Shown here: piece after piece, positions 1 through 64,000 of the stretch
Position numbering within the stretch: position 1 is the first letter of the stretch
Layout: the number at the start of each line of letters is the position of its first letter
Source: a virus
Length of the DNA: 64,000 nt
Reading direction: 5' to 3' (one strand)
IMG/VR virus record: IMGVR_UViG_3300033552_000003
Span: 1 to 64,000 of that record
The notes under the pieces: model-generated
The model's database searches: none
The model's input: only the letters and a program-made list of their open reading frames with translations
What the model was told of the DNA's origin: nothing
Translations under genes and position numbers: made by a program

Positions 1-127
1 TATAAAGATGTTGGTGATTGTAAGATAATTTATGACCTTTATATAGCCATTTATTTTTTATATCTAAAGCAATTTCACTTGGATTTTCAGTAGTTAACAT
101 AACTACATTACATTTAATATTTTTCAT
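1..127 (-). CDS. 5' part of a gene running off the left edge (MKNIKCNVVMLTTENPSEIALDIKNKWLYKGHKLSYNHQHLY...)
   Basis: Minus-strand ATG at 127-125, open to position 1 with no stop. Same orientation as the gene at 148-387 and 20 nt from it. Below the 60-aa cut-off of the ORF track. Confidence 0.35.
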   Translation of the reverse strand, partial: MKNIKCNVVMLTTENPSEIALDIKNKWLYKGHKLSYNHQHLY

Positions 128-147
128 GAGTTATGTTGTTAAAGTGT

Positions 148-387
148 TTAATTAATTCCTTTTAAAAAAATATATCCTAATGCATTGGGTTTATATATTT
201 TTTCAGAGTTTGGATAGTTTCCTATAAACGATACTATTGTTAAAGGATTCCAATCAGATTCCCAAACATGGTTATTATTTATTTCTTTTAATTTATTATA
301 AATTATAAGACAGTGTTTAGCATCTGTTTTATAATCTATGTTGTTTGTTTTTAATTGTTTTTCGAGTATTTCTAATAATTTTCCCAT
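148..387 (-). CDS. hypothetical protein, 79 aa
   Basis: ORF in the track; part of a co-oriented minus-strand gene string. Confidence 0.6.
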   Translation of the reverse strand: MGKLLEILEKQLKTNNIDYKTDAKHCLIIYNKLKEINNNHVWESDWNPLTIVSFIGNYPNSEKIYKPNALGYIFLKGIN

Positions 388-415
388 TATTGTATTATTT
401 AAATCTATGGTTTTT

Positions 416-531
416 ATCGTTGATAAGTGATTTTGTTTTTTCGATTGCCACTTTAAGTCTAGCTATTCGTTTAGCTTTCTAGATAATCCAACAATATCCA
501 TCTCACGACTGATGTTTTACTTATCAACGAT
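416..531. repeat. 13-bp perfect inverted repeat (atcgttgataagt 416-428 / acttatcaacgat 519-531) closing a ~90-nt insert
   Basis: Read directly and reverse-complement checked. Lies in a 289-nt ORF-free gap (388-675) inside an otherwise tightly packed minus-strand gene string. Confidence 0.8.
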
Positions 532-675
532 CATCAAAACTACTTCCAAATTGCTACGAGGTACTCGGTCCCATGTTCGAGCCTTAATGCTAAGGTATGT
601 GCAATCGTCACCCAAGAAGTTTCCAGCCTTTGAACTGGATAGATTGAAGATTGTTATTGATTTATTAAGTTTAAT

Positions 676-861
676 TTAACTGTTGCCAGTATTATTTTTT
701 TCTGCAAGTTTAACTCCTAAAACTGCTGCGTTTATACAAATTATAAGATATACAGAAGTATAATAAGCCTCAAAGATAGAATAGTTTGGTTTTTTTTTAA
801 AGTATAAAATATTTCCTATTACAATAAGTATTATTGATATAATATTTACTATTTTAAACAT
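676..861 (-). CDS. small membrane protein, 61 aa (two hydrophobic segments)
   Basis: ORF in the track; IISIILIVIGNILYF and VYLIICINAAVLGV hydrophobic stretches. Confidence 0.55.
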   Translation of the reverse strand: MFKIVNIISIILIVIGNILYFKKKPNYSIFEAYYTSVYLIICINAAVLGVKLAEKNNTGNS

Positions 862-892
862 TGTGTTAAAAGTTTAGGTAGTTTGATGAGAT

Positions 893-1123
893 TTAACTTG
901 GTTTTGGATATCTTAATGATTCTAATTCTAATAAGTTTGGGCTTATTAGCATAGATATTGTATCTCCTTCTGTAAAATATATATAAACAACTTCTTGTCC
1001 ACTACTATATTTTCTATATACACCAATACCTACTTTACCATGTATTTTATTATGAATTTGATTAGTAGATGGAGCATTTACCCAAACTCTTTTTGGTGAA
1101 TCTTTAAAATCGTTTATGTTCAT
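893..1123 (-). CDS. hypothetical protein, 76 aa
   Basis: ORF in the track, tight spacing with neighbours. Confidence 0.6.
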   Translation of the reverse strand: MNINDFKDSPKRVWVNAPSTNQIHNKIHGKVGIGVYRKYSSGQEVVYIYFTEGDTISMLISPNLLELESLRYPKPS

Positions 1124-1137
1124 AGTTTGAATGAAAT

Positions 1138-1377
1138 TTAATTATTGTATATTTTATTTACATACCATTTAAATCTTTCTAATTCATCTTTTATTGTATC
1201 ACAAAAAAGAAAGGAATTATCTTTCTGTAATAATATATTATTTATATAATTATCAAAGTGATAATTAAATGATTTACCAGATAGATTAGGATATAATTCT
1301 ACAAACGTAGGTTTAAATACTATTCTTAATTCTTTTAAAGAGGTTATTTTAAGACTGTTTTCAATGTGTGTTATCAT
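1138..1377 (-). CDS. hypothetical protein, 79 aa
   Basis: ORF in the track, tight spacing with neighbours. Confidence 0.6.
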   Translation of the reverse strand: MITHIENSLKITSLKELRIVFKPTFVELYPNLSGKSFNYHFDNYINNILLQKDNSFLFCDTIKDELERFKWYVNKIYNN

Positions 1378-1391
1378 TTATTGGATGAGAT

Positions 1392-1640
1392 TTAACTGTT
1401 GGAAATATGTAATTGATCGCATAATGGGCATTTAAACCAAACAGCATTGTATTTAAATGTATATGGTTCATATTTATCATACATAGGTGTTATTGATATT
1501 TCTTTATCTGTTATAATATTACCATTTTTAAACCAAGTTGCTTTTTTAGGTAAATCTGCAATATAATCCATTTTTTCATCGTTAGTATATATACCTAATG
1601 ATTCATTTTGCATTTTTAATATTTTATATGATTTGTTCAT
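1392..1640 (-). CDS. hypothetical protein, 82 aa
   Basis: ORF in the track; C-terminal CPLCDQLH could be half of a zinc knuckle (weak). Confidence 0.6.
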   Translation of the reverse strand: MNKSYKILKMQNESLGIYTNDEKMDYIADLPKKATWFKNGNIITDKEISITPMYDKYEPYTFKYNAVWFKCPLCDQLHISNS

Positions 1641-1860
1641 TTATTGATCTTAATTTAACTGTTGTATATAAAGAAAAGAGAACTAATTAAAGTTCTTTTT
1701 ATGTTATTTCTTGTCATAGTTCTGATAATCAGTTACGGTCATGATTATTCCTTGATATTGTACCATAGTTGTAGGTTTTAAAAAGTTGAGTCAAATATTA
1801 TTGCTAATACTATAACTAATAGTATTAGTCTAAGTATAGTTTTTTGTGACATAGATTAGT

Positions 1861-1889
1861 AAATAAAGAGGGAGAAATTAATCTCCCTC
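1861..1889 (-). terminator. rho-independent terminator for the 1896-2411 gene
   Basis: 8-bp stem gagggaga (1868-1875) / tctccctc (1882-1889). On the minus strand it is followed by UUUAUUU, 7 nt after the stop codon. Confidence 0.6.
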
Positions 1890-1895
1890 AGTTAA

Positions 1896-2411
1896 TTAAG
1901 CTTTAACAGTTACTGTTTCAGCAGATTCTACAGGAATAGAAACTCTATCTGCAGAAGCTTTATTGAATAAACCACCAGCTTTAAGTTCTTTAGCCGCAGG
2001 AACCATGTATGATTTAACAGACATAATTTTGTTTTCTGCAGAATCAAGAACGAATTCGCCAGCTTTTGTTGCGAAGTCGATAATCGCTTCGATTGTATCA
2101 CCTTTTACAGGGATAGCAGGATTAGGATTGCTGTCAGTTACAAGGATTTCGTGTGTGAACGTCATACCTTTGATATCAGCTTCTTCTAATTCACCGTTTT
2201 GGAATGCTTCAGCAATACGTTCAGCATTACGTGGATCGTAAGCAGCGAAGTTGATAAGAATTGAGTGTCTGTAACCGTCAATTTTACCAACAGCAGTTTC
2301 TTTTACAAATGGAGAAGTTACTGATGCTACTGGTAATTTAACTTTACCAAGTTGTACTAATACTAATTTTTCAGCTTGAGCTAATTTTGTGTTGTAAGTT
2401 GTTGTTGACAT
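1896..2411 (-). CDS. hypothetical protein, 171 aa; first gene of the leftward unit, probably highly expressed
   Basis: ORF in the track. Noticeably GC-richer codon choice than its neighbours and its own terminator. No motif I can name. The antisense ORF 1963-2241 is judged spurious. Confidence 0.75.
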   Translation of the reverse strand: MSTTTYNTKLAQAEKLVLVQLGKVKLPVASVTSPFVKETAVGKIDGYRHSILINFAAYDPRNAERIAEAFQNGELEEADIKGMTFTHEILVTDSNPNPAIPVKGDTIEAIIDFATKAGEFVLDSAENKIMSVKSYMVPAAKELKAGGLFNKASADRVSIPVESAETVTVKA

Positions 2412-2460
2412 GATTGTAGTATTTAATTGTTTGTTTTAATCCACAGACGTTGTGGTCCGA

Positions 2461-2476
2461 ATATTCATATGAATAT
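2461..2476. promoter_or_regulatory. 16-bp perfect palindrome ATATTCATATGAATAT, operator-like; extra half-site ATATTCAT at 2511-2518
   Basis: Read directly; 50 nt upstream of the minus-strand ATG at 2411. Confidence 0.4.
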
Positions 2477-2840
2477 AGAACTTCTACAAGGTTACAACCC
2501 TTGATATTACATATTCATCCCTTGCTGGATAACTTGTGGTAATTACTCCACTAACCTGGCTTTGTTTATGTAATATGATTATAATATCATGATATTATCC
2601 TGTTTAATTGGATAGGAGTTTATTTACTTGATTAGAGTAAAGAGTTTAATATTATATAATTTGCTTTATCTATCAATGATTAATATCAAGATTCTGTACT
2701 TACATCTTCGTTATTGTTACATAACTTATAGTTTTCCTCTGCGGTACTTTTTCTATATCCTAGGTAGACAAGTCACTTACAGTCAGCATCATATGATTTA
2801 GGTTGATCTTATCCTAATGGAATTATATAATATTAAGAGT

Positions 2841-2912
2841 TTGGTACACAATTCATTTACAGTTATATAAGGATCTTACTGCCCAGTATAATGTATTGAT
2901 ATTGTGTACCAA
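2841..2912. repeat. 12-bp perfect inverted repeat ttggtacacaat / attgtgtaccaa with a 48-nt spacer
   Basis: Read directly and reverse-complement checked (2841-2852 vs 2901-2912). Confidence 0.8.
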
Positions 2913-3061
2913 GGTTTTTAGTGTTATTGACAAACTGATATAGCAAGAGTAGTCATAAGTACAAAGTATACTGTACATACTGTTGCTGTGATAATAGTCT
3001 TTTTGTTTGATTGTAGAGATAATTGTAGAGTTTTCATAGTTGTATGTGTTTAGATTGTTAG

Positions 3062-3303
3062 TTATGTATGATTTAAGAATGTTTAGATTTATTCAATAAT
3101 ATATGCGTTGTATGTACTATGTATGGTTTTAGTATGAGAGAGATATGTGGGAGAGAGGTTTAACCATCACTCTATCAGTCACTTACAACATAAAATCTTA
3201 GGTAGTTATGATGGATTACACGCTACAACCCAATAGATACGTTATAACAGTATGATTATCTGTATGTTACGCTGTTATCTATGTAGTTAACTGTCTATGT
3301 ATG
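3062..3303 (+). repeat. iteron-like direct repeats TATGTATG (3063-3070, 3118-3125, 3296-3303) within a GTATG-rich stretch
   Basis: ctatgtatg is identical at 3117-3125 and 3295-3303; ttatgtatg at 3062-3070. Several further GTATG copies lie between 3041 and 3305. Confidence 0.6.
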
Positions 3304-3328
3304 AGGGCAATAGTATATGTTATTGAAT

Positions 3329-3420
3329 ATCCAGAAAAGAATAGAGACGACAGGATCATATCATAGCTTATCTTGTAAGTGATTGATTAACTGATAACTC
3401 AACTCTCTCCTTTTCTGGAT
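3329..3420. repeat. 11-bp perfect inverted repeat atccagaaaag / cttttctggat enclosing 70 nt
   Basis: Read directly (3329-3339 vs 3410-3420). Confidence 0.8.
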
Positions 3421-3556
3421 TGAAGTAACGTACTAACTGATTGTTAGACGATTATTTATATGTTAAGAACATGTTTTATTCCCGCAAATCCTTAACGTTC
3501 TACTAACCATACGGGGGTAAGTCAGCTCAATGTTAAGTGGGGGTATTATATGGTGT

Positions 3557-3629
3557 CTAGCTAGAGATATCTATTCCACAGAAAAAAATAATTATGATTT
3601 TTAAAAAATAAAAAAAATTATTATCTCTA
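3557..3629. repeat. A-tract block (3570-3621) bracketed by the inverted repeat tagagata / tatctcta; palindromes ctagctag and agatatct on its left edge
   Basis: 3562-3569 vs 3622-3629. Interior is gaaaaaaataattatgatttttaaaaaataaaaaaaatta. Confidence 0.7.
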
Positions 3630-3882
3630 CCAGGATCTTAAATTTCAAACTACCCCACAATCCCTTTTTCAGGACTCTATTCTTATCTGTTATACTCTTA
3701 CCTATGTACACAGTTCGGTCTCGCTTCGCTCGTCCTCCTTGTTTTTATTGTTTTATTATTAAATTAAATATATGTATATCAGATAAGATACATATTACTT
3801 GTTAAGTAATTGATAATCAGACTTGGAGGGTACATGTAAGTTTGCTTCAAAGCAAAATATGTTTGGTCTATTGCAAACTTTG

Positions 3883-3914
3883 TTTGCTTTACTCCAAATT
3901 TTAGTCTATATTTG
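3883..3914 (+). promoter_or_regulatory. Bacteroidota-type promoter TTTG-N20-TATATTTG for the rightward block
   Basis: TTTG at 3883-3886, 20-nt spacer, TAnnTTTG at 3907-3914, about 70 nt upstream of the ATG at 3984. Matches the published Bacteroides -33/-7 consensus. Confidence 0.4.
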
Positions 3915-3983
3915 AGTACTGAAAGTCAGTATTCTTTACTTTTAGTATAAAACTTACTACCCTGTGAATAAATCTCTACAAAT

Positions 3984-4526
3984 ATGATAGATCAAATTAA
4001 AGAATTACGTGTTAAAATTGATGGATTAGCTCAATTGACTAAAGGATTATTACCTTTATTTGAAAAAAACAAAGAGGGTTATAGACATTATGCAAATTAC
4101 AATTCTGAAGAAATAAACAAGTCTTATAACTCACTTATTCTAGCAAAAGCTTGGTTAGGTAAAGTATTATTTGAGTTAGGTGATAAAACACCTTATAAAT
4201 CAGGATATAAAACTGTATCTGATATTGAACCTACTGTAGATATTTTAAATAAAAAAGGCGTCTGTCTAGGTAAAGTAAATGGAATTCCTAAAATTATTGA
4301 AAAAGATTTTATTTCTGAAAATTATCAAGAAATGAATCATATTGAAAAAGTAGATTGGTTAAAAACTGAGATAGAAAATACTATTATAGAAGTAGAAAAG
4401 TTTGTTATACCAACAACTAAAAGAAAATTGGTTATTTGTGTAACTAATACTTTTACTCACTTATCAGAAGCTAAATTCCACTTGGGATTTGAATTACAAC
4501 GAATTAAAAAACAATCAAATAAATAA
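3984..4526 (+). CDS. hypothetical protein, 180 aa
   Basis: ORF in the track; first gene of the rightward block. Confidence 0.75.
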   Translation: MIDQIKELRVKIDGLAQLTKGLLPLFEKNKEGYRHYANYNSEEINKSYNSLILAKAWLGKVLFELGDKTPYKSGYKTVSDIEPTVDILNKKGVCLGKVNGIPKIIEKDFISENYQEMNHIEKVDWLKTEIENTIIEVEKFVIPTTKRKLVICVTNTFTHLSEAKFHLGFELQRIKKQSNK

Positions 4527-4530
4527 TAAT

Positions 4531-4785
4531 ATGGAACTAGGATCATATCACATGCCTTTTAAGTATAGAGGAAAGGTAATTGAAAAAGATAAAATGTTTA
4601 TCTTTTTTGATGGTCAAAAAATGCAAATAAATCAATATGAATTTGAATTTCATAGTTCTACAGCTTTAACATATGAAGAAGTTAAACAAAAATTAGCAGG
4701 TACTGAAGATTTACTTGTAATAGCTGGAGATTTTATAGTTAAAAGTATGATGGAAAATGAAGTAGAAATTAAAACAATTAAATAA
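4531..4785 (+). CDS. hypothetical protein, 84 aa
   Basis: The track ORF starts at 4489. The ATG at 4531, 4 nt after the upstream stop, is the more likely start. Confidence 0.6.
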   Translation: MELGSYHMPFKYRGKVIEKDKMFIFFDGQKMQINQYEFEFHSSTALTYEEVKQKLAGTEDLLVIAGDFIVKSMMENEVEIKTIK

Positions 4786-4802
4786 ATTAAAATAAACAAA
4801 CA

Positions 4803-5141
4803 ATGGAAAAGCAAATTGAAGAATTAAAATGGATTGATGGTATTTTCTTAACAGAAAGACCTGTAGTTAAAGGTACACCTACTTTAGGAAGACTAGTTAT
4901 ACAAACTCCTGATGATGCTACAATGAAACTAAAAAAAGGAGGTAAACTAGTTTTACTTGAAACTAAAGATTATGCTGTAGGAGATGGTTTTTATTCTAGA
5001 GTAATTGCTGCTCATCCTGATGAACCTAATTATAAAATAGGTGATTATGTTATTGTAGCTGCTCCAGGTGTTCCTGTGAAGTTCTCAGGTGTATTCTGTG
5101 AATCTGTTATGATACATACTGTTTTACATAAACTTAGTTAA
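4803..5141 (+). CDS. hypothetical protein, 112 aa
   Basis: ORF in the track. Confidence 0.7.
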   Translation: MEKQIEELKWIDGIFLTERPVVKGTPTLGRLVIQTPDDATMKLKKGGKLVLLETKDYAVGDGFYSRVIAAHPDEPNYKIGDYVIVAAPGVPVKFSGVFCESVMIHTVLHKLS

Positions 5142-5142
5142 T

Positions 5143-5358
5143 ATGACAAAAGAGGAATCTTTAAAACCCTATGTTACATTAAGAGAAATTGTTATTGAAA
5201 GAATTAACAATAGTTTTAAACATTTAAATATAATAAGTTATGAACAATCAACAGAATTTATAAAAGGAAAGATTGAAGTAATAAATCAGTATTTAAAAGT
5301 ACTTGAAAAATTAGAAGGTTTTATTAAAGAAATAAAAAACGATGAAAGTATTACATAA
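5143..5358 (+). CDS. hypothetical protein, 71 aa
   Basis: ORF in the track; begins 1 nt after the upstream stop. Confidence 0.65.
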   Translation: MTKEESLKPYVTLREIVIERINNSFKHLNIISYEQSTEFIKGKIEVINQYLKVLEKLEGFIKEIKNDESIT

Positions 5359-5632
5359 GTTTCAAATAGAAGTATACGATATAGCACAGTCTGAGGAATT
5401 AGATAGATTAGGTATTCCTAATTCTGAAGAATCTGCTGATGTTATGATAGTTGATCTTTATCTAGATTTAGCTGATGTAGAAACATTCAGAAAAACCTAT
5501 ATGACAGATAAAATAGAAATTGAATGTGTTAATATTCAAACTAAATCTGGAGAATCATATATTCTATTAATAACTGAAGAAGAGTTTATAGAAAAATATG
5601 AAAATTATTTTGGTGTACTAGAGATTAGATAA
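5342..5632 (+). CDS. hypothetical protein, 96 aa
   Basis: ORF in the track, ATG start, short overlap with the upstream gene. Confidence 0.65.
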   Translation: MKVLHKFQIEVYDIAQSEELDRLGIPNSEESADVMIVDLYLDLADVETFRKTYMTDKIEIECVNIQTKSGESYILLITEEEFIEKYENYFGVLEIR

Positions 5633-5634
5633 CG

Positions 5635-6066
5635 ATGACAAGCTGGAAGAAAAATATAATTACAGAAACTTTAGATGAAAGTACTGGAGAAGTTGTAAAA
5701 ACTTTTGAAAGACTTAAAGCTGAGGATTTTGTAATTATATTTAATTCTGCTTCTGTATTATTATCTACAGATACATCTCCTACAGAAATAAAGTTATTAT
5801 TTGCTTTATTTAAGATTGTAGAGTATAATACAAATAAACTATATATAACGTCTAAAAGAAGAATTGAGCTTAGAGAAATTATAGGAGGAGAAAAGATTCT
5901 TAATAATGGTAGTTTTTCAACTGCTTTTAGAGGATTAATAGATAAAAAGATATTGTTAGTTTCAGAAGGAAATTACATACTCTCCCCTTACTTTTTCTGG
6001 AAAGGTGAATTATCAGTTAGAACGAAACTACTTAAAGTAGTCTTAAAAGAACAATTAAATGGATAA
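5635..6066 (+). CDS. hypothetical protein, 143 aa (possible winged-helix DNA binder; weak)
   Basis: ORF in the track. Helix-rich region followed by a K/R-rich hairpin-like segment. Function is not established. Confidence 0.65.
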   Translation: MTSWKKNIITETLDESTGEVVKTFERLKAEDFVIIFNSASVLLSTDTSPTEIKLLFALFKIVEYNTNKLYITSKRRIELREIIGGEKILNNGSFSTAFRGLIDKKILLVSEGNYILSPYFFWKGELSVRTKLLKVVLKEQLNG

Positions 6067-6292
6067 TAAAGAAGATATATTAGAAACTGCTTTAAACTCT
6101 GGAATTAGATATTCTGCAAAACAATATAATGTATCTGAAAAAGAAGTATATTCTATTGTAAAAGAGTTTAAAAATGAAATGAGTACTGAAGGTGGATTAT
6201 GTCCATGTGAATTTGCAAATAAACAAAGAAATTGTGGGATGATGTGTTTCATGTGCTCAGGACCAATAACAAACAGTAGAATAATAATATAG
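6059..6292 (+). CDS. hypothetical Cys-rich protein, 77 aa
   Basis: ORF in the track; CPCEFANKQRNCGMMCFMC cluster. The antisense ORF 6055-6252 is judged spurious. Confidence 0.55.
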   Translation: MDNKEDILETALNSGIRYSAKQYNVSEKEVYSIVKEFKNEMSTEGGLCPCEFANKQRNCGMMCFMCSGPITNSRIII

Positions 6293-6468
6293 TGGATAAG
6301 CTAATAAAAACAACTTATACGTACGAATCAGTTGAAGAAGCAATAGTTGATTCTGAGAACATAAGCTATCTTTACAGAGAGAATAACACAAAAGTAGATT
6401 ACTATCAAATTCTTATAGGAAAAGAGTTAGTTCAATTAGTTTACTTTCTAAAAATATTAGAAATATGA
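6292..6468 (+). CDS. unlisted small ORF, 58 aa, GTG start (VDKLIKTTYTYESVEEAIVDSENISYLYRENNTKVDYYQILIGKELVQLVYFLKILEI)
   Basis: Fills an otherwise empty 172-nt gap. TAGTG overlap with the upstream stop and ATGA overlap with the downstream start at 6465. Just below the track cut-off. Confidence 0.45.
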   Translation: MDKLIKTTYTYESVEEAIVDSENISYLYRENNTKVDYYQILIGKELVQLVYFLKILEI

Positions 6469-6821
6469 GAGTATTTAGTAATGATGTAACTCAAGATGAG
6501 TACGTTAAGTTTTATGTAGACTTATGGGTAGGATCTTTTAAGCTTACAGACAAGGAAAAGAATGTTGTAATTGAATTAGTTAATATCTATTTAGAGTTAG
6601 CTGCAGATGGATTACAACCTAAGTATATTAATAAACTTCTATTCTCTACAGACTCACGTAAGAGAGTAAGAGATTCTATGAATATAAGTGAACCTGGTTT
6701 AAATAACTACTTTACACAACTTAAAGAAAAGTATGTAATCTTAGAAGAAGATAAAGAATTAAGTATCACGACATTCTTAATACCTGTATCAGAAATAACC
6801 TTTAAATTTAATATTATATGA
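6465..6821 (+). CDS. hypothetical protein, 118 aa (possible wHTH; weak)
   Basis: ORF in the track. Confidence 0.65.
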   Translation: MRVFSNDVTQDEYVKFYVDLWVGSFKLTDKEKNVVIELVNIYLELAADGLQPKYINKLLFSTDSRKRVRDSMNISEPGLNNYFTQLKEKYVILEEDKELSITTFLIPVSEITFKFNII

Positions 6822-7273
6822 TAGATAAATATTATACACCTTCTATAGAAGAATTCCATGTTGGATTTGAATATCAATATAAAGTTAAAACATCAGGTAG
6901 TTCTTTTGTTTTTGCAAAAGACCATATTTATTTATGGATTGATGATTATATTAAATCAGGTGATATTTTATCATTTAGATTAGATGAAATAAGAGTCAAG
7001 TATTTGAATAAAGAAGATATTGAAAGTTTAGGGTTTATTAAACAAGATTATCAATATCAAAATAATTTAGAATTCAAATATGGAGATATTTGGAAAACTA
7101 ATTCCAAATCTGGTTGGCTACATTTTAATACAGATACTAAAATACTAAAAATTACTTCTTTAGATAGTGGTTCTAATATAGATGGTCCAAATCATTCTGT
7201 TAAATTTAATGGATTTATTAAAAACAAATCAGAATTAAAAGTACTTTTAAAACAATTAGAAATATGCGAATAA
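6818..7273 (+). CDS. hypothetical protein, 151 aa
   Basis: ORF in the track; ATGA overlap with the upstream gene. Confidence 0.7.
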   Translation: MIDKYYTPSIEEFHVGFEYQYKVKTSGSSFVFAKDHIYLWIDDYIKSGDILSFRLDEIRVKYLNKEDIESLGFIKQDYQYQNNLEFKYGDIWKTNSKSGWLHFNTDTKILKITSLDSGSNIDGPNHSVKFNGFIKNKSELKVLLKQLEICE

Positions 7274-7860
7274 TAGAAGAGTTTTTACCAAATCTTTCTT
7301 TTTGGGAAGTATGTCCTCAACTAACTCTTGCTGGACCTACTAAAAGATTATATGATGAAGATAGTTCTAAAAAGAAAGAGAAGTCTTCTAAAGTAATGTG
7401 GTTTATAGCTATGTCTACAGATATAAACTCTAAATACTATAATCTACATACAGTAGGTCCAGATAATAAATATGAATTATTAGGAGGAGATATACTTGGT
7501 GATAAGAAGTACTACGATAAATACAAAAAAGATTGTGATGAATTAATTGAATTCTATTGTAAACTACAAGATACTATTGCACAACGTGCTCTTAGAGAAT
7601 GGGATGACAAAATGGTTGAACGAGCTAAATTTATTAAAGATAATCCATATACAATGGATTCTTTTGAATTTGATGAATCAACAGGTAAAAACATTAAAAT
7701 AGCTGGAACAGTAGATACTCTTGAAAAAATGATGAGTTTAACTAAACGTTTATATGATGATTTTGATCGTATACAAAAAACATTGAGTATTAGTGAGATA
7801 GATACAGAAAATTTAGGTGGAGGAGAGGCTTCTCTTTCAGACCAGGGAGATGGATTTTAA
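7264..7860 (+). CDS. hypothetical protein, 198 aa (small-terminase candidate by position only)
   Basis: ORF in the track, two genes upstream of TerL. No motif recognised. Confidence 0.65.
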   Translation: MRIIEEFLPNLSFWEVCPQLTLAGPTKRLYDEDSSKKKEKSSKVMWFIAMSTDINSKYYNLHTVGPDNKYELLGGDILGDKKYYDKYKKDCDELIEFYCKLQDTIAQRALREWDDKMVERAKFIKDNPYTMDSFEFDESTGKNIKIAGTVDTLEKMMSLTKRLYDDFDRIQKTLSISEIDTENLGGGEASLSDQGDGF

Positions 7861-8144
7861 TGGAGTCGAATATAAGAATGGAATCTATGCGAGAGGTAGC
7901 TAAAAAATTTAACATACCTTTATATGTAGTAGAAAAAGTAATTGAAGCTGTTTATACAGATCTAAAAAATACAATAGAAGATAGTACACAAGATGGTTAT
8001 GCTTTACCTCATTTTGGTAAGTTCTATCAAAGTGAAGGTAAACTACTTCAATTAAATATAAAAAAACAAATAAGAAATGTGGGTCGCAAACGAAAACTTC
8101 AAAACTCTAATACCGAACATGAATCCCCTGAGTCGGGAATATAA
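7860..8144 (+). CDS. IHF/HU-like DNA-binding protein
   Basis: MREVAKKFNIPLYVVEKVIEAVYTDLKNTIED...YALPHFGKFYQ follows the HU/IHF pattern (helical N-terminus, then h-h-P-x-FG-x-F arm start). An IHF-like gene next to TerL is a conserved crAss-like feature. The 3' end overlaps TerL. Confidence 0.5.
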   Translation: MESNIRMESMREVAKKFNIPLYVVEKVIEAVYTDLKNTIEDSTQDGYALPHFGKFYQSEGKLLQLNIKKQIRNVGRKRKLQNSNTEHESPESGI

Positions 8145-10290
8145 GATTTGGTGGAAGACGGAAAAGAGAAAATGTATTGAAGGTTATTGGAGTTCTGGTA
8201 AGTGGATGCCAGGACTTATTTACTTTTATATAAACTTTTGGAAAATACAATTAAATAAAGATGAGTTTTCTAAACAAAAAGTAGTAGGGGATCCATTTTT
8301 AAGAGATCTTGAATGGGAAAAAGGTTATGTATTTACAGAAGCTAGAGGATTCTCTGGGTTTAAAGAAGATACTAAATTCACTTGTAATGAAATACTTAAA
8401 AACAATAAAGAATCAGAAGAAATAATAAAAGTTCTTTTACCCGAAAATAGATATCCTAATATTTATAATAACGGAGTACTTAAAAAATATGAACCTGCTC
8501 GTACATATCTTAGACGTAATCATGGAACAGATTTAGGACAGCCGTTATTTGAAAATAATGCTAAAAATATATGTGATGTTGAATCTAGACGTACTGGTAA
8601 AAGTTTTATTGCAGCATGTGGTATAGGATACAACTTTTTATTTGATGGTGCTACAAACTATGATGATTATCTTAGAGGACAACAAGAAGGAAATCCTTAT
8701 TCTTCTGAAACATTAGTAGGCGCTATTGATAGTAAATATTCAACTGACTTAATATCTAAATTTAAAATAGGACTTGATAATTTAAAAGGAGCACAAGAAA
8801 GAGGAAATAAATTTTATCCATCTCCTTTTTCTAAAAAATTTGATGGGAGTTTAATGTGCGGTAAATTTATTACAGCTAAATATAAAGTTAAAAGAGGAGC
8901 TAACTGGGATGTAAAAGGATCTAACTCAAAAATATATCATAGAAGTTTTGCAGATAATCCTGAAGCAGGTAACGGTACAGCATCTGGAGTAATTTTTCTA
9001 GAAGAAGTAGGTTTTATGGGAAATCTAGAACAAGCTTTAGGTTCTTTAAAAGATACTACATATAATGGACCAAATAAATTTGGTACTATATGGATGTTCG
9101 GAACAGGAGGACAGATGGAGAGTGGTGCTACAGAGGCACTTAAAAGAATATTTTTTGATCCTGAAGGTTATGATTGTTTAGCTTTTGAAGATACTTGGGA
9201 AAATTCTGGTAAAATAGGATTTTTTGTACCTTATCATTTTGTATTTAATGTTAATAGAAACTCAGAAGGTATTTTAAATTTTGAAAAAACAGACAAAGAA
9301 ATTATTGTAAAAAGAGAACTTCTTAAAAAAGCTAAATCTAAAGATCCTTTACGTAAGGAAATGCAAAATAATCCTATTAAACCTTCTGAAGCATTTTTAA
9401 TAGTAGACGGTAATATATTTCCTACTACAGAATTAAAAGAACAGTTAAATTATTTAGAATCTCTTAAAGATGATTCATTAGAAGGAGCTAAAGGAGAATT
9501 AACTATAGATGTTGATGGTAGACCTAAGTGGTTACCTGATTTAGATAATAAATTCAGACCTTCAGATTATCCTGTTAAAAAAGGAGAAGCAACTGCAGGA
9601 TGTATTGTTATATGGGAACAACCTGTATATATAAATGGAGAAATACCTTATGGTCTTTATATAGCAGGTAATGACCCATACGATCAAGATAGTGCTAAAA
9701 ATAGTGAATCACTAGGATCTACATTTATATATAAAACCTTTATGACAGAAGAAGGTATATATGAATGGCCTGTAGCAGAATATACAGGAAGGCCTTCTAC
9801 AGCTAAAGAATATTATGAAACAACAAGACGTTTATTATTATATTATAGAGCATCATGTTTATATGAAAATGAAAAAAATGGTATAAAAATGCACTTTGAA
9901 CATAATAATTCATTACATTTACTAGCAAATACACCTACTATTTTAAAAGCAAATCAAAACAGCTCTGTAAGTAGAACATATGGACAACATATGACAGAAA
10001 GTGTAAAAGATGAAATTGAAGTATTTACTAGAGATTGGTTATCTGAAAAAGCAGGAGATGGTAAACTAAACTTGCATAAAATATATAGTAAACCTTTACT
10101 TAAAGAGTTAATATCATACTCTAGAAATAAAGAATTAAACTATGATAGAGTAATTGCGTTTATGTTATGTATTTCACTTCGATTACAAAATCATAGATTA
10201 AAAATAGATAATTTAAAAGCAGGAATACAAGTCGACCCTTTTTGGGAAAGAACATTTAAAATACCAGCACAAAGAAGAAATAATTTATAA
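8077..10290 (+). CDS. terL: terminase large subunit
   Basis: 737 aa. Walker A-like ESRRTGKSF, Walker B-like GVIFLEEVGF, acidic nuclease-half motif GNDPYDQD, and the portal gene directly downstream. Start is uncertain: the ATG at 8077 overlaps the upstream gene by 68 nt, with an alternative ATG at 8119. Confidence 0.85.
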   Translation: MWVANENFKTLIPNMNPLSREYKIWWKTEKRKCIEGYWSSGKWMPGLIYFYINFWKIQLNKDEFSKQKVVGDPFLRDLEWEKGYVFTEARGFSGFKEDTKFTCNEILKNNKESEEIIKVLLPENRYPNIYNNGVLKKYEPARTYLRRNHGTDLGQPLFENNAKNICDVESRRTGKSFIAACGIGYNFLFDGATNYDDYLRGQQEGNPYSSETLVGAIDSKYSTDLISKFKIGLDNLKGAQERGNKFYPSPFSKKFDGSLMCGKFITAKYKVKRGANWDVKGSNSKIYHRSFADNPEAGNGTASGVIFLEEVGFMGNLEQALGSLKDTTYNGPNKFGTIWMFGTGGQMESGATEALKRIFFDPEGYDCLAFEDTWENSGKIGFFVPYHFVFNVNRNSEGILNFEKTDKEIIVKRELLKKAKSKDPLRKEMQNNPIKPSEAFLIVDGNIFPTTELKEQLNYLESLKDDSLEGAKGELTIDVDGRPKWLPDLDNKFRPSDYPVKKGEATAGCIVIWEQPVYINGEIPYGLYIAGNDPYDQDSAKNSESLGSTFIYKTFMTEEGIYEWPVAEYTGRPSTAKEYYETTRRLLLYYRASCLYENEKNGIKMHFEHNNSLHLLANTPTILKANQNSSVSRTYGQHMTESVKDEIEVFTRDWLSEKAGDGKLNLHKIYSKPLLKELISYSRNKELNYDRVIAFMLCISLRLQNHRLKIDNLKAGIQVDPFWERTFKIPAQRRNNL

Positions 10291-10295
10291 AACAT

Positions 10296-12689
10296 ATGTT
10301 AAATAGTTTTTATACATCTTTACCTCCACAGAAATTAGCTGAATCCAAAAAAGGAAAGAAGTGGAGGGAGAATTCAGTAGATGCCATAGCTAGTTTTGGT
10401 CAGACAAGATCTAATGGTAGAACTACTAGATCTCGTAAAAAAACTAATTATAACTTAGTAAACTCAATATTTGATCCTAAAGATTTAGAATATGTACTTA
10501 ATCCATATGGTGCAGATTCTAATATGAATGGTGCTGAACCAGCTCAGATGAGATCAATGAATATTATTGCAGCTAAGATTAATTTACTTAAAGGAGAAGA
10601 AACTGCAAGACCTTTTGATTTTACAGTAGTAGCTAAAAATGGTGAAGCAGTAGATCAAAAAGAACAGAAGAAAAAGGATATTTTAATGCAAGTAGCGAAT
10701 TCAATTGTAGAACGTGCTGCAGGTATTCCGAATCAAAATCCTGATGACCAACAACCACAAACTTTTTCGGAAGCTGAAAAATACATAAAAATGTCTCTTA
10801 AAGATATAAGAGAAGAATGGGGTAATGCAATCTTAGAGCATCTTAAAGAAGATCAGAAATTAAAGTTACGCTTTAACGAAGGTTGGGAACATGTTTTAAT
10901 ATCAGGAGAAGAAATCTATTATGCTGGTATTGTAGGTAAAGAACCTAGATTACGTACAGTAAATCCTATGAATTTTGACTTTGATAAAAACCCAGATGAT
11001 CCATGTGTAGAAAATGGTGATTGGGCAAAAGAAGATAGGTTTATGTCTGTAGGTCAAATTGTAGATGAGTTTGGTGAATTTTTAACAGACGAACAAATAA
11101 CAAAATTAGATAATAGAAGTTTTACATCTTCTAACGAATTGAACACAAATATTTATCCAGGAGTAGCTTATCCACAAAAAGAACTGAATAGTCAATATAA
11201 TTCAGATAGAGCATCTTTAACATATCATACAGTTACAACTGTTGTTTGGAAATCTCTTAAAAGAGTAGGATTCTTATCTTATATGGATCCTGAAACTGGA
11301 GAACTAGTTGAAGTAATGGAAGATGAAACTTTTAAACTTTCTGAAGAACTTATATCTATAGGTGCTGAATTAGAATGGAAGTGGATTACTGAAGTTTGGA
11401 AAGGTACTAAAATAGGAGACGATTTTTATGCTGATATTAATCCTCTTCCTTATCAACTTAGATCTATGGATAATCCATATGAATCTAAATTACCATATAT
11501 AGGTAGAGTGTATAATTCTACAAATAGTATTTGTACTTCTATGGTTGATTTAATGAAACCATATCAGTATTTATATAACATTATGTGGTACAGACTTGAA
11601 GCTGAGATTGCAAAATCAAAAGGTAAAAAGTTTGTAATGGATCTTGCTCTTATTCCTAAAACACAAGGTTGGAATATGGATAAATGGATGTATCAATTTG
11701 ATACTCATGGTATAGCATATATTAATAGTTTAGAAGAAGGAAGACCTGGTGATCCTAATTCAGTTTCTAAGTTTAATCAATTTACATCTATTGATATGAC
11801 AATGTCTCAGACAGTTGTACAATATATGGGTATAATGGATAAACTAGAAGATATGATTGGAGAAATATCTGGAGTTAACAGACAAAGACAAGGGCAAACA
11901 TTCAGCTCTGAAACGCAAGGAGGAATAGAACGTGCTGTATCTCAATCTAGTTATATTACAGAACCTTATTTCTATTTACATAACGAAGTTAAAAAACAAG
12001 TACTTACACAACTATTAGAAGTAGCTAAGATAGCATATGATGGTTCTAAAAAAATTCATTTCATATTAGATGATATGCAGAGAATATTCTTAGACATAGA
12101 TATGGATAAGTTTTCTGATAGTGAATATGGCGTATTTGTATCTAATAGTTTAGAAGATAAAATCTTATATCAGAAAATTGAAGGTCTTGCTCAAGCAGCA
12201 ATGCAGAATGGTACTCTTAAATTTGCTGATCTTATTAAAATGTATAAAACTAAATCTATATCTAGACTTTCTGCTGATCTTGAACTTGCTGAAGATAAAC
12301 GTGTACAAGAACAACAAAAAGCGGCTGAACAACAAAATCAAATTGCTCAACAACAATTACAACAACAAGCAGCAGATAAACAAGCAGATAGAGATAATGA
12401 GAATATGAATAAGCAACTTGATAGACAGAATAAACTTGATCTTGCTACACTTACAGCTCTTGGTTTTTCTGAAGATAAAGATATAGATAATGATGGTACA
12501 CCAGATGTTATTGAACAAGGTAAGATAGCTTTGAAACAATCTGAAATAGCTTCTAAACAAATCATGCAGTCTCAGAAATTACAACATGAATCTTCTGAAG
12601 CATCTAAGAATAGAAACTTAGAAAAGGATAAAATACAAGCTGATAAAGAGATTGCTAGATATAAAGCTAAAAGTAAACCTAAAAACTAA
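10296..12689 (+). CDS. portal protein with a Q/K-rich C-terminal extension
   Basis: 797 aa, immediately after TerL; size and position are typical of crAss-like portals. The C-terminal ~130 aa is low-complexity (CAA-rich DNA). Confidence 0.7.
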   Translation: MLNSFYTSLPPQKLAESKKGKKWRENSVDAIASFGQTRSNGRTTRSRKKTNYNLVNSIFDPKDLEYVLNPYGADSNMNGAEPAQMRSMNIIAAKINLLKGEETARPFDFTVVAKNGEAVDQKEQKKKDILMQVANSIVERAAGIPNQNPDDQQPQTFSEAEKYIKMSLKDIREEWGNAILEHLKEDQKLKLRFNEGWEHVLISGEEIYYAGIVGKEPRLRTVNPMNFDFDKNPDDPCVENGDWAKEDRFMSVGQIVDEFGEFLTDEQITKLDNRSFTSSNELNTNIYPGVAYPQKELNSQYNSDRASLTYHTVTTVVWKSLKRVGFLSYMDPETGELVEVMEDETFKLSEELISIGAELEWKWITEVWKGTKIGDDFYADINPLPYQLRSMDNPYESKLPYIGRVYNSTNSICTSMVDLMKPYQYLYNIMWYRLEAEIAKSKGKKFVMDLALIPKTQGWNMDKWMYQFDTHGIAYINSLEEGRPGDPNSVSKFNQFTSIDMTMSQTVVQYMGIMDKLEDMIGEISGVNRQRQGQTFSSETQGGIERAVSQSSYITEPYFYLHNEVKKQVLTQLLEVAKIAYDGSKKIHFILDDMQRIFLDIDMDKFSDSEYGVFVSNSLEDKILYQKIEGLAQAAMQNGTLKFADLIKMYKTKSISRLSADLELAEDKRVQEQQKAAEQQNQIAQQQLQQQAADKQADRDNENMNKQLDRQNKLDLATLTALGFSEDKDIDNDGTPDVIEQGKIALKQSEIASKQIMQSQKLQHESSEASKNRNLEKDKIQADKEIARYKAKSKPKN

Positions 12690-12796
12690 AACTAGATTGT
12701 AGAGTTTTATACATAACAGTAAAATATATTTTATTTGTTATAAGAAAAACTCTTTTATAATAAAATAAATAAACATAAATTTAAACCAAGATAAAT

Positions 12797-13855
12797 ATGT
12801 GGAAACTAGAAACACAAAAATACAGTGGTGCAGACGATAACTCTGAACCAAATAAACAGGATAAACCTGTAGAAATTATTCAAGAAATTGTTGACGTTAA
12901 AGACGTACAAGATCTAGATGATGATTTTGATACTCCAATTCCTGATCTAAAAGCTAAAGCTAAAGAAGCTAAAGAAGAAAAAATTGAGGAAGTAATTGAT
13001 GATACTACATCTTACTTTAAAACTCTTTCTTTTTTAGCAGAAGAAGGAATACTTGATTTAGATGATGATGCTGAATTTGAAGATTCTAAAGAAGGTTTAA
13101 AAGAAGCTGTTCAATTACATATTCAAAAGGAACAAGAAAAGTTTGAAGCTAGTCTACCAGAAGAAGAAAAAGAACTTCTTACGTTTATTAAAAGTGGTGG
13201 TACAGCAAAAGACTTTTTAGAAACTAAAAATGAAATTGATTATAGTGATATTGATTTAGAAGGTGATACAGAAGATGTACAACGTAATAAATTTAATATC
13301 GTAATAGATCATTTAGTGTCAATGGGTTATGAATATGAAGATGCTGTTGATGTAGCTAAATCTACACTTGAAGCAGGTAATCTTGATAAACAAGCTAAAG
13401 TTGCTCAAAAAAAACTAATAGAATTTAGTAAAAAAACTACTGAACAAAAGATAGAATCTTTTAAAGTAGAAAAAGCTAAAAAAATAGAAGAACAAGTTCG
13501 TGTTCAAGAAGATTATAGAAAGACAATTCTTTCTACTCGTTCTTTAAAAGGGTTTGAAATTAAAGAAAAAGAAGCTCAAAATTTATATGACTTTATTTCT
13601 AAAGCAGATAAACAAGGACTTACTCCTTTACAAAAAGCAAATACTGAAGAAAATAAACTTGCTTTTGCATGGTTATTAATGAATGGATTTGACTTAAAAA
13701 AACTTGAACAACAAGCTGTAACAGGTGTTACTCAAAAAATTAAAAAAACTCTTGGTGCTCATAGAGATAGTTTAGTTAAACCTAGAGTTATAACAAAACA
13801 AGATGAAGAAGAAAATAAATCTAAATTAAAGATTCACTGGGCAGTAGGTAAGTAA
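12797..13855 (+). CDS. highly charged coiled-coil protein, scaffold candidate
   Basis: 352 aa, D/E/K-rich, located between the portal and the capsid gene. Confidence 0.5.
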   Translation: MWKLETQKYSGADDNSEPNKQDKPVEIIQEIVDVKDVQDLDDDFDTPIPDLKAKAKEAKEEKIEEVIDDTTSYFKTLSFLAEEGILDLDDDAEFEDSKEGLKEAVQLHIQKEQEKFEASLPEEEKELLTFIKSGGTAKDFLETKNEIDYSDIDLEGDTEDVQRNKFNIVIDHLVSMGYEYEDAVDVAKSTLEAGNLDKQAKVAQKKLIEFSKKTTEQKIESFKVEKAKKIEEQVRVQEDYRKTILSTRSLKGFEIKEKEAQNLYDFISKADKQGLTPLQKANTEENKLAFAWLLMNGFDLKKLEQQAVTGVTQKIKKTLGAHRDSLVKPRVITKQDEEENKSKLKIHWAVGK

Positions 13856-13880
13856 AAGTAAAAAAAAAGTAAATTAATAT

Positions 13881-15347
13881 ATGGCTAATCAAAAACAAAC
13901 GCTTTCGCCTTTACAAGTGATGCAATCAAGAGACTTTAATGGCCTTGAGGAATCTAATAACTTGGTAAACGCATATCTATCAGAGCCTGAAAAAGTAGGA
14001 TCTATTCTTTCATACGCTTTTGGTAGACAAGATAATAATGTAATAACATTATTGACTGGTGGTATTGGTAATACTGTTACAGTAAACCAAAAAGAATATG
14101 AGTGGGATCTTATTTCTCAAAATGAAAGAAGTATCATGGTATCTGTAACATCTCCTGATGGTGGAGCAACTCCAGGGTATGGTCAAATTCCTTTCCGTAT
14201 TTGGTTAGAAGAAAAATGGTTTGATGCAACAGATGTACTTGTATCTGATAGTGGTGTTCAAGTTCGTGTAGCTTCTGAACCTTATCAAGATGGTAATTCT
14301 TTTGTGTATTCTGTAGTTCTTGTAGATCCAAATATTCCTTTCTTGGATGTTTCTCAAATCTCAGTAGGTGCTAGGTTCTCTAAAGACTATTCTACAGTAG
14401 AAGAATACTCTATTAAAGGTGGTGGTCACGGATTCCAAACTCCTATTAAATTACGTAACGTACTTAGTACTTTCCGTAAAACAACTAAAGTAACTCGTAA
14501 TGCAGCTAAAACTGTAATGACAATTGAGTTACCTAATCCAGAAAATCCTGATCAAAAAACTAGATTGTGGACTCAAATGTCTGAGTGGGCTGCAATGTCT
14601 GCTTGGTATCGTGAATTAGATAAATCTTATATCTATTCTACTCTTAGTAGAAACAGCGATGGTCAACATTTAGTACAAGGTGAAAACAGAAGACCTGTTA
14701 TTACAGGGGCTGGTTTACGTCAACAAATTGCTCCTGCAAACAGACGTTATTATAACAGCCTTACATTTGATATTTTAGATGAGTTTTTACTTGATCTATC
14801 TTATTCAACTAATGCTTGGGGTGGTGATAAACATTTTATTGCTCTTACAGGTAAAATGGGTATGCGTGAATTTGATAGAGCTATTAAAGATCATGCTAAA
14901 GGTAATAATATTACTGTAACTAATAGTGGTACATTTATTTCTGGTTCTGGCGACTCTCTTGATTTTGATGGTTACTTCCAAACAGTTCATTTCTTAAATG
15001 GTACGTCTCTTTCTGTTAAACAGTTTGATCCATATGATGACATTACTCGTAACAGAACATTACATCCTAAGACTAAAAAACCTTTAGAATCTTATAGATT
15101 CACTATCATGAATGCAGGTGCTGCAAAAGATGGTAAATCAAACATTCGTAAAGTTGCTTTGTCTGATTCAGAAATGATGATGTGGCATGTAGCTGGTTCT
15201 ACTGATCCAATGGGCGGTGTAGCTAAATCTTTAAGTACTCTTAGAGCTTCAGGTATTGATGGTTATGATATTCACTTTGCTTCAGAATGTGGTATTATGC
15301 TTGCAGATCCTTTGTCTTGTGGTGAGCTTATTATGAGAATACAATAA
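13881..15347 (+). CDS. major capsid protein (inferred)
   Basis: 488 aa. Position after portal and scaffold candidate, GC-richer highly-expressed codon choice, and an 11-bp-stem terminator immediately downstream. Confidence 0.7.
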   Translation: MANQKQTLSPLQVMQSRDFNGLEESNNLVNAYLSEPEKVGSILSYAFGRQDNNVITLLTGGIGNTVTVNQKEYEWDLISQNERSIMVSVTSPDGGATPGYGQIPFRIWLEEKWFDATDVLVSDSGVQVRVASEPYQDGNSFVYSVVLVDPNIPFLDVSQISVGARFSKDYSTVEEYSIKGGGHGFQTPIKLRNVLSTFRKTTKVTRNAAKTVMTIELPNPENPDQKTRLWTQMSEWAAMSAWYRELDKSYIYSTLSRNSDGQHLVQGENRRPVITGAGLRQQIAPANRRYYNSLTFDILDEFLLDLSYSTNAWGGDKHFIALTGKMGMREFDRAIKDHAKGNNITVTNSGTFISGSGDSLDFDGYFQTVHFLNGTSLSVKQFDPYDDITRNRTLHPKTKKPLESYRFTIMNAGAAKDGKSNIRKVALSDSEMMMWHVAGSTDPMGGVAKSLSTLRASGIDGYDIHFASECGIMLADPLSCGELIMRIQ

Positions 15348-15354
15348 TATACTT

Positions 15355-15388
15355 AACAGGGAGAATCAAACCTTCTCCCTGTTATTTT
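15355..15388 (+). terminator. rho-independent terminator after the capsid gene
   Basis: aacagggagaa (15355-15365) / ttctccctgtt (15373-15383), 7-nt loop, followed by aTTTT. Confidence 0.75.
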
Positions 15389-15422
15389 AAAAACCAAAAC
15401 AACAAACTAAACTAAAATTATT

Positions 15423-16202
15423 ATGCAATATAAATTAAAACCAATTCGTAAAGATGTGTTCAGTAAGGTTACAAGATACAGTAATACTTATGTTAAAATA
15501 GGAGCACCTTTAAGTGCAACATCTGGAGATCCTGTAACAGGATTAACAGAAGATGATGAAGTTTATTTTGAAAAAGCACTTAGAATGCAACCAGGAACTC
15601 TTTCTCCTAAATCTGATTATTGGGTAACTTTTCATGTATCAATAGGTGAAGATGGACTTGTGCTTAATACTGAAAATCCTGAACATGAGTTTCACGTTAA
15701 ATTTTTAAAAATAAATAAGCTAATAGCGAATGGTTATGCTGATAAAAACGCAGATGCTGAATTTGTTCTTTCTTGTGATGATGAAGAGGCTAAAATAAGT
15801 AATGAAGGGCGTAAACATAAGAAAGAAGCTTATAAGATCTTTAGTACACTTACTCCTAGTGATATGAGAGGTATTCTTTTAATGCTTGGTAAACCAGCAC
15901 AAGATGTATCTGATGATATTGTAGAAGATCAATTAGGAAGTGAAATGGAAGCAAATTTTGAAAAGTTTGTATCTATTGCTGGAGATGAAAAATTAAAATA
16001 TAAAGTCTTTCTTACTAAAGCTGTAAATTATGGTATTGTAAGAAGAGATGGTAAAAGTAATTTTGCAGATTTTTATTACAAAGAAGTATTTTTAGGTAAA
16101 GGTCTTAAAGATGCAACAGATTTTATTATTGCAAAAGCAAATGTTACTGTTTATACAGGAATTAAAAAAGAACTTAATGACCTTTTAAATACAAAAGACT
16201 AA
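15423..16202 (+). CDS. virion-module hypothetical protein, 259 aa
   Basis: ORF in the track. Confidence 0.75.
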   Translation: MQYKLKPIRKDVFSKVTRYSNTYVKIGAPLSATSGDPVTGLTEDDEVYFEKALRMQPGTLSPKSDYWVTFHVSIGEDGLVLNTENPEHEFHVKFLKINKLIANGYADKNADAEFVLSCDDEEAKISNEGRKHKKEAYKIFSTLTPSDMRGILLMLGKPAQDVSDDIVEDQLGSEMEANFEKFVSIAGDEKLKYKVFLTKAVNYGIVRRDGKSNFADFYYKEVFLGKGLKDATDFIIAKANVTVYTGIKKELNDLLNTKD

Positions 16203-16907
16203 ATGACTATAGCTGAAGCACATATTGATCTTCAACTTGGTTTAGATAAAATCGGTTCAACTGCTCCTGAATTAGGAGTAGTTGAGGCTGATCTTTGGTT
16301 AAATAAAGCACAACTGAGATACGTTAAAACTCATTATGGTATAAACAATTTATATCAAAAAGGATATGAGGAAATACAAAAAAGAAGAGAGGATTTAAAA
16401 GCACTTATTAAAACTAAGTATGGTAAACCTACTCCTTTAGAAAACATTACAATAGTACCTTTAAATAGTTTATTTGATGATAAATTATTTACAATAGCTT
16501 CTATTGATAAATACATGTTTTTTGTTAAAGTGCATATTAATACAACAAAAGGACTTTGTACAGATAACTTTGAATTAAAATTAGTAGATCAAGATAAGCT
16601 AGAAAGAATTAAAACAGATCCTTTTAATAAATCTACTTACAATCACCCAAAAGGATATTATGAAGATAATTCTATATATATATTGACTCCAGATTTTGTA
16701 GTTAACAATATTCAGATTACATTTATAAAATATCCAATATCTGTACAATACGGAACACAATACCCAGTCCCTACAACAGATATACAATTTGAAATAAGTG
16801 AACATACTCATGATGAAATAGTTCAACTTGCAGTAACACTTATTACAGAAAACAACATGTCACAAAGAGTTCAAACAATACAAATACCTAACAATTCAGT
16901 AGAATAA
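16203..16907 (+). CDS. virion-module hypothetical protein, 234 aa
   Basis: ORF in the track; starts 1 nt after the upstream stop. The antisense ORF 16599-16826 is judged spurious. Confidence 0.75.
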   Translation: MTIAEAHIDLQLGLDKIGSTAPELGVVEADLWLNKAQLRYVKTHYGINNLYQKGYEEIQKRREDLKALIKTKYGKPTPLENITIVPLNSLFDDKLFTIASIDKYMFFVKVHINTTKGLCTDNFELKLVDQDKLERIKTDPFNKSTYNHPKGYYEDNSIYILTPDFVVNNIQITFIKYPISVQYGTQYPVPTTDIQFEISEHTHDEIVQLAVTLITENNMSQRVQTIQIPNNSVE

Positions 16908-16933
16908 ATTCTAACTTTTAACAAAAAACAATT

Positions 16934-18202
16934 ATGTCAAATTACACTAGAGTAGGTCGTGTTTTAATTGGAGATGGTGCAAACGTTGCCCTTCCAGCAA
17001 ATACTACCCTCCAAACAATTTCTGCTGGTGATCTGTTTGTAACAGATGAAGGTGGTAATATCTTAGCAAACGCTGCTGCTGCTGCCGCTATTTCTAGAAG
17101 TGCAGGTGTACGAGTTATTCAAGGAACAGGTCCTGGAAAATTTGTAGGTTCTGGTCTTATTAGAGGTATGTATACTTCTGGTTATAGAGGTGGTATATAT
17201 GCTGCACCTTCTGAACAAGTTAGTTATTTAGGTTTTAATGCTGTAGCAGGAACAGATAACTTAGCTGTATTAGATAATACAGAATATCAACTTACAGTTG
17301 CTTATTTAGATGGTAGACGTTTTCATGGTGAGCAACAAACAAGAGATGTTTATCATTACAAAACTCCTGCAACAGGTTCTTCTTTATCAGATTTAGCGTT
17401 TGGTATTTTAAGACAAGCGGAACAAAGATATTTTCCTCTTTCAGGTGGTACTAACAATGTAAAAATTGAAGTAGTATCTAACGGTACTTACACTGTAAGT
17501 TTAACTACTTTATCTGTAATTAATGGATCTGCTACAGTAACTTCAAGTGCAGCTTCTGGTTATGTTGCTGGTGATACAATTCGTATTGGTGGTGCAACAG
17601 CTCCATTTGCTGTTTATACTATCAAGTCTGTAACTGGTAACGTTATTGTTCTTAACAACATTTATGCTGGCCCATCTGCTACTGCTGTAGCTTACGGTAA
17701 AATGACAGTAATTACTTCTTACGGTTTTAAATTAACTGGTTTAGCAATTGCTCCAAACATTCCTACTGATACTTATACTAAAGTTCAGTTTGATTCTTCT
17801 TTTGGTATTTCTACAGACAATGGTAATTATGTTGTTGCAACTACTACTCAAAAAATGTTCCCAGGGAACGGTTATTGGGAGCAAGTAAAAGACGCATATT
17901 TCTTTGCTGCTGGTTGGTTAGGTGTTACTAATAGAACTGTATTCCCAATTCCTCAATATGCTTCTTACTATGTACAAGGTGCAAACTATGATACAATTGT
18001 AATCGAACATTCTGATGAAGTAAGAGGAGATTTCCAGGACACTCAAAATAACCCTTTAAAAACTATTATTTATATTGCTCAAGTAACAGTACCTGCTGCT
18101 ACTACTGAACAAGCTGGTTACACAACTGTAACTGATTTTGTAGCCATTCTTAATGGTTATTTTGCAACTTCAGTAGGTTTTCCAGCAATAAACACTTTCT
18201 AG
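16934..18202 (+). CDS. abundant A/G/T-rich virion protein, 422 aa (capsid auxiliary, decoration or fibre candidate)
   Basis: ORF in the track, GC-richer codon choice, own strong terminator. Confidence 0.7.
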   Translation: MSNYTRVGRVLIGDGANVALPANTTLQTISAGDLFVTDEGGNILANAAAAAAISRSAGVRVIQGTGPGKFVGSGLIRGMYTSGYRGGIYAAPSEQVSYLGFNAVAGTDNLAVLDNTEYQLTVAYLDGRRFHGEQQTRDVYHYKTPATGSSLSDLAFGILRQAEQRYFPLSGGTNNVKIEVVSNGTYTVSLTTLSVINGSATVTSSAASGYVAGDTIRIGGATAPFAVYTIKSVTGNVIVLNNIYAGPSATAVAYGKMTVITSYGFKLTGLAIAPNIPTDTYTKVQFDSSFGISTDNGNYVVATTTQKMFPGNGYWEQVKDAYFFAAGWLGVTNRTVFPIPQYASYYVQGANYDTIVIEHSDEVRGDFQDTQNNPLKTIIYIAQVTVPAATTEQAGYTTVTDFVAILNGYFATSVGFPAINTF

Positions 18203-18223
18203 TTTGTTTATTTTGGTTTGAAG

Positions 18224-18252
18224 AAGGGGGTAGGAAACTATCCCCTTTTTTT
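18224..18252 (+). terminator. rho-independent terminator (GAAA tetraloop)
   Basis: gggggtag (18226-18233), loop gaaa, ctatcccc (18238-18245, one G:U pair), then a T7 run. Confidence 0.75.
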
Positions 18253-18266
18253 ATATCTTTACAATA

Positions 18267-18944
18267 ATGTTACAGTCAGAGATAATATACAACATTAAAA
18301 ACCTTAGAGCTGGTGGATTACAATCTACAGGAGAAGATTTGTCTGATGCTCAATTAGCTTTTATAATAGATTACTATAGAGCTAAACTCATTAAACAAGA
18401 TGTAGATCGTGGTCGTACAAGTAGAAGTCAGGACATACAAAACTTAGGTAAAGTTACTTTACAAAAATCAGACGATGATTGTTGTGATATATCAGAATGT
18501 ACTTTACGTACAGTACTCCCAATTCCTTCTTTTTTTGAATTTAATTCTACAGCTTTAATATCTTTTGTAGGTACAATAGATGGACAAGCTTTTCAATTAT
18601 CAAAAGCTAATAGAATTAATTGGGATAAGTTTGCTAAGTTTACAGGTAATTTACCTAAGTGGTTTACAAACAACAATTATATTTATATAGTGAACCCACC
18701 ATCAAGTTTATTAAAGTATATTAATATAAGAGGAATATTTGAAAGTCCTAAAAAAGCAAATGAGTTTACGACGTGTGATTGTGATAATAGTGCAGTTTGC
18801 AATAGAGATTTTGATTTTCAATATCCTCTATCGCTTGATCGTGTAGATTTAATAGTAAAATTAATTGCTGAAACAGAATTTAGAATTTTACAAACAATTG
18901 TACAAGACGATCTAAACGATGGCCAAAGTAAAAATATTAGGTAA
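18267..18944 (+). CDS. virion-module hypothetical protein, 225 aa
   Basis: ORF in the track. Confidence 0.75.
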   Translation: MLQSEIIYNIKNLRAGGLQSTGEDLSDAQLAFIIDYYRAKLIKQDVDRGRTSRSQDIQNLGKVTLQKSDDDCCDISECTLRTVLPIPSFFEFNSTALISFVGTIDGQAFQLSKANRINWDKFAKFTGNLPKWFTNNNYIYIVNPPSSLLKYINIRGIFESPKKANEFTTCDCDNSAVCNRDFDFQYPLSLDRVDLIVKLIAETEFRILQTIVQDDLNDGQSKNIR

Positions 18945-19395
18945 AGTACGATCTTTCAAAGGTTCATTAAAAGTATATAGAATATTAACCAAAAAAGATC
19001 CCCAAGTATATCAAATAGATAGATCTTTATACTGGAAAATAATAGCAGAATATCACAAATTAATAGCTGATAAAATGCTTGAATCAGGCCATGATTATAG
19101 ATTACCTAAATCAATGGGAGATATCTTTATAAGAAAATATAAATCTAGTAAACTTAGACCTAGAATAGATTGGGCAGAATATAATAAAAGTGGTAAAGTA
19201 GAGATGTTAGGCGCTGAATTTTATGAAGATTATCATGCTAAATTTGTATGGAAAAGAAATCCAAAAAGAGTTAAAAATGTAACTTTATATTCTTTTAGAC
19301 CAGTATCAAGTAATAAGTTTCGTTTAAGTAAAGAAGTACTTTATAATGGTAAAGATAAAGTATATAGTAAAAGTAAAAATTCATTAAAAATATGA
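18919..19395 (+). CDS. basic hypothetical protein, 158 aa
   Basis: ORF in the track, K/R-rich, 26-nt overlap with the upstream gene. Confidence 0.7.
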   Translation: MAKVKILGKVRSFKGSLKVYRILTKKDPQVYQIDRSLYWKIIAEYHKLIADKMLESGHDYRLPKSMGDIFIRKYKSSKLRPRIDWAEYNKSGKVEMLGAEFYEDYHAKFVWKRNPKRVKNVTLYSFRPVSSNKFRLSKEVLYNGKDKVYSKSKNSLKI

Positions 19396-20225
19396 TATAT
19401 AAACTTACTTCTATAAATACAGTAATATCTAAAATTGTAAGAGATTTAGGTTTAGGTACTGAAGAAATTCCTTGGCAGGATTTTATTGAATGGGCTGCTG
19501 AAGGACTTAATCATATAGGTAGTTTTGCTCAATATGAAACTAAACAGTTACCTATTGTTATAACTAATAACAAAGGAGCTTTACCTTGTGATTTTTATAA
19601 ATTAGTTTCTGTTAATAATCACAGGCCTATTTGTGAACCTCTTTCTATTAAAACTAAAGAAGAGATACAAAGCTTCTTAGATAATTTATTTGAAACAAGG
19701 CATAACATACCTCTTCATTATTGGCCTCAACTTACAATGGGTACACTTGAATTATCTAAAATAAACTATAACTCATATAATTATAACAATATAACAGAAC
19801 AACCTATAGTTACTAATTCAGATAGTTCTAATAGATTTAGTATAAATAATAATGGTATTACTGTAGGGTTTGATTGTGGGTATTTACAATTAACTTATCT
19901 TGCTTTTCCTACGGATTGTGATGGATATCCACTTGTTCCAGATGATGTAGTATTCTTTGATGCTCTTTTTTGGAAAATTGTTTATCAATTATCTATTAGA
20001 GGATACTTATTTACTAATCCTCAATTAAATGATATTGGATTTACAAGAAGTATGTGGACTAGATATTGTGGTCAAGCAAGAGCTGAGTCTAATATGCCTG
20101 ATTCTCTTCAAATGGAACAATGGAAAAATAACTTTTTAAAGTTAGTTCCAAATTACTATCCAGAAAGAAATAATTATAACGATATTTATAATAATCAAAC
20201 TTTAGGTTTAAATGGAAGAAATTAA
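19392..20225 (+). CDS. virion-module hypothetical protein, 277 aa
   Basis: ORF in the track, ATGA overlap. Confidence 0.75.
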   Translation: MIYKLTSINTVISKIVRDLGLGTEEIPWQDFIEWAAEGLNHIGSFAQYETKQLPIVITNNKGALPCDFYKLVSVNNHRPICEPLSIKTKEEIQSFLDNLFETRHNIPLHYWPQLTMGTLELSKINYNSYNYNNITEQPIVTNSDSSNRFSINNNGITVGFDCGYLQLTYLAFPTDCDGYPLVPDDVVFFDALFWKIVYQLSIRGYLFTNPQLNDIGFTRSMWTRYCGQARAESNMPDSLQMEQWKNNFLKLVPNYYPERNNYNDIYNNQTLGLNGRN

Positions 20226-23200
20226 TAGATTTTCTAAAGGTGTAAATTACGATATAAACCCATCTCAATTATCTCCAGATACAGCTACTCAGTTACAAAA
20301 CTGGGTACAAATATCTGATAGAGGATATATGTTTTCTCTTCAAAATGAAAAAGGACCATTAGAGATAATTACAACTTTACCTGCAGGATTTAAAATAATA
20401 GGTACATCTGTACTTGAAAATGATATTATTTTATGTTTAGCTCATCCAGCAGGTTATTCACAAATAGGTATTATTGATTATAGTAATACTTACACACGTA
20501 TTGTACCTAACGCTTTAGATCCACTTGGTGATATAAATATAGAATTAAATTTAAATGTAAATTATCCTGTAGATTGTGTTTCTCGTAAACTTATACGAGG
20601 AGATAGAGTATTGTATTATACAGATAACAATACTCCTTTTGCTGCTATTAATTTAAATCAAACATATGTTACAGGAGATATAAAAGATAATATTAAAATT
20701 ATACCTAATTTAAATACAGGTATAGTTAATTTTGTAGGAGTAAAAGAAAATCAAGCAAGTACTCTTACTGCAGGAGTATATCAATTTGTTATACAATATC
20801 AAACAGCTAGTAAAAACTGGACTACTCCAGGAATACCGTCTAATATTATACCTATGGTTCCTTCAAGTAGATCTGTAGGAAGAGATAAATATGAAGGAGG
20901 AGATTTTTTTACAAAAGTAAATAAAGGTATATTATTAAATATCACAAATATAGATCAAAGCTTTGTCTTTTTTAGGATTATTGCTATTAAGTACACAGGT
21001 AACACAGGTACTATTGAAGCTATGGCTACAGTACCAATTCCTATAACATCAACTTCTTATCCATATACTTTTACAGGATTTACTTCTTCTGATACTATAA
21101 TTACTAAAGAAGAAATATCAGAATTTAATATTAGTTATAACACAGCTAAAGCAATTGAACAAAAAGATCAAACACTTATTCTTTCTAATTTAAAAGAAGC
21201 AAGTACTAAACATGATCAAACTCTTCAAGATATTGCTAACAATATAATTGTAAAATATAAAATTACAGAACAAGAATATTTAGAAAATTCTAATGCTACA
21301 CCAACATTTGTACTAGAAGGATTTTCTATTACAAACGAAGGAGATACTACTATTTATGGTCTTTTTAATAAACCTCTTTCAACAACAGTTAGTCCATCAA
21401 ATATAAATATTATAATACCACCTATAAACGCAAAAGTAGATGTAACAATAACAAGTTTTGCTAACTTAGCAGGAGATACTTTAAATATAAACGGTACAAT
21501 ATTTACTGCTATTGCAGGAACTCCTACACCAGGTGTCGCAGAGTTTAAATATTCTGTAGATAATATTACTACAGCAAGATCTTTATCTGATCAAATTAAT
21601 AATTTTGTATTTACACCTAGAGGTATATCAGCAGTATACAATGGAGCAGTTGTTACTTTATTAGATAATCTTGGAAGTACTGCAGGTAATAGTAACACTT
21701 TAGTATATAACAATGTAGCTACAGTAGGATTGACTATTTCATCTGGAACATTTTCAGGAGGAGTTAACTCTGTAACAGTTGTACCTACAAATATAATTGT
21801 AGATCCATCTAATAATTATAGATATATAATTACTTCTCCTGTTATTATATATAGTTTTTATGGTATTTATGTTAATACTGCAACTTCTGTAAGTGGAAAT
21901 ACATATACAACTCCTGTATCTACTACAGAATCTATTACTCAAGGAGATATAATTATATTTACAGATAATCTTAGTTTAGGTATTGCTAACTATAAAGATG
22001 AATTTAATACTTTTGATAAAAAAGGATATAGAAGATCTGAAAGATATTCATTAGGATTAGTAGGAGAATTAAAAGAATCTTCTTACACACTTAATTATCA
22101 TATACCAGGAAATAATAAAACAACCTTAATTAATACAACAGCTATTCCAGATAGTCCTGGAGTTGTAGTAGGAAACACAGAAGGAGTTTGTGGTACATAT
22201 ATATCGTCACTAGAATATCCTTTTAATCAATTTTATCCTGGAAATTTATTAGGTGATGATATTTCTAGTTTACGTACAATTAGAAAAATTACTCATCATG
22301 TAATGCCAAGTTTACAACAAGAACCTTCTTTTAGAAGAGATTTTGTTACAACTAAATTATTTATTAGAATATTAAGTTTAAAACTTGTATTTACTAAAGG
22401 GTTTCCTACAAATTTAAAAGATGATTTACAAGCATATTATATAACAAGACAAAGTAGAGATGGAGATCAAAACACATCTTTATTTGCTCAAGGTATTGTA
22501 GATAGATTGGTAGATTCATATTTAGATTATGATAAAAAAACTGCAGATCCAACAGGTGATAAAGTAAAAAGAAAAATGCCTGGATTTAATAATACCACTG
22601 TTACAGTAAGTAACTTTATTCCACCAGGAGTATTTGATACAGGAGGTAAAAAATCTGCAGGTTTTGTATTTGAAAATCCTACAAGCAAAGAATTTATGTT
22701 TTTATCTCCAGATACTTTATTTGAAAGATTAAATCCTATAAATTTACAAGGTTTAAGAATTAGAGCTGAACAAAAATTAAAAGCTTTTGCTCCTAAAATA
22801 GTAGAATTTAAACCTTCTATTTATCATCTTGATAATAAAGGTGTTCAAACAGATACAATACTTAAAACTTATCCTAAATTATGGTTATACGCAGAATATA
22901 ATGATTATGAAACGATTACTTCTGAAGGAGGTAAAGTATTTGATACTGTAATAACAGAATCCAAAAAAATAGATGAAGGGGCTACTGCTACAGTTGCTGC
23001 ATTTTCAGAAAGTATATATAATACTTACGGAGAACAAGATACATTTATTGCTACAGCAGATCAGTTAAATTTAGGGGTATCTACAGTATTAAGTTTAAAT
23101 ATTAAAGCTGTAGTGCCATCTGGTTCATATTCTTCTGTAGGAGCACTTAGTCAAGATATTACTAGTGATGATACTTATACTTTAAATTCTAATGTAACTA

Positions 23201-24915
23201 ATAACTTGTATAATATATATTCTGATAATACTTCACAGTATGGTTCAGTTTCTTCAGCTATGTATATACCTGTTAAAAGAATATCTATATTTCCTAATAA
23301 TAATGATACAACTCAAGTTTATGGTGGAGATACATTTGTAAGTAGATTTGCATATAGTTTAAAAGATAATTTACAATTTAAACCATATAGACATACTATT
23401 GTAAACGCTGCTGCAATAACTAAATTTACTTATGTGTATAATGGATCTGGAGCAATTGATACTATGGTTGATGCTACAGGATATGATATTAGAAGTCTAC
23501 AATACTTTTTTGTAGAATCTGTTATTAACGCTGAATATAGACATCAATTTATAGATCCTGTTACTACTAATGTAGGACCTACGTTTTATCCTAAAGGAGG
23601 AGATTATGGTACTCTTAAAACAGATCCTAGAGTAGGTGAACCTAATTCTTACAACACACAATACAGTTTTGAAAATAAAATTAAATTCTTTATAAACAAG
23701 TCTTTTGATTTTAAAGTACAAGGTAGATTTGCAACAAGATCAATATATTCAGAAAGAGCTAATTTAGATGATTCTGTAGATTACTATAAAGAGTTTCCTA
23801 TCAATAACTTTCATGATATTCCTTCTAATACAGGTGAAATATGGGATAGTTTTGTATTTGATAACGTTCTTTATTTACATACACCTAAAGCTCTTTGGAG
23901 AACATACTTTAATAATAATACGTTTATTGCTGCAACAGATGTATCTGAAGTTGTTCTTGGTACAGGTAAAGAATTCTCTAGATCTTCTGAAACAATAGTT
24001 ACTTCTAAAGGAGGTTATGCTGGATCCATATCTCAGTATGGTGGAACAATAACGTCTTTTGGATACGTGTTTGTAGATGCACTTCAAGGTAAAGTATTCT
24101 TATTAGCTGGAGGACTTTCAGAATTATCTGATGCTGGAGTTATCTCTTTCTTTAAAAATATAGGAGATTCACTTAAATTAGGAGATAGTTATAAAGATAA
24201 TCCTTTTTATGGATATGGTATAACTTCTGCTTATGATGCAGATCTTAGAAGATTGCTTATAACAAAATCTAACTTTGGAGGAGAAGTAAATACTGATAAT
24301 AGTTTTACTATTTCATATTCTCTTCTTTCACAGTCTTGGATGGGTATACATACTTATCTTCCAAGTGTTTATATACCAAGAGATAAAAATACATTTTGTT
24401 TTTATAACTATGGAGCAAATTCTAAATATTATCAATTAAACAAAGGTGTACCTGGAGTATATTTTACTAGTACTATATATCCATCTATTTTACAATACAG
24501 TTTAAGTACACCTTTTGATACAACAAAAGTACTTACTAACCTTAGTATTGATAATCAAGTATTAGATTTAGATAGTAATACAATAGATACGTTTTCAGCA
24601 GTACAAGTTTATAATGATTTTCAGAATACAAGTTTAATACCTATAGAAATAAACAATACAATAATACCAAACTACGATGTTACTAAAACACAAGCTAAAT
24701 ATTTAAACAAAGAATACAGAATAAGATTACCTAGAGATATAGTTGTAAATCCTAATATTGATATATTTGAACCTACTAATTTAAATTTACTTACAAATCT
24801 TAAAAAGAAATTAAAAGGTAAGTGGTTTGAAGTCAGATTAGAATACAATAACGTAGGAGGTAAAGATTTTATTCTTAACTTTGTTAAATCTTTATTTGAA
24901 CAGAATTATAGATAA
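20212..24915 (+). CDS. large tail/hub structural protein, 1,567 aa (function from position and size only)
   Basis: Uninterrupted 4.7-kb ORF between the head-completion genes and the internal-protein genes. The four antisense or alternative-frame ORFs inside it are judged spurious. Confidence 0.7.
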   Translation: MEEINRFSKGVNYDINPSQLSPDTATQLQNWVQISDRGYMFSLQNEKGPLEIITTLPAGFKIIGTSVLENDIILCLAHPAGYSQIGIIDYSNTYTRIVPNALDPLGDINIELNLNVNYPVDCVSRKLIRGDRVLYYTDNNTPFAAINLNQTYVTGDIKDNIKIIPNLNTGIVNFVGVKENQASTLTAGVYQFVIQYQTASKNWTTPGIPSNIIPMVPSSRSVGRDKYEGGDFFTKVNKGILLNITNIDQSFVFFRIIAIKYTGNTGTIEAMATVPIPITSTSYPYTFTGFTSSDTIITKEEISEFNISYNTAKAIEQKDQTLILSNLKEASTKHDQTLQDIANNIIVKYKITEQEYLENSNATPTFVLEGFSITNEGDTTIYGLFNKPLSTTVSPSNINIIIPPINAKVDVTITSFANLAGDTLNINGTIFTAIAGTPTPGVAEFKYSVDNITTARSLSDQINNFVFTPRGISAVYNGAVVTLLDNLGSTAGNSNTLVYNNVATVGLTISSGTFSGGVNSVTVVPTNIIVDPSNNYRYIITSPVIIYSFYGIYVNTATSVSGNTYTTPVSTTESITQGDIIIFTDNLSLGIANYKDEFNTFDKKGYRRSERYSLGLVGELKESSYTLNYHIPGNNKTTLINTTAIPDSPGVVVGNTEGVCGTYISSLEYPFNQFYPGNLLGDDISSLRTIRKITHHVMPSLQQEPSFRRDFVTTKLFIRILSLKLVFTKGFPTNLKDDLQAYYITRQSRDGDQNTSLFAQGIVDRLVDSYLDYDKKTADPTGDKVKRKMPGFNNTTVTVSNFIPPGVFDTGGKKSAGFVFENPTSKEFMFLSPDTLFERLNPINLQGLRIRAEQKLKAFAPKIVEFKPSIYHLDNKGVQTDTILKTYPKLWLYAEYNDYETITSEGGKVFDTVITESKKIDEGATATVAAFSESIYNTYGEQDTFIATADQLNLGVSTVLSLNIKAVVPSGSYSSVGALSQDITSDDTYTLNSNVTNNLYNIYSDNTSQYGSVSSAMYIPVKRISIFPNNNDTTQVYGGDTFVSRFAYSLKDNLQFKPYRHTIVNAAAITKFTYVYNGSGAIDTMVDATGYDIRSLQYFFVESVINAEYRHQFIDPVTTNVGPTFYPKGGDYGTLKTDPRVGEPNSYNTQYSFENKIKFFINKSFDFKVQGRFATRSIYSERANLDDSVDYYKEFPINNFHDIPSNTGEIWDSFVFDNVLYLHTPKALWRTYFNNNTFIAATDVSEVVLGTGKEFSRSSETIVTSKGGYAGSISQYGGTITSFGYVFVDALQGKVFLLAGGLSELSDAGVISFFKNIGDSLKLGDSYKDNPFYGYGITSAYDADLRRLLITKSNFGGEVNTDNSFTISYSLLSQSWMGIHTYLPSVYIPRDKNTFCFYNYGANSKYYQLNKGVPGVYFTSTIYPSILQYSLSTPFDTTKVLTNLSIDNQVLDLDSNTIDTFSAVQVYNDFQNTSLIPIEINNTIIPNYDVTKTQAKYLNKEYRIRLPRDIVVNPNIDIFEPTNLNLLTNLKKKLKGKWFEVRLEYNNVGGKDFILNFVKSLFEQNYR

Positions 24916-24916
24916 T

Positions 24917-26509
24917 ATGAAAAAATATAAGAAAAAATATAATAAAGGTACACAGAAAGTAGATGTTCCACCAACTATGACAGGAGCAGATGTAGGAGCA
25001 CAAGCTTTAAGTGGTGCTGCTGCAGGTGCTGCTATGGGATCTGTAGCTGGTCCATGGGGAACAGCAATTGGTGGAGTAGTAGGTGGAGCTGCAGGAGCAC
25101 TTAAAGGATTTTCAGATAAAGATAAAGCTCAATTAGCTAATACTAAAGCACTTGCTATTAATAGTCAAGCAGATAGAAATATGAATACTGGGATAGATCC
25201 TAGATTACAAAACTATCAATTTAAAAAAGGATCATCTTATACTAAGTCAAAACAAATAGAAATTGAAGGAAAGAAATATCCTGAAATACATACAGATAAA
25301 AACTATAATATTAAAACATTAGGTACTACTCCACATTCAGAAGGAGGTACTAAAACTGTAGCTACTGAAGGAGATGTTGTATTTGATACACAAAATAGTG
25401 AAAAAGACTATAAACAAGTTACAAGAGATATTTCTCTTTATAAAATGAAGGGTGATAAAAATGCGTATAAACGACTTGAACAAAGACGTAATGAAATGCC
25501 ATCTGATTCAAATACTAAAAAATATGATGGGGATAGTTTTGTAAAACCATTTAATGTATATGACTATACTGGAACTAATCCTGGAACTCAATATGATTTT
25601 CAAGCTAACCCTTTAATTGGTACAGGCTCATTAAACATACCTGATTATGGCGGCCAAAGAAGTTTAGCTTCTGATAATCTTGGTACAGATATGTTTGGAG
25701 ATCCTATTATAGATAAAGGAAATAATTATGATCAATTAGGTTATTCAACAGATAAAATTAATTCTTTAAATGGTACAGGAACTTTAGGTATTCCTGAAGG
25801 AAGTGGTAGAAGCTTACCTTCAGATAAATCTGCAGTTACAAGTAGATTTAATGCGAATAGTCTTAATAACGTAGGTAGATATGCTAACATAGGTTACAAC
25901 GCTATTCAAGCACTTAATAAACCACAACAAACTTTAGATAGACAATTAGAACTTAACAGATATAAGTATTCTGACATGTCCGATCCTCTTAGACAAGCTG
26001 CTAGACAAAATAGAACTACTCAATTGTATAATGCAGGTAGAGCAGGTTCATCTATCGGTCAACAACAAGCTTATGGTCAACAAGCTCAAAACAATTATTC
26101 TGATCAATTAGGTCAAATAAATGCTGGAGAAAACGAACGTAAACAAGGTATTCAAAATGCTAATGTAGATTTATCTAATACAGAGAATCAAATTAATTAT
26201 GAAAGAGCTTATTATAATAATGACGTAGCTGCAAAACGTAGAGCTGCTCAACAATCATTTGGAGCTGCTGCTGCTTCAGAAGCAGCTTCTTTATCTGAAA
26301 TACAACAACAAGAAAAATTACAAAGATTAGCTCAAGACAATTTAAAAGAAAGAGATAATCAATATCTTGATACGTTTAGAGATAGAAACTTCTATTTTGG
26401 TAATCCAGATGAAGTAGGATTTCAACCACAGTTTGAAAAAACTGGAAGTAATACAAGTGCAAAATCAAAGTATGTATATAAATCAGGTACTAAAACCAAA
26501 AGAAAATAA
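24917..26509 (+). CDS. internal/ejected protein candidate with an N-terminal glycine-zipper segment and a Q/N-rich C-terminus
   Basis: The track ORF starts at TTG 24881; the ATG at 24917 follows the upstream stop by 1 nt. GADVGAQALSGAAAGAAMGSVAGPWGTAIGGVVGGAAGALKG lies at nt 24983-25108. Confidence 0.7.
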   Translation: MKKYKKKYNKGTQKVDVPPTMTGADVGAQALSGAAAGAAMGSVAGPWGTAIGGVVGGAAGALKGFSDKDKAQLANTKALAINSQADRNMNTGIDPRLQNYQFKKGSSYTKSKQIEIEGKKYPEIHTDKNYNIKTLGTTPHSEGGTKTVATEGDVVFDTQNSEKDYKQVTRDISLYKMKGDKNAYKRLEQRRNEMPSDSNTKKYDGDSFVKPFNVYDYTGTNPGTQYDFQANPLIGTGSLNIPDYGGQRSLASDNLGTDMFGDPIIDKGNNYDQLGYSTDKINSLNGTGTLGIPEGSGRSLPSDKSAVTSRFNANSLNNVGRYANIGYNAIQALNKPQQTLDRQLELNRYKYSDMSDPLRQAARQNRTTQLYNAGRAGSSIGQQQAYGQQAQNNYSDQLGQINAGENERKQGIQNANVDLSNTENQINYERAYYNNDVAAKRRAAQQSFGAAAASEAASLSEIQQQEKLQRLAQDNLKERDNQYLDTFRDRNFYFGNPDEVGFQPQFEKTGSNTSAKSKYVYKSGTKTKRK

Positions 26510-26511
26510 TT

Positions 26512-28746
26512 ATGCCGATTAATGAGTACATGTCTCCTATTATAAATCAACATCAAAATACTCATGTTGATACATATGAACCTATTAACTTTCAATTTTT
26601 AGGTAATCAATTAGCTAAAAAACAAGCTGAGTATGATGCCGGTGAAGCATTAAGTCATACTATTACAGATAATATAAAAATTAATCCTTTATTTAATACT
26701 CATAAAATTGAAGCTCAACAAATAAAAGATCAATACAGATCTGAAATAGATAGAACTTTAGAAGAAGCTGGAGGTAATTATGCACTTGCTGTTCCTAAAT
26801 TACAAGCAATAGGTAGAAGATTACAAGATGATTTACAATATGGTAGTATTGCTAAAATAAATAATTCTACTCAAGTTACATTAGACCAGTTTAAAAACAT
26901 AAAAGATATTTCAGAAAAAAGTGGTATTAATGGGTTAGATCAGGAAAATGATCTTAAAAGAAGAATGCAAGAATATGATGTTCCTGAAATAGCAGGTAAA
27001 CAATCTTTTACTCCTTTTAATCACGGGCAAAGAATTAAGTTTCCAGAACTGTTAGATAAAGCAGTAGGTAATATCAAAGTGGATGGATATCAAAAGTATG
27101 ATATGAGTGATCCTAATTATTTAACAAAATTTGGAGCAGAATATTTAACAGATAAAAAAGTAAGAGCTTCTTTACAATCAACTCTTAAAAGTCAATCAAG
27201 TATTAAATATGAAGCAATGTTAGCTTTAGGAGTAAATTCACCTGAAGATGTTACAGATGAACAATTGACTAAATTCATAGATGATAAAGTAGATGGTACT
27301 GTTAAAGGAGCAGTATTTACAAATTCAAAAGTAGATAAAAACGAAAGTGAAACAGGTAAATTAGGTGCTCAAAGAAAAGATAAAGAATTAGATAATAATA
27401 TGGCTGGTTCTACTCAAGATATTATTGGTCATAATGAAACAGGTGACACGTCAACTGATGTACGAAAAAATTACGATGATATTAATGCTACACATAGAGA
27501 ATCTATAGAAAGAGCACTTGATGTTAACAAAATTAATAGAAATAATGTTATTGTTTATAATGGTAAAAAATTAAAATTATTAGACGCACTTAGACCTGAA
27601 AACGCAAAAGAACTTAAAGAAGCACTTCAATCAGGAGATTTTAATTTTGAAACAGTAGATGGTAAAACTTACGATAAAGCAGTTTTAGATAATTTTAAAA
27701 ATGGTATTTTACCAACGCTTAATAAAAATGAAGCAGTTAATCAAAGAGTAGATCAAGCAATAAATACAACAGTAGATCAACTGTATAAACCTGGTATGAT
27801 GTTAGTTAAAAGGTCTGTAGATATAGGTAGATATATGAATGATAAATATATTGATTCAGATCTTACATTGATTAATAAAAACGATTATGCAAAATTAGCT
27901 AGAAGTCACGCAACAGGTAAAAAAGAAGGAAATACTTATATGAATGACAAAGGAAATCCTGTTGTAAATGGTGTTGAATATTTTGGTACTCAATTTGTAA
28001 ATAGTAGTGATAGATCTAAGAAAGGGGATATATTTAATTTTAGTAATGTGTTTGAAGATATGCAACCTGATAATTCTTTTGATAAAACAAATAATAGAAA
28101 CATAGAAGCTACTAATAACAAAGTAACACATACATTTTCACAAGATCCTCTAAACGGTATCAAAACTGATAATTTTAGTTCAACAGATGCTTTTGATAAA
28201 GTAAGTAATCTTGTAATTAATCATTCTAATGATATTACTTATTTTGATGTTACTGATCCATACCAACAAAAAACAGTACAAGGTGGTACAAAGGCGGCAT
28301 TGTTAGCCGCTGAAAAATTAGGTATTGAAGGTGGTGTTTCTGCTGTACCAGTTGCAGATAAAAAATTAGGAGTAGAATACTCAGGAACACCTCATAATGG
28401 TGAGCAAATAGGTAAACAATATTTTGATATTAAAGATGCTTCAGGTACTGTAATAGATAGAGTTAGTGTTTTATTTAGTGTTGATAATATAGTGTCTCCT
28501 GTAAAACCAGCTACTCAAACTGCTCCTGAATATTTAATAAATAAAGGATTAATTAATTTGAGAGGTAAGGGAAATGACGTACCTTTATATTACAACAATG
28601 TTCTTGTAGATGCTACTCTTCATAATGATTCCAAACAAATAACATATAGAAATGAAAGTGGAACAAAAGTAACTACTACAATACAAGAAGCATTAAAAAT
28701 TCCAAAATTATTTGAAGTAATAAAAGAATACGGTAAAAAACAATAA
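26512..28746 (+). CDS. internal/structural protein, 744 aa
   Basis: ORF in the track; no motif recognised. Confidence 0.75.
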   Translation: MPINEYMSPIINQHQNTHVDTYEPINFQFLGNQLAKKQAEYDAGEALSHTITDNIKINPLFNTHKIEAQQIKDQYRSEIDRTLEEAGGNYALAVPKLQAIGRRLQDDLQYGSIAKINNSTQVTLDQFKNIKDISEKSGINGLDQENDLKRRMQEYDVPEIAGKQSFTPFNHGQRIKFPELLDKAVGNIKVDGYQKYDMSDPNYLTKFGAEYLTDKKVRASLQSTLKSQSSIKYEAMLALGVNSPEDVTDEQLTKFIDDKVDGTVKGAVFTNSKVDKNESETGKLGAQRKDKELDNNMAGSTQDIIGHNETGDTSTDVRKNYDDINATHRESIERALDVNKINRNNVIVYNGKKLKLLDALRPENAKELKEALQSGDFNFETVDGKTYDKAVLDNFKNGILPTLNKNEAVNQRVDQAINTTVDQLYKPGMMLVKRSVDIGRYMNDKYIDSDLTLINKNDYAKLARSHATGKKEGNTYMNDKGNPVVNGVEYFGTQFVNSSDRSKKGDIFNFSNVFEDMQPDNSFDKTNNRNIEATNNKVTHTFSQDPLNGIKTDNFSSTDAFDKVSNLVINHSNDITYFDVTDPYQQKTVQGGTKAALLAAEKLGIEGGVSAVPVADKKLGVEYSGTPHNGEQIGKQYFDIKDASGTVIDRVSVLFSVDNIVSPVKPATQTAPEYLINKGLINLRGKGNDVPLYYNNVLVDATLHNDSKQITYRNESGTKVTTTIQEALKIPKLFEVIKEYGKKQ

Positions 28747-28754
28747 ACAAACAT

Positions 28755-31700
28755 ATGTCAGAAGTAACACCTGTACCATTACATAAATTAGTAATTAATC
28801 CAGAACCTACAAGAGAACAAGTACTTGATAATATAGGTAAAACTAATTTGTTAAATCCTCTTGTTGCTCCTACAACTACTATTACTCAAAAAGATATAAA
28901 AGATTTAGCCGATCAAAATATCAATTTTGTTACTCCAGATAAAACATGGAATCAACAAAAAGCAGAAAATCAAGGTAATTTAGAACAGCTTTATAATGTT
29001 GCAAAACAAGTTGTAGTAGGTCATGGAATAGGTGGTTTATTTACTGGAGCTGGTTATATAGAATCTTTAGCACAAAGTTCAAACATTGCTAATAATTACG
29101 ATAATGCTTATTCAAATAGCATGACAGAAATAGGTAATGCTATTTTAAAAAGTAGTCAATCTAATAATCCTATTTGGGAAGAAAAGCAAGGAGATTTTAA
29201 TCCTGGTGATTGGGGATATTATATGGGTAGATTAGCAGATGCTGGATCTGTTTTATCAATGGTTATTCCTACAGGATTAATAATTAAAGGATTAGGGTAT
29301 GCGGCTAAAGGACTTACACTTGCTTCTAGGTTTTCTAAAGCTGCCAATAGTGTAGGACTAGGTGCTAAGTATGCAAATTTAGCTGTTAAAGGAATTAGTT
29401 CTGCTATTGTATCAAGGCAAATAGAATCTTCTATGGAAGCAGATGGTATTTATCAAGAACAATATAATAAATATAAAGAGTTAGGCTACACTGAATTAGA
29501 AGCTAAATCTACCGCTTCTAAAGCTGCTGCTTCTACATATAGAGGTAACTGGGCTATGCTTACTCAAGATATATTTCAATATACTTTACTTGGATCTAAA
29601 TGGAGTCCAGCAAGTACTAAAATAGCAGATAAAGGTTTAAAAGGATTTGGTAAAAGTTTAGTTGCTTTAGGTACAGATGCTCTTTCAGAAGGTGCTGAAG
29701 AAGGCTATCAATATATATTAGGTCAAGAATCTAAAGCACAATCTGATATTGATAGTGGTCTAGCTAACGCTGATTTTGGTAGATCTTATAGATTAAAAAA
29801 AGATGTACAAGATGGAGAATTTCTTAATTCTGTAATAAGTGGAATGTTTGGTTCTACTGTTATACAAGGAGGAAATGCAATTGCTGCTAAGTTTTTAAAT
29901 AAAGAAGATTCTGTAAAAGAAGAGGAGTTTAATACTGAAAAAATTATTAATGCTCAGACTTATGCAGATAAGTATAAAGATATAAATCAAAGTATTAAAC
30001 AAGCTGATTTAGCTGAGGATAAAGAATCTGCTAAAGAATTCAGAAGAGAATTATCTACTGAACTTGCTTTACAATCTTCTGATTTAGGTAACATAGATAA
30101 ACATACTGAATTTTTAGAAGGACTTAATGCTATGAGTCCTGAACAAATGGATGCTTTTAATGCTGAAAACAGTACTGAATATAATCAAGAGTTTAAAGAA
30201 TTACTTCCTACTTTAATAGAAGATTCTAAAAAGATAGGAGATTTGTACAATGAAGGTTTTAGAAAGTTTGGTGATAAAGGATTAGCAAATACTTATGCTA
30301 AATCTAAATTTGATTTATCTACTAAAGATTTTTCAAGAAGAACTTTAGATGGAGATATTGCAAGATTATCTATAGACATCCCATTATTATCTGATCTAAG
30401 TCCTGCTGGAGTTATAGAAGCTACTGCTGTAAATACTATCAATAGTAATAAAGCTCTTTTAAAAACACTTAAAAAAGCTAGAGAATCAGGTAATATAACT
30501 GGTAAAAGATTAGAGGCTCTTAACGATAATATTGCTAAATCTGAAGAATCTATTACTAAAGCAAAAAAAGATATTCAAGATTCTAAACTAGTAGAAACTA
30601 CAGAAGAACAAAAAAGATCTGATAGATCTGTTATAGATAGTTTTGATAAAAATAATCAAGAGCTTAATACTAAACTAATTAGAAGAGCGTCCTTAGATAT
30701 GGATTTAAAAGTAGCTATTGATACAATCAATAAGCTAAATAATAATCCTGAAAAAATACAAGAGAATAAGATTAATAATTCTATAGATAAAGCTAACACA
30801 GTATCAGAATTAGAAACTATTGCTAGTACTTTACCTATTGATGCTTATGAATCTACTAAAGAGGCTTACAGAATTAAATTAAAATCTAAATATTCTGAAT
30901 TAAAACAACAAGAAGATAATATTAAAAGAGAAGCTGTAGAAAAAGAAATATCTTTTGTACAACCTACAAGTCCTTCAATAGAAACACCTGATCAAGTTGA
31001 AGCTAATAACTTCAAAAATGATCCTGATTCAGAATTTAATGATCTACTTATTAAACAAGGTAAAGTTATTAATCCACTTGATTTAGTTAATAACGATACA
31101 GTATCTGTAGAAGATCCACATGAACATGGTGCTATTGTATTTGGACAATTTAACAACGGAGTTGTTACTCCTGATTTTATTTTCTGGAAAGCAGATCAAG
31201 TATACTTTAAAAAAATAGATGGTGTATGGACGTTTGAAGGTGATCCTATAGAAGATGCTAATTACATAGAAGCTATAGAATCTTCTCTGTATGACATTCA
31301 AGAAGATTATAATAACAATAACTTTTATAATACACAAGTATTTACAGCTAAACAAAGAGAAGAAATATTACAAGTAGTAAATCCTTCTCAGGCAGTTATT
31401 ACAAAAGAGAATAATGTAAATACAGTTATTATTACTGAAGATACTAAAGAAAGTGAAGATATAGAATCTAAAAAAGCTGATATAGAAAGAAGAAGACAAG
31501 AAGAATTATTATCTTTTTTACCATCAGGATTAAAATCTTTATTTAATAAAACAATAAAAATAATATTTGATAAAACATTACGAAATATTGCTGCTTATAG
31601 AAAGATTACAAAAAATGGGATTTCTTCTGAAGACATAGCTTTATCATCCGATGGAAATTATAGAAATTTATTACACGAATTAATACATAAGTTTATAGAT

Positions 31701-34700
31701 GGCAGATTTGATACTGATACAAGATTAAAATTTAGAAGTAGAGCTATTTCTATTCTTAATAGAATATCTGAACTTTCAGAAGGAGATTCTACTGTAGGTA
31801 GAATGTTAAGAGGATATACTGGAATAGGAAATTCAATAGAAGAAGAAGTTGTTACATGGTATTTAACTGACTCTGATTTTAGAAATGAAATAAACTCTTT
31901 AGATTTAAATGTTAAAAATAAAGTACTTTCTTTAATAAAAGAAATTTCTGGATTTACTGATGATCAACTTCAAGAATTTATTAATTTTGATAGTTCAGAA
32001 AAAGCAAAAGAATTAGCTTTTGAAAATATTGATAATATTAATGCTAAATATGATGCTGAATTAGCTGCTTTAAAATCTAAAAAAGAAAGTACAAATATAA
32101 TTATTGAAATTGAAGAATTTACTATTGAAGAGTCTGAAGAAGCTAATTATTTAAAACCTAACTTACCTGGGAGTAGATTAGCTTATAAATCATATAGAGG
32201 AGATAATCCTACTACTGATTTACGTGAAGGATATAAGAAAGATTTTACAGATCTTATTGAAACTCCTATTCCTTTTTCTGAGAAGTTTGAAAAGAGTATT
32301 AATTTGTCAATTGATTTAGATTACATGAAAAGTAATCCATCTTTAGCTAAACTAATACCTCAATTAGATACTCTTGAAGATATTGGTAATATTCCAATTA
32401 AAGCAGAGTTAACGGGTAAAAATGGTAAGACCTATATATCTTATCTTTATACAAGTAATACTTTAAGAAATCAAACATATAATACTCAAGAACAAATAGA
32501 TAACTTATTATCTTTAAAAAGATCTGTAGTAGAAGCATACAAACAAGGTACATCTGTTATTACAAAAATAGATTATACTACAAGTGTACTTGGTGGAGTA
32601 TTTGCTAAACAACTAGATACGTTTGAAAATGTACCTACTAGTTTTCAATTACCTATTGAAGAATTTGATTTAAGAGTATCTTCTGATAACTATTACATTA
32701 AAGCAGATGGAACTGAAGACTTTGATTTACCAAGTCCTAAAAAGAAAGGTAACATCTATAGCGTACATAAAAATACTAATGGAAAATCTGTACCTGTTAA
32801 ATTATGGAATAGTAAAATAACTCCAGAGATATCTAACTTAATACTTAATATCTATAAAGAGATAAATTCTAAAGGACGTAAAGCTGCTTTATCTTCTGAA
32901 TTTAAAAGTTCTAATTCAGATATACTTAAAAACTTAATAAACATATTAGATAATCCTACATACGGAACTCTATTAGAGAATCTAGTTTATGAAGGTAAAA
33001 ATGAAACAGCTACAGCTAAGTATCCTCTATATTTATCTGAAAGTAAATTAACGTTTGGTAATTTAACTCAAGATATTAATAATATAGATGCAGAAGCATT
33101 CTTAAATTATACAACTACTAACAAGTACTTTCAAGTTAATAGAAAGTTATTAGCTGATAATAAGTATAAGAAATTCTTATTTGATAACATTCTTAAAACC
33201 AATACTGCTGCAGTAGATGGTAATTTATTTATACAACCTACTATAGTACTTTCTACAGATACTACACAAAGAGTATTTATACCTGTTAAAACAGAAGCTA
33301 TATCTGTACCTGATGAAAGTCAACCCACTACTATAGTTAGAGAAGATTTAGAAGCTCCTTCTATATTTGATTCTAAAGATATTGCACCTACTAAAGCTAC
33401 TGTTATTAATGAACAAGAAGCAATTGCTTGGTTAAGATCTAATTTAAGTATGGTTCCTGTAGAACTACAGAATGATGCTATTGAGATATTTAAAGATGGT
33501 ACACAATCTATAGGACGTTTTACTGAAGGTATGATTATACTTTCTAGATTAGCTAGTACTGGAACAGAATATCATGAAGCTTTTCATGCTGTAAGTCAAT
33601 TATATCTTACTGAAAAAGAAAGAACTGGTTTATACAATAAAGTAAAAGTAGCTGAAGGTAAACAATTAACTGATAGACAAGCAGAAGAATTATTAGCAGA
33701 TGAGTTTGCTTATTATGTAAAATCAGATGGAAAAGCTGATTATAAATATGTTGATAAATCCCCGTCTTCTTTTTTTGGAAAGCTACTTCAATGGATTAAA
33801 TCTGTATTTAGTAATACAACAACTGTAGATAAAGTATTTAAAAATATTAACTCTGGATTCTATACTAATAAAGTCTTACCACAAAATTTAAAAGTTACTT
33901 CTTATGATAAGAGAGTAGATAACTTATCTGTAGAACAAGCTAAGAATATAACTGATCATTTACTTTATTTAGCTTTTGTTACACAGAATTTAGGTTCAGA
34001 AGATATAAGTAAATTAGATTTTAATAAAGCTACTTTTGAATTATTTAAAGTATATAATGTAGCTGATTCTTCATTTAAAGAAAGATATGAAAGAGTATTT
34101 GATTCTCTTTGTAGATCTGATTGGAGAACTATATTTAATAATCCTAAAATAGATTTAAAACAAGTTGAATGGATAGATAACTATTCTCCTCTTGCAACTA
34201 ACTTATATGAAGGACTTCAAACACTAGGTATTAAAACTAAAATAAGTAAAAAAACTATTGAAGAGTTAGATACTGAATTAGAAGATCAGCGTTTAGATGA
34301 AACAGATGGTGATAATTATACTCCACTTACTACTAAAGCAAGTTATAATTATTCAAACAAAGAAACATCTAGAAACAATACTAAGTTATTAGTAGCAAGT
34401 TTACCTGCTATTAAAGAAATTAAAGATGGTAAAAATATATATGAAAAAGATGATTACTTTGGTTTAGTTAAAATAGCTGATTACGGTAGTACTTGGTCTT
34501 TCTTAGAAGATTTATTATCTAATATAAACCCAACTAACGAACAAGACGGCCTTGATATTATGATGAATCGTATTAAAGATTCACTTGTATTTAGACCTGA
34601 ATTAAGTAAACTGTATAATAATTTAAGTTCTGCTGATGATACAGTACGTACTCAGTTTTATACTGATATGAATTTAGTTAAGAATAATTTTGCTACAACT

Positions 34701-37700
34701 CTTTTAACTAAAGCATATAATGCAGAAACTAAAAAATATAACTACGAATACAAGTTTCAAAAAGGAAATCAAAAAAACGTAGCTAATAGAATTACTTCTG
34801 AATGGTCTGATTTGTTTAATAACAACTTTTTAACTGACTCTGGTATAGATGTGATTAAAGTAAAATCTATAACTGATAAAATATCTATTATAGAAAACAA
34901 ACTTAAAGAAAGATCTTTATCAGATTCTGAATTAAATGTTATTATAGAAAATATATATAAAACTCTTAATGATTTAGGATTTAGATTTACATCTGTTAAT
35001 TCACTTAGTTATGTTATTAACAGTATTAAATCAGATAATTTACAAGGTAGAGTATCTGCATTTTTATTAAGTAAAAGTGTAGGTATTGATAAAGTTATAG
35101 AAAGAATATCTTTAGGAGAAGATCCTGCAATCGTACTTCCTGATGAAAAAGGTATGACATATGTTGTTAATTTAGAAGCTAAGTTTAGAAAAGATGGTTT
35201 TGAATCATCTATTGTAGGTGCTGGTGGAAATAAACAGTGGTCTTATTCTTATGGAAGTTTTTTTAATAAAGTTATTTCTAGTATGAATAATATTAATGAA
35301 TCTGACTTTATTAAAAATTTATCTAACACACCTTACTTTAAAAATAGTGTTTGGTTTCATCAATTAAAAACTAATCAAGTATCGGCAAGTAGTATAACAT
35401 CTTCTATATTCTCTTCTCTTAAAGAAGAAAATAACGGTGATTCAGGTTCTTCTCTTACAGATCTTGCACCTAATGAAGAGAAATCAGATATTATAAACAG
35501 AATAATTGCTAATATAGATACTCCAGATAGATCAAGTTATTCTACAGGTTTAGCTAAAGCAGATAAATCTACAGATGTTCTTATAGCTGGATTTAAATTA
35601 ATTCCTGCAAAGTATACTAATAATCAGTTAAGTAATGCAGGTATTGATATATTATCTGGTTATTTAATAGATGAATTAAATAGAACAATACAAGCACATA
35701 AAGATGTAGATACATGGAAAGAAAATAATAATACTTCTGATCTTGTAGAATATTATCATTATGATCCAAAAAGTAAAGATAAGTTTGATAAATCTGGTGG
35801 TGCATTTAGAGTATTCTTATTCCCTGAATTAAGTTCTAAGTTATTAAAAGAATCTAATAAAGATCTTTATGATGCTATTTATGATGAATCAGGTGTACCT
35901 TATCCTATATCAGATAACTTTGTTAAAAATACTTTAATAAGAGATTATATAAATACTTCTTTTAGAAAAGTATTAAACTTTGAAATAGCTGAAGCACTTA
36001 AAGTAGGTGTTGTTAAACAAGGCTTAGAATTAGAAAATATATCACTTGATAATAAATTAGTTTCTAAACGTAAAGAAACTATGACTGAGCAGGAAGCTGT
36101 AATAAGTCTATTTGCTGATTATACTTTAAATGGAGTAATAAACAATGTTGAAACTACTAAGTTCTTTCATGGTGATCCTGCATTTTATAAAGGTACAGCT
36201 ATAGATCCATTTGCAGATATTAAGAAAAGAACACCTCTTATACTTGCAACAGGACGTGCTCAAAGAGTTTATAGAGATAAAGAAAACAATTGGGTAGTAC
36301 CACCAACTTATAGATCTGCAGTACTTGAGGATAGTGAAATAGCTTCTTACTATTATACTCCTGAGTATATAGATAACTTAGCAGATATATATTCTGAACT
36401 TAATGGTACGTCTAAAGAATCTGAATTAAGTAAATTAACAGAGCAATTTAGTGCTTACAAAAAAGTAAATGAAACTGATGCTCAAGCATATATAACTCTT
36501 GATAGATATAGAATTACTCAATTAGGTTGGGGTAAGTGGTCAACAGCTAAACAAGAAACTTTTGATGCTATAAAAACTTGGGAAACTAATCCTACAACTG
36601 AGAATTTAAATTTAGCTAGAAAATTATCTAAAGAATCTGATTTAGCTATGCAACCTCTTAAATCTGTACATACAGGTATGGAGTTTCATAGTTCTAATCC
36701 AGGTATAGGTATTGTAGAATATAATAAACAATCTGAAGCAGTACTTAATCCTGTATTTACAGTAGGTACTCCACTTGATAAATTACGTAAGTCTATGGAA
36801 GGTTCTGTAGATCACGTAATATTTAGAAGTGGTAAAAAAGTAGGTACTCAAGGTGCTACATCTATAAGTACGGATGGAGATATAAATAGTAATATTAAAT
36901 TTAATAAGATTAAAAACTTATCAAGTTATAATTATTACTTACAACAAGATCTACCTTATCATGGATTTGATGAATCTCTTGAAGGTTCTCAAATATTTAA
37001 TGTTGTACAATCAGATGTAGACTTTACTCATACTTATTCAAATGGTATGACTGGTAAAGAACTTATAGCTACTTTACAATCCACACAAGCTAAATTACAT
37101 GATATAGGTGGGCAGAAATTAAAGGATAAATACGAATTTACAGATAATTGGACACCAGATAATTATAAAAAGTTACGTAAAGATATTATGGAAGACCTTA
37201 CTAAACGAGGAGCTTCAGATAATATTAGAGAAACTTTACAAGATACATCTTTCCCTTTTTCAGCAATTGCACAAGCAACTAAAAGAGTTACTAATGCTTT
37301 TAACTCTATGGTTAATAGTTCTGGAGTTAAACTTAAAATGCCTGGTGGACCTCTTATTCAAATAAGTGGTTTTGGTATTGCAAGACCTACAGGTTATACA
37401 GAGTTAAATAAAAAAGTTAAGGAGGGTATTTTATGGTTTGGAGAAAAAGAATTATCTCCTCCTAAATTAGTTAAAACAGAAGAAGGAATTACTTCTCTTA
37501 AAGGACAAATACTTGTTCCTCACACAATAGTTGAATCTATTGAAGGATGGGAAACTATGTCTAAGAGTGAGTTACTTTCTAAAATAGATAAAGATACTCT
37601 TTATGCTATTGGATATCGTATTCCAAATCAAGGATTATCTTCAAATGATTCTCTTGAAATTGTAGGTATACTTCCAGTTGAAGCAGGTGATTCAGTAGTT

Positions 37701-40700
37701 CTTTATAATGAAGTAACTACTAAAACAGGAGCAGATTTTGATATAGATAAAATGTATATCATGGTTCCTAATTATAACTATAATAAAGAATCAGGTAGAA
37801 TTGAAAAAGTTAAATATGATTCAACTAACGAAACTGAAGAAGGATTACAGAACTATAAATTAGATCTTTATAATACATTATTATCAGATCCTAAATCTTA
37901 TCTTTCTGTAGTAGCACCTTTAGATTCACCTTTCTTATCAGATACTATTGATCAATTACATGGTGTAGATAAAGTTGAGAATAGAGATTTAATCTTTATG
38001 TCTCCAGGGCAACAGTATAACATTAAAACATCTTTTAGAGGTGGTAAAACAGGTATTGGTATATTAGCTAACAATATTGTTGATCACGTACAAGGACAAA
38101 TATGGGATTTAAAATTAAATGGAGTTGATTTAGGACGTGGTAACAGATCAATTGAAGGTGAAACTGTATTCTCAGGACTTGATTGTGAAGCTACTCAAGA
38201 TGGTACAGTATATAAAATAAGCTCTGTTCTTTCATGGTTTGCAAATGCTTTTGTAGATATAGCTAAAGATCCATATATAACTAAAGGTAATTTTAATGAT
38301 ACTACATTATCTACTACGATGATGTTAGTACGTGCAGGATTTGCTCCTGATTGGATTATTAACTTTATGGGTCAACCTATTCTTAAAGATTATGTTACTT
38401 TAACTAATGCTAATAAAGGAAGAATTAGATCTTATAATGATGTTTTAGCAATTGTAAAAGCAAAATATAAAGGAGAATCTAATAAAGTTAGTGCTAGTAT
38501 TGCTATCAGTAAATTAAAGTCATGTATACAAAATAAAGATTCTGTATCTAACTTTAATGATATACAAACAGGTATATTAGATTTGTTTGTAGAATTTGAT
38601 AGATCTGCTAAAGTTCTTCAAGAACAAATACGTGCATCTAAACAAAATACAAATGGTGCAGGTAAATCTAACGTAGAAGCATTTACTATATCTGAACAAG
38701 TTAATAAAGTAAATTCTGAAAATAAAATAGGTAATTTTAGTAATAAATTTAATGGTGCATTAGGTGCAGCATACGAAAACTCTGTTACTCTTTTACGTAA
38801 TATGTTTGGAGATTTCTTATTCTCAGATAACTCTGTAAACAAACAAGCTATAAGAGAAATATCTTCAGATCAAGGTAAGTTATTTGCAACTGATTTAGAA
38901 CTTAATGAAAAAGTATCTGAATCATTCTATTCTTATGTATCATCTGGATTAGAATTCTTTAAAAATACAGATCTTAAAGAACTACTTTATGGTAAAGAAT
39001 CTATTGCTAATAGAATATATAATTTAAAATATGGTAAAGAATCTACTGTACGTAATAATATTCTTATACAATATTTAGAAATACAGAAACAAAAAGGATC
39101 TATTCCTGGAACAGTAGGTATTAATCAATTTAGAGATAAGTCTATAGCAGTACAGAATCAAATTACTCAAAGTTGGGAAGAACTTCTTTCTTCAGACAAT
39201 CCTAAAACAAAAGCTGTTGCAGAAGATCTTGTAAAATATGCGTTTTATTCATCTGGATTTAACCCTACATCCAAATCCTTTTTTGAATACATTCCTTATA
39301 AGTATTTGAAACAAATAGGATTTGGTGATTATATGGATAACTTTATGAAAAATCCTAATAATCAAATTGTTGATAGTTTTAAAGAACAGTTTTATCAAAA
39401 CAATATTGATTCTGATTATATCAAGGATTTTAATAAAAATGATATTATAAATAAAAATGGTATTGTTACTATTAAAGAAGATTCTTTAAAGAAATTCTTT
39501 ATAGGATATTCTACAGTTAATAATACTACACAAATAGAATACAGTAGATATATTAAATCAGTTGAAATAGTAGAAAACGTTATAACAAAAGGTAATGAAA
39601 AAATTAAAATCTTTAATAAAACAAGTAAATTATATAAACTTCAAGGATATGATATAAGTAATGTACCTATGTATACTCAAATAGGTATTAAAGGATACTC
39701 TGCTAAAGATGGTAATAGAGTTGTAGAATATTCTTATAACGAGAATAAAGAATCTATATTTAATCTTTTAGTTAAAGATATTCAAATAGAAGTTAGTTTA
39801 TATCCTCAAACTCCTAATTCAGAATCGTATAACAATACTTCAGAAAATAAACTTACTAAAGTAAATAATACTAATTTTACATTAGGAAAAGCAATTATTG
39901 ATTATATAAATTCTATATTACCAAATTTTATAAAAAATAAAAATGATGAATTTAATTTTGTATCTGAACTTAAAGCTTTACAATTATTATCTTTTGAAGA
40001 AAATACTAAAGAAGAATTAATTAGCGGTAAAAAGAATGCTGAAAGTGCTTTACAAGAATGGGCAGATGGAAATAAAAATTTAAATAGCCAATTAAATAAT
40101 ATTTTAGCAAATATACTACTTGGTAAACTAGCTGAAGACGGACTTTCTGAATCAGATATATGGCACAATTTATTTAATACGCCATTAAAAAATACTAATG
40201 AAAAAAATGTATCTAAAACTAAAAATTTAGAATTTGTATTTAATGAAAATCCTATATTAAAAGAGGTAGGAACTAAAAAACAGTATTCTAATTATTTAGA
40301 TACTATATTTCCAAATAGTACATTAACAGATATTGTTTATCATGGTACAAATAATAAAAATGAAATATTAAAAGAAGGATTTAAAAACAATAGTGAATTA
40401 TTTAGTGCTGATGACGATAGACATTATGAAATTGGAGAATTAGGGAATGGTTATTATTTTACACCTAGTATAAATTCTGCTAAAAATTATGGAGAAATTG
40501 TTAGTGCTGTAATAAACAATCCTGATGTAGAAAATAAAACTACATTTAACAACATAACTAATGAACAAGAAACACAGTATTTTGTAAAATCAAAAAAACA
40601 AATACATGTATTAGGTACAGAACAAGATATAGAAGGATTTAAAGAATATGTAAAAAAAGATGTATCTTTGAATGAATCAATAGATCTAGAAAACGATTTA

Positions 40701-40709
40701 ATTTGTTAA
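28755..40709 (+). CDS. giant (3,984 aa) virion protein: crAss-type two-barrel RNA polymerase core plus two HExxH modules and a C-terminal ART-like module
   Basis: GYRIPNQGLSS...TGADFDIDKMYIMVP (nt 37617-37760) parallels RNAP beta-prime NRAPTLHRLG...NADFDGDQMAVHVP. HELIH at 31674-31688, HEAFH at 33573-33587. YHGT / GNGYYFT / NEQETQYFV at 40338-40586. Confidence 0.8.
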   Translation: MSEVTPVPLHKLVINPEPTREQVLDNIGKTNLLNPLVAPTTTITQKDIKDLADQNINFVTPDKTWNQQKAENQGNLEQLYNVAKQVVVGHGIGGLFTGAGYIESLAQSSNIANNYDNAYSNSMTEIGNAILKSSQSNNPIWEEKQGDFNPGDWGYYMGRLADAGSVLSMVIPTGLIIKGLGYAAKGLTLASRFSKAANSVGLGAKYANLAVKGISSAIVSRQIESSMEADGIYQEQYNKYKELGYTELEAKSTASKAAASTYRGNWAMLTQDIFQYTLLGSKWSPASTKIADKGLKGFGKSLVALGTDALSEGAEEGYQYILGQESKAQSDIDSGLANADFGRSYRLKKDVQDGEFLNSVISGMFGSTVIQGGNAIAAKFLNKEDSVKEEEFNTEKIINAQTYADKYKDINQSIKQADLAEDKESAKEFRRELSTELALQSSDLGNIDKHTEFLEGLNAMSPEQMDAFNAENSTEYNQEFKELLPTLIEDSKKIGDLYNEGFRKFGDKGLANTYAKSKFDLSTKDFSRRTLDGDIARLSIDIPLLSDLSPAGVIEATAVNTINSNKALLKTLKKARESGNITGKRLEALNDNIAKSEESITKAKKDIQDSKLVETTEEQKRSDRSVIDSFDKNNQELNTKLIRRASLDMDLKVAIDTINKLNNNPEKIQENKINNSIDKANTVSELETIASTLPIDAYESTKEAYRIKLKSKYSELKQQEDNIKREAVEKEISFVQPTSPSIETPDQVEANNFKNDPDSEFNDLLIKQGKVINPLDLVNNDTVSVEDPHEHGAIVFGQFNNGVVTPDFIFWKADQVYFKKIDGVWTFEGDPIEDANYIEAIESSLYDIQEDYNNNNFYNTQVFTAKQREEILQVVNPSQAVITKENNVNTVIITEDTKESEDIESKKADIERRRQEELLSFLPSGLKSLFNKTIKIIFDKTLRNIAAYRKITKNGISSEDIALSSDGNYRNLLHELIHKFIDGRFDTDTRLKFRSRAISILNRISELSEGDSTVGRMLRGYTGIGNSIEEEVVTWYLTDSDFRNEINSLDLNVKNKVLSLIKEISGFTDDQLQEFINFDSSEKAKELAFENIDNINAKYDAELAALKSKKESTNIIIEIEEFTIEESEEANYLKPNLPGSRLAYKSYRGDNPTTDLREGYKKDFTDLIETPIPFSEKFEKSINLSIDLDYMKSNPSLAKLIPQLDTLEDIGNIPIKAELTGKNGKTYISYLYTSNTLRNQTYNTQEQIDNLLSLKRSVVEAYKQGTSVITKIDYTTSVLGGVFAKQLDTFENVPTSFQLPIEEFDLRVSSDNYYIKADGTEDFDLPSPKKKGNIYSVHKNTNGKSVPVKLWNSKITPEISNLILNIYKEINSKGRKAALSSEFKSSNSDILKNLINILDNPTYGTLLENLVYEGKNETATAKYPLYLSESKLTFGNLTQDINNIDAEAFLNYTTTNKYFQVNRKLLADNKYKKFLFDNILKTNTAAVDGNLFIQPTIVLSTDTTQRVFIPVKTEAISVPDESQPTTIVREDLEAPSIFDSKDIAPTKATVINEQEAIAWLRSNLSMVPVELQNDAIEIFKDGTQSIGRFTEGMIILSRLASTGTEYHEAFHAVSQLYLTEKERTGLYNKVKVAEGKQLTDRQAEELLADEFAYYVKSDGKADYKYVDKSPSSFFGKLLQWIKSVFSNTTTVDKVFKNINSGFYTNKVLPQNLKVTSYDKRVDNLSVEQAKNITDHLLYLAFVTQNLGSEDISKLDFNKATFELFKVYNVADSSFKERYERVFDSLCRSDWRTIFNNPKIDLKQVEWIDNYSPLATNLYEGLQTLGIKTKISKKTIEELDTELEDQRLDETDGDNYTPLTTKASYNYSNKETSRNNTKLLVASLPAIKEIKDGKNIYEKDDYFGLVKIADYGSTWSFLEDLLSNINPTNEQDGLDIMMNRIKDSLVFRPELSKLYNNLSSADDTVRTQFYTDMNLVKNNFATTLLTKAYNAETKKYNYEYKFQKGNQKNVANRITSEWSDLFNNNFLTDSGIDVIKVKSITDKISIIENKLKERSLSDSELNVIIENIYKTLNDLGFRFTSVNSLSYVINSIKSDNLQGRVSAFLLSKSVGIDKVIERISLGEDPAIVLPDEKGMTYVVNLEAKFRKDGFESSIVGAGGNKQWSYSYGSFFNKVISSMNNINESDFIKNLSNTPYFKNSVWFHQLKTNQVSASSITSSIFSSLKEENNGDSGSSLTDLAPNEEKSDIINRIIANIDTPDRSSYSTGLAKADKSTDVLIAGFKLIPAKYTNNQLSNAGIDILSGYLIDELNRTIQAHKDVDTWKENNNTSDLVEYYHYDPKSKDKFDKSGGAFRVFLFPELSSKLLKESNKDLYDAIYDESGVPYPISDNFVKNTLIRDYINTSFRKVLNFEIAEALKVGVVKQGLELENISLDNKLVSKRKETMTEQEAVISLFADYTLNGVINNVETTKFFHGDPAFYKGTAIDPFADIKKRTPLILATGRAQRVYRDKENNWVVPPTYRSAVLEDSEIASYYYTPEYIDNLADIYSELNGTSKESELSKLTEQFSAYKKVNETDAQAYITLDRYRITQLGWGKWSTAKQETFDAIKTWETNPTTENLNLARKLSKESDLAMQPLKSVHTGMEFHSSNPGIGIVEYNKQSEAVLNPVFTVGTPLDKLRKSMEGSVDHVIFRSGKKVGTQGATSISTDGDINSNIKFNKIKNLSSYNYYLQQDLPYHGFDESLEGSQIFNVVQSDVDFTHTYSNGMTGKELIATLQSTQAKLHDIGGQKLKDKYEFTDNWTPDNYKKLRKDIMEDLTKRGASDNIRETLQDTSFPFSAIAQATKRVTNAFNSMVNSSGVKLKMPGGPLIQISGFGIARPTGYTELNKKVKEGILWFGEKELSPPKLVKTEEGITSLKGQILVPHTIVESIEGWETMSKSELLSKIDKDTLYAIGYRIPNQGLSSNDSLEIVGILPVEAGDSVVLYNEVTTKTGADFDIDKMYIMVPNYNYNKESGRIEKVKYDSTNETEEGLQNYKLDLYNTLLSDPKSYLSVVAPLDSPFLSDTIDQLHGVDKVENRDLIFMSPGQQYNIKTSFRGGKTGIGILANNIVDHVQGQIWDLKLNGVDLGRGNRSIEGETVFSGLDCEATQDGTVYKISSVLSWFANAFVDIAKDPYITKGNFNDTTLSTTMMLVRAGFAPDWIINFMGQPILKDYVTLTNANKGRIRSYNDVLAIVKAKYKGESNKVSASIAISKLKSCIQNKDSVSNFNDIQTGILDLFVEFDRSAKVLQEQIRASKQNTNGAGKSNVEAFTISEQVNKVNSENKIGNFSNKFNGALGAAYENSVTLLRNMFGDFLFSDNSVNKQAIREISSDQGKLFATDLELNEKVSESFYSYVSSGLEFFKNTDLKELLYGKESIANRIYNLKYGKESTVRNNILIQYLEIQKQKGSIPGTVGINQFRDKSIAVQNQITQSWEELLSSDNPKTKAVAEDLVKYAFYSSGFNPTSKSFFEYIPYKYLKQIGFGDYMDNFMKNPNNQIVDSFKEQFYQNNIDSDYIKDFNKNDIINKNGIVTIKEDSLKKFFIGYSTVNNTTQIEYSRYIKSVEIVENVITKGNEKIKIFNKTSKLYKLQGYDISNVPMYTQIGIKGYSAKDGNRVVEYSYNENKESIFNLLVKDIQIEVSLYPQTPNSESYNNTSENKLTKVNNTNFTLGKAIIDYINSILPNFIKNKNDEFNFVSELKALQLLSFEENTKEELISGKKNAESALQEWADGNKNLNSQLNNILANILLGKLAEDGLSESDIWHNLFNTPLKNTNEKNVSKTKNLEFVFNENPILKEVGTKKQYSNYLDTIFPNSTLTDIVYHGTNNKNEILKEGFKNNSELFSADDDRHYEIGELGNGYYFTPSINSAKNYGEIVSAVINNPDVENKTTFNNITNEQETQYFVKSKKQIHVLGTEQDIEGFKEYVKKDVSLNESIDLENDLIC

Positions 40710-40711
40710 TT

Positions 40712-43700
40712 ATGGCTTGTAAAATACCAAACTATATTGAAATATCTAACGCTTTAAGTAAAACTAAAGATTACTTAACTTCTGTACATCATGTTGTAGG
40801 AGAAGATATTAAAGCTTCAGGTGTGTTTGAAAAAGGCTTTACGTCTAATAGATATTATACTAGAAGTATTAGAACTGATAGTATAAATAAATCTAGAAAA
40901 TGGGTTGCTGATTACAACAATAAAATTAAAGAAATATTTGGTATAAAAGATAAAATACTAACGCTTAAAAAATCAGAATATAAAGGATCTACACAATACG
41001 AATCTATCAGTATAGATGCTACTGTACTTAAAACTTATCATGAAAAATTAGTTGATTTAAGAGATTCTACAAAATTAATAACTGCAGATGTAGAAAGAGG
41101 TTCTGAACCAGATTTCTATACAGGTAATTATCAAAAAGAATCTAATTATGGTTTTGAAAGTTTACAGGGATTATCTAATAAGATATTACGTCTTAAAAAG
41201 AATTTTAATACAAATGTTGTATTAGATTCTGATATGAAAGAATTAGGTAGAGTAGATCCTTATGAAGCTGGAGAAACTCCTACTGTTAGAATTAATCCTA
41301 TATTAGTTAATAAAGATACAGTGATACATGAATTTGGTCACGTATATATTAACTTGTTAGGTGGTAATTCTGATAGTATGATTGCTGAAGGAATAGCTCA
41401 ACTTAAAGGATCTGAATTATGGAATAAAGTTGCTTTAGCGTATTCTTCACTTACTGAAAAAGAATTAGGTGAGGAAGTATTAGCAACTGCAATAGGATTA
41501 GAGGGTGCAGAGATATTTGATGATTACATTAAAAGATCTAAATTTAGTTTATGGTTAGATAACTTTTTTAATAAATTAAAATCTTTAATAGGTATACCAA
41601 GAAACGTAGCTAAAGAATTAGCTAAAGAGATGTTTGGTAATAAGTTACGTACGGGAACTCCTAAAGGAATTAATTATTATCAGAAACAAAAGCTTGGTAC
41701 ACAAGATGAAGTTTATAATAAATTATTTTCTGCTAATAGTGAATTTACATCTGGAGAAAATAGCGATGTACTTATTAAAGATGGTGTACCATATACCAAC
41801 ATAAGTAAATTAGTATCTACAGATTTTCCTAGAAATACACTACAGAAGAAATCTTATGAAAGATCTGTACTTGAGATATTTAAACTAGTAAATAACAACT
41901 TAGATTTAGGATCAGTAAAAACAGAATTTAAGAAAGAACAAGATAAATCTAAATTTGGCTACCTTACTTTTCTGAATGATACTGATATAGAATCAGTATA
42001 TACTTACTGTAAGAAGTTTAAAGATAAATTTACTGAAGAGGGTAAAAAAGTACTTATTGGAAATACTGTAGTAGATGATAGAGATAACGTTAATATAGCT
42101 GGTAACATACAAATCAGTACTGTATCTCAAAAAGGTAAAGTAGATATATATAATCTGTTTATTACTTTAGGATCTGAACTTACAACTGATAGTATTGTTG
42201 CTGAACAGAGTTTACAAGTTGAAGCTTTAAAGAATATGGGTATTCAAACTAGTTCTATTTATACTTTACCTATTCGTTTAGTAGAGGACAGACTTATACC
42301 TAATCCTTATGTTGAAAATACTGTTAATAAAGAATACATAAAGAAGTATCTTTCTATACAGTTATCTCCTGAAGCAATAACTAAAGTAGCTAATACAGCT
42401 AAAGAACTTGTAGGTGTATTACAGAGAAAAGTAAGTATAATTTCTAGAACTATAGAAAGTAAAACTCCTATTCAAAAAGAACGTTTTGATGAGTTTAAAC
42501 AAACTGTAGCGGATTTAGCAGATGCTGAACAAACTAAAGTTATAACTTCATTTTTAGATACTGCTACTAGAGAAGTACTTGCACTTGAAAAACGTTTACA
42601 AAGTACAATTCAAAAAGATGATTTTACTTTAGAAGATTTACGAACTATATATGAATATAGTCAAGCATATTCTTCTGTTAAAGAAGTATCTGAATTACTT
42701 AGAGATCCTTCTATTGCTGAAGAATTTAAAGATACTAATTATATTAATCAAATAGATATTGTTAAAAGACATATTGATAATATAACAAGTACTTATAAAA
42801 AATATGCTAAAATAGCTTTAGCTAGAAGTAATAAAAAAGAAAGTAAAATATTTACAGCTAGGCGTATTGAACTTGAAAGAGAATTTAATAAAATAGAAAT
42901 TAAAAAATACAGTTCTCTTAAAGGAGATCAATTAAAACAAAAGAAATTAGAGTACATAAACAAACATATAGCTGATGAGTATAATATTTTAATACAAGAA
43001 GAAGAGGATCGTATAGTTAAGTTATTAACGGATACAGATTCTGATATTGGTGCAGTAGATTTATGGGTTACAGATAGCAGAAACTTAAATGATGAATTAT
43101 TACAATTACTTGAAAATAAATTATCAGTTGCTGACTTTACGGTTACTTCTGCTACTCAAGATGTTTATTCAGATGTAGATACAATCTTTAAAGAAGTTAT
43201 TACACTTAAAAGTAATACAACTGATCAGAAAAAGTTATATGAAGAATCTTTAGAAACTTATGAAAGTAAAACTACAGGATATTACGTATCTCAATACTTT
43301 TCTGAATTTGATAAACAGAAAAAGGTAGTATGGGATAAATACTATTCTTTTGAAAATAAAGATTCTTCTGAAGCACTAAAAGCTTATACTGAGGCTGTTG
43401 CTTGGAACAAAGATAATATTCAAAGTAAATACACTGAATCTTTTCAAAATCAAATGGATCAGTTTTTATCTGCAGATGATACTAATTATAAAGTAAATAG
43501 AATATTAGCTAAATATTCTGATAAAAGTAATGTATCAGATAAAGATTTAGCAGAAATAAAAACTTTACTTGAAAACAAGAAATCTACTCCTGATAAATTA
43601 AAGAATAAATTTTATAGCCAAGTTGATTTTGTAGAATCAGAAAGTTTTATAGAAACCAAAAAAAGAAAGAGTAAGCAACTTGGAGACAAATATGACGAAT

Positions 43701-45748
43701 GGTTAAGTAAACAGTATTATACAAAAGCTAATACTAAACGTTTATTACCTATGTGGTCTGAGTTATCTCCTAAAGATAAGTCTGTACTTAATCCTGATAA
43801 AGGTTTACCTAAGAATAAATGGGTAAATCCACAATATAAAAAACTAGAAGAACTTAGAAAACAAGACTCTTCTGTTGCTAAATTATATGATAAACTAATA
43901 AGTTATAACTTAGAAGCTGATAATTTAGTACCTCTTGCTCAAAGATTAGGTTATAAATTACCTTCTATAGAAAAATCAACTATTGAAAGAGTTTCTGATA
44001 AAGGTCCTTGGTTTGCAATAAGAGAAGGTTTTTTAAATTCATTTAGAAAAACAAACTTAGATATTGATTTAGGTGAAGAACAAGGAGTAGATAAAAAACA
44101 AGGTATTAATAGTCTACGTAATGTTGTAGACTCAGTTATTAATGTATTTACTACAGAAGCAGGTAGAGAAAAGAAAGCTATTCCTATTCATTATAGAAAA
44201 GACTTAACAAACTTAGAAGATCAATCTTATGATCTAGCTACTTTATGTTTAGCTAATTATCAAACTTGTAAAAATTACAGTGAAAAAACTAAAGTAGCAC
44301 TTGATTTAGAAGTTGCTAAAGATTTAGTTTATGAAAGACAGGTAAATCAATATACTCCAGATGGTAAATTAAAACTTGATAATTTTACAGGTAAAGCTGT
44401 AAAAAAAGAAGGTACATCTAATACATATAAAGCAATAGAATCTTTACTTGATACTAGACTTTATGGTATTAGAATGTTAGGAGATGCAAGTTTTAATAAG
44501 AAAGTGGGTCAATTAAATAACTGGGCTAGTGGTACAGTTATGATTCTTAATTATTTATCTGCTCCAGCCAATTTACTACATGGTAAAGTAACATCACTCA
44601 TTGAATCTGTAAGTAGTACATATTATAATACTACTAACTTAAAAAATGGAGAAGCTGAATATGCTAAGGATACTAAAAACATATTAGGTGATATAGGAAA
44701 TAGAAGACCTAATTCTAAAACAAATATACTTTTAGAAAGATTTAATGTACTTGATTCTTTTGATGTATTACATAATAGATTTTCTGAGAATAGTAAAGCT
44801 AGTAATTTATTAAAAGTAAATTCTCTTTATAGTTTTCAAACAGGTGGTGAACATATGATCCAAGGATCTGTAATGTATGCATATTTAGATACTATTAAAG
44901 TAACTAACAGTGAAAGTGTTACAGTTAAGTTTACAGATGCTATTGATATAGTAGATGGAAAAATAAAAGCTAAGGAGGGATATGAGGATGCAGTTAAACC
45001 TGAGCAATTATATAATATATCTGCAAGTATTGCTAGGATATTATCACATCAATTTGGTAACTATTCAAGTACTAATATATCTCAGTTACAACGTTTTGCA
45101 GTAGGTAACATGGTTGTGTCTTTAAAGAAGTTTTTTGTAGGTGGTGCTAAAAGAAGATACAGAGGTATATCAAACATTAAGAATAGAATAGGAGAAGATA
45201 ATTATAATACTCAGCATTATGATCCAGTTCTTGGTCACTATGTAGAAGGGGATTATATAACTACAATACGTACTTTACGTACTATGTATCAGGATTTTAA
45301 AACTTTAAAAATGCAAGCTATAGGTCAAACCTGGGAAGGTATGACAGATATTGAAAAAGGAAGATTTAAAAGAACTATGATCGAATTGAATATAGCACTT
45401 CTTGCGTTTACTTTGTCTATGCTTTTAAAAGGAGATAAAGATGATGATGAAGAAGAAACTACTACTCAATTAATGGGAGCATTCTTAACTCGTAGATTAT
45501 ATAGTGAATTATCTTTCTGGGTAAATCCTATAGAAATAGGACGTACTTTAAGATCACCTGCCCAATCCCTATCTTTTTCAGAAAAAATATTTAGACTATT
45601 AGGACAATTAACTAATCCTATGGAAGAATATACAAAAGGTAAAAGAAAAGGAGATAAAAAGATATTTAAAAAAATAGCAGATATTACACCTATATACTCA
45701 CAAATAAATCGTAATTTAGCAGAGTCAGTAGACTTCCTCTACAAATAA
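40712..45748 (+). CDS. large internal/ejected protein (1,678 aa from the ATG) with an N-terminal zincin HExxH module and a C-terminal TM segment
   Basis: The track start is TTG 40703; the ATG at 40712 lies 2 nt after the upstream stop. VIHEFGHVYINLLGG has HEFGH at 41327-41341. Near the C-terminus, IALLAFTLSMLL is followed by DKDDDEEE. Confidence 0.8.
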   Translation: MACKIPNYIEISNALSKTKDYLTSVHHVVGEDIKASGVFEKGFTSNRYYTRSIRTDSINKSRKWVADYNNKIKEIFGIKDKILTLKKSEYKGSTQYESISIDATVLKTYHEKLVDLRDSTKLITADVERGSEPDFYTGNYQKESNYGFESLQGLSNKILRLKKNFNTNVVLDSDMKELGRVDPYEAGETPTVRINPILVNKDTVIHEFGHVYINLLGGNSDSMIAEGIAQLKGSELWNKVALAYSSLTEKELGEEVLATAIGLEGAEIFDDYIKRSKFSLWLDNFFNKLKSLIGIPRNVAKELAKEMFGNKLRTGTPKGINYYQKQKLGTQDEVYNKLFSANSEFTSGENSDVLIKDGVPYTNISKLVSTDFPRNTLQKKSYERSVLEIFKLVNNNLDLGSVKTEFKKEQDKSKFGYLTFLNDTDIESVYTYCKKFKDKFTEEGKKVLIGNTVVDDRDNVNIAGNIQISTVSQKGKVDIYNLFITLGSELTTDSIVAEQSLQVEALKNMGIQTSSIYTLPIRLVEDRLIPNPYVENTVNKEYIKKYLSIQLSPEAITKVANTAKELVGVLQRKVSIISRTIESKTPIQKERFDEFKQTVADLADAEQTKVITSFLDTATREVLALEKRLQSTIQKDDFTLEDLRTIYEYSQAYSSVKEVSELLRDPSIAEEFKDTNYINQIDIVKRHIDNITSTYKKYAKIALARSNKKESKIFTARRIELEREFNKIEIKKYSSLKGDQLKQKKLEYINKHIADEYNILIQEEEDRIVKLLTDTDSDIGAVDLWVTDSRNLNDELLQLLENKLSVADFTVTSATQDVYSDVDTIFKEVITLKSNTTDQKKLYEESLETYESKTTGYYVSQYFSEFDKQKKVVWDKYYSFENKDSSEALKAYTEAVAWNKDNIQSKYTESFQNQMDQFLSADDTNYKVNRILAKYSDKSNVSDKDLAEIKTLLENKKSTPDKLKNKFYSQVDFVESESFIETKKRKSKQLGDKYDEWLSKQYYTKANTKRLLPMWSELSPKDKSVLNPDKGLPKNKWVNPQYKKLEELRKQDSSVAKLYDKLISYNLEADNLVPLAQRLGYKLPSIEKSTIERVSDKGPWFAIREGFLNSFRKTNLDIDLGEEQGVDKKQGINSLRNVVDSVINVFTTEAGREKKAIPIHYRKDLTNLEDQSYDLATLCLANYQTCKNYSEKTKVALDLEVAKDLVYERQVNQYTPDGKLKLDNFTGKAVKKEGTSNTYKAIESLLDTRLYGIRMLGDASFNKKVGQLNNWASGTVMILNYLSAPANLLHGKVTSLIESVSSTYYNTTNLKNGEAEYAKDTKNILGDIGNRRPNSKTNILLERFNVLDSFDVLHNRFSENSKASNLLKVNSLYSFQTGGEHMIQGSVMYAYLDTIKVTNSESVTVKFTDAIDIVDGKIKAKEGYEDAVKPEQLYNISASIARILSHQFGNYSSTNISQLQRFAVGNMVVSLKKFFVGGAKRRYRGISNIKNRIGEDNYNTQHYDPVLGHYVEGDYITTIRTLRTMYQDFKTLKMQAIGQTWEGMTDIEKGRFKRTMIELNIALLAFTLSMLLKGDKDDDEEETTTQLMGAFLTRRLYSELSFWVNPIEIGRTLRSPAQSLSFSEKIFRLLGQLTNPMEEYTKGKRKGDKKIFKKIADITPIYSQINRNLAESVDFLYK

Positions 45749-45760
45749 AATTTTAAAAAG

Positions 45761-46780
45761 ATGACAGAAGATACTAATTTAGGAGATGGTTTAAAAGTAA
45801 CAGGAAATTATCATGTAGATAGTCTTTATGGACCATATTTATCTATTGCAGATGCAAATGCTAAAGTAACTCTTTATCTAAGATCTGTTTCTGGTGTTAC
45901 AGGATTATTAGTTGGACGTACAGTTGCAATTGATGATGGTACAGTTAGAAAAGAATACTGGTGGGATGGTGGAACTGCAGATACAAATCTTGTTGAAAAA
46001 GTAGCAGGAAGCGGTGGTGGTGGAAGTACTTATACAGGTGTTTCTCCATCAAATGTAACTGTTGGAGGAATACCTTCAGGTACAAATCTTACAGGTAAAA
46101 CATTTACTGAAGTAATTCAACTATTAACAGTTACATATATAAACCCTAGCTTTACTGGATTTAATTTTACAGGTCAAGCACAAACTGTAGAAATAGGTAC
46201 AATATTAACTGGTTCTAGAACAATGACATGGTCTATCAATTCAGGATCAGGTACAATACCTACAATAGATATATTAGATAATACAGCAGGAACTACTTTG
46301 TTAGCTGGAACACCTAATGATGGAACACAAACATTAACAATAAATACAATTCAATTAAATACTGGTGGAGCAACACAAAGCTGGAGACTTAGAGGAAATA
46401 ATACATCTCCTGTAGGAACATTCAATTCTGGTGACTTTAATGTAGTAGGTAGATTCATATTATTTTTTGGTGCAACAACAAGTACTCCAACAACATCTGC
46501 TCAAATTAGAGCATTACCTCAAACACAGTTTTACACTGGTGGAGGAGTAATACAACTAAATACAGGTACGGGTATTAAATTTGGTGTTGCGGTTCCTCCA
46601 GGTTCTACTGTAGTTTCTGCAATAGATTTAGATGCTTCAAATGCAAATGTTACTTACACATTCGTAGGAAACATAAGTGTAACCGATGCAGGTGGTACAG
46701 CTAGGCTATACCCTTATTACGAAGCAAACATTGCAGTTGCATATTCTTCAAATCATAGATTTAACATATCAATATCTTAA
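45761..46780 (+). CDS. tail fibre / fibre adaptor, 339 aa
   Basis: G/T/S-rich beta-type composition. The N-terminal GPY..ADANA module plus GSGGGGS linker is shared with the next gene. Confidence 0.65.
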   Translation: MTEDTNLGDGLKVTGNYHVDSLYGPYLSIADANAKVTLYLRSVSGVTGLLVGRTVAIDDGTVRKEYWWDGGTADTNLVEKVAGSGGGGSTYTGVSPSNVTVGGIPSGTNLTGKTFTEVIQLLTVTYINPSFTGFNFTGQAQTVEIGTILTGSRTMTWSINSGSGTIPTIDILDNTAGTTLLAGTPNDGTQTLTINTIQLNTGGATQSWRLRGNNTSPVGTFNSGDFNVVGRFILFFGATTSTPTTSAQIRALPQTQFYTGGGVIQLNTGTGIKFGVAVPPGSTVVSAIDLDASNANVTYTFVGNISVTDAGGTARLYPYYEANIAVAYSSNHRFNISIS

Positions 46781-46783
46781 TAT

Positions 46784-49075
46784 ATGGCACAAACTCCCCC
46801 ATCATTACAACTACAGGCAGGCGTAAAGACCTTAAACCCGTATGAAGTAGAAACAGACAAAGGCCCTTATGCAACCGTTGCGGAAGCGAACGCTGCAATA
46901 AGTTCTGCTGTTCGGTTTATTGGTAAAGAAGCAAAAATAATTACAGCAGGAGTGCCAGTTTTACACATGTATAGCGGAGGAATATTAGACTCTAATCTAG
47001 TTCCTGCTTCTGGTGGCGGCTCGGCAGGTGGTGGCTCTGCTACTTCGTTAATTGAAAACATTACAGCAGGAGAAAATTTAGCATCTGGCAATTTAGTATA
47101 TTTAAAAAACGATGGCAAGTGGTGGAAGTCTGAAAGTCTGAATGTAGCAACTTGCGCAACAGAATTAAGAGTGGCACTAGCAGCAATAACCGTAAATGCC
47201 GTAGGCTCTAGTTTAATTACAGGTCAATTTACAACAACAGGATTAACAGCAGGTGCTATATATTACGTAGGTGCAGCAGGCTCTATTGTTTCAGTTGTGC
47301 CAGACACAGAAGGTATTGTAGTTCGAGTTGTTGGTACAGCATTAAGTACTACGGTATTTGAGTTTAATCCAGATTCAACATACATAGAAACTACACAAAT
47401 TTCTCCGATTAGTAATACTGAAAACGCTTTAACATTAGCGACTATAGTTACAGCAAATACCACATTAGCAAGTTCTAATTTATTAATTCCAGTCGACACA
47501 ACAGCAAACAGTGTAAATATAACACTGCCAAGTTCCCCGTTATCTAAAGATAGAATGGGGGCAAAACACATAACCCAAGGAAGTACAAATACGGTTACTA
47601 TTACATGCGCATCTGGACAGACATTTAATAAAGCAAGTGGGCCTACAACATTAGTATTGTATGTTCTTAATCAAGCTTGTTTATTAAGATTTGATTCTAA
47701 TATATGGTATGTAGAATCTGACAGTAATGCTTTAAGCCAGTTAGATTTAAGGTTCGGGAGTAAAACGGCAGTAGATTTAAATACAAATCAAATAGCGACA
47801 CTAACAGCTTCTTCTCAACGTAGATTCGGAGCATTTTCAAATAAAAATATAATGGGGGTTGGAAGTTGTTCTCCGTACGTTTCTGGAATACTGTCTAACG
47901 GAACAACAGATGTAGCGGAGACTAGTAAAATTTCTTACTACATGATAGGTAAATCCACTGAATTGACTGTTTACTTTACAAATTATGATAGTTTCCAATC
48001 TTCGACAATATCGGCATCTGACGATATGACATTAACAGCGTCGCTAGAATATCCAGCTGGAACTTTAACAAAAATAACTTTTAAAAATGGAGACAATAGC
48101 GTTTTGTTAAGACGTGGTTTTGGCATTGCTTCGGATTTTGTAAAAATATTTATTCCTGAAAATACTCAATATTGGATTCGCACATGTGTGACAGTAGTTT
48201 CAGGTCAAAAATGGTGTAGATCAATGGTTTCGGCTACTGGGTTTTATGCTTATGGGCAAGCATTTGAAGGAGTTCTAGCAGGAGATAATACAATGTCAGG
48301 AACTATTCCACAAACCAACTCGTACTGTTATGGGCCTACTGCAATATTTGGGGTTGGAAGCACAACTAAAGGTTCTGTAGCTCTATACGGCGATTCAATA
48401 AGTGCAGGATCAGGAGATAATAATCCTGTTCCATTAAGATATGAATTTGGCGGTGGTATTTATGGCAGAGCGTTTGGGTTTGCATATAATACATTATCGC
48501 TAAATAATCCGGGATGTTCTTTAGCTTCAATTCAAAAAAATTTAAGTGTAAATTATAAATATTATGATGAGTTGCTAAGTTCTGTACAGCTTTTTATTTC
48601 TAATTTAGGAGTTAACGACTTTCCTGTTACTTCCGAATCTGTAATGCAATCGCATTATATTAACATATGGTATAATAATTATGCACACGGGATTAAAGGA
48701 TACCAAACGACAATTACACCATATACGACAAGCACAGATTCCTGGGCAACAATAGCAAATCAAACGGCATCAGTAAATGACTCAAGAAGGATTTTTATAA
48801 ATACATGGATGCGAGACGGGGCACCAATAAACTATAGTACTAAAGTAGCAGCAGCGACAGGAGCGACAGGGACAAATATAGTAAGAACGGGAAATATTTT
48901 ACACCCATTAAGAGGCATATTTGACGTGGCTGCAACGGTTGAGTCTTCATTAAACTCTGGTAAATGGATTGTAAATGGTACGGCTAATTATGCTACTGTC
49001 GATGGGCTGCATGGTACTCCTAATTCATACCCATTAATGATTGTACCTATAGATTTAACATTATTTAACGTTTAA
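46784..49075 (+). CDS. tail fibre with a C-terminal SGNH/GDSL esterase domain
   Basis: Shared N-terminal module. SGNH blocks: ALYGDSISAGSG (GDS at 48389-48397), NLGVNDF, VDGLHGT (49001-49012). Confidence 0.7.
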   Translation: MAQTPPSLQLQAGVKTLNPYEVETDKGPYATVAEANAAISSAVRFIGKEAKIITAGVPVLHMYSGGILDSNLVPASGGGSAGGGSATSLIENITAGENLASGNLVYLKNDGKWWKSESLNVATCATELRVALAAITVNAVGSSLITGQFTTTGLTAGAIYYVGAAGSIVSVVPDTEGIVVRVVGTALSTTVFEFNPDSTYIETTQISPISNTENALTLATIVTANTTLASSNLLIPVDTTANSVNITLPSSPLSKDRMGAKHITQGSTNTVTITCASGQTFNKASGPTTLVLYVLNQACLLRFDSNIWYVESDSNALSQLDLRFGSKTAVDLNTNQIATLTASSQRRFGAFSNKNIMGVGSCSPYVSGILSNGTTDVAETSKISYYMIGKSTELTVYFTNYDSFQSSTISASDDMTLTASLEYPAGTLTKITFKNGDNSVLLRRGFGIASDFVKIFIPENTQYWIRTCVTVVSGQKWCRSMVSATGFYAYGQAFEGVLAGDNTMSGTIPQTNSYCYGPTAIFGVGSTTKGSVALYGDSISAGSGDNNPVPLRYEFGGGIYGRAFGFAYNTLSLNNPGCSLASIQKNLSVNYKYYDELLSSVQLFISNLGVNDFPVTSESVMQSHYINIWYNNYAHGIKGYQTTITPYTTSTDSWATIANQTASVNDSRRIFINTWMRDGAPINYSTKVAAATGATGTNIVRTGNILHPLRGIFDVAATVESSLNSGKWIVNGTANYATVDGLHGTPNSYPLMIVPIDLTLFNV

Positions 49076-49082
49076 AAATATT

Positions 49083-51950
49083 ATGGCTAAAATTGCAAAA
49101 AAAATAAACGGTATAATTTCAATAGTTGGGCCTTCTGGCTTAACGTCCTTCAATGGCCGGACAGCAGCAGCAGTAGTATTTACTCTTGCTGACTTACCTG
49201 CACTTACTGGATACGTTTCGCTTCCTGGTGTTGTTTCCGCTACAGATACACCTTTTACAGCCATTCAAAAATTGGACGGGAATATTAAGGCATCAACAGG
49301 CAAACAAATAGGAGTTATAATTTCAGACGACTTTACTAGAACAACTTTAGGAGGGAATTACACACAAGTAGGTGCGATCGGGGTTGCAATAACAGCAAAT
49401 AAGTTAGCACTGTCTGGAGCCGGATCTTATGCTACGCATGTACTCAGAAACGATTGGTATGTAAATTTAAAAACATGGGATATTGAAGCTGACTTTGTAA
49501 TAGATTCGGCAGGCGGAGGTTTAGCTATTATTTTAAAGGGGGCCATCGCTTCATCATATTTTAAAATAGACAATACAGGTAAATTATTTATTGATTACGA
49601 TTATCCAACGCTAACAAATGCAGCAAATTCAGGAACTAGTTTAGTTAGCTTTGCGACAGGTGAAACTATACATGTTAAAGTATCTAGAAATTATAATTCA
49701 GTAACATTAACAGCATACAATACTACAACTCCTTCAAATCAAGTAGCGGTAACAGCAAATGCAGACCTGTCAACTACAGGATTTACATTTGGAACCGTTG
49801 CACGTATTGCATTTGCTCAGCTTGGCGGAAGTAACACAGTTGATAACTTTGCTTATTCTAGCAAGATTCAGGAGGGTGCAGAAATAGCAGTGGTGCACGA
49901 TAGTTTAGGAGATGGTTACAATGCAGGAGCTTCGGGGCTTGAATGGATTAATCACTTAGCATCTACTTTAAATATACGTGTAGAAAAACTTGGTACATCT
50001 GGAAATAAAACATCAGATTCAATAAACTCTTTACCCGAATTAGGTTTATTGAAGCCAAAATATACCCTATTAAGTATAGGAGTAAACGATACAACAGGCG
50101 GCGTATCTCTAGCGACATTTCAAGCTAATGTAACTACAATAATAAACTATTGCCGATCAATAGGATCAATACCTTTATTTACTACAGTTCCCGTAACGAC
50201 TGGCTCCCCTACTGTAATAGATACATATAACGCATGGTTGACTGGCACAGTGCAGGGTTTGTGGGGCATTCAGGTAATTGACATTACTACTTACCTGAAA
50301 GATGGCGGAACTTCATTAGCTGCAAAATTCAGTTCGGACGGCACGCATTGGCCTTATAATGGGCACGCAGGAGTTGGGGCTTTAGTTGCAAATGCTTTAA
50401 CGTTTAGATTCCCTCGACAAAGAATTTCTTTTCAAGAAGACGGTTATAATGTTAACGTAGGCACAACAAACAATACAACTCCTGTTAAACACACATCTAG
50501 CGTATACAAAGGGGTGTTCTTGGGTGATGGCAACTATTTGTATAACGAATTAATTGCAGGTCAAGAAGGCTTATCTTTGGCAACAAATAGAGTAATGCTA
50601 TTGTCTGGTGCATCAGCACCTAATTCGGCATCTTTGCCCTCATGGAAAGCAAACATTTCAAATGTTGGAGATGCGTTTACTTTATTTAAAGCACCTGCAA
50701 CTGGTACAAATTTAGCAGATGTTATACAATTTAGTGTAAGAGGTAATTCAGCAGGATTTTCAAATTTTGGGTTCAATAGAGCTGGTAATGTTGGAAATTA
50801 TACAGTAGATATCTATAATCCTAATTCCGCAGAAACATCTGTTAGGATAAACTCACAAAGTACACCTCAGTATGCTTTTATGGAATACGCTATAAATGGC
50901 ACTCAAGTTCATTATGTACACCCGTCCGGAAGTTTAATAATAAATCCACTAAATAACACAACAGCAGGAAGGGGAAGCATACATTTAGGAAGCCTTCAGC
51001 AATATACTAATGCAACAAATATTATATTTCAAGCTGCCGGAACGGCTCCAACAATAGCGCAAATTAATACAACAGGTTTTGCGCAGTTTGCATCTGTAAG
51101 ACCTTCGACAACAAAAGTGGGGTGGTCTATATTGGCTGGAGATGGAACTCCGCACTACATAGGTGATAGGGTTGGGTTTGGAACACTAAATCCAAACTCG
51201 TATTTAACAACAATGGGGGGGAATCATTTAGCTCCTGCAATGAATTTTGATTTACTACAGCCAACTTCAGCAAGCGGCAGCGGTACAATAATTTCTTTAG
51301 GTTTTCCAGCACAGCCGCAGTCAAATTATGTAGTTGGTCAAATAGTAACACTTACGGGGTTTACACCAGCTACGTACAATGGAGATTATCCTGTTGCAAC
51401 TGTAGGACAAGCATTTTTGACACTTACAGGAACACCAACAGCAGCGGTTACAGTGTTAGGCAAAATAGGTTCACTTATAAGTGCTCCTCTTGCTGGGTCG
51501 GTTGAATATAATGGTCTTAGATTATTTCAAACACCTGCCTCATTAATACGCCAAACAGTAGCATGGTTATCTGACTTTACTAACGCTACTATTAATCACT
51601 TGATTGGTGGTGGGAATGCCCCAACTATTGCAGCAGGTGCAGGAGCAGGAACAGGCCCAACTATTACAATTACTAAAGCAACGGATTTAAGTGGAGTAAT
51701 TACGGTAACTACGGGAACATTACCTACTTTGGGTGCAACAATAGCAACGGTTACATTTGCAATTCCATTTACAGCAGCACCTAAAGTTATATTGTACAAT
51801 TCAGGGGTTAATTCAGCAGCTTTGAGTGGGGCCTCAATGGTTTATGTTGGCGACGCAAACACAACAGCACTAAAATTTGACTTAACATCTGGAGGTACGC
51901 CATTAAACGCAGCAACACCATATACATTTACTTACTTTATAACTCAATAA
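49083..51950 (+). CDS. tail fibre with a central SGNH/GDSL esterase domain
   Basis: Blocks VVHDSLGDG (49896-49904), LGTSGNKT, IGVNDT, SDGTHW (50337-50348), followed by a long A/G/T-rich C-terminal region. Confidence 0.7.
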   Translation: MAKIAKKINGIISIVGPSGLTSFNGRTAAAVVFTLADLPALTGYVSLPGVVSATDTPFTAIQKLDGNIKASTGKQIGVIISDDFTRTTLGGNYTQVGAIGVAITANKLALSGAGSYATHVLRNDWYVNLKTWDIEADFVIDSAGGGLAIILKGAIASSYFKIDNTGKLFIDYDYPTLTNAANSGTSLVSFATGETIHVKVSRNYNSVTLTAYNTTTPSNQVAVTANADLSTTGFTFGTVARIAFAQLGGSNTVDNFAYSSKIQEGAEIAVVHDSLGDGYNAGASGLEWINHLASTLNIRVEKLGTSGNKTSDSINSLPELGLLKPKYTLLSIGVNDTTGGVSLATFQANVTTIINYCRSIGSIPLFTTVPVTTGSPTVIDTYNAWLTGTVQGLWGIQVIDITTYLKDGGTSLAAKFSSDGTHWPYNGHAGVGALVANALTFRFPRQRISFQEDGYNVNVGTTNNTTPVKHTSSVYKGVFLGDGNYLYNELIAGQEGLSLATNRVMLLSGASAPNSASLPSWKANISNVGDAFTLFKAPATGTNLADVIQFSVRGNSAGFSNFGFNRAGNVGNYTVDIYNPNSAETSVRINSQSTPQYAFMEYAINGTQVHYVHPSGSLIINPLNNTTAGRGSIHLGSLQQYTNATNIIFQAAGTAPTIAQINTTGFAQFASVRPSTTKVGWSILAGDGTPHYIGDRVGFGTLNPNSYLTTMGGNHLAPAMNFDLLQPTSASGSGTIISLGFPAQPQSNYVVGQIVTLTGFTPATYNGDYPVATVGQAFLTLTGTPTAAVTVLGKIGSLISAPLAGSVEYNGLRLFQTPASLIRQTVAWLSDFTNATINHLIGGGNAPTIAAGAGAGTGPTITITKATDLSGVITVTTGTLPTLGATIATVTFAIPFTAAPKVILYNSGVNSAALSGASMVYVGDANTTALKFDLTSGGTPLNAATPYTFTYFITQ

Positions 51951-51975
51951 TTATTATATTTGTAAAAAAAATATC

Positions 51976-52236
51976 ATGGAAAATACAATCGAAGTACAGG
52001 AAGTAAGCACAGAAGCAATTATACAACTTTCGGAGCAGTCTTTTTCAGACCTAAACGAATTGATTGTACAGAATAACTATTTCCAATTAAAGGCGCAAAA
52101 GTCATTAAGAGATTTGAATGATAACTTATTTACTTCTATTAATGCTTCTGAGCACAGCGTATCAGACTATATGGTTAAAGACATAAACTTTAATACAAGA
52201 CAATTAGTATTAATCAAAAAACCAGAAGCAGTATAA
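51976..52236 (+). CDS. hypothetical protein, 86 aa
   Basis: ORF in the track; inside the GC-richer island. Confidence 0.6.
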   Translation: MENTIEVQEVSTEAIIQLSEQSFSDLNELIVQNNYFQLKAQKSLRDLNDNLFTSINASEHSVSDYMVKDINFNTRQLVLIKKPEAV

Positions 52237-52520
52237 TGAATAGGTTCTGCAAGTATTTATTGACTCAAATTTATGAGGGGGACGTAACATCTCTGAAAGC
52301 GGAGCCTATTATTGGAACCTGCATAAGTATACTTACTATTGGAGGTATTGATAGATTAGTTGGCCTTGCTCATATTGTTGGCGCAATAACATTGACAATA
52401 ATAACAGTAAGTATAGGCGTATTGCTACCTATGATACTTCGTTTTGTTATGCACCGATTCAAGACTAAATATCCAATACTTGCTGAGCTTTTAAAGCACG
52501 ATAAAAAGAAAGATGAGTGA
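52236..52520 (+). CDS. holin-like membrane protein, 94 aa (two TM segments)
   Basis: IIGTCISILTIGG and GAITLTIITVSIGVLLPMIL hydrophobic segments, basic C-terminus. Lies upstream of the endolysin. Confidence 0.5.
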   Translation: MNRFCKYLLTQIYEGDVTSLKAEPIIGTCISILTIGGIDRLVGLAHIVGAITLTIITVSIGVLLPMILRFVMHRFKTKYPILAELLKHDKKKDE

Positions 52521-52704
52521 GGAAAGCCCTAATTCAAGTACGTCTATTTACATAATGCTGTTTATTTTAGTCATAATTACGGCTATGGCTTTGTATGATG
52601 AAGGGCAAAAGATAAACAGATTAAAGAGTGCAATTTATATTATTTCAAATCGGCTGGATAGCTTAATAACTGAGGAACATGAAAAAAAATGGAAGATAAA
52701 CTAA
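52513..52704 (+). CDS. small single-TM protein, 63 aa (holin/antiholin-like)
   Basis: IYIMLFILVIITAMAL segment; overlaps both neighbours. Confidence 0.5.
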   Translation: MSEESPNSSTSIYIMLFILVIITAMALYDEGQKINRLKSAIYIISNRLDSLITEEHEKKWKIN

Positions 52705-53174
52705 CATTAGAAAGAGCAAAAGAAATAAGTCCTGAATTATATTCAGAGCTTAGTCTAATTATAAAAGAATCTAACAAAGCTTTAACAGGTAGAGCTATTC
52801 TTAGATTAGCTTATGTATTTAGATCTTTTATAGAACAAACATTTATATATGCTCAAGGGCGTACAAGACCAGGTTTAATAGTAACTAATGCTAAAGCAGG
52901 ACAATCTATACATAACTATAGATACGCTGTTGATATAGTATTACTTAAAGATACTAATGGTGATGGTACATTTGAAACTGCATCATGGGAAACTAACGTA
53001 GATTTTGATGGAGATGGTAAAGCTGATTGGATGGAAATTGTAGCTATATTTCAAAAATATGGATGGCAGTGGGGTTTAATTAACAAAAAAGGTCAGCGAT
53101 ATGATTTACCTCATTTTCAAAAATCTCCTATGTCTTTAAAAGAATTACAATTTAAATATCCTAAAGGACGTTAA
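52689..53174 (+). CDS. endolysin, peptidase M15 (VanY / L-alanyl-D-glutamate peptidase type)
   Basis: IYAQGRTRPGLIVTNAKAGQSIHNYRYAVD ... GWQWG ... YDLPHFQ reproduces the M15 S-x-H-x(5,6)-D and D-x-x-H zinc-ligand pattern. Confidence 0.85.
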   Translation: MEDKLTLERAKEISPELYSELSLIIKESNKALTGRAILRLAYVFRSFIEQTFIYAQGRTRPGLIVTNAKAGQSIHNYRYAVDIVLLKDTNGDGTFETASWETNVDFDGDGKADWMEIVAIFQKYGWQWGLINKKGQRYDLPHFQKSPMSLKELQFKYPKGR

Positions 53175-53176
53175 TT

Positions 53177-53578
53177 ATGTTATATATATATTTATTATTT
53201 GTTATTTATTCTTCTTTAGCAGGGTCTGTAGAAGCTATTCTTTATGGTAGACAAGGAGCAGAAACATTTAAATGGAATGAGCATGTTTTATATGTATTAA
53301 AAGCAGGATTTGTTTTAGGAGGATATTTACTTGCTCCTTATCTTGTACATATGAGTATTTTAGAAAGTTTAGTATGTTTTGGAATTTCTTCAATGGCATA
53401 TCCATTCTTTCATGATGGATTTTACTATGAAACAGCTAGACGTATAAACAGACCTGATTATAGATTTAGTAGTAATTCACAAACATCTACTGCAGATATA
53501 GAAGTACTTTGGTCTATAAGATTAAATGCTTTTCTGGTATCTATTATAACATTGTTAATTTATACATTTATATGGTAA
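53177..53578 (+). CDS. multi-pass membrane protein, 133 aa
   Basis: About four hydrophobic segments. Confidence 0.65.
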   Translation: MLYIYLLFVIYSSLAGSVEAILYGRQGAETFKWNEHVLYVLKAGFVLGGYLLAPYLVHMSILESLVCFGISSMAYPFFHDGFYYETARRINRPDYRFSSNSQTSTADIEVLWSIRLNAFLVSIITLLIYTFIW

Positions 53579-53916
53579 AAGAAAAAAAATGGTTTCTGGG
53601 ATGGACCAATATTAAATGGATTATTAAAGAATTTATTAAAATAGGTTCATCTGATCAATCATACTTTTCTAAAAAAAGGATAGAGAGTGGTATAGCATTC
53701 TTTGTATATCAATGGGGTTCTATATATTATCTTATGAATAAGATAGATAGTATGGTATCTGGAGATTTCTTATTATGGGCAGGTATAGAATTAGCTATAT
53801 GTGGTTATATTATTGGTCAAATAGAAAGATCTAAAAATACAATATCTGAAGTTAAACAAGAAATTACTATAAAAGAAACAACATCTAAAGAACCTAGAAA
53901 TGAAACTGAATTATAA
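53572..53916 (+). CDS. membrane protein, 114 aa
   Basis: The track ORF starts at TTG 53509; the ATG at 53572 overlaps the upstream stop by 7 nt. Two hydrophobic segments. Confidence 0.6.
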   Translation: MVKEKKWFLGWTNIKWIIKEFIKIGSSDQSYFSKKRIESGIAFFVYQWGSIYYLMNKIDSMVSGDFLLWAGIELAICGYIIGQIERSKNTISEVKQEITIKETTSKEPRNETEL

Positions 53917-54214
53917 AATTGTCCTTATTGTATTTGGAATATTAGTGTTATTTATAACAGCATTAATTATACAAAATTATATTATTAATAAGAGATTTGC
54001 AAAGTTTGAACAACAAATCAAACAAGAAAGAATAAATAGTATTCTTTATACAGACTCTTTAATAACTGTAAGTAATAACAGATTACAAGAAAAGTTTGAT
54101 AGTTCTATTGCTAAATTACAAAAAAGAAATAGTGTGGTTAGTACTAAAATTAAAAAAGATAATGAAAAACTTAATTCTATTAATACTTCTAATATCTTCT
54201 TACCAAAGTTTTAG
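53900..54214 (+). CDS. N-terminally anchored coiled-coil protein, 104 aa (i-spanin-like by architecture)
   Basis: IVLIVFGILVLFITALII anchor followed by a charged helical region. Confidence 0.55.
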   Translation: MKLNYKIVLIVFGILVLFITALIIQNYIINKRFAKFEQQIKQERINSILYTDSLITVSNNRLQEKFDSSIAKLQKRNSVVSTKIKKDNEKLNSINTSNIFLPKF

Positions 54215-54533
54215 TCAAATAAAACTTAATTCTGATAATACAGTTACTATACCTGTAGATATATATAGAATAATCAGAGATAAATTCTATGTATGTGATA
54301 CAGCTATAGCTAACAGAGATGAAAAAATAAGTATTCAAGATTCTGTTATTGTACAACAGAATCAAAAAATAGAATCTTTTAAATTAACTATAATTAAAAA
54401 AGATAGTACTATTGTCTTACTTAAAGAAGAATTATTTAAACCTGATTCTAAAGATAAAAAACCTGTTATAAATATACCTACTCTAACAGCAGGATTAATA
54501 GGATTAATATTAGGTATATTATTAGTTAGATAA
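54162..54533 (+). CDS. protein with an N-terminal signal-like segment and a C-terminal TM anchor, 123 aa
   Basis: ATG at 54162 inside track ORF 54096-54533. MKNLILLILLISSYQSFSQ has no lipobox Cys. C-terminal LTAGLIGLILGILLV. Confidence 0.5.
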   Translation: MKNLILLILLISSYQSFSQIKLNSDNTVTIPVDIYRIIRDKFYVCDTAIANRDEKISIQDSVIVQQNQKIESFKLTIIKKDSTIVLLKEELFKPDSKDKKPVINIPTLTAGLIGLILGILLVR

Positions 54534-54537
54534 TTTG

Positions 54538-54608
54538 CACAAAGACTAAGACTCGAACTTAGATTAACGGTTTTGGAGACCGTGGTTCTACCATTGAACT
54601 ATCTATGT
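54538..54608 (-). tRNA. trnW: tRNA-Trp (CCA)
   Basis: Hand-folded cloverleaf, 71 nt: ACAUAGA-UA-GUUC-AAUGGUA-GAAC-C-ACGGU-[CU CCA AA]-ACCGU-UAAU-CUAAG-UUCGAGU-CUUAG-UCUUUGU-G. One U:U mismatch in the acceptor stem; CCA is not encoded. Confidence 0.8.
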
Positions 54609-54614
54609 GTGTAG

Positions 54615-54688
54615 AGGAAAGTCTCAGATTCGAACTGAGGATCACTTGATTAACAGTCAAGAGCTTTAACCAACTAAGCTAACTTTCC
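54615..54688 (-). tRNA. trnN: tRNA-Asn (GUU)
   Basis: 74 nt: GGAAAGU-UA-GCUU-AGUUGGUUA-AAGC-U-CUUGA-[CU GUU AA]-UCAAG-UGAUC-CUCAG-UUCGAAU-CUGAG-ACUUUCC-U. All stems are perfect. Confidence 0.85.
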
Positions 54689-54774
54689 AAATGACAGAGT
54701 ATTTTTCCTAAAAGGAGCCATTTTAATTTATACACAGTTGCTTTCTCCCTCTGTCAGGGAACACTATCAGTTTG

Positions 54775-54848
54775 TGAGTCCAATAGGATTTGAACCTATG
54801 ACGCTTACCTTTTCAGGGTAACGCTCTACCAGACTGAGCTATAGACTC
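54775..54848 (-). tRNA. trnF: tRNA-Phe (GAA)
   Basis: 74 nt: GAGUCUA-UA-GCUC-AGUCUGGUA-GAGC-G-UUACC-[CU GAA AA]-GGUAA-GCGUC-AUAGG-UUCAAAU-CCUAU-UGGACUC-A. Confidence 0.85.
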
Positions 54849-54851
54849 AAA

Positions 54852-54922
54852 TTATTCTCCAAGGATTCGAACCTTAATTGACAGTTCCAAAAACTGTAGT
54901 CCTGCCGTTAGACGAGAGAATA
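54852..54922 (-). tRNA. trnQ: tRNA-Gln (UUG)
   Basis: 71 nt: UAUUCUC-UC-GUCU-AACGGCA-GGAC-U-ACAGU-[UU UUG GA]-ACUGU-CAAU-UAAGG-UUCGAAU-CCUUG-GAGAAUA-A. Confidence 0.8.
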
Positions 54923-54923
54923 G

Positions 54924-55015
54924 CAACTAGGGAAGGCTTCGAACCTCCAAATACTTTTAGTTAAAAGTAAACATTCGAGACAGGAATGCGTGTTTGCCAA
55001 TTTCACCACCTAGTT
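54924..55015 (-). tRNA. atypical class-II (long variable arm) tRNA; the anticodon position reads GUC
   Basis: 92 nt: AACUAGG-UG-GUG-AAAUUGGCAAA-CAC-G-CAUUC-[CU GUC UC]-GAAUG-(23-nt variable region with stem ACUUUU/AAAAGU)-GGAGG-UUCGAAG-CCUUC-CCUAGUU-G. Leu/Tyr-like architecture, but the anticodon is formally Asp and position 37 is U. Confidence 0.55.
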
Positions 55016-55023
55016 ATATAAAC

Positions 55024-55057
55024 AAAAAACCCTTTAAGTTTTATCCTAAAGGGTTTT
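55024..55057. terminator. bidirectional terminator-like hairpin between the tRNA array and the next plus-strand gene
   Basis: cccttta (55030-55036) / taaaggg (55047-55053), 10-nt loop. A6 on the left and T4 on the right extend the stem. Confidence 0.55.
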
Positions 55058-55213
55058 AATATAGTTTAATTTAAACAATAGTTTTTCTTTAGGTTATCTT
55101 ACGATTCCAATTAAAATTAAACTGATTGTTAAATGCTTTTTTCATGATTCAAAACTAATAAAATATATTTAATAAAACAAGGATTACATACTTATATTAC
55201 TTAATTTTACAGC

Positions 55214-56683
55214 ATGAATCTTACAATAAATACATATAATTATATAGCAGGAGTAAAAACAGCTTTATCTGTAACTACTGGAGATTTAGTTGTTAATGGT
55301 ATTCCCAATGTAACAACTGGAGTATCTCATACTTTTACAGTAGCAAATAATAGTATTGCAGTAATATCTATTCTTAAAGCAGGTTATTATGTTTATAATA
55401 TGACTGTTGATAGTGTATTTACAGCTAATAAGACTATAGATATAGTATTAGTTCAAATAGTTAGTATTGTTGATCCAGATTACAATAGACCATATCCCAA
55501 CTTCTTCTTTTTTCAGGATAACTATACATTTAAAACTTATTTTTATAATGGATCATCTTATCCTGGAAATATAGAATGGTATTATAATAATACTTCTTAC
55601 GGAACAGGTAATAAAATTGTATTAGATTATAAAACAATAGGTAGTTATCAGTTTAAAGTTAGAGGAACTACTTATAATCCTTTAGGTGGTTTAAGATATG
55701 ATTCAACTTATGCTACTGATACAGTAGGTATTAGTGGAAATACTACTCCAAATACAGCTTCTGATATATCAGTTTATTTACTTTTAGATTTAAATAAAAA
55801 TATTACAGAAATAGAATTTAGACCTCTTTTTTATTTAACTTCTACAGATCCTGAAGATTTAAGCCAATTAGATAAAGGATACGCTAGAGGAGAAACTGTT
55901 ACTGTAACTCCTGTTATAACTTTAAATAACACTTCTACATATACAGTAAAATATATTATTACAGATCCTAACGGAATTGTAGTAGTAAATACAACTATAA
56001 GTTATATAGATATTCCTAGTGTAACTATAAACTTTAATTTAGATAAACTAGGTAATTATACAGTAGAAGGAATATTAACAGATGTAGAAGGTAATAAAAA
56101 ATATTATTCTACATTAAATATTAATACTATTAATTTTATTGATATATCTTATATAGATTGTAATACATTTACATTTGAAAATAGATCAACTACTATTCCT
56201 ATTACATATACTATTAATAGTTTAACGGGTATAGTTCTTCTTCAAGGATCTTTACAAAAAGAATCAAATACACAATTTGTATTACCAGGAACTAATCTTT
56301 ATACAGTAACTGTAACTTACAATGATATTACAGAGTATTATGTAATTAATAACTATTGTGATTTAGAAGATTGTCTTACAAAAGCTACTTTAGATATATT
56401 TTGTGATCCATCTTGTGATCCATGTGATAAGTTAGAAAATGAATTAAATTTAATAAGATTGTTTGCTTTAAGTAATACATATTTTATAAAATTACATAGT
56501 GAGTATTATATTAATAACATATATACTGCTCTTACACAAACTAAATTAGATGAACTTACTAATATTAAACAGACTTTAGATCAATTAACTGAGTTTTGTA
56601 AAAGAACAGGTTGTTTAGATAAAAGTTCTGATTGTGGGTGTAATAAAACAACTAGTCAAAAAGGAGATTGCGGATGTCATTAA
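55214..56683 (+). CDS. fibre/receptor-module protein, 489 aa, with a Cys-rich C-terminus
   Basis: T/N/Y-rich beta-type composition. C-terminal CDLEDC...CDPSCDPCD...CKRTGC...DCGCNKTTSQKGDCGCH. Confidence 0.7.
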   Translation: MNLTINTYNYIAGVKTALSVTTGDLVVNGIPNVTTGVSHTFTVANNSIAVISILKAGYYVYNMTVDSVFTANKTIDIVLVQIVSIVDPDYNRPYPNFFFFQDNYTFKTYFYNGSSYPGNIEWYYNNTSYGTGNKIVLDYKTIGSYQFKVRGTTYNPLGGLRYDSTYATDTVGISGNTTPNTASDISVYLLLDLNKNITEIEFRPLFYLTSTDPEDLSQLDKGYARGETVTVTPVITLNNTSTYTVKYIITDPNGIVVVNTTISYIDIPSVTINFNLDKLGNYTVEGILTDVEGNKKYYSTLNINTINFIDISYIDCNTFTFENRSTTIPITYTINSLTGIVLLQGSLQKESNTQFVLPGTNLYTVTVTYNDITEYYVINNYCDLEDCLTKATLDIFCDPSCDPCDKLENELNLIRLFALSNTYFIKLHSEYYINNIYTALTQTKLDELTNIKQTLDQLTEFCKRTGCLDKSSDCGCNKTTSQKGDCGCH

Positions 56684-57228
56684 GAAATCCTTCTATTAAC
56701 AAATTAGATCCAAACGCTGATGAAATATTATTGGCGCAAGCATATTCTTTAGCTAAAAAAGAGATAGATAAACTTATTTTAAAAGGTATATCTGCTGATG
56801 AATATGGTAAGAAAAACGCTATAAACTATTATAAAGCAGTAGCTTATTATTATTTCTTAATAAATTATTGTATACTTATACGTCATAAATTTCAAAAACA
56901 AAGTTTATTATCTACACCTTGTTTAGGTAAAAGTATACAAGTAGAGATGCAAATAGACTGTATACTTGAAAGTTTAGAATGTATACAAAAAAAATTAGGT
57001 GTAAATTATAGAGAATATTTAATATCTTTATTTAGTATATTTAGTATTTCTTATCAAGAAGAAAATTGCCAAGATAATTGTGTAGGATTAGGTTCTTTTA
57101 TATTAGGAGAAGGATCAGATTCTGAAGCTTGGATAATTGGAAGTTGTGAAGAAACTAATAAAGTTTTAAATGGAGAATTTAAAAAGAAAGAATTTAACGT
57201 ATTAAATTTTAAAAAACCAATTGAATAA
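56674..57228 (+). CDS. Cys-rich hypothetical protein, 184 aa
   Basis: The track start is TTG 56668; the ATG at 56674 overlaps the upstream gene by 10 nt. Confidence 0.65.
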   Translation: MSLRNPSINKLDPNADEILLAQAYSLAKKEIDKLILKGISADEYGKKNAINYYKAVAYYYFLINYCILIRHKFQKQSLLSTPCLGKSIQVEMQIDCILESLECIQKKLGVNYREYLISLFSIFSISYQEENCQDNCVGLGSFILGEGSDSEAWIIGSCEETNKVLNGEFKKKEFNVLNFKKPIE

Positions 57229-57230
57229 CG

Positions 57231-57914
57231 ATGGCTACAGGTACAAAATATAGCACTAAACTGGAATTATTAAATTCTATACAAGCTTTAGTTTATGAAA
57301 ATGATGGTAATGAAACAGATTCTGAAGATATTCAGAAAGCCTCTAAAAATATTATAGAGTCTTTATGGGATAAAACAGTACCTGCAGGTACAGCAAAACA
57401 AACTTTATATTTTGATGAAGCAGGTGTTCTAACAGCTTCTAGTATGTTAAATCAAGATAACAGTGGTGTGTTAACACATACAAACAATAAAGCAGATAGT
57501 GTTTTTAGAACTATATCAGGAAACCAAAAATTATCATTAAAAGCTACTACTCAAAATACAGCAAATATTCCTTTTAGAATAGATGCTTTTACTCCTTCAG
57601 GAATACCTATTTTAGTAAATAGTATTGCTAAATTAAGAATAGAAATTGTAGGTATACAAACAGCAGGAAGTGCGGGTACAATTGGTGATTGTTGTACAAG
57701 AGTAATTACAGGAGTTGTTAAAAATATATCTGGAACACCTGTAAACATGGGTTCTGGATTAACTGTTTCAGATGTTATAGAAGATGTAGCTTTAAGTGGA
57801 TGTAATTTACTAATTAGTAATGCTGCAGGAAAAATAGATATTGCAATACAAGGACAATTAAATAAATCAATAGCTTGGACAGCATATGTTAATATGACCA
57901 TTTGTACGATATAA
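57231..57914 (+). CDS. hypothetical virion/fibre-module protein, 227 aa
   Basis: ORF in the track. The antisense ORF 57551-57901 is judged spurious. Confidence 0.7.
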   Translation: MATGTKYSTKLELLNSIQALVYENDGNETDSEDIQKASKNIIESLWDKTVPAGTAKQTLYFDEAGVLTASSMLNQDNSGVLTHTNNKADSVFRTISGNQKLSLKATTQNTANIPFRIDAFTPSGIPILVNSIAKLRIEIVGIQTAGSAGTIGDCCTRVITGVVKNISGTPVNMGSGLTVSDVIEDVALSGCNLLISNAAGKIDIAIQGQLNKSIAWTAYVNMTICTI

Positions 57915-57925
57915 AAATTATAAAT

Positions 57926-59122
57926 ATGATAGTAAAAAAGAGTTGGTTTTTTATAATAACAAAAACTGCAATAAGTAGAGGAACCAGATTTAGGTTAAAT
58001 GATAGACCTAATGAAGAAACTATGCAAAATTTAGTAGATACAGTTATTACTAAAAATATAGAAGATAAAGCAAAAGAATCTAGTTCTGAACCTGTTGAAA
58101 GTTTAGTTGGTCATGTAGTAGCATCTACTTCTCTTCAAGCGATAGCTTTTCAAGCAGTTTTAACTGATAGAACATTAGCTGTACAACCACATCAATTACC
58201 AGAAACAGTAAAAGATGCTGATACAGTTATAACTCTTACAGATGCTACATATGGAGCAACTTATACAGATCCTATTTTAGATGTTTCAAATGTAACTCCT
58301 ACAACAAGAAACGTATATAAACATAAAATAACAGCAGGATTTTCAGGATGGTTAGGAGGTATATTAAGTAATATATCTATTGCTCTTAAAAACAATATTA
58401 TTCAAACTGGTACTAATACTTCAAATATTGCTTCTAACACAGCAGCTATTTCAGGATTAACAGGTGGAACATTTAATGGTTCTATACCTATTGGAGCAGG
58501 AGTTGAATATTATGGAGTAACAGATCCTAATGCTAATTTTTTTATACAAGATGGTAGATCTTTATTAAGAACAAGTTATCCTGCATTATTTGCAATTATG
58601 GGTGTAACACAAGGTCAAGGAGCTAGTCCAGGAACTACATTTGCTTTACCTAATAAAAAAGGTAAGACTTCTAAAGGTTTAGATATAACAAATCCATTAT
58701 GTAATGTAATTGGTAAAATAGGTGGATTAGATTCTAAAATGTTAACTATATATGATTTACCTGCACATAAGCACCCTGCAAAAAATAATAGTGCAGATAT
58801 AAATATTGTAAATAATGTTGATTTAGCTGATGTACCTGTTGAATTTGGAGCACATGCTCATAAAGCAGCTTTTGGGTTAGTTGGTTTTTTACCTAACTTT
58901 GCAGGTTCTGGTGCTGATAATATTGGCGACGGTGGTGATAGTAGCTGGAAAAGTACGACTCAATTCACTACACTTACAACTAATGGTGGTATTCATAAAC
59001 ATAGTAATAAAAGTTTTTCAGGTTCTGTAGGATTTCAATACGATCCAGCATTTACTCCTCAAACAGCACTTGATTTTAATAGTCCATTTGTAACATGTAA
59101 TTTCTTAATAAGAGTACTTTAA
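57926..59122 (+). CDS. tail fibre with a phage tail-collar domain
   Basis: IPIGAGVEYYG...FIQDGRSLLRTSYPALFAIMGVTQGQGASPGTTFALPNKKGKT matches the Collar-domain pattern (G-x-l...y-p-x-Lf-x-x-iG...F-x-lP-x-x-x-Gr). The ATG at 57926 is preferred to the TTG at 57902. Confidence 0.7.
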   Translation: MIVKKSWFFIITKTAISRGTRFRLNDRPNEETMQNLVDTVITKNIEDKAKESSSEPVESLVGHVVASTSLQAIAFQAVLTDRTLAVQPHQLPETVKDADTVITLTDATYGATYTDPILDVSNVTPTTRNVYKHKITAGFSGWLGGILSNISIALKNNIIQTGTNTSNIASNTAAISGLTGGTFNGSIPIGAGVEYYGVTDPNANFFIQDGRSLLRTSYPALFAIMGVTQGQGASPGTTFALPNKKGKTSKGLDITNPLCNVIGKIGGLDSKMLTIYDLPAHKHPAKNNSADINIVNNVDLADVPVEFGAHAHKAAFGLVGFLPNFAGSGADNIGDGGDSSWKSTTQFTTLTTNGGIHKHSNKSFSGSVGFQYDPAFTPQTALDFNSPFVTCNFLIRVL

Positions 59123-59134
59123 AATATAAATATT

Positions 59135-59380
59135 ATGCCAACAAAACCTAAGAAAAAACCTTCTGCGTATGCTAACAAAACTCCTTCAGCAGAAGAAAGA
59201 ATGAAACAATTTAAAAATGATCCTAATGCACAAAATGCTGTGGATTATATGACTACAGCTAAAGGTTATCAACCAGATCCTCTTAAATCTAGAGGTGGAT
59301 CAATTAGTGGAGCTAAACCAACAGTTAAAAAAGGTACAGGTGTACCAGTTAAAAAACTTAAAATAAGACCTAAATTTTAA
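59135..59380 (+). CDS. Lys/Pro-rich basic mini-protein, 81 aa
   Basis: ORF in the track. Confidence 0.6.
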   Translation: MPTKPKKKPSAYANKTPSAEERMKQFKNDPNAQNAVDYMTTAKGYQPDPLKSRGGSISGAKPTVKKGTGVPVKKLKIRPKF

Positions 59381-59384
59381 TATT

Positions 59385-59522
59385 ATGAAAAAACCAGGAC
59401 CAGAAGTTCCTGCTAAAAAAGCAGCAACTAAAAAACCAGCACCTAAGAAAGAGTATGATTCTTATATTGAATTCTTTAAAGGAAATAACAAATATTCCAA
59501 AGGAACTAAAAAAGTTAAATAA
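59385..59522 (+). CDS. unlisted Lys-rich mini-ORF, 45 aa (MKKPGPEVPAKKAATKKPAPKKEYDSYIEFFKGNNKYSKGTKKVK)
   Basis: ATG 4 nt after the upstream stop. Same composition as the preceding protein. A terminator follows 14 nt after its stop. Confidence 0.45.
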   Translation: MKKPGPEVPAKKAATKKPAPKKEYDSYIEFFKGNNKYSKGTKKVK

Positions 59523-59535
59523 TCATTATAAAAAT

Positions 59536-59573
59536 AAAAAAGTAAGAAGGGTTTAACCTTCTTACTTTTTTTT
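59536..59573. terminator. bidirectional rho-independent terminator at the convergence of the plus and minus blocks
   Basis: gtaagaagg (59542-59550) / ccttcttac (59557-59565), flanked by an A6 run and a T8 run. Confidence 0.75.
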
Positions 59574-59631
59574 AGGTATATTAAATAATTTTTTTAAAAA
59601 TTGACATTCAACAAGATTAAATTTATCTAAA

Positions 59632-59799
59632 TCACTTACTTTCTTTTTTTCTAGGTTTCTTTTTATAAGTTTGTTTATGTACTGATTCAGCACAAGCTAA
59701 TCCGTTTAGATTTTCATATTTATTAGATAATAATATAGTTATAGCTTGTAGTTTTAACTCTTTACTTGATAATATTGCACTTTTATTGTATGCGATCAT
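59632..59799 (-). CDS. unlisted small ORF, 55 aa (MIAYNKSAILSSKELKLQAITILLSNKYENLNGLACAESVHKQTYKKKPRKKESK)
   Basis: ATG at 59799, TGA at 59634-59632. Last ORF of the minus-strand block before the convergent terminator. Confidence 0.35.
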   Translation of the reverse strand: MIAYNKSAILSSKELKLQAITILLSNKYENLNGLACAESVHKQTYKKKPRKKESK

Positions 59800-59843
59800 G
59801 TTGTGTTTACTAATGTTTAACGTAATATCAAAATTGTTGTTCT

Positions 59844-60095
59844 TTATACCTTGTAAGCGTTTAGAATTGCCATTTCTAAACTTTCTATAAGTTGTTTATG
59901 TATACCTAGCTTAAAGGCTTGGTCTATCATCCTGTTGTTTGCTTCAATTAAAGATTGCTCTAAACGGTATTCAGCTACTAGTTGAGCGTATTCTTCTAAA
60001 ATTGAACAAACTACATCATATGAAATGTCTTCTGTATGATGAAATGCTCTGTCTTTTAGAAACTCTTCTGCACTCGGCAGTTCTTTATTTTCCAT
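59844..60095 (-). CDS. hypothetical protein, 83 aa
   Basis: ORF in the track. Confidence 0.65.
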   Translation of the reverse strand: MENKELPSAEEFLKDRAFHHTEDISYDVVCSILEEYAQLVAEYRLEQSLIEANNRMIDQAFKLGIHKQLIESLEMAILNAYKV

Positions 60096-60098
60096 GAT

Positions 60099-60572
60099 CT
60101 ATTTTATTAATAGTGATTTAAGCCATGCGATATCCTCTTCCAATAGCTCCTTTTCTTTCTCCCACTCTTCCTTCGCTTGCTCGACGCACGCATCCTTATA
60201 TTCGTTCATGCACTCAATAATCCATTTTCTATCTAATTCGTGGAAATGGAACTTGTGTTCATCCTCGTACTTTTTAAGTATTAAATCCGCTACGCTTGGT
60301 GAACCTAAATTGCCTAGCATGTTTTCTAAATTCTCAGTCATTTTGTCTTTACCTAATTTGCCTAATCTATTTTTTAACGGCTTATCTCTCATGTTTTCAA
60401 AAACTGTTTCATGAAGAACTTTTTGAAAGTCGGGTTCAATTTGGATTTGTTTGCTATCTTTTTTATACCCTTCCATTGCCTGTTTTAGCCAATAAACGTT
60501 ATGCGATTCTTTTAAAGAACGTATTCGGGCTTGTAACCACCCTATCCAGTTGTTGAGGTTTTCTGTGCTCAT
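60099..60572 (-). CDS. hypothetical protein, 157 aa
   Basis: ORF in the track. The plus-strand ORFs 60094-60414 and 60296-60556 are antisense shadows. Confidence 0.7.
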   Translation of the reverse strand: MSTENLNNWIGWLQARIRSLKESHNVYWLKQAMEGYKKDSKQIQIEPDFQKVLHETVFENMRDKPLKNRLGKLGKDKMTENLENMLGNLGSPSVADLILKKYEDEHKFHFHELDRKWIIECMNEYKDACVEQAKEEWEKEKELLEEDIAWLKSLLIK

Positions 60573-60835
60573 TTCCTGCCTTTAAGTTCTGTACTCTTTT
60601 TAGCACTTGCCTTTATCGCTTTATGTAAAGCCTTTAATGCTTCACCGGATAATGGTTTTGGTTTTATCTCTGTTATCTCTACGGGTACGCAACGGTAGCC
60701 TTGACTTTTAAGTATTTGCCACGTTATGCAAATTAAAAAAGAATCTAGAAAGCAATCAATACATTCGTCTTCAAACTCTTTAATGTCTTGTATTTTAACT
60801 TTTCCTTTTGGGTCTTTTATTGCGTATGCTTTCAT
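60569..60835 (-). CDS. hypothetical protein, 88 aa
   Basis: ORF in the track, 4-nt overlap with the downstream gene. Confidence 0.65.
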   Translation of the reverse strand: MKAYAIKDPKGKVKIQDIKEFEDECIDCFLDSFLICITWQILKSQGYRCVPVEITEIKPKPLSGEALKALHKAIKASAKKSTELKGRK

Positions 60836-60999
60836 GGGTTTAATGTTAAATGTTTAATAAGGTCTTCCATAGAAGCAAATCTAAGTATACTCATATTTTC
60901 AGAATTCATTATATAAATATCCTTTGGTGAAAATATTTGTATAGAATGATTAATACTATACATTTCGTGAACCTTCAAAATTAATTGTATTATATCCAT
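60832..60999 (-). CDS. unlisted small ORF, 55 aa (MDIIQLILKVHEMYSINHSIQIFSPKDIYIMNSENMSILRFASMEDLIKHLTLNP)
   Basis: ATG at 60999, 3 nt after the upstream stop (61003-61005). ATGA overlap with the start of the 60569-60835 gene. Confidence 0.45.
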   Translation of the reverse strand: MDIIQLILKVHEMYSINHSIQIFSPKDIYIMNSENMSILRFASMEDLIKHLTLNP

Positions 61000-61002
61000 G
61001 TG

Positions 61003-61224
61003 TTATTCGTTTAAATGGGTGCGTAGTTCAACTTTCAAAACAGATAATAGCATCTTTAGTTCTTCAAAATTATTAACTTCCGCATACCACAACAGAGAAT
61101 TATCGCCATTTTCTGCATATACTTGACCCTCGCAGCTAATTATTGTTTCATTGTTAATCCTCCAATATCCAGTATCATAAGGATTGAAATGATCATCTAG
61201 AAATTTATCTGTAATTCTTTTCAT
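61003..61224 (-). CDS. hypothetical protein, 73 aa
   Basis: ORF in the track. Confidence 0.6.
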   Translation of the reverse strand: MKRITDKFLDDHFNPYDTGYWRINNETIISCEGQVYAENGDNSLLWYAEVNNFEELKMLLSVLKVELRTHLNE

Positions 61225-61270
61225 TCAGTTATTCGTTTATGTGTTTACCTTGTTTGTTCCCGTTCGCTAC

Positions 61271-61492
61271 CTAAATACTCCTAGCCTTTAACATTGCATC
61301 AGCCATTTTATAAGCATTTTCAGCAAAGCCATCATAACATACTGCCAAACCCCCGATATTCATTGTAGACAATGCTTTTGCTGCGAAGTAATCTCTTAAA
61401 GTCATTCCATCGGTGGTAAATACTGCCGGAGTTCCTACTTTGTCAAAGCCATGCTCAATTGTAGGAAATGCAGGTTGGTTATAATTACTCAT
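61271..61492 (-). CDS. hypothetical protein, 73 aa
   Basis: ORF in the track. The plus-strand ORF 61451-61648 is judged spurious. Confidence 0.6.
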   Translation of the reverse strand: MSNYNQPAFPTIEHGFDKVGTPAVFTTDGMTLRDYFAAKALSTMNIGGLAVCYDGFAENAYKMADAMLKARSI

Positions 61493-61687
61493 ACTATTTT
61501 ATTTGATAGGTTAATACTTTTTAAATTGTGGAGGCTACACCTTTCGATAGTGCATCTACCGGATAGATCCGGCCATTCTTCATTTGAACTAAACCCCCAT
61601 TTCTACTTCTGTTTAAAATTAGTATACTTTTTGTTTTCCCACTTTTGATACCTGCAAATCAATCGGTTAAACCAAAACGGGTTACTC

Positions 61688-62032
61688 TCAAATAGAAGAT
61701 TCATCTTTTTTAGCATGATACAAATTATTAAATTCTTTTATTGCAATATAATTTAATTCTTTAACTTTATTAATTAAAAATAAAGCTTGTTCTTGAGCAC
61801 CATCACCTTGTTCTTCTATTAATTGTTTTAGAATAGGTTCTGTTTCTTCCATTAAAGTAATAGCCTTTCTTTTTAAGACTTGTTTCCAAATAGATTTTAC
61901 ATTTTTAATATTATCTAATAATTCAATTTGTAATTGAGTATGAGCTAATAAAAATATAGCATCTGTTATAAACTGATTTCTTTCTTCTGGAGTACAATCT
62001 TGTAATAATTTTTGTTTTGGTGGTTGTATCAT
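61688..62032 (-). CDS. hypothetical protein, 114 aa
   Basis: ORF in the track. Confidence 0.65.
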   Translation of the reverse strand: MIQPPKQKLLQDCTPEERNQFITDAIFLLAHTQLQIELLDNIKNVKSIWKQVLKRKAITLMEETEPILKQLIEEQGDGAQEQALFLINKVKELNYIAIKEFNNLYHAKKDESSI

Positions 62033-62388
62033 TGTATAATAATTTGTTTAAACCATTCTTTACTTTCTATAATATCTTTAAATAAATAATTAAAGATTAA
62101 TTCTCTTTGCTCTTCATATGTAGAAGAACAAAATAATTCTAATCTTTTAAAATCAAAATTATTTTTATCTATATCGTCTTCAAAATCAACTTTAAATTTA
62201 TTTAAAATTGTTTCTTTAGACCAACCATTTTTAAAACATTCATCTGCAACGTGTAATATAGATACTTCAATACCTCTTTTTTTTAGTTCTGATACAGTCA
62301 TAGATATAGGAAAACCAGATTCATAGAATAATTTACCTATACCTTTTATTGCAATTTTTCTGTTTTCTATTATACAAATCTCTATCAT
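62029..62388 (-). CDS. hypothetical protein, 119 aa
   Basis: ORF in the track, ATGA-type overlap with the downstream gene. Confidence 0.65.
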   Translation of the reverse strand: MIEICIIENRKIAIKGIGKLFYESGFPISMTVSELKKRGIEVSILHVADECFKNGWSKETILNKFKVDFEDDIDKNNFDFKRLELFCSSTYEEQRELIFNYLFKDIIESKEWFKQIIIQ

Positions 62389-62413
62389 ATAAATTTAGTA
62401 AAAACAGAGTCAA

Positions 62414-62674
62414 TTAAGACTCTGTTTCTGTTTTGTAATTTGTTATTATTCGATCAAGATAAAATTGAGCTTTTAAAAGGTCTTCTAATCCATTTTTCTT
62501 TTTATGTCTAGAAACATATTTTACTACATTTCCCGTATTAAAATCTAAATCTAAAGATTCTATTAAATCTATTGGTTGTACTTTACCTTTATAATGATCA
62601 GGATTTATTTTATCATCCATTGTTTTTACTTTATCTATAAATAATTCTGTAACAATATTTGCATAATATGACAT
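62414..62674 (-). CDS. DUF3310-like phage protein
   Basis: NPDHYKGKVQPIDLIESL...GNVVKYVSRHKKKNGLEDLLKAQFYL follows the DUF3310 pattern (P-x-HY ... id ... KY-x-x-R ... K ... eDl-x-KA-x-x-Y). Confidence 0.65.
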   Translation of the reverse strand: MSYYANIVTELFIDKVKTMDDKINPDHYKGKVQPIDLIESLDLDFNTGNVVKYVSRHKKKNGLEDLLKAQFYLDRIITNYKTETES

Positions 62675-63690
62675 TATTGATTTTTTAAATATTTAAATTC
62701 ATCATATTTTAATACATTATTACCAAGATACTCATCTTTAGTTAACTCCCAATTATCAGTACTCGTGTGCCACTGAATTAATTTAATAAGTTCTAAATAT
62801 TCTTGAATACCTTTATTAATCCATTCAATATCAATATCAAAAACTTGTGTTGTAAATTGTCCTATAGTTTCTACAGCAACTATATGATAACTTATTTCAT
62901 AATCTTGGATATCTGTATAACCTAATTGTTTTAATAATTCAATAATAGCTTTACCATAAAATGCTAATTGTCTATATGTTCTATAGTAAGCAAATTCATT
63001 AGGATAATTACCTACAGCTTTAGAAGTAGTTTTAAGATCAATTATTTTAATTTTTTTATTTTTTTGATCTATAATAACTCTATCTAATAAACTTTTACAA
63101 TTTACACCTTCTATATCAAAATAAATAGCTTGTTCATTAAGTACTTGTACGTCTTCTAATTGTTCAAATAATAATCTATTTGCTATTGGATGTGCATATA
63201 AAGAATGGTAACAACTAAAAAGAATGTTTTTAGTTGTTTTAGTAATTGCTATTTTATCAGAAGGATATTTAAGAAATGTATAATACTCTAAAAGATCTTT
63301 TTTAAATTTTTCAATTATAGTAAATTCTTTTTTAGTAGTAACATATACACCTGTATTATTTTTTGCCATTAAAATAAGCTTATCAAATACAACATCTAAT
63401 TCTTCTTCTGCTGTTATTTTATTTACTTTTTCTAATCTTAATATTTCTTTTACCCAAACAATTCCCATATCAGAAGGTGCTTCTATTTCAGATACTTCAA
63501 AAGCATTTGGATCTTCTACCCATTTGTGAAGTAATTTACCACGTTCAAGAGATAAAGTATTTAATTTTTCTTCTTTTCCGTTTATAAAAGCTTTATACTT
63601 TTTAGGATGACTAGATTGAGATGGATTTATTTTTGATAAACTAGAGTTAGATATAGCTACTACATCATAATAAGGATTTTCTTTTAACAT
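62674..63690 (-). CDS. PD-(D/E)XK (RecB/Cas4-like) nuclease
   Basis: LLDRVIID ... IKIIDLKTTSK ... YRQLAFYG reproduces the D / (D/E)-x-K / Q-x-x-x-Y motif series. Confidence 0.65.
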   Translation of the reverse strand: MLKENPYYDVVAISNSSLSKINPSQSSHPKKYKAFINGKEEKLNTLSLERGKLLHKWVEDPNAFEVSEIEAPSDMGIVWVKEILRLEKVNKITAEEELDVVFDKLILMAKNNTGVYVTTKKEFTIIEKFKKDLLEYYTFLKYPSDKIAITKTTKNILFSCYHSLYAHPIANRLLFEQLEDVQVLNEQAIYFDIEGVNCKSLLDRVIIDQKNKKIKIIDLKTTSKAVGNYPNEFAYYRTYRQLAFYGKAIIELLKQLGYTDIQDYEISYHIVAVETIGQFTTQVFDIDIEWINKGIQEYLELIKLIQWHTSTDNWELTKDEYLGNNVLKYDEFKYLKNQ

Positions 63691-63692
63691 AA

Positions 63693-63992
63693 TTAATCTT
63701 TAATAAATGTACCAGCTACTGTTTTACCAGTTCTATTTTTAATTACATTATATGCTGATTCTAAACATTCATCATAATTGTAACCTAATTGTTGTGCAAG
63801 TATAATTAAAGTAACTTGTACATCTCCAAGTGCATCTATAATTTCTTCTTCATTTTGTTTAATAATAGCATCTCCAAGTTCACCCATCTCACTAACAGAT
63901 TTAATATACTGTTTAAATGCGTTTTCACGTTTTAAAAGACTTTTTTGATCTGCCCAAACTAAAACTTCTTTTTGTAATTCATTATTATTCAT
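63693..63992 (-). CDS. MazG-like nucleoside triphosphate pyrophosphohydrolase
   Basis: 99 aa. SEMGELGDAI ... EEIIDALGDVQVTLIILAQQLG fits the all-alpha MazG E-x-x-E-L / D metal-binding helices. Confidence 0.65.
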   Translation of the reverse strand: MNNNELQKEVLVWADQKSLLKRENAFKQYIKSVSEMGELGDAIIKQNEEEIIDALGDVQVTLIILAQQLGYNYDECLESAYNVIKNRTGKTVAGTFIKD

Positions 63993-64000
63993 ACTTGTAA

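Follow-up and report, generated by a model that had tools for sequence, protein, structure and literature searches.

What is a stretch of some 1.6 kb doing in a phage genome when it carries no recognisable gene and lies exactly where two gene blocks diverge? We addressed this question for positions 2412 to 3983 of a 64,000-nucleotide stretch (the window) of an uncultured crAss-like phage. To our knowledge, how crAss-like phages begin infection is largely unknown, and the RNA polymerase that they inject has no known promoter. A sequence-only reading had described the interval as free of coding sequence and proposed a replication origin and/or the physical genome ends, or else a large structured non-coding RNA. 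We find that this gap between divergent gene blocks is a control region. The chain of hairpins within it most likely represents a structured leader RNA not described before, whereas neither an origin nor a genome end is proven.

A conserved gap with a small gene

The absence of any ORF of at least 60 aa from 2412-3983 held on re-examination: the longest is a 57-aa TTG ORF (2628-2801), stops of all three kinds occur in all six frames, and alternative genetic codes were rejected, as reassigning any single stop codon yields no long frame. The claim that the interval is free of coding sequence did not survive. A 37-aa ORF on the minus strand (2924-3037) is a conserved small gene, predicted to encode a single-pass membrane peptide (MKTLQLSLQSNKKTIITATVCTVYFVLMTTLAISVCQ), with homologues of 27-56 aa in L002, L013, L004, L005, L006 and L015 (BLASTP E 2.7e-5 to 6e-21); it is also called in L011, for a total of seven relatives, and the conservation is at the protein level.

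A gene-poor gap occupies the same place in nine related sequences from six lineages, at lengths of 0.6-2.5 kb (595 to 2,536 bp). Small genes of 76-89 aa (L004/L005 and L006/L015) and a tRNA-Met have been gained or lost within it, and the part corresponding to 2560-2830 aligns poorly between lineages. The flanking proteins are merely 63-75% identical between lineages, whereas a core within the gap is near-invariant. Outside this set, no relatives were found in the GenBank phage collection, IMG/VR or GTDB genomes; one candidate from a metagenome scan, L012, was rejected as a GC-rich chance match.

To the left of the region, the 171-aa early gene on the minus strand is highly conserved. The AlphaFold model of its product has low confidence (pLDDT 55) and gave no significant fold match; the top matches of the fold search, none of them significant, are mostly OB-fold single-stranded-DNA binders, and the C-terminus of the protein carries no acidic SSB tail. 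Directly upstream of the ATG of this gene, an A-rich stretch (2412-2440, minus strand, reading ...ACAAACAATTAAATACTACAATC-ATG) is nearly invariant in all lineages, both in a six-way alignment and in a leader comparison. Next to it on the same strand lie two leader hairpins with compensatory changes across lineages. Hairpin C (2441-2455) is CCACA/TGTGG in the window, CCATA/TATGG in L002, CCGTA/TACGG in L004 and L006, and ACACTA/TAGTGT in L005, and hairpin B (2461-2476) is ATATTCA/TGAATAT in the window, TAATCC/GGATTA in L006 and AATAATCT/AGATTATT in L005. A third, hairpin A (2487-2503, minus strand; CAAGG-GTTGTAA-CCTTG), resembles a tRNA T-arm. ARAGORN and Infernal/Rfam detected no tRNA or tmRNA in 1800-4200 of the window. 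A true tRNA-Met is present in the orthologous gap of L004 (7863-7936), immediately upstream of hairpin B, and of L005 (7285-7359), and hairpin A is possibly a tRNA remnant or an RNA-processing signal. Upstream of the small ORF, a C/A-rich leader (3038-3150, minus strand) is the other strand of what the sequence-only reading had described as a GTATG-rich stretch; its GC skew is +0.46 on the + strand, and folding z-scores near zero predict little structure. Since the conserved small gene and the 171-aa gene both lie downstream on the minus strand, that strand must be transcribed.

The near-invariant core, its hairpin chain and the rightward promoter

The near-invariant core is non-coding and spans 3448-3573, with two G5 runs 26 nt apart (3513 and 3539) among only 11 runs of G5 or C5 in the whole 64 kb. 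It is single-copy and clade-specific: an nhmmer profile matches every clade member at 104-115 bits and has no match elsewhere, a covariance model gave the same outcome, and no coding frame through the core stays open across lineages. In L009, the shortest version, about 45 nt separate the core and two of the hairpins described below (H1 and H2) from the ATG of the 171-aa gene downstream; a promoter plus leader would be expected at such a position. Evidence from the core also counts against a leader RNA. A possible + strand pairing within it (UUUAUUCCCG with CGGGGGUAAG), read by eye, is compatible with all observed substitutions, and near-complete sequence invariance would be expected of a DNA site bound by a protein, such as a promoter, an origin or a packaging site, at least as much as of an RNA.

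Within the core, a consensus scan places a candidate leftward promoter at 3545-3573 on the minus strand (TAGATA, 17 nt, TATAAT, abutting ACCCCC; 10 of 12 matches), and a GATAT box and an AT-rich hexamer are spaced 17-19 nt apart in all lineages. No promoter of the Bacteroidota type was found on the minus strand of 2412-3983. The adjoining AT-rich block (3580-3628), present as had been stated, occurs in all lineages with variable sequence and length; a threshold of 95% AT over at least 40 nt is passed only by the window and L009. Its flanks are GAGATATCTC-like near-palindromes at 3562-3571 and 3620-3629. Such a palindrome also occurs twice in L009 and L019, and the relative orientation of the two sites varies from lineage to lineage; the 8-bp inverted repeat that had been noted at 3562 and 3622 therefore exists, as two near-palindromic sites and not as a conserved stem. 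Farther right, a triloop hairpin (3717-3749) combines a minus-strand CGAAG/CGTAG core (3717-3735) with a + strand T-run (3738-3749). It is kept with compensatory changes in the window, L004, L002/L013 and L006/L015, is absent from L005 and L009, and may be a + strand terminator or a minus-strand structure.

From the core, a series of minus-strand hairpins, H0 to H4, extends leftward; their sequences vary by lineage while their pairing is kept. H0 (3503-3525) has a CUGAC/GUUAG stem and the loop UUACCCCCGUAUG, which on the + strand is the first G-box (3513-3517). H1 (3462-3496; stem of 6-11 bp) displays the near-invariant CGGGAAUAAAA in its loop (TTTTATTCCCG on the + strand, 3474-3484), and five of its nine pairs change on both sides. 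H2 (3429-3450; about 8 bp) forms in every lineage folded singly, with different sequences and in a variable register. H3 (3329-3420) is a helix of 18-20 bp with a variable interior and arms at 3329-3346 and 3403-3420, for which RNAalifold gives 19 pairs. H4 (3157-3214), read from alignments and folds, is CCATCA/TGATGG in the window and CTACCTNAG/CTGAGGTAG at the same place in other lineages.

The structure tests cover nine sequences from six lineages. The pairing percentages lean toward structure, because the arms of H3 were selected in folds of single sequences and the alignment of H0-H2 was made by fitting to the model; it is with this bias that 92.7% of cells are paired in H3 against 79.3% in shuffles (0/500) and 51-62% in slid controls, and 70.5% in the Infernal alignment of H0-H2 against 61.8% in shuffles (0/500), with H0 at 79.6%, H1 at 76.5% and H2, weakly supported, at 64.8%. 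Compensatory change exceeds expectation in both sets: 12 of 19 pairs of H3 change on both sides (6.2 expected; 0/500 shuffles), and 11 of 23 pairs of H0-H2 are compensatory (6.0 expected; 0/500). At least three helices, H0, H1 and H3, show significant covariation.

The early-gene (minus) strand is the one that folds. Across H0, H1 and H3, G·U cells outnumber A·C cells by 26 to 3 on this strand, which identifies it as the folded one, and pair 12-30 of H0 is GU in five sequences, AU in two and GC in two, so that it is valid in the minus sense only. The minus strand also folds more stably in six of eight sequences, and in L019 too, even though the + strand is G/T-rich. A G·T wobble is tolerated in single-stranded DNA as well, and the strand asymmetry is therefore no proof of RNA; the arms of H3, 56-100 nt apart, are too distant for cruciform extrusion in duplex DNA. 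We infer that the folded molecule is RNA instead of single-stranded DNA. The earlier idea of a structured non-coding RNA is supported in part, as a discrete chain of hairpins over about 400 nt. For a single, globally folded 1.6-kb RNA, sliding-window energies give no support, and the folding energy over the whole region is not unusual. Against Rfam 15, the only matches in the window at gathering scores were the tRNAs at 54.5-55.0 kb; when permissive filters were applied to 2200-4200, no match had an E value below 5, and the loci of the relatives gave tRNAs only.

All three perfect inverted repeats that had been reported (12, 11 and 8 bp) are where they were said to be. Across the region, perfect inverted repeats with arms of at least 12 nt and loops of at most 200 nt exceed chance: they number two, against 0.06 expected (0/300 dinucleotide shuffles) and zero in four coding control regions of equal length. 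The 11-bp pair (3329-3339/3410-3420) is real and had been seen incompletely, being part of the longer 18-bp helix of H3. The 12-bp perfect stem with its 48-nt loop (2841-2912, minus strand) lies directly downstream of the small ORF; its arms are identical in L004 around a different loop, and the element is missing from L002. Local folding of 2800-2999 gives a z-score of -3.9 on the + strand. The repeats of AGTCACTTACA, TAGGTAG and TATGTATG are present, but they fail as the iterons they were taken for: they are not conserved between lineages, and the second copies of AGTCACTTACA and TAGGTAG sit in parts without alignment between lineages. Several further candidates were rejected. The 11-mer repeats and a long-range pair (3166-3193/3368-3395) are not conserved in L002, a pairing of CTTAAC with a downstream GTTAAG is lost in L002 and L006, and readings as DnaA boxes were ruled out for TAATCCACA, which is a covarying hairpin arm, and for TATTCCACA, which is not conserved. 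Three elements had gone unmentioned before: a 16-nt perfect repeat (2646/2821), the core at 3448-3573 and 21-nt-phased dyads at 3840-3898.

Facing the other way, a Bacteroidota-type promoter (TTTG-N20-TATATTTG; 3883-3914, + strand) lies 70 nt upstream of the ATG at 3984, the first gene of the rightward operon. With the Bacteroidota sigma-A pattern defined as TTTG, 17-22 nt and TAnnTTTG upstream of a gene, the region contains no other full match than this site and the whole window contains five; the site is kept or nearly so in L002, L004 and L006. It matches Bacteroidota primary-sigma promoters (-33 TTTG, -7 TAnnTTTG) exactly and has the same form as the middle promoters P108 and P110 of phage phi14:2, of which P110 likewise lies within a divergent region and faces the terminase side. 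A feature not seen at P108 or P110 is the overlapping array of TTTGY-N6-RCAAA dyads with a 21-nt period (3840-3898; TRF: period 21, 2.4 copies), which is operator-like or iteron-like. One to two dyad copies occur in the window, L002, L004, L006 and L019, and five in L005 and L009; the words GTTTG and CAAAC occur 3-10 times per 260 nt, where 0.65 would be expected, and the dyad core columns are invariant.

A proposed early-operon leader and its competitors

We consider that the region is the promoter region and structured 5' leader, or a long non-coding RNA, of the early leftward operon, a reading to which we assign a probability of about one half. Transcription would start at or just upstream of the core, around 3540-3575, with the AT-rich block behind the start. 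The RNA would first fold H0 to H4, from about 3525 down to 3157, exposing two near-invariant loops, ACCCCCGUA in H0 and CGGGAAUAAAA in H1, and these conserved loops probably bind a protein or each other. It would then pass through the weakly structured C/A-rich stretch into the membrane-peptide gene and next through the tRNA-like hairpin and two more hairpins, which would likely be processing or stabilising signals, before reaching the 171-aa early gene and ending at a strong terminator (1868-1889). By analogy with phi14:2, the polymerase used is probably the virion RNA polymerase. On the opposite side, the host-type promoter at 3883-3914, overlapped by the phased dyads, would drive the rightward operon, which leads to RepL-like and terminase genes.

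The competitor that we take most seriously, as a minority possibility of some weight, is a replication origin, where a RepL-type initiator encoded in the rightward operon would recognise the phased dyads, the G-boxes and palindromes within the core, or both, and the AT block would melt. The hairpin chain might then act as a single-stranded DNA initiation signal, like sso or G4/M13 origins, or a transcript from the core might serve as the primer, in the manner of the T7 primary origin or T4 oriF. The spacing of the dyads speaks for this proposal, 21 nt being two helical turns, as do their five copies in L005 and L009, the AT-rich block and palindromic flanking sites of all lineages, the single-copy core and the strand-specific, sso-like hairpins with conserved loops. 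A candidate initiator gene also lies nearby: the ORF at 5635-6066 has homologues in the sister group (35% identity, E 6e-21) whose scores exceed the Pfam RepL threshold (L021 at 32.2 bits and L020 at 22.8 bits, cut-off 20.3). This ORF has no direct Pfam match and is RepL by transitivity only, however; it sits 1.65 kb from the right edge of the region and about 2.1 kb from the core, and the sister group has RepL without the core. The dyads overlap a canonical promoter, so operators explain them equally well. Cumulative GC skew reaches its minimum about 2.5-3.5 kb to the left (window position 0, ±1 kb) and follows gene orientation, with no switch at the region, and a minus-strand RNA would be C-rich here, which is probably unfavourable for a stable R-loop. 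Of the earlier case for an origin, the AT block stands, now joined by a different dyad array and a nearby RepL-like gene; the originally proposed iterons do not.

Known origins bear on this proposal in both directions. For prototypic crAssphage, a preprint predicts an origin just upstream of repL, where the forward strand begins (PMC10983915). Phased sites, an AT-rich block and a RepL-like gene are shared between our region, that predicted origin and oriL/RepL of P1. Near the RepL-like gene itself a search for iterons found none, and there is no better iteron or AT-rich candidate there. As in autoregulated iteron-type origins, the RepL-like gene belongs to an operon whose promoter carries repeats; unlike in those origins, the repeats are palindromic dyads that overlap the promoter. 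P1 oriL lies inside repL, whereas the gene here is 1.65 kb off and GC skew does not mark the site. Similarly, ssoA and ssoU of rolling-circle plasmids and the complementary-strand origins of G4 and M13 are strand-specific, single-copy hairpin chains in which stems covary and loop sequences are constant, as in our region. They have no sequence similarity to it, and they serve single-stranded replicons of a few kb, whereas nothing here indicates a single-stranded intermediate.

The early-operon reading can be extended to a more specific and rather doubtful proposal, in which the core, with its AT-rich box, two C-runs and invariant-loop hairpin, would be the start site of an injected crAss-type virion RNA polymerase, and the hairpin chain the first RNA of infection. 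Looser versions of this arrangement, with C-runs after an AT block on the early strand, are found at the head of the early operon in L020, L021 and L022, and perhaps in phi14:2.

A related view, which we regard as improbable, makes the core a DNA-level promoter of the injected virion polymerase. The triloop hairpin might also be part of the recognised DNA, a hairpin might be extruded, as happens in phage N4, and the downstream hairpins would be incidental leader structure. In favour of this view, the phage encodes giant ORFs of the kind that make up the virion polymerase block in crAss phages, and no sequence in the region is more conserved than the core, which lies upstream of all minus-strand genes. 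In this clade, L020 and L021, the early strand is headed by an AT-rich box directly adjoining a C-run, a combination unique or nearly so per 22-64 kb; in phi14:2, a CCCCCAC motif precedes the first early gene by about 100 nt. Against it, the strict "AT6 + C5" motif was rejected as an early start signal for the whole family in a prospective test on two new genomes (0/2), L022 having a loose version and L023 none. The covariation of H0, inside the core, is RNA-like or single-strand-like. Phage N4 has several early promoters, against a single copy of the core in about 72 kb. N4 and our phage do share an injected RNA polymerase and conserved small hairpins upstream of early genes, and one hairpin here has a 3-nt purine-rich loop, as in N4 promoters. 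Yet the three N4 promoters have stems of 5-7 bp on the template strand, whereas the hairpins here are single-copy, fold on the non-template strand and combine longer stems with large loops. The only triloop hairpin has a purine loop that is likewise on the non-template strand when transcription runs leftward, and the crAss polymerase is unrelated to the T7-like enzyme of N4. In phi14:2 the virion polymerase, for which denatured DNA was the assay template, transcribes the early genes; no promoter motif is recognised for them, and the authors found no motif common to the sequences upstream of early transcripts (Drobysheva et al., bioRxiv 10.1101/2020.03.07.982082).

Genome ends, whether a direct terminal repeat or a pac/cos site recognised by the terminase, are a very improbable explanation. 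The position between the early operon and the operon leading to the terminase would suit them, as would the single-copy, conserved core with its repeated boxes; the early genes of phiCrAss001 are reported at one end of a linear genome, and the L019 contig begins inside the region. Terminal repeats usually break or end assemblies, however, so it counts against termini that seven independent contigs from different samples cross the region unbroken, six of them with at least 3.7 kb on either side and L003 with 3.3 kb on its shorter side. No repeat of the region occurs within the window, and several cultured Crassvirales have no terminal repeats; this part of the sequence-only reading was not borne out. 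Least credible of all is that the region consists of decaying genes, or is a hot spot of gene exchange, in which the repeats arose by chance and nothing non-coding has a specific function. The variable gap length, the turnover of small genes and tRNA-Met and the poorly aligned 2560-2830 would allow this, and it is possible for 2520-2840, but it is largely refuted for 3150-3920 by the near-invariance of the core between diverged flanking genes, the covarying helices, the excess of inverted repeats and the lack of any conserved frame through the core.

Early non-coding RNA of phi14:2 as a precedent

The closest parallel to a leader of the early operon is found in phi14:2, whose early region contains long ORF-free stretches with very strong and lasting transcription in the early direction (Drobysheva et al., bioRxiv 10.1101/2020.03.07.982082). 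The early lncRNAs of that phage (g004-g005 and g005-g006 junctions) and our region are both ORF-free stretches of ~1.6-1.7 kb in crAss-like phages, placed in the early region, oriented with the early genes and accompanied by tRNA-related elements. They differ in that the phi14:2 stretch lies about 4.8 kb downstream of the divergence point and is partly a tmRNA (4031-4502), whereas ours is at the divergence point and has no detectable tmRNA, and in that expression has been shown in phi14:2, whereas the leader RNA proposed here is known from sequence alone. BLASTN, the nhmmer profile and the covariance model detected no homology between our region and phi14:2, and the non-coding RNA region of phi14:2 with its flanking genes was rejected as a homologue, for want of sequence similarity and with flanking genes that are unrelated. 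The analogy is therefore positional only. We know of no function assigned to the abundant early non-coding RNAs of phi14:2.

Should the core prove to be the start site of the virion polymerase, infection would begin with an abundant, structured early RNA with a function of its own, such as binding host or phage proteins, protecting early messages or priming replication at the AT block. Our analysis also illustrates that "empty" gaps in such genomes conceal small conserved membrane-peptide genes. The region supplies a defined, conserved single-copy element of ~125 nt and covariation-supported hairpins at the head of an early operon, and what was a vague gap now offers a candidate start site, a candidate structured early RNA and a candidate binding array for a regulator or initiator.

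A gene-poor gap between divergent operons

By sequence, the window phage is assigned as an uncultured crAss-like phage, with a terminase that has a PHROG 6681 match and shares 34% identity with the Cellulophaga phage phi14:2 enzyme, and with giant ORFs of 3,984 and 1,681 aa. Five tRNA genes (Trp, Asn, Phe, Gln, Asp) cluster at 54537-55015 on the minus strand, and GC content at 45900-51900 is 0.36-0.41, clearly above the ~0.27-0.30 of the rest of the genome. We found no close relatives in the GenBank phage collection, IMG/VR or GTDB. Relatives were retrieved via three queries (the 171-aa protein encoded by the first early gene, a DNA pattern derived from the conserved core described below, and the terminase), and the comparison set comprises nine sequences in six lineages: the window with L004, L002 with L013, L006 with L015, and L005, L009 and L019 singly. 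The large terminase subunits of several relatives reach 1,060-1,150 aa (e.g. L005 1-2184) and contain intein/homing-endonuclease domains (PF05203, PF05204, PF14528), which the window terminase lacks.

Minus-strand genes lie left of 2412, and plus-strand genes right of 3984 run toward the terminase at 8077. First among the leftward genes is the 171-aa gene (1896-2411), which has a GC content of ~0.40, against ~0.27 around it, and is served by a strong intrinsic terminator at 1868-1889 (minus strand). Its product has no Pfam or PHROG match; a low-confidence AlphaFold model gives weak fold matches, and OB-fold single-stranded-DNA binders make up nearly all of the top ones, T7 gp2.5 being the second. 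Tad2-like genes (PF11195, anti-Thoeris family) occur in the rightward operons of the close relative L004 (4171-4512) and of the sister-group genome L023 (4449-4802), with no counterpart noted in the window.

As the sequence-only reading had claimed, 2412-3983 contains no ORF of at least 60 aa, and all three kinds of stop codon occur in every frame. The longest ORF is one of 57 aa with a TTG start, and reassigning any single stop codon opened no long frame there. The region is nevertheless not free of genes: a minus-strand ORF at 2924-3037 encodes a single-pass membrane peptide of 37 aa that shows protein-level conservation across seven sequences, so that in the window the truly non-coding parts are 2412-2923 and 3038-3983. 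A gene-poor gap is found at the same place in every lineage for which both flanking genes were recovered (1,572, 1,248, 1,910, 2,536, 1,401 and 595 bp). Additional small genes of 76-89 aa lie inside the gap of L004/L005 and of L006/L015, as does a tRNA-Met gene in L004 (7863-7936) and L005 (7285-7359).

Three perfect inverted repeats had been reported, and we recovered all of them (2841-2852/2901-2912, 3329-3339/3410-3420 and 3562-3569/3622-3629). Perfect inverted repeats with arms of at least 12 nt and loops of at most 200 nt number 2 versus 0.06 expected (0/300 dinucleotide shuffles), and none occur in four coding control regions. Overlooked at that stage were a 16-nt perfect pair at 2646/2821, the core at 3448-3573 and phased dyads at 3840-3898.

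A conserved core, covarying hairpins and predicted promoters

No other element of the region is as well conserved as the core (3448-3573, ~125 nt), which is near-invariant while the flanking 171-aa proteins are just 63-75% identical. In every clade member, nhmmer-profile and covariance-model searches each detect a single copy per genome; neither search has a match in the sister group, in phi14:2 or anywhere else in the window. No reading frame in the core survives lineage comparison. Just eleven G5/C5 runs occur in the 64-kb window, two of them inside the core and separated by 26 nt; a third box of this kind is present in L004, L006 and L015. Next to the core is an AT-rich block with GAGATATCTC-like near-palindromes on its flanks.

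To the left of the core, all lineages form one common series of hairpins from differing sequences, although L009, the shortest version, retains just H0-H2. Read on the minus strand, these are H0 (3503-3525, loop ACCCCCGUA), H1 (3462-3496, loop CGGGAAUAAAA), H2 (3429-3450), H3 (3329-3420, with a stem of 18-20 bp) and H4 (3157-3214). Across six lineages, and with helix arms partly picked by folding, 92.7% of H3 cells are paired versus 79.3% in shuffles, and 12 of 19 pairs are changed on both sides versus 6.2 expected (0/500 shuffles reach either value); slid controls are 51-62% paired. In an Infernal alignment of H0-H2, 70.5% of cells are paired versus 61.8% in shuffles and 11 pairs are changed on both sides versus 6.0 (0/500 for both), with H2 aligning poorly because its register shifts. 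H0, H1 and H3 together contain 26 G·U cells versus 3 A·C cells on the minus strand, which is also the more stable fold in six of eight sequences and in L019, though the plus strand is G/T-rich; both observations point to the early-gene strand as the folded one. G·T wobble occurs in DNA too. The proposal of a structured non-coding RNA is supported in part by covarying minus-strand hairpins but not as a single global fold, since sliding-window folding energies reveal discrete structured patches and do not support one globally folded 1.6-kb molecule. No Rfam family matches the region.

The only full match in the region to a Bacteroidota-type promoter, TTTG-N20-TATATTTG, lies on the plus strand at 3883-3914, and none was found on the minus strand of the region. 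It shares its form with the phi14:2 middle promoters P108 and P110, which have been mapped experimentally (bioRxiv 10.1101/2020.03.07.982082), and P110 is likewise located in a divergent region. Overlapping the window promoter is an array of TTTGY-N6-RCAAA dyads with a 21-nt period (3840-3898); most lineages have 1-2 copies, L005 and L009 have 5. These dyads, rather than the motifs singled out earlier as iteron-like, are the real operator- or iteron-like repeats. Directly after the -7 box, in the 5' leader of gene 3984, a 9-bp hairpin with a T-rich tail (GAGTACTGAAAGTCAGTATTC TTTACTTTTA; 3914-3934, plus strand) is terminator-like by consensus scan. On the minus strand upstream of H0, a conserved GATAT box is followed after 17-19 nt by an AT-rich hexamer abutting ACCCCC (TAGATA-17-TATAAT in the window); this is a candidate leftward promoter.

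The proposed early leader compared with phi14:2 and the sister group

All lineages share a common layout directly upstream of the 171-aa ATG, in which a tRNA or T-arm-like hairpin is followed by two covarying hairpins (stem variants include CCACA/TGTGG, CCATA/TATGG, CCGTA/TACGG and ACACTA/TAGTGT) and a conserved A-rich stretch. In L005, a T-arm-like fragment (GTGGTTCGAATCCAC) lies just upstream of the 171-aa gene homologue. This arrangement suggests that a longer precursor may be processed to yield the message of the 171-aa gene.

Two long intergenic stretches in the phi14:2 early region are transcribed in the same direction as the early genes, persistently and above most genes, as RNAs reported to be of unknown function (bioRxiv 10.1101/2020.03.07.982082). 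The phi14:2 ORF-free stretch at 2905-4601 has no similarity to the window region. Within the g005-g006 intergenic region, reported as an abundant early long ncRNA, both ARAGORN and the Rfam tmRNA model call a tmRNA at 4031-4502 on the plus strand, full length at 46.0 bits (E 1.4e-16), one bit below the Rfam gathering score, with the ARAGORN tag peptide GSSVQKLAMVA*. It is unannotated in the NC_021806 record and absent from that preprint.

Sister-group genomes (terminase ~50-55% identical) also have gene-poor early-side regions. L022 has a 939-bp ORF-free gap at the divergence point (3697-4635), in which a ~70-nt AT block precedes C6 and C5 runs on the early strand; its first early gene encodes 172 aa and is unrelated to the 171-aa gene. 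At the head of the early strand, L020 and L021 have an AT-rich box that directly adjoins a C-run and is unique in each 22 kb, as it is within the 64-kb window. A strict AT-box plus C-run motif failed a prospective test in L022 and L023, with a loose version in L022 and none in L023.

Possible roles of the region

The best-supported reading, to which we give a probability of about one half on comparative sequence evidence, is that the region comprises the promoter/operator of the rightward operon together with the start region and structured 5' leader, or ncRNA, of the early leftward operon. The alternatives are not all mutually exclusive with it or with each other.

A RepL-dependent origin, with the hairpins functioning in single-stranded DNA form, is possible but less probable. 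The 143-aa product of ORF 5635-6066 (plus strand) has no direct Pfam RepL match itself, yet is 35% identical (E 6e-21) to sister-group proteins that pass the RepL threshold, and is probably a winged-helix replication initiator in the rightward operon. No iteron array or AT-rich patch lies closer to this gene, and for prototypic crAssphage a preprint places a predicted origin upstream of repL (PMC10983915). The origin proposed by the sequence-only reading draws some support from these points; however, the GC-skew turning point lies ~2.5-3.5 kb left of the region and tracks gene orientation, and the sister group lacks the core although it has RepL. The nearest minus-strand genes (148-2411) have slightly positive plus-strand GC skew and those farther left (in the 8 kb beyond the window's left end, taken from L011) clearly negative skew, which places the turning point near window position 0 and not at the gene-orientation switch.

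A DNA-level promoter for the virion polymerase is improbable. Genome ends, which were also suggested initially, or a packaging site are very unlikely: seven independent contigs run through the gap, six of them extending 3.7 kb or more to each side of it and the seventh, L003, 3.3 kb on its shorter side. Their continuity speaks against a terminal repeat or physical genome end there. Least probable of all is decayed sequence without specific function.

If the region is indeed the promoter/operator and early leader, the conserved hairpin loops would probably bind a protein or each other, and the leader RNA would carry the membrane-peptide gene and processing-type hairpins ahead of the first large early gene.

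Follow-up and report, generated by a model that had tools for sequence, protein, structure and literature searches.

The window analysed here, a 64,000-nt stretch of a single virus record (IMG/VR IMGVR_UViG_3300033552_000003), contains a single ATG-to-TAA frame of 11,955 nt (3,984 codons plus the stop) that runs without interruption between closely packed genes on the same strand. Because the DNA is only about 28% G+C and the frame is so long, a chance origin can be ruled out. Genes for terminase, portal and major head protein lie upstream and a homologue of gp65 of phage phi14:2 follows immediately downstream, so that the giant ORF sits in the structural block beside gp65- and gp67-family sequences, as crAss-like virion RNA polymerases do, and the gene order is that of g067-g066-g065 in phi14:2. 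The products of these three phi14:2 genes were annotated from virion MS/MS, and homologues of the cargo proteins were detected in virions in the structural study of crAss001. A megablast search of phage genomes with 20 kb of the window gave no match, indicating that this is not a sequenced isolate, and the source is probably an uncultivated crAss-like phage with a member of the Bacteroidota as its host. The features discussed below are as follows.

28755-40709, plus strand: giant ORF of 3,984 aa, combining a gp67-family module, a gp66-family virion RNA polymerase and two inserted cassettes
28755-33344, plus strand: gp67-family N-terminal module, aa 1 to about 1530, interrupted by the cassette at aa 895-1118 (iterative search)
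29232-29324, plus strand: moderately hydrophobic, Gly/Ala-rich segment, aa 160-190, a possible membrane-interacting element (Kyte-Doolittle)
31437-32108, plus strand: inserted cassette, aa 895-1118, with HELIH at aa 974-978 (nt 31674-31688), absent from the metagenomic protein P0025
33417-33974, plus strand: zincin-like (gluzincin-type) domain, aa about 1555-1740 (HExxH with a downstream Glu helix; conservation)
34245-39449, plus strand: two-barrel virion RNA polymerase region, aa 1831-3565, homologous to gp66 (phmmer against the PDB)
36819-36854, plus strand: first-barrel (beta-like) motif IFRSGKKVGTQG, aa 2689-2700, with conserved K2695 and G2697 (alignment to gp66 IVLDGVKVGATT)
37611-37769, plus strand: second-barrel (beta-prime-like) catalytic segment GYRIPNQG...ADFDIDKMYIMVP, aa 2953-3005 (gp66 alignment)
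40278-40670, plus strand: putative ART-PolyVal-type ADP-ribosyltransferase-fold domain, aa about 3842-3972 (Pfam PF18760; AF2/Foldseek)
40704-40706, plus strand: codon TGT of the terminal Cys3984, directly before TAA, paired in position with Cys3 of the next protein
40712-45748, plus strand: gp65-family gene ('RNA polymerase associated protein'), 1,678 aa from the ATG at 40712 (phmmer against phi14:2 gp65, E = 2.6e-57)

Searched as a whole against Pfam, PHROGs and NCBIfam the 3,984-aa protein gave no useful match, nor did seven of its sub-segments match Pfam, the isolated last 200 aa being the only piece to do so (weakly, to ART-PolyVal). Its sole sequence match in the PDB with phmmer is phi14:2 gp66 (6VR4; E = 3.7e-124 over about 1,735 residues), with aa 1831-3026 and 3027-3565 aligning to chain residues 207-1408 and 1486-2035, a significant homology that spans the catalytic core (6VR4 residues 207-2035) and takes in the regions that the gp66 paper calls cleft-blocking, barrel, bridge-helix and trigger-loop. 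The DFDID motif (aa 2994-2998, nt 37734-37748) aligns to 1361-DFDID-1365 of gp66 within a nearly identical segment, and all aligned relatives possess a DFDxD motif at this position (consensus GYRIP...GSDFDIDKMYIM). The initial annotation had correctly numbered the three aspartates (D2994, D2996 and D2998) and recognized the surrounding catalytic segment, which it placed at aa 2955-3005 and nt 37617-37760; the motif is indeed there, and its true span, GYRIPNQG...MYIMVP, is aa 2953-3005 and nt 37611-37769. Likewise the beta-like candidate that it had proposed near nt 36822 coincides with a lysine that at least 80% of relatives keep. Here SGKKVG aligns to DGVKVG of gp66, where IVLDGVKVGATT immediately precedes the Connector domain (residues 1095-1238), an assignment to the first barrel that we make from the published domain limits of gp66 and not from a structure of the giant protein. 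DFDID and the K.G motif are conserved among 24 diverse relatives, with the K.G pair kept in at least 80% of them. These alignments support the proposed presence of a crAss-type two-barrel virion RNA polymerase in the ORF, and every motif quoted in its favour is present in the frame with coordinates off by small amounts at most. Like gp66 it has the DFDID site, the first-barrel K.G, the bridge-helix, trigger-loop and cleft-blocking segments and a gp65 homologue downstream, and at about 33% identity to gp66 the polymerase is one more diverged member of a known family. However, while gp66 is a stand-alone protein of 2,180 aa, the polymerase here is fused to a gp67-family protein, with a zincin-like domain before it and an ART-type domain after it.

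Plain phmmer found no match of the N-terminal part to gp67, whereas an iterative profile search in a small local database matched aa 62-677 and 1119-1567 to phi14:2 gp67 aa 63-747 and 862-1331 (E = 7.5e-172 after iteration). In seven relatives (L007, L009-L011, L015, L017 and L020) a gp67-family gene lies directly upstream of the polymerase gene, and we interpret the two parts of the giant protein as a natural fusion of proteins that are separate in phi14:2. The fusion accounts for a chain that had been noted as nearly twice the size of gp66, and the extra length has three sources in all, namely the gp67-family fusion, the conserved zincin-like domain, and two insertions that are absent from P0025. 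That phi14:2 has two genes at this place is the one point that would favour an assembly or frameshift artefact joining separate genes, a reading we consider extremely improbable given that the same fused layout recurs in independent metagenomic proteins (P0025, P0027, P0029, L008, L012, L013, L016 and L021) and that the cysteines found at gp67/gp66 junctions are missing here, as in the other fusions. The initial annotation nevertheless overstated the novelty of the arrangement, since the gp66 preprint already mentions fusions of these proteins into one polyprotein as well as a zincin-like domain in the block, and large polymerase ORFs are common in relatives, where they span 2,148-5,641 aa. 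Of the hydrophobic N-terminal segments that had been suggested, one was found, at aa 160-184, and it alone exceeds a Kyte-Doolittle 19-residue mean of 1.4 (maximum 1.54); gp67 (aa 172-190, 1.72), P0025, P0027 and P0031 have an equivalent segment in the corresponding position.

Exactly two HExxH motifs are present in the giant protein, as had been proposed, and we found that they differ in kind. The second, HEAFH (aa 1607-1611, nt 33573-33587), is followed by EELLADEFAYY (aa 1644-1654, nt 33684-33716), whose EELLADEF would supply the downstream Glu ligand of a gluzincin-like domain conserved in 51 crAss-like phage records and 7 IMG/VR relatives. A profile of this domain matches Pro-Pro endopeptidase/Zmp1 (PPEP-1) with HExxH and the Glu-containing helix aligned, at a significance that is marginal (E = 0.017), and a word-indexed search with the region gave one match. 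The motif lies about 1,390 aa upstream of DFDID, and this spacing is conserved: other fused crAss-like polyproteins, such as cr113_1 gp38 (4,328 aa), that of Flavobacterium phage FpV4 (4,287 aa) and IMG/VR relatives of up to 5,641 aa, share the order gp67-like, zincin, polymerase, with HExxH some 1,320-1,440 aa upstream of DFDID and a terminal cysteine preceding the gp65-like gene. The giant ORF differs in its ART tail and HELIH cassette, neither of which was detected in the phage records searched.

The first motif, HELIH, lies in a cassette that shows no detectable similarity to peptidases in sequence profile or in predicted fold. We considered whether it might be a copy of the conserved zincin domain and rejected this, with an hhalign probability of 0.6% and no profile or structural match in the PDB. 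Its AF2 model is all-helical (pLDDT 76.8) and gave no meaningful structural match in the PDB and none to a peptidase, and its sequence profile likewise matched nothing there. The cassette carries an invariant HELIH and an invariant EE..T.YLT motif, HELIH and EE being invariant in 5 homologues, and homologous cassettes are present in P0027, P0028, P0029 and P0033, while none was detected in phage records or among the IMG/VR relatives; a word-indexed search with the cassette gave one match, and for this region and the zincin-like domain relatives were accordingly drawn from IMG/VR loci and an exhaustive representative search. Its brackets are KADIERRRQEEL (nt 31473-31508) and INAKYDAELAAL (nt 32037-32072), and the same pair encloses unrelated inserts in P0028 (a second bracketed insert), P0030, P0031 and P0032.

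At the other end of the chain, the tail from about aa 3708 that bears the ART domain likewise has no counterpart in P0025. As this protein is 83% identical to the giant ORF over 3,528 aligned positions and lacks both the cassette and the tail, yet keeps the ...ENDLIC end, we take both to be recent insertions. Several observations support the earlier suggestion of an ART-like module, which we provisionally assign to the ART-PolyVal type. The direct match to PF18760 (E = 4.2e-4) scores 21.5 bits, below the gathering cut-off of 31.2 bits, whereas homologues of the domain exceed it (P0005 48.5, P0006 42.2 and P0019 51.0 bits). The AF2 model has a pLDDT of 79.6 and its 50 listed best Foldseek matches in the PDB are all PARP-family ART-fold domains, albeit weak ones (best E = 0.016, probability 0.95, TM about 0.3). 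The published active-site signature of ART-PolyVal is H-Y-D (Iyer et al. 2017, PMC5512222). In the giant protein the invariant His is H3863 (VYHGT) and the Tyr is present in GYYFT (Y3901/Y3902), whereas the Asp of the [FY]-D-[AGS] position, found in 12 of 13 more distant homologues, is replaced by N3932 (FNN), and transferase activity may therefore be altered or absent. The Asn is shared with the closest homologue, P0001; P0002, L021 and L006 keep the Asp. Together with the sub-threshold Pfam score, this substitution could mean that the module is no longer a transferase and acts instead as an adaptor where the chain meets the gp65-like protein, either binding NAD+ or ADP-ribose or having a purely structural role. 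We judge this unlikely, if not to be dismissed, considering that the NAD+ pocket retains its His and Tyr, that a glutamate (E3939) begins the next predicted strand, and that the 65% identity of the domain between two phages that are distant elsewhere suggests purifying selection. Moreover, PARP-family mono-ARTs have been reported to be active without the acidic residue.

No homologue of the ART tail was detectable among 50,697 phage records. Three further phages do have the same ART at this junction: in L030 it is a gene of its own (290 aa), in L021 it forms the N-terminus of a gp65-like ORF, and in L006 it lies inside a fused ORF. In P0029 a NADAR domain (61.7 bits) takes its place. Since relatives hold a separate ART gene or NADAR at this spot, the chain end looks like a slot for NAD+/ADP-ribose-related modules of host manipulation or counter-defence. 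We found no mention in the literature of an ART on a crAss-type polymerase.

The tail ends in ...DLIC, and the downstream gp65-family protein, which carries HEFGH around aa 206 and, close to its C-terminus, a hydrophobic segment, starts MACKIPNY, placing a second cysteine codon at 40718-40720. The cargo proteins are otherwise nearly free of cysteine, and at 26 of the 26 split-block junctions that we scored a cysteine at the C-terminus of the upstream protein is paired with one at residue 3-6 of the next. In phi14:2 the pairs are C1797 of gp67 with C3 of gp66 and C2179 of gp66 with C3 of gp65, and in crAss001 they are C2339 of gp47 with C5 of gp50 and C2404 of gp50 with C5 of gp49. Both vanish together wherever two genes are fused, and fully fused versions have no cysteines at all. 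They are limited to internal junctions of the chain, the first protein having none at its N-terminus and the last none at its C-terminus, and the 290-residue product of the small inserted ART gene contains just two, Cys3 and Cys289. A literature search found no mention of these terminal cysteines, and such a paired-cysteine rule at the ends of injected proteins has apparently not been reported before. We also considered that the junction motif reflects translational coupling and rejected this explanation: crAss001 gp47 keeps the pattern on the opposite strand from gp50 and gp49, and in L007 the partners are separated by three unrelated genes.

The cysteine pattern suggests that the injected proteins may be linked end to end. 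More specifically, we advance tentatively, as a model that falls somewhat short of probable, that the gp67-, gp66- and gp65-family proteins and their inserted modules are joined head to tail through cysteines into one string, regardless of whether the genes are fused or split, and that the ends of the string and the ERRRQE...DAEL site in gp67 are docking points for effectors. For the pair seen here, Cys3984 and Cys3 of the gp65-family protein, a connection of the two proteins through a disulfide or a shared metal is the most likely explanation. In the wider model the string here would consist of the 3,984-aa protein and its 1,678-aa neighbour, the full cargo set would leave the capsid as a single covalent or metal-bridged string, and the reducing conditions of the cytoplasm would break the link. 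ART, NADAR and the HELIH module would be swapped in and out at the docking points. Alternatively the terminal cysteines might contact not the neighbouring protein but a metal, a lipid or a partner in the portal or capsid, or they might form a conserved terminal signal. The lack of a fixed position within residues 3-6 is consistent with this, as is the structural study of crAss001, which reports disulfides only in a portal-vertex auxiliary protein and tail parts. It explains less readily why the cysteines occur at internal junctions alone and not at the outer ends of the chain, why they are lost in pairs at gene fusions, and why the inserted ART gene has exactly two, one near each end, and we regard it as the less plausible interpretation, with some real chance of being right. 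The paired cysteines offer a cheap and concrete handle on how crAss-like phages pass several huge proteins in order through a narrow tail.

The initial annotation had left open whether the modules are delivered as one chain or as a precursor cut by its own peptidases. In the latter case the protein would be packaged or ejected whole and then cut by its zincin domain or domains, releasing a gp67-like part, the polymerase and the ART, with function residing in these parts alone. The zincin-like domain does lie close to the former gp67/gp66 boundary, a second zincin-like motif is found in the downstream gp65-like protein, and the gp66 preprint describes fused polyproteins as 'likely cleaved' and proposes that the zincin may activate the polymerase. 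Against this, the lineage with the longest fusions (L018, L019 and L026; 5,178-5,641 aa) has no HExxH anywhere, its zincin domain reading YWEAFRRV, and paired cysteines at every split junction point to selection for staying connected, not for separating. We therefore find self-cleavage quite unlikely; the comparative data favour delivery that would proceed as one chain. By homology with the virion proteins of phi14:2 and crAss001, the giant protein would be carried in the capsid and delivered to the host cell by ejection, with the DNA or ahead of it, whereupon the polymerase would transcribe early genes and the ART-type domain would act on a host target using NAD+. Virion presence together with early transcription is known only for phi14:2 gp66, and virion presence by mass spectrometry for crAss001. 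Taken together, the homologies, motifs, insertions and cysteine pattern observed here, from which we infer packaging, ejection, enzymatic activities and linkage, make it likely that the ORF encodes a crAss-like cargo protein in which a gp67/gp66 fusion with a zincin domain has gained two recent cassettes, bringing an ART onto the chain of an ejected polymerase that is linked through cysteines to the gp65-family protein.

The new element at this locus is the decoration with an ART and a HELIH cassette, which parallels the polyvalent polymerases of N4-like phages. N4-type polymerases are single-subunit, T7-like enzymes unrelated to the two-barrel fold, and the shared architecture of polymerase, zincin and ART is therefore convergent; in effect, the effector tool-kit of N4-like polyvalent polymerases has been grafted onto an unrelated crAss-like two-barrel polymerase. 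The virion RNA polymerase of Roseovarius Plymouth podovirus 1 similarly combines a zincin-like metallopeptidase and ART-PolyVal domains on a giant polymerase chain (Iyer et al. 2017, PMC5512222), and an ejected polymerase and ART on one chain follows the same logic as was proposed for these proteins. By its architecture the giant protein fits the definition of a polyvalent protein given in that study, with virion association argued from homology. The model for an injected ART is Alt of phage T4, an ADP-ribosyltransferase packaged in the head that enters the cell together with the DNA, where its targets include the host RNA polymerase (Iyer et al. 2017, PMC5512222) among other proteins. Alt is a member of the R-S-E clade, and it is small and stands alone, outside any polymerase chain. 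As described in a preprint, Thermus phage P23-45 also has a two-barrel virion polymerase inside a giant ejected structural protein, of 5,002 residues (bioRxiv 10.1101/2022.12.01.518664); the likeness is taken from that description, in which the polymerase is fused to the tail tape measure protein and the phage is long-tailed.

Cys1786 of the giant protein follows the HExxH of the zincin-like domain by about 180 aa, as does a cysteine in crAss001 gp47, and we considered that it may be a relic of the former gp67/gp66 junction.

The giant ORF (28755-40709, plus strand) runs as a single frame of 3,984 aa from an ATG start to a TAA stop, and in a window of ~28% G+C an open frame of this many codons is not accidental. 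It lies within a same-strand gene block that opens with terminase, portal and major head protein, and at the DNA level 20 kb of the window showed no similarity to any of 50,697 phage genome records. The peptides quoted in the initial annotation are all found in its product: DFDID at aa 2994-2998, the beta-like candidate IFRSGKKVGTQG at aa 2689-2700, and two HExxH motifs, HELIH (aa 974) and HEAFH (aa 1607). The stretch GYRIPNQG...MYIMVP is likewise present, with its start corrected to aa 2953 (span 2953-3005), two residues before the position first assigned.

Searched as a whole against all PDB chains, the protein matched a sole entry, 6VR4 (E = 3.7e-124), which is gp66, the virion RNA polymerase from Cellulophaga phage phi14:2, with aa 1831-3026 aligned to chain residues 207-1408 and aa 3027-3565 to 1486-2035; we repeated the gp66 alignment with the genome-encoded sequence. 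The metal-site segments are near-identical (window AIGYRIPNQGLSSNDSLEIVGILPVEAGDSVVLYNEVTTKTGADFDIDKMYIMVPN, gp66 AIGYRIPNQGQSSNDPLQIVGILPEAMGDTIVAYTEIPTKTGSDFDIDKMYVMLPN), and the window aspartates fall on gp66 1361-DFDID-1365, named as the catalytic motif in the gp66 paper. The beta-like candidate aligns with gp66 IVLDGVKVGATT, which directly precedes the Connector domain (residues 1095-1238), described in the same paper as the separator of the two barrels, and across 24 diverse relatives its Lys-x-Gly is conserved in at least 80%. The 6VR4 match and the alignment of both motifs to gp66 show that the core claim, a crAss-type two-barrel virion RNA polymerase, was correct. The next ORF downstream is homologous to gp65 (E = 2.6e-57). 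In phi14:2, g067, g066 and g065 were annotated from virion MS/MS, and the crAss001 homologues gp47, gp49 and gp50 were detected in virions; by homology, the giant ORF product would be packaged and carry out early transcription. In one crAss-like locus (L017, 11368-12315) the ORF halts within the DFDID codons (...KKTGSD) and restarts at MYIMFPNY ~930 nt on. The insert carries a 214-aa ORF resembling a LAGLIDADG-type homing endonuclease, so the catalytic motif here is probably interrupted by a self-splicing intron. Read with the standard bacterial code, the annotated 4,328-aa CDS of cr113_1 (L003) gp38 breaks up into short ORFs, which fits stop-codon reassignment in this phage.

Iterative profile searches of a local set of relatives aligned aa 62-677 and 1119-1567 with phi14:2 gp67 aa 63-747 and 862-1331, a similarity missed by plain phmmer; in seven IMG/VR loci the same regions were linked to the gene immediately preceding that of the polymerase. 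Combined with the gp66 match, this makes the giant ORF a gp67-gp66 fusion. Such fusions are already mentioned in the gp66 preprint and not new here (cr113_1 gp38 has 4,328 aa and the FpV4 giant 4,287 aa), and polymerase ORFs span 2,148-5,641 aa across 25 IMG/VR relatives; polymerase, giant size and fusion are all of a known kind. The earlier finding is real and its interpretation essentially right. What is new, as a variant, is that a two-barrel virion polymerase carries an ART-PolyVal-type domain and a bracketed HELIH cassette, with evidence of recent insertion of both. A conserved hydrophobic segment was also seen near the C-terminus of gp65-family proteins (window 45386-45442, aa 1559-1577 of the gp65-like ORF translated from a TTG start, KD 1.54; phi14:2 gp65 aa 1293-1311, KD 1.69), mirroring the one close to the start of the gp67-family part.

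The proposed C-terminal ART-like module gains support at several levels. The last 200 aa match Pfam ART-PolyVal at E = 4.2e-4 (21.5 bits, below the 31.2-bit cut-off), their database homologues reach E = 3e-54, some of them passing the ART-PolyVal threshold, and an AlphaFold model built with these homologues (pLDDT 79.6) found PARP-family ART-fold domains as all 50 of its listed best PDB matches, albeit weakly (best E = 0.016), which together suggest an ART-like fold. The definition of ART-PolyVal comes from polyvalent proteins and includes an H-Y-D active site; the prototype, an N4-like virion polymerase, also bears a metallopeptidase (PMC5512222). Of this site the domain in the window keeps His3863 and the GYYF tyrosines. 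Asn3932 stands in place of the [FY]-D-[AGS] aspartate, which 12 of the 13 more distant homologues retain, so that ART activity is uncertain. The tail is absent from P0025, an 83%-identical metagenomic relative which still ends ...ENDLIC(E) like the window, and no homologue of it was detectable among phage genome records. With an HMM we found the domain in three other crAss-like contigs, each time at the polymerase/gp65 junction:

L006: ART domain inside a fused ORF (HMM)
L021: ART domain N-terminal in the gp65-like ORF (HMM)
L030: ART domain encoded by its own 290-aa gene, located between those for the giant and the gp65-like protein (HMM)

In P0029, a 4,401-aa relative, the position of the window's ART is instead occupied by a bona fide NADAR domain (PF08719, 61.7 bits) in the last ~200 aa, directly before the terminal Cys.

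HELIH lies within a 224-residue stretch (aa 895-1118) missing from P0025 (83% identity over 3,528 aligned positions). Homologous modules occur in four other proteins, with HELIH and EE..T.YLT invariant. A link between this proposed HExxH module and peptidases did not emerge: its profile had no match in the PDB, hhalign against the HEAFH domain gave a probability of 0.6%, and structural search with its all-helical model (pLDDT 76.8) returned no meaningful match. The cassette is flanked by KADIERRRQEEL (31473-31508) and INAKYDAELAAL (32037-32072), which in other gp67-family proteins (P0027-P0033 compared) enclose unrelated inserts of 67-190 aa; long helices are predicted for both flanks. The bracketed site in the gp67 part looks like a reusable insertion slot.

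HEAFH sits in a zincin-like domain (aa ~1555-1740) that is conserved across 51 phage records and seven IMG/VR relatives, its HExxH always about 1,320-1,440 residues upstream of DFDID; in crAss001, jaberico and crAss002 the domain is the C-terminal portion of the gp67-family protein. Its profile matched Pro-Pro endopeptidase/Zmp1 marginally (E = 0.017), across HExxH and a downstream helix (EELLADEFAYY, EEFFAESFAYY in the peptidase). It had been suggested that the chain might be a precursor cut by its own peptidases. The longest fusions (L018, L019 and L026; 5,178-5,641 aa) lack HExxH altogether; the zincin domain in them carries YWEAFRRV in place of YHEAFHxV, with loss of the metal ligands, and self-cleavage by zincin-like domains is thus not a general requirement. 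The ligand loss falls exactly in the lineage with all three cargo proteins fused.

Cargo-chain proteins are nearly cysteine-free (0.13% over 96,259 residues), and across loci L001, L004-L030, L034 and L035 at 26 of 26 scored split junctions from 19 lineages the upstream protein had a Cys among its final 10 residues and the downstream protein one among its first 6, versus 1/70 other adjacent gene pairs of the same loci. In the window (junction at 40704-40720) the giant ORF ends ...DLIC* and is followed by MACKIPNY; in phi14:2, gp67 ends ...NTIC, gp66 reads MACK...QECK and gp65 starts MSCK, with no further Cys in any. In crAss001, gp47, encoded on the opposite strand, has its sole Cys at 2339 of 2341, gp49 its sole Cys at residue 5, and gp50 (2,412 aa) C5, C2404 and one internal Cys, while the separate 290-aa ART protein of L030 has exactly two, at residues 3 and 289. 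The N-terminal Cys never occurs in the first protein of a series, nor the C-terminal Cys in the last; where genes are fused both junction Cys are gone, fully fused ORFs (5.6 kaa) have none, and there is none at the L017 break within the DFDID codons. The simplest reading of this conservation is that consecutive cargo proteins may be linked end to end. Disulfides occur in crAss001 virions, and we found no report of the terminal-cysteine pattern in the literature. This rule and the cassette slots are points of specialist interest and directly testable.

Elsewhere in the window, DNA at 46000-52000 has a G+C of 37-39% versus 26-30% in adjacent DNA, and its 763-aa ORF (46784-49075) matches phrog_8480, a family of lysophospholipase L1-like esterases (E = 2e-40); it may be a receptor-binding or depolymerase module gained by horizontal transfer. 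Inside a gene block that is otherwise plus-strand, five tRNA genes (Trp, Asn, Phe, Gln, Asp) cluster on the minus strand at 54537-55015.

Follow-up and report, generated by a model that had tools for sequence, protein, structure and literature searches.

The window analysed here (the whole stretch of 64,000 nt, positions 1 to 64,000 of IMG/VR virus record IMGVR_UViG_3300033552_000003) encodes a 3984-aa protein which, judged by its sequence, is a crAss-like virion RNA polymerase (RNAP). Residues ~3822-3968, at its C-terminus, are a PARP-like ADP-ribosyltransferase (ART)-fold domain of the PARP/diphtheria-toxin (H-Y-x) clade and the ART-PolyVal lineage. It is probable that this domain is ejected together with the polymerase, mono-ADP-ribosylates a macromolecule early in infection and represents a mobile cassette of crAss virion RNAPs.

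The carrier protein

In a phmmer search against the PDB, aa 1831-3565 match 6VR4 (gp66 of phage phi14:2) with an E-value of 3.7e-124, in line with a preliminary description that placed an ART at the extreme C-terminus of a giant RNAP protein. Both hallmarks of a gp66-type virion RNAP, homology to gp66 and the DFDxD motif, are present (Table 1). Genes around the giant ORF match PHROGs of the crAss-type terminase, portal and major capsid protein. The zincin-type motif is found again, as HEA[FW]H, in related giant proteins.

Both the gp65 zincin protease and the fusion into a polyprotein have been described by Drobysheva et al. (bioRxiv 10.1101/2020.03.07.982082). The carrier resembles the gp65-gp66-gp67 block of phi14:2, and its fused ‘huge polyprotein’ versions, in combining a zincin motif with a gp66 RNAP. 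Unlike the window protein, phi14:2 gp66 has no ART, and the string ‘ribosyl’ occurs 0 times in bioRxiv 10.1101/2020.03.07.982082, which mentions no ART for phi14:2-type polyproteins. In many relatives the ART is found instead as the N-terminus of the giant gene at the gp67 position.

Table 1. Coordinates of the carrier gene, its motifs and domains, and the gene downstream (positions in the window)
Feature	Position (nt)	Strand	Basis or remark
Giant virion polyprotein gene (putative), 3984 aa	28755..40709	+	One ORF; gp65-like zincin region, gp66-like RNAP and C-terminal ART
Second HExxH motif, HELIH, aa 974	31674-31688	+	Motif scan
Zincin-type metallopeptidase motif, HEAFH, aa 1607-1611	33573..33587	+	Motif scan
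Two-barrel crAss-like RNAP module, aa 1831-3565	34245..39449	+	phmmer alignment to gp66 residues 207-2035
Catalytic motif DFDID, aa 2994-2998	37734-37748	+	Motif scan
ART domain, ART-PolyVal-related subfamily, aa 3822-3968 (~147 aa)	40218..40658	+	Pfam PF18760, profile family, AF2, Foldseek
N-terminal three-helix extension, F-x3-P-x-L-x3-G-T-x2-Q-Y-x2-Y-L-x2-I-F-P	40218..40328	+	Conserved; N-terminal to the Pfam-covered part
Strand 1, IVYHGT; H3863 (CAT) at 40341-40343	40332..40349	+	Strand 46-50 in the AF2 model
Strand 2 and helix, G-N-G-Y-Y-F-T-x4-S-A-x-N-Y; Y3901, Y3912	40443..40490	+	Alignment, hhalign register
Strand 5, E3937-Q-E3939-T-Q3941-Y-F-V	40563..40586	+	Strand 122-129 in the AF2 model
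Strand 6 and C-terminal helix, QIHVLGTEQDIEGFKEY	40599..40649	+	Best-conserved motif of the subfamily
Downstream giant gene, gp67-position protein, ~1678 aa from the ATG at 40712	40712..45748	+	

A PARP-like domain with glutamine at the third triad position

The ORF translation confirmed the peptide, the His codon and the two Glu codons (GAA at 40563 for E3937 and at 40569 for E3939) as first read; the C-terminus of the giant ORF reads ...LTDIVYHGTNNKNEILKEGF...GELGNGYYFTPSINSAKNYG...NEQETQYFVKSKKQIHVLG... This region had been taken for a PARP/diphtheria-toxin-clade ART module of the polyvalent-protein type, and both profile searches against ART families and structure prediction bear this out. 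Pfam ART-PolyVal (PF18760) matches the window copy with 21.6 bits (E 4e-4), below its gathering cut-off of 31.2, whereas six homologues (P0004, P0006, P0029, P0036, P0038 and P0054) score 33-45 bits; its membership of ART-PolyVal therefore rests on transitive homology. The model matched 4 of the first 7 homologues, and its gathering cut-off was passed by 6 of 10 small family members, with profile coverage of 8-131/140. Profile searches with the ART region retrieved 1739 relatives at E<=1e-3, 208 of them at E<=1e-30. A 146-sequence HMM of the subfamily also finds the N4-like virion RNAP prototype of the family, that of Roseovarius Plymouth podovirus 1 (RPP1), at the same place as Pfam does.

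The AF2 model of the domain (pLDDT 89.5, pTM 0.83) has the six-strand order expected of an ART, with strand 2 at model positions 85-88. Among PDB structures, the top 50 Foldseek matches are all ART/catalytic domains of PARP1/2/4 or tankyrase, although with modest scores (prob up to 1.0, best E 6e-3, TMq 0.41). Matches in BFVD are viral PARPs, a MuF fusion and entries named ‘PolyVal ADP-ribosyltransferase’. Model and matches agree with the split beta-sheet, PARP-like fold of ART-PolyVal. That a low-complexity, AT-rich C-terminal tail should hold YHGT and GxGYYF by chance might be suggested by the composition of the region (GC 22.8%, very AT-rich) and by the sub-threshold Pfam score of the window copy when taken alone. 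Such a coincidence is extremely improbable, and is refuted by the profile relatives at both thresholds, the homologues above the Pfam cut-off, the confident AF2 model and fold matches confined to PARP domains.

Some sequence comparisons count against this reading. An hhalign alignment of the ART family to PARP1 is weak (probability 7.7%), and two family profiles (A2 and A3) searched against PDB sequences returned no ART, only spurious matches (amylase, nucleoporin). The PARP Pfam model (PF00644) did not match the window copy at E<=10 and matched two relatives weakly (E 0.0015-0.004). Membership of the Tpt1/KptA family (PF01885) was rejected, as the window copy has no match and two family members match only below the cut-off (E 0.006-0.01). 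An Alt/VIP2-type ART, defined by an R ... S-T-S ... E-x-E active site, was rejected as well, since H and Y are found at strands 1 and 2 and the top 50 PDB folds belong to the PARP family. PHROGs and NCBIfam gave nothing informative for the ART region itself; phrog_21376, of unknown function, matches relatives with E-values down to 7e-6.

The domain had been placed at 40320-40640. It does lie there, but its conserved part is larger, from ~40218 to ~40658, and includes the three-helix extension (helices 4-16, 19-23 and 26-36 in the AF2 model), after which the PF18760 match begins only at I3860. Over 146 domains, Y3844, Y3847 and F3852 of this extension are invariant or nearly so, as are Q, I, H, L, G, D3958 and F3962 of strand 6 and the C-terminal helix. 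The conserved extension and the C-terminal motif QIHILGSKQDIEGFKKF set the window subfamily apart from the ART-PolyVal prototype. Within ART-PolyVal (‘N4-ART’), the window ART belongs to a subfamily of its own.

In the hhalign register, H3863 aligns with the NAD-binding His of PARP1 (H862), and Y3901 and Y3912 with Y896 and Y907, the 11-residue spacing being common to both proteins (PARP1 sequence verified against the PDB). H3863 is kept in 140 of 146 aligned domains and F3902 in 136; position 3901 is Y, F or H in 125 (Y 90, F 26, H 9). The predicted nicotinamide pocket (H3863, G3864, Y3901, Y3912) appears intact. Likeness to PARPs and tankyrases, the best structural matches, extends over hYHG[ST]...GxGhYF[AT]x4SAxY, including the distance between the tyrosines, and over strands 5 and 6 (E/Q-Y-h-V-h...Q-h-x-h), which are identically spaced. 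The window ART differs from PARP in being far smaller (~147 aa) and in having no regulatory helical domain.

The complete H-Y-E triad that had been read here is retained in its first two residues but not in its third. Q3941 (CAG, 40575-40577) directly precedes the strand YFV, with E3939 and E3937 two and four residues further upstream. The distance from Q3941 to I3950 is 9, as from E988 to V997 in PARP1; given this spacing and the consensus E-Y-V-V-F-x-P-x-Q-I-H, Q3941 is the equivalent of E988 and the window copy is H-Y-Q. E3937 or E3939, one of which had been taken as the catalytic Glu, are thus out of register, and the closest relatives carry G or D at the E3939 position, although E3939 may reach the active site in place of Q3941. 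ART-PolyVal has its His in strand 1 and an aromatic Tyr in strand 2, as here, and an acidic residue heading strand 5 (D according to Iyer et al. 2017, PMC5512222; E in the PARP clade), where the window copy has Gln.

Eight residues before QIH, the residue is E in 51, Q in 19, T in 16 and D in 10 of 137 family domains. In the IMG/VR set, the E988-equivalent is E in 26/62 and Q in 9/62, and family-wide E accounts for ~40% and Q for ~15%. All six short-form relatives have Gln there, and it does not vary within the close subclade of the window copy. PARP1 E988Q and the Glu-less H-Y-I/L PARPs are active mono-ARTs. By that precedent, H-Y-Q is compatible with mono-transfer and not with chain elongation, and with Gln for E988, poly-ADP-ribose synthesis is not expected of the window ART. 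By analogy, Gln at the catalytic-Glu position may also mean reduced activity.

Alternatively, the domain may be a degenerate enzyme that has lost transfer of ADP-ribose while retaining the fold and possibly the ability to bind NAD+. It could then serve for NAD+/nucleotide sensing, for docking, or as a structural component when the RNAP complex is ejected. The fixed Gln and the poor conservation of the third triad position across the family would fit this, as would the location of the best-conserved residues (Y3844, Y3847, F3852, D3958, F3962, QIH) outside the classical triad. Conservation is stronger in the flanking helices and the QIHxLG..D..F motif than at the ‘catalytic’ site, which might indicate that the domain serves for binding and not for catalysis, and a structural or regulatory function would likewise be consistent with the insertion of the ART into the RNAP core in two relatives (L010 and L034, see below). 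We nevertheless consider loss of activity rather unlikely: the nicotinamide-pocket residues H, G, Y and Y show strong conservation, a full H-Y-E is found in ~40% of the family, RNAP-linked members included, Glu-less enzymes are active, and an ART protein identity of 60-65% between phages that are distant from one another speaks for an activity under selection.

Association with crAss-like polymerases

No match came from megablast of the window ART region, nor from tblastn searches of 50,697 GenBank phage records, for which the window ART and a typical family member served as queries. A scan of IMG/VR with the single window sequence yielded no relatives; an alignment-based scan did, with at least 182 loci in IMG/VR, and the counts below are for 80 loci with the window ART subfamily. 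A crAss RNAP core is found in the same ORF as the ART in 25/80 loci and in an adjacent ORF in 32/80, i.e. in 57/80 in total; in 28/80 the ART is encoded by the ORF that follows the RNAP ORF. The ART and the crAss RNAP core are joined in ten representatives. One (P0120) has the layout of the window, on a contig that also carries CrAss_Ring and crAss_MUZ genes. In two relatives the ART interrupts the RNAP core itself, following DFDID by about 60 aa in L010 and preceding it by about 85 aa in L034; in L001-L004 it is a separate gene directly after the RNAP gene. Polyvalent proteins other than RNAPs carry it as well, namely P0011, which also has a PD-(D/E)XK nuclease, and L011. Two carriers (P0072 and P0048) without a phmmer match in the PDB were called RNAPs by a local profile and the DFDxD motif. 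The crAss-like phage cr130_1, which has an ‘ART-PolyVal-like’ entry in BFVD, encodes a 5801-aa TAG-recoded RNAP gene without a domain of the window ART subfamily. No macrodomain or ARH antidote or partner was found among the 10 non-structural ORFs scanned.

ART DNA shares 76-78% nucleotide identity between phages whose RNAPs share only 21-25% protein identity. On this sequence comparison, the ART module is a mobile cassette, which selection seems to have placed repeatedly beside, on or within crAss-type virion RNAPs.

According to Iyer et al. (2017, PMC5512222), ART-PolyVal domains have an H-Y-D active site and occur in virion-delivered polyvalent proteins. Typically the host protein of such a domain is large and multidomain, is delivered by virion or conjugation and often has a zincin peptidase. 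The setting here is comparable, a 3984-aa multidomain protein with HEAFH, HELIH and a virion-type RNAP, its delivery being presumed from phi14:2. The prototype is itself an N4-like virion RNAP, that of RPP1 (CBX87992.1; Iyer et al. 2017, PMC5512222; Iyer et al. 2022, PMC9503650), laid out as ART (1023-1096), peptidase (1252-1387) and vRNAP_dom (2259-2395). RPP1 thus shares with the window the ART lineage and the union of ART, zincin-type peptidase and virion RNAP in one giant virion-delivered protein. Its RNAP, however, is T7-like and single-subunit, unrelated to the two-barrel DFDID enzyme of the gp66/QDE-1 type in the window, and its ART is H-Y-D, compared to H-Y-Q in the window and H-Y-E in ~40% of the subfamily. 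An ART on a virion RNAP is already the family prototype, so that the preliminary description, which was not aware of one on crAss-like RNAP proteins, overstates the novelty; our literature search found no paper describing an ART on a crAss-type RNAP. The pairing is known in kind (Iyer et al. 2017), and the partnership with a two-barrel crAss-type RNAP appears to be undescribed.

Possible role at the start of infection

The ART would be made as part of a giant gp65/gp66-type virion polyprotein. If it behaves like phi14:2 gp66, it would travel in the capsid and enter the host together with the RNAP. NAD+ would be available to it only in the host cytoplasm, where the ART would most likely mono-ADP-ribosylate a macromolecule at the very start of infection. 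In the classical model, the target of such an ART would be a host protein such as RNAP. The shut-off of host transcription or of a defence factor proposed in the preliminary description would be one possible outcome. T4 Alt, a capsid-packaged ART that modifies host RNAP, serves as a functional model only, for the delivery of such an enzyme by the virion during infection (PMC5512222); it belongs to the R-S-E (Alt/VIP2) clade and not to H-Y-x, it carries no polymerase as a fusion partner, and T4 lacks a virion RNAP.

Alternatively, an active ART might work at the polymerase itself and not on a host protein. It could modify the virion RNAP, as an arrival or activation switch, the template DNA, or the ends of RNA, either by chemistry like that of Tpt1/DarT or by attaching NAD-capped transcripts in the manner of ModB. 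ARTs that act on nucleic acids are known within the PARP-like clade. Such a substrate would agree with the repeated occurrence of the ART in cis with the RNAP, even at two different sites of the catalytic core, and with the weak Tpt1 matches of two family members. It is quite unlikely, as the window copy lacks a Tpt1/KptA match and covalent linkage to the RNAP is not required: the ART may be a separate gene (L001), part of a neighbouring giant non-RNAP protein (28/80) or part of non-RNAP proteins (P0011, L011).

A further, rather unlikely proposal is that the domain is more than another component of a polyvalent assortment. In uncultured Crassvirales-like phages it would be a partner dedicated to two-barrel virion RNAPs, spread horizontally, under selection for action in cis with the ejected polymerase, and convergent with N4-like ART-vRNAP fusions. 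Candidate activities would be ADP-ribosylation of host RNAP or a defence factor at the site of DNA entry, a switch by which the encounter with cytoplasmic NAD+ turns the virion RNAP on, or the coupling of NAD-capped nascent RNA to targets.

Virion RNAPs begin infection before phage gene expression, so that their fellow travellers act first. The same ART family has been acquired by two unrelated kinds of virion RNAP, the N4 type and the crAss type, and in the crAss lineage it recurs beside, on and inside the polymerase, as a domain cassette seen moving between distantly related phages. This would point to ADP-ribosylation as a general takeover or anti-defence step in the first minute of infection. 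The natural pair of H-Y-Q and H-Y-E variants lends itself to the study of ART catalysis, and the domain provides a concrete, testable candidate effector for a very abundant, poorly understood group of phages.

The RNAP polyprotein of the window

Translation of the window gives the giant crAss-like virion RNAP (vRNAP) as a single unbroken ORF, and the C-terminal tail quoted in the preliminary description matches it exactly. A phmmer search of all PDB sequences returned a sole match for this protein, the vRNAP gp66 of Cellulophaga crAss-like phage phi14:2 (6VR4; E 3.7e-124, aa 1831-3565). The nearest GenBank RNAPs are those of phi14:2 (31% identity) and of gut, Flavobacterium and Bacteroides crAss-like phages, and a DNA-level search of GenBank phages found none close. 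The genes upstream have PHROG matches to crAss-type terminase, portal, major head and virion proteins. Drobysheva et al. (bioRxiv 10.1101/2020.03.07.982082) place the zincin-like protease gp65 in the virion together with gp66 and gp67, and state that some phages have these joined as a single huge polyprotein. The giant gene of the window is such a fusion. Its HExxH region, matched by no Pfam model, is probably a gp65-type zincin protease, which may process the polyprotein. HEA[FW]H is common to the related giant proteins P0009, P0120, P0142, P0048, P0072 and that of phage cr130_1. The N-terminal ~350 aa, with hydrophobic stretches rich in Gly/Ala, are kept in P0009 (E 3e-21) and P0120 (E 3e-25) and may act on membranes during ejection, as one component of that machinery.

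The RNAP-bearing gene of uncultured phage cr130_1 (L008, NC_055901.1, 2007-19412) encodes 5801 aa with 74 in-frame TAG codons (TAG reassigned). RefSeq names it 'DprA-like DNA recombination-mediator protein'. The names given to further crAss vRNAP genes include DNA helicase, exonuclease V and nuclear pore complex protein-like. RNAP gene names such as DprA-like, helicase and exonuclease V look like annotation errors.

Features of the giant protein and of other genes in the window
Feature	Position (nt)	Strand	Residues (aa)	Remark
Giant protein ORF	28755-40709	+	3984 in total	
Conserved N-terminal part	28900-29960		~52-403	
HELIH (HExxH) motif	31674-31688		974	giant protein
HEAFH (HExxH) motif	33573-33587		1607	giant protein
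DFDID catalytic motif			2994	giant protein
ART DNA compared between phages	40267-40645			
H3863 codon	40341-40343		3863	CAT
E3937 codon	40563		3937	GAA
E3939 codon	40569		3939	GAA
Q3941 codon	40575-40577		3941	CAG
SGNH/lysophospholipase-like esterase domain	46784-49075			763-aa protein; phrog_8480
Peptidase_M15_4	52689-53174			likely endolysin
Tail Collar-domain protein	57902-59122			
PD-(D/E)XK nuclease	62674-63690	-		

Identity and catalytic triad of the C-terminal domain

The ADP-ribosyltransferase (ART) assignment proposed earlier for the tail was recovered in rank, with ART-PolyVal (PF18760) as the best Pfam match of the last 169 aa, but its 21.6 bits (E 4e-4) fall below the 31.2-bit cut-off; DUF4806 (E 0.039), the only further match, was far weaker. 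An initial homology search gave six proteins, two already annotated with PF18760. When these were aligned with the window domain, four of the seven sequences matched ART-PolyVal in Pfam, with weak matches to PARP in two and to Tpt1 in two. When 1.84 billion representatives were searched with a profile, 1739 relatives reached E<=1e-3 and 208 reached E<=1e-30; many of the relatives are embedded in proteins of 2-7 thousand residues. The Pfam cut-off for ART-PolyVal was cleared by 6/10 small members with near-full model coverage (8-131/140). Moreover, a 146-sequence ART HMM recovered the prototype of the family, which lies in the vRNAP of the N4-like Roseovarius Plymouth podovirus 1 (RPP1), at aa 1027-1124, coinciding with its Pfam match (36.5 bits).

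An AF2 model of the domain (74 homologues; pLDDT 89.5, pTM 0.83) is confident. It opens with three helices at the N-terminus and continues through strand 1, helices, strand 2, a helix and strands 3-6 to a long C-terminal helix. The top 50 Foldseek matches in the PDB were exclusively PARP-family ART domains, led by TNKS2 (5fpg; E 6e-3, probability 1.0, TMq 0.41) and followed by PARP1, PARP4 and PARP2. In BFVD, the matches were giant-virus PARPs, a MuF fusion and 'PolyVal ADP-ribosyltransferase' phage proteins. Despite modest Foldseek E-values and PDB sequence searches with ART family profiles that found no ART, each independent line agrees; therefore, the tail is a genuine domain of the ART fold, from a divergent ART-PolyVal subfamily.

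Across 146 aligned domains, the H3863 position holds H in 140 and R in five. At Y3901 there are 90 Y, 26 F and nine H; F3902 is kept in 136 domains, and 117 have Y or F at Y3912. In a weak hhalign alignment of the family with the PARP1 catalytic domain (sequence identical to 6m3i_B; probability 7.7%, E 0.0045), VYHGT...GxGxYF...AxxY falls on PARP1 H862, Y896 and Y907. The third triad position was located by counting backwards from QIH, which is invariant in strand 6. In this stretch, the consensus of the family, E-Y-V-V-F-E-P-E-Q-I-H, parallels E988-Y-I-V-Y-D-I-A-Q-V-N of PARP1, with 9-residue spacing in both. The window residue here is Q3941, immediately before hydrophobic YFV. This position is E in 51, Q in 19, T in 16 and D in 10 of 137 family members (E in 26 and Q in 9 of 62 in IMG/VR), and Q in all six distinct short-form copies (window, P0001/L009, P0011, P0020/L011, P0120 and L010). 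Of the H-Y-E triad proposed earlier with E3937 or E3939, H and Y stand, but the residue in the third position is Q3941, and the E3939 position is G or D in the short-form relatives. E3937-V3944 form one strand in the AF2 model, so E3937, E3939 and Q3941 share one face, and E3939 may stand in for the catalytic acid. H-Y-Q is the best reading. The nicotinamide pocket is intact. PARP1 E988Q and H-Y-I/L PARPs retain mono-ADP-ribosylation; by analogy, putative ADP-ribosyl transfer by the H-Y-Q copy is plausible. A rival reading is a non-catalytic NAD-binding or structural domain.

Association with crAss-type RNAPs and mobility

Co-occurrence of the ART and the crAss RNAP core in giant proteins was scored with local profile searches, and many giant proteins with the ART also carry the core. 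Among these homologues, the ART lies behind the RNAP in P0120, P0142, P0127, P0081 and P0048, ahead of it in P0072 and within it in P0082 and P0110, while P0009 has two ARTs ahead. P0120 shares the layout of the window, and its 113-kb contig also bears CrAss_Ring_1/2 and crAss_MUZ genes. Scanning IMG/VR with the ART alignment gave 182 relatives; in 57 of the best 80 loci, a crAss RNAP core lies <=8 kb from the ART. In these 57, the ART shares the RNAP ORF in 25 (after the RNAP in 17, before in 6, inside in 2), heads the ORF directly downstream in 28 and lies in the upstream ORF in four. The ART is linked to the vRNAP block. A covalent tether is not obligatory, since separate-gene and neighbour-gene versions occur; in loci L001-L004 the ART is a 290-aa gene whose start overlaps the RNAP stop codon (TAATG). 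Two distinct insertion sites lie within the RNAP catalytic core, ~60 aa past DFDID in L010 (IMGVR_UViG_3300038701_000689; ORF 3792-11132, aa 1336-1564) and ~85 aa ahead of it in L034 (ORF 7545-8756), and this insertion suggests that proximity to the RNAP matters. Reciprocally, only 8/80 RNAP-anchored loci have an ART <=10 kb from the RNAP, and tblastn for the ART subfamily in GenBank crAss-like phages gave no match. Therefore, the ART is an accessory trait restricted to certain lineages.

The N-termini at the RNAP/downstream junction are alike: the gene after the RNAP in the window (40712) begins MACKIPNYIEI, the L001 ART gene (10001) MACSIEIEKTI and the next L001 gene (10873) MASCININSQEF. 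In L137 (13414-14493; also L133, L134 and L170), an ART-subfamily match 3-4 kb downstream of DFDID is divided between adjoining ORFs by a single in-frame stop, which suggests recoded genes overlooked by standard translation. Such contigs share IMG sample prefixes, e.g. 3300045988 and 3300029873.

Compared with the copies of L001/L009, L010 and L011, the ART of the window shows 60-65% protein identity and, over ~360-380 nt, 76-78% DNA identity, while the RNAPs of these phages share only 21-25% protein identity with that of the window. Its placement also differs: a separate gene, within the RNAP core, within a non-RNAP giant ORF or, in the window, C-terminal. The ART therefore looks like a mobile domain cassette swapped among distant phages. 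Part of the similarity could reflect strong purifying selection, which leaves the shifting positions unexplained. The GC content of the ART region is 22.8% vs 29.4% for the window.

Possible role in infection

The ART would be packaged and then ejected with the RNAP, as for phi14:2 gp65-67, and might use host NAD+ to mono-ADP-ribosylate a target as infection begins. T4 Alt is a functional precedent for a virion-delivered ART, and the RPP1 vRNAP-ART fusion an architectural one (PMC5512222). Another possibility might be that the activity is aimed at nucleic acid or the RNAP.

ARTs are the most frequent modifying domain in polyvalent virion proteins, and ART-PolyVal was originally defined on a virion RNAP (PMC5512222; PMC9503650). 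The novelty suggested in the preliminary description is therefore narrower: an ART on a virion RNAP was known, but our literature search found no paper tying one to crAss-type RNAPs. BFVD/UniProt holds an automatically named 'ART-PolyVal-like domain-containing protein' of crAss-like phage cr130_1. New here are an unrelated, different polymerase partner for the ART, an ART subfamily marked by E/Q variation and by conserved flanks of its own, and evidence for cassette mobility and insertion within the RNAP.
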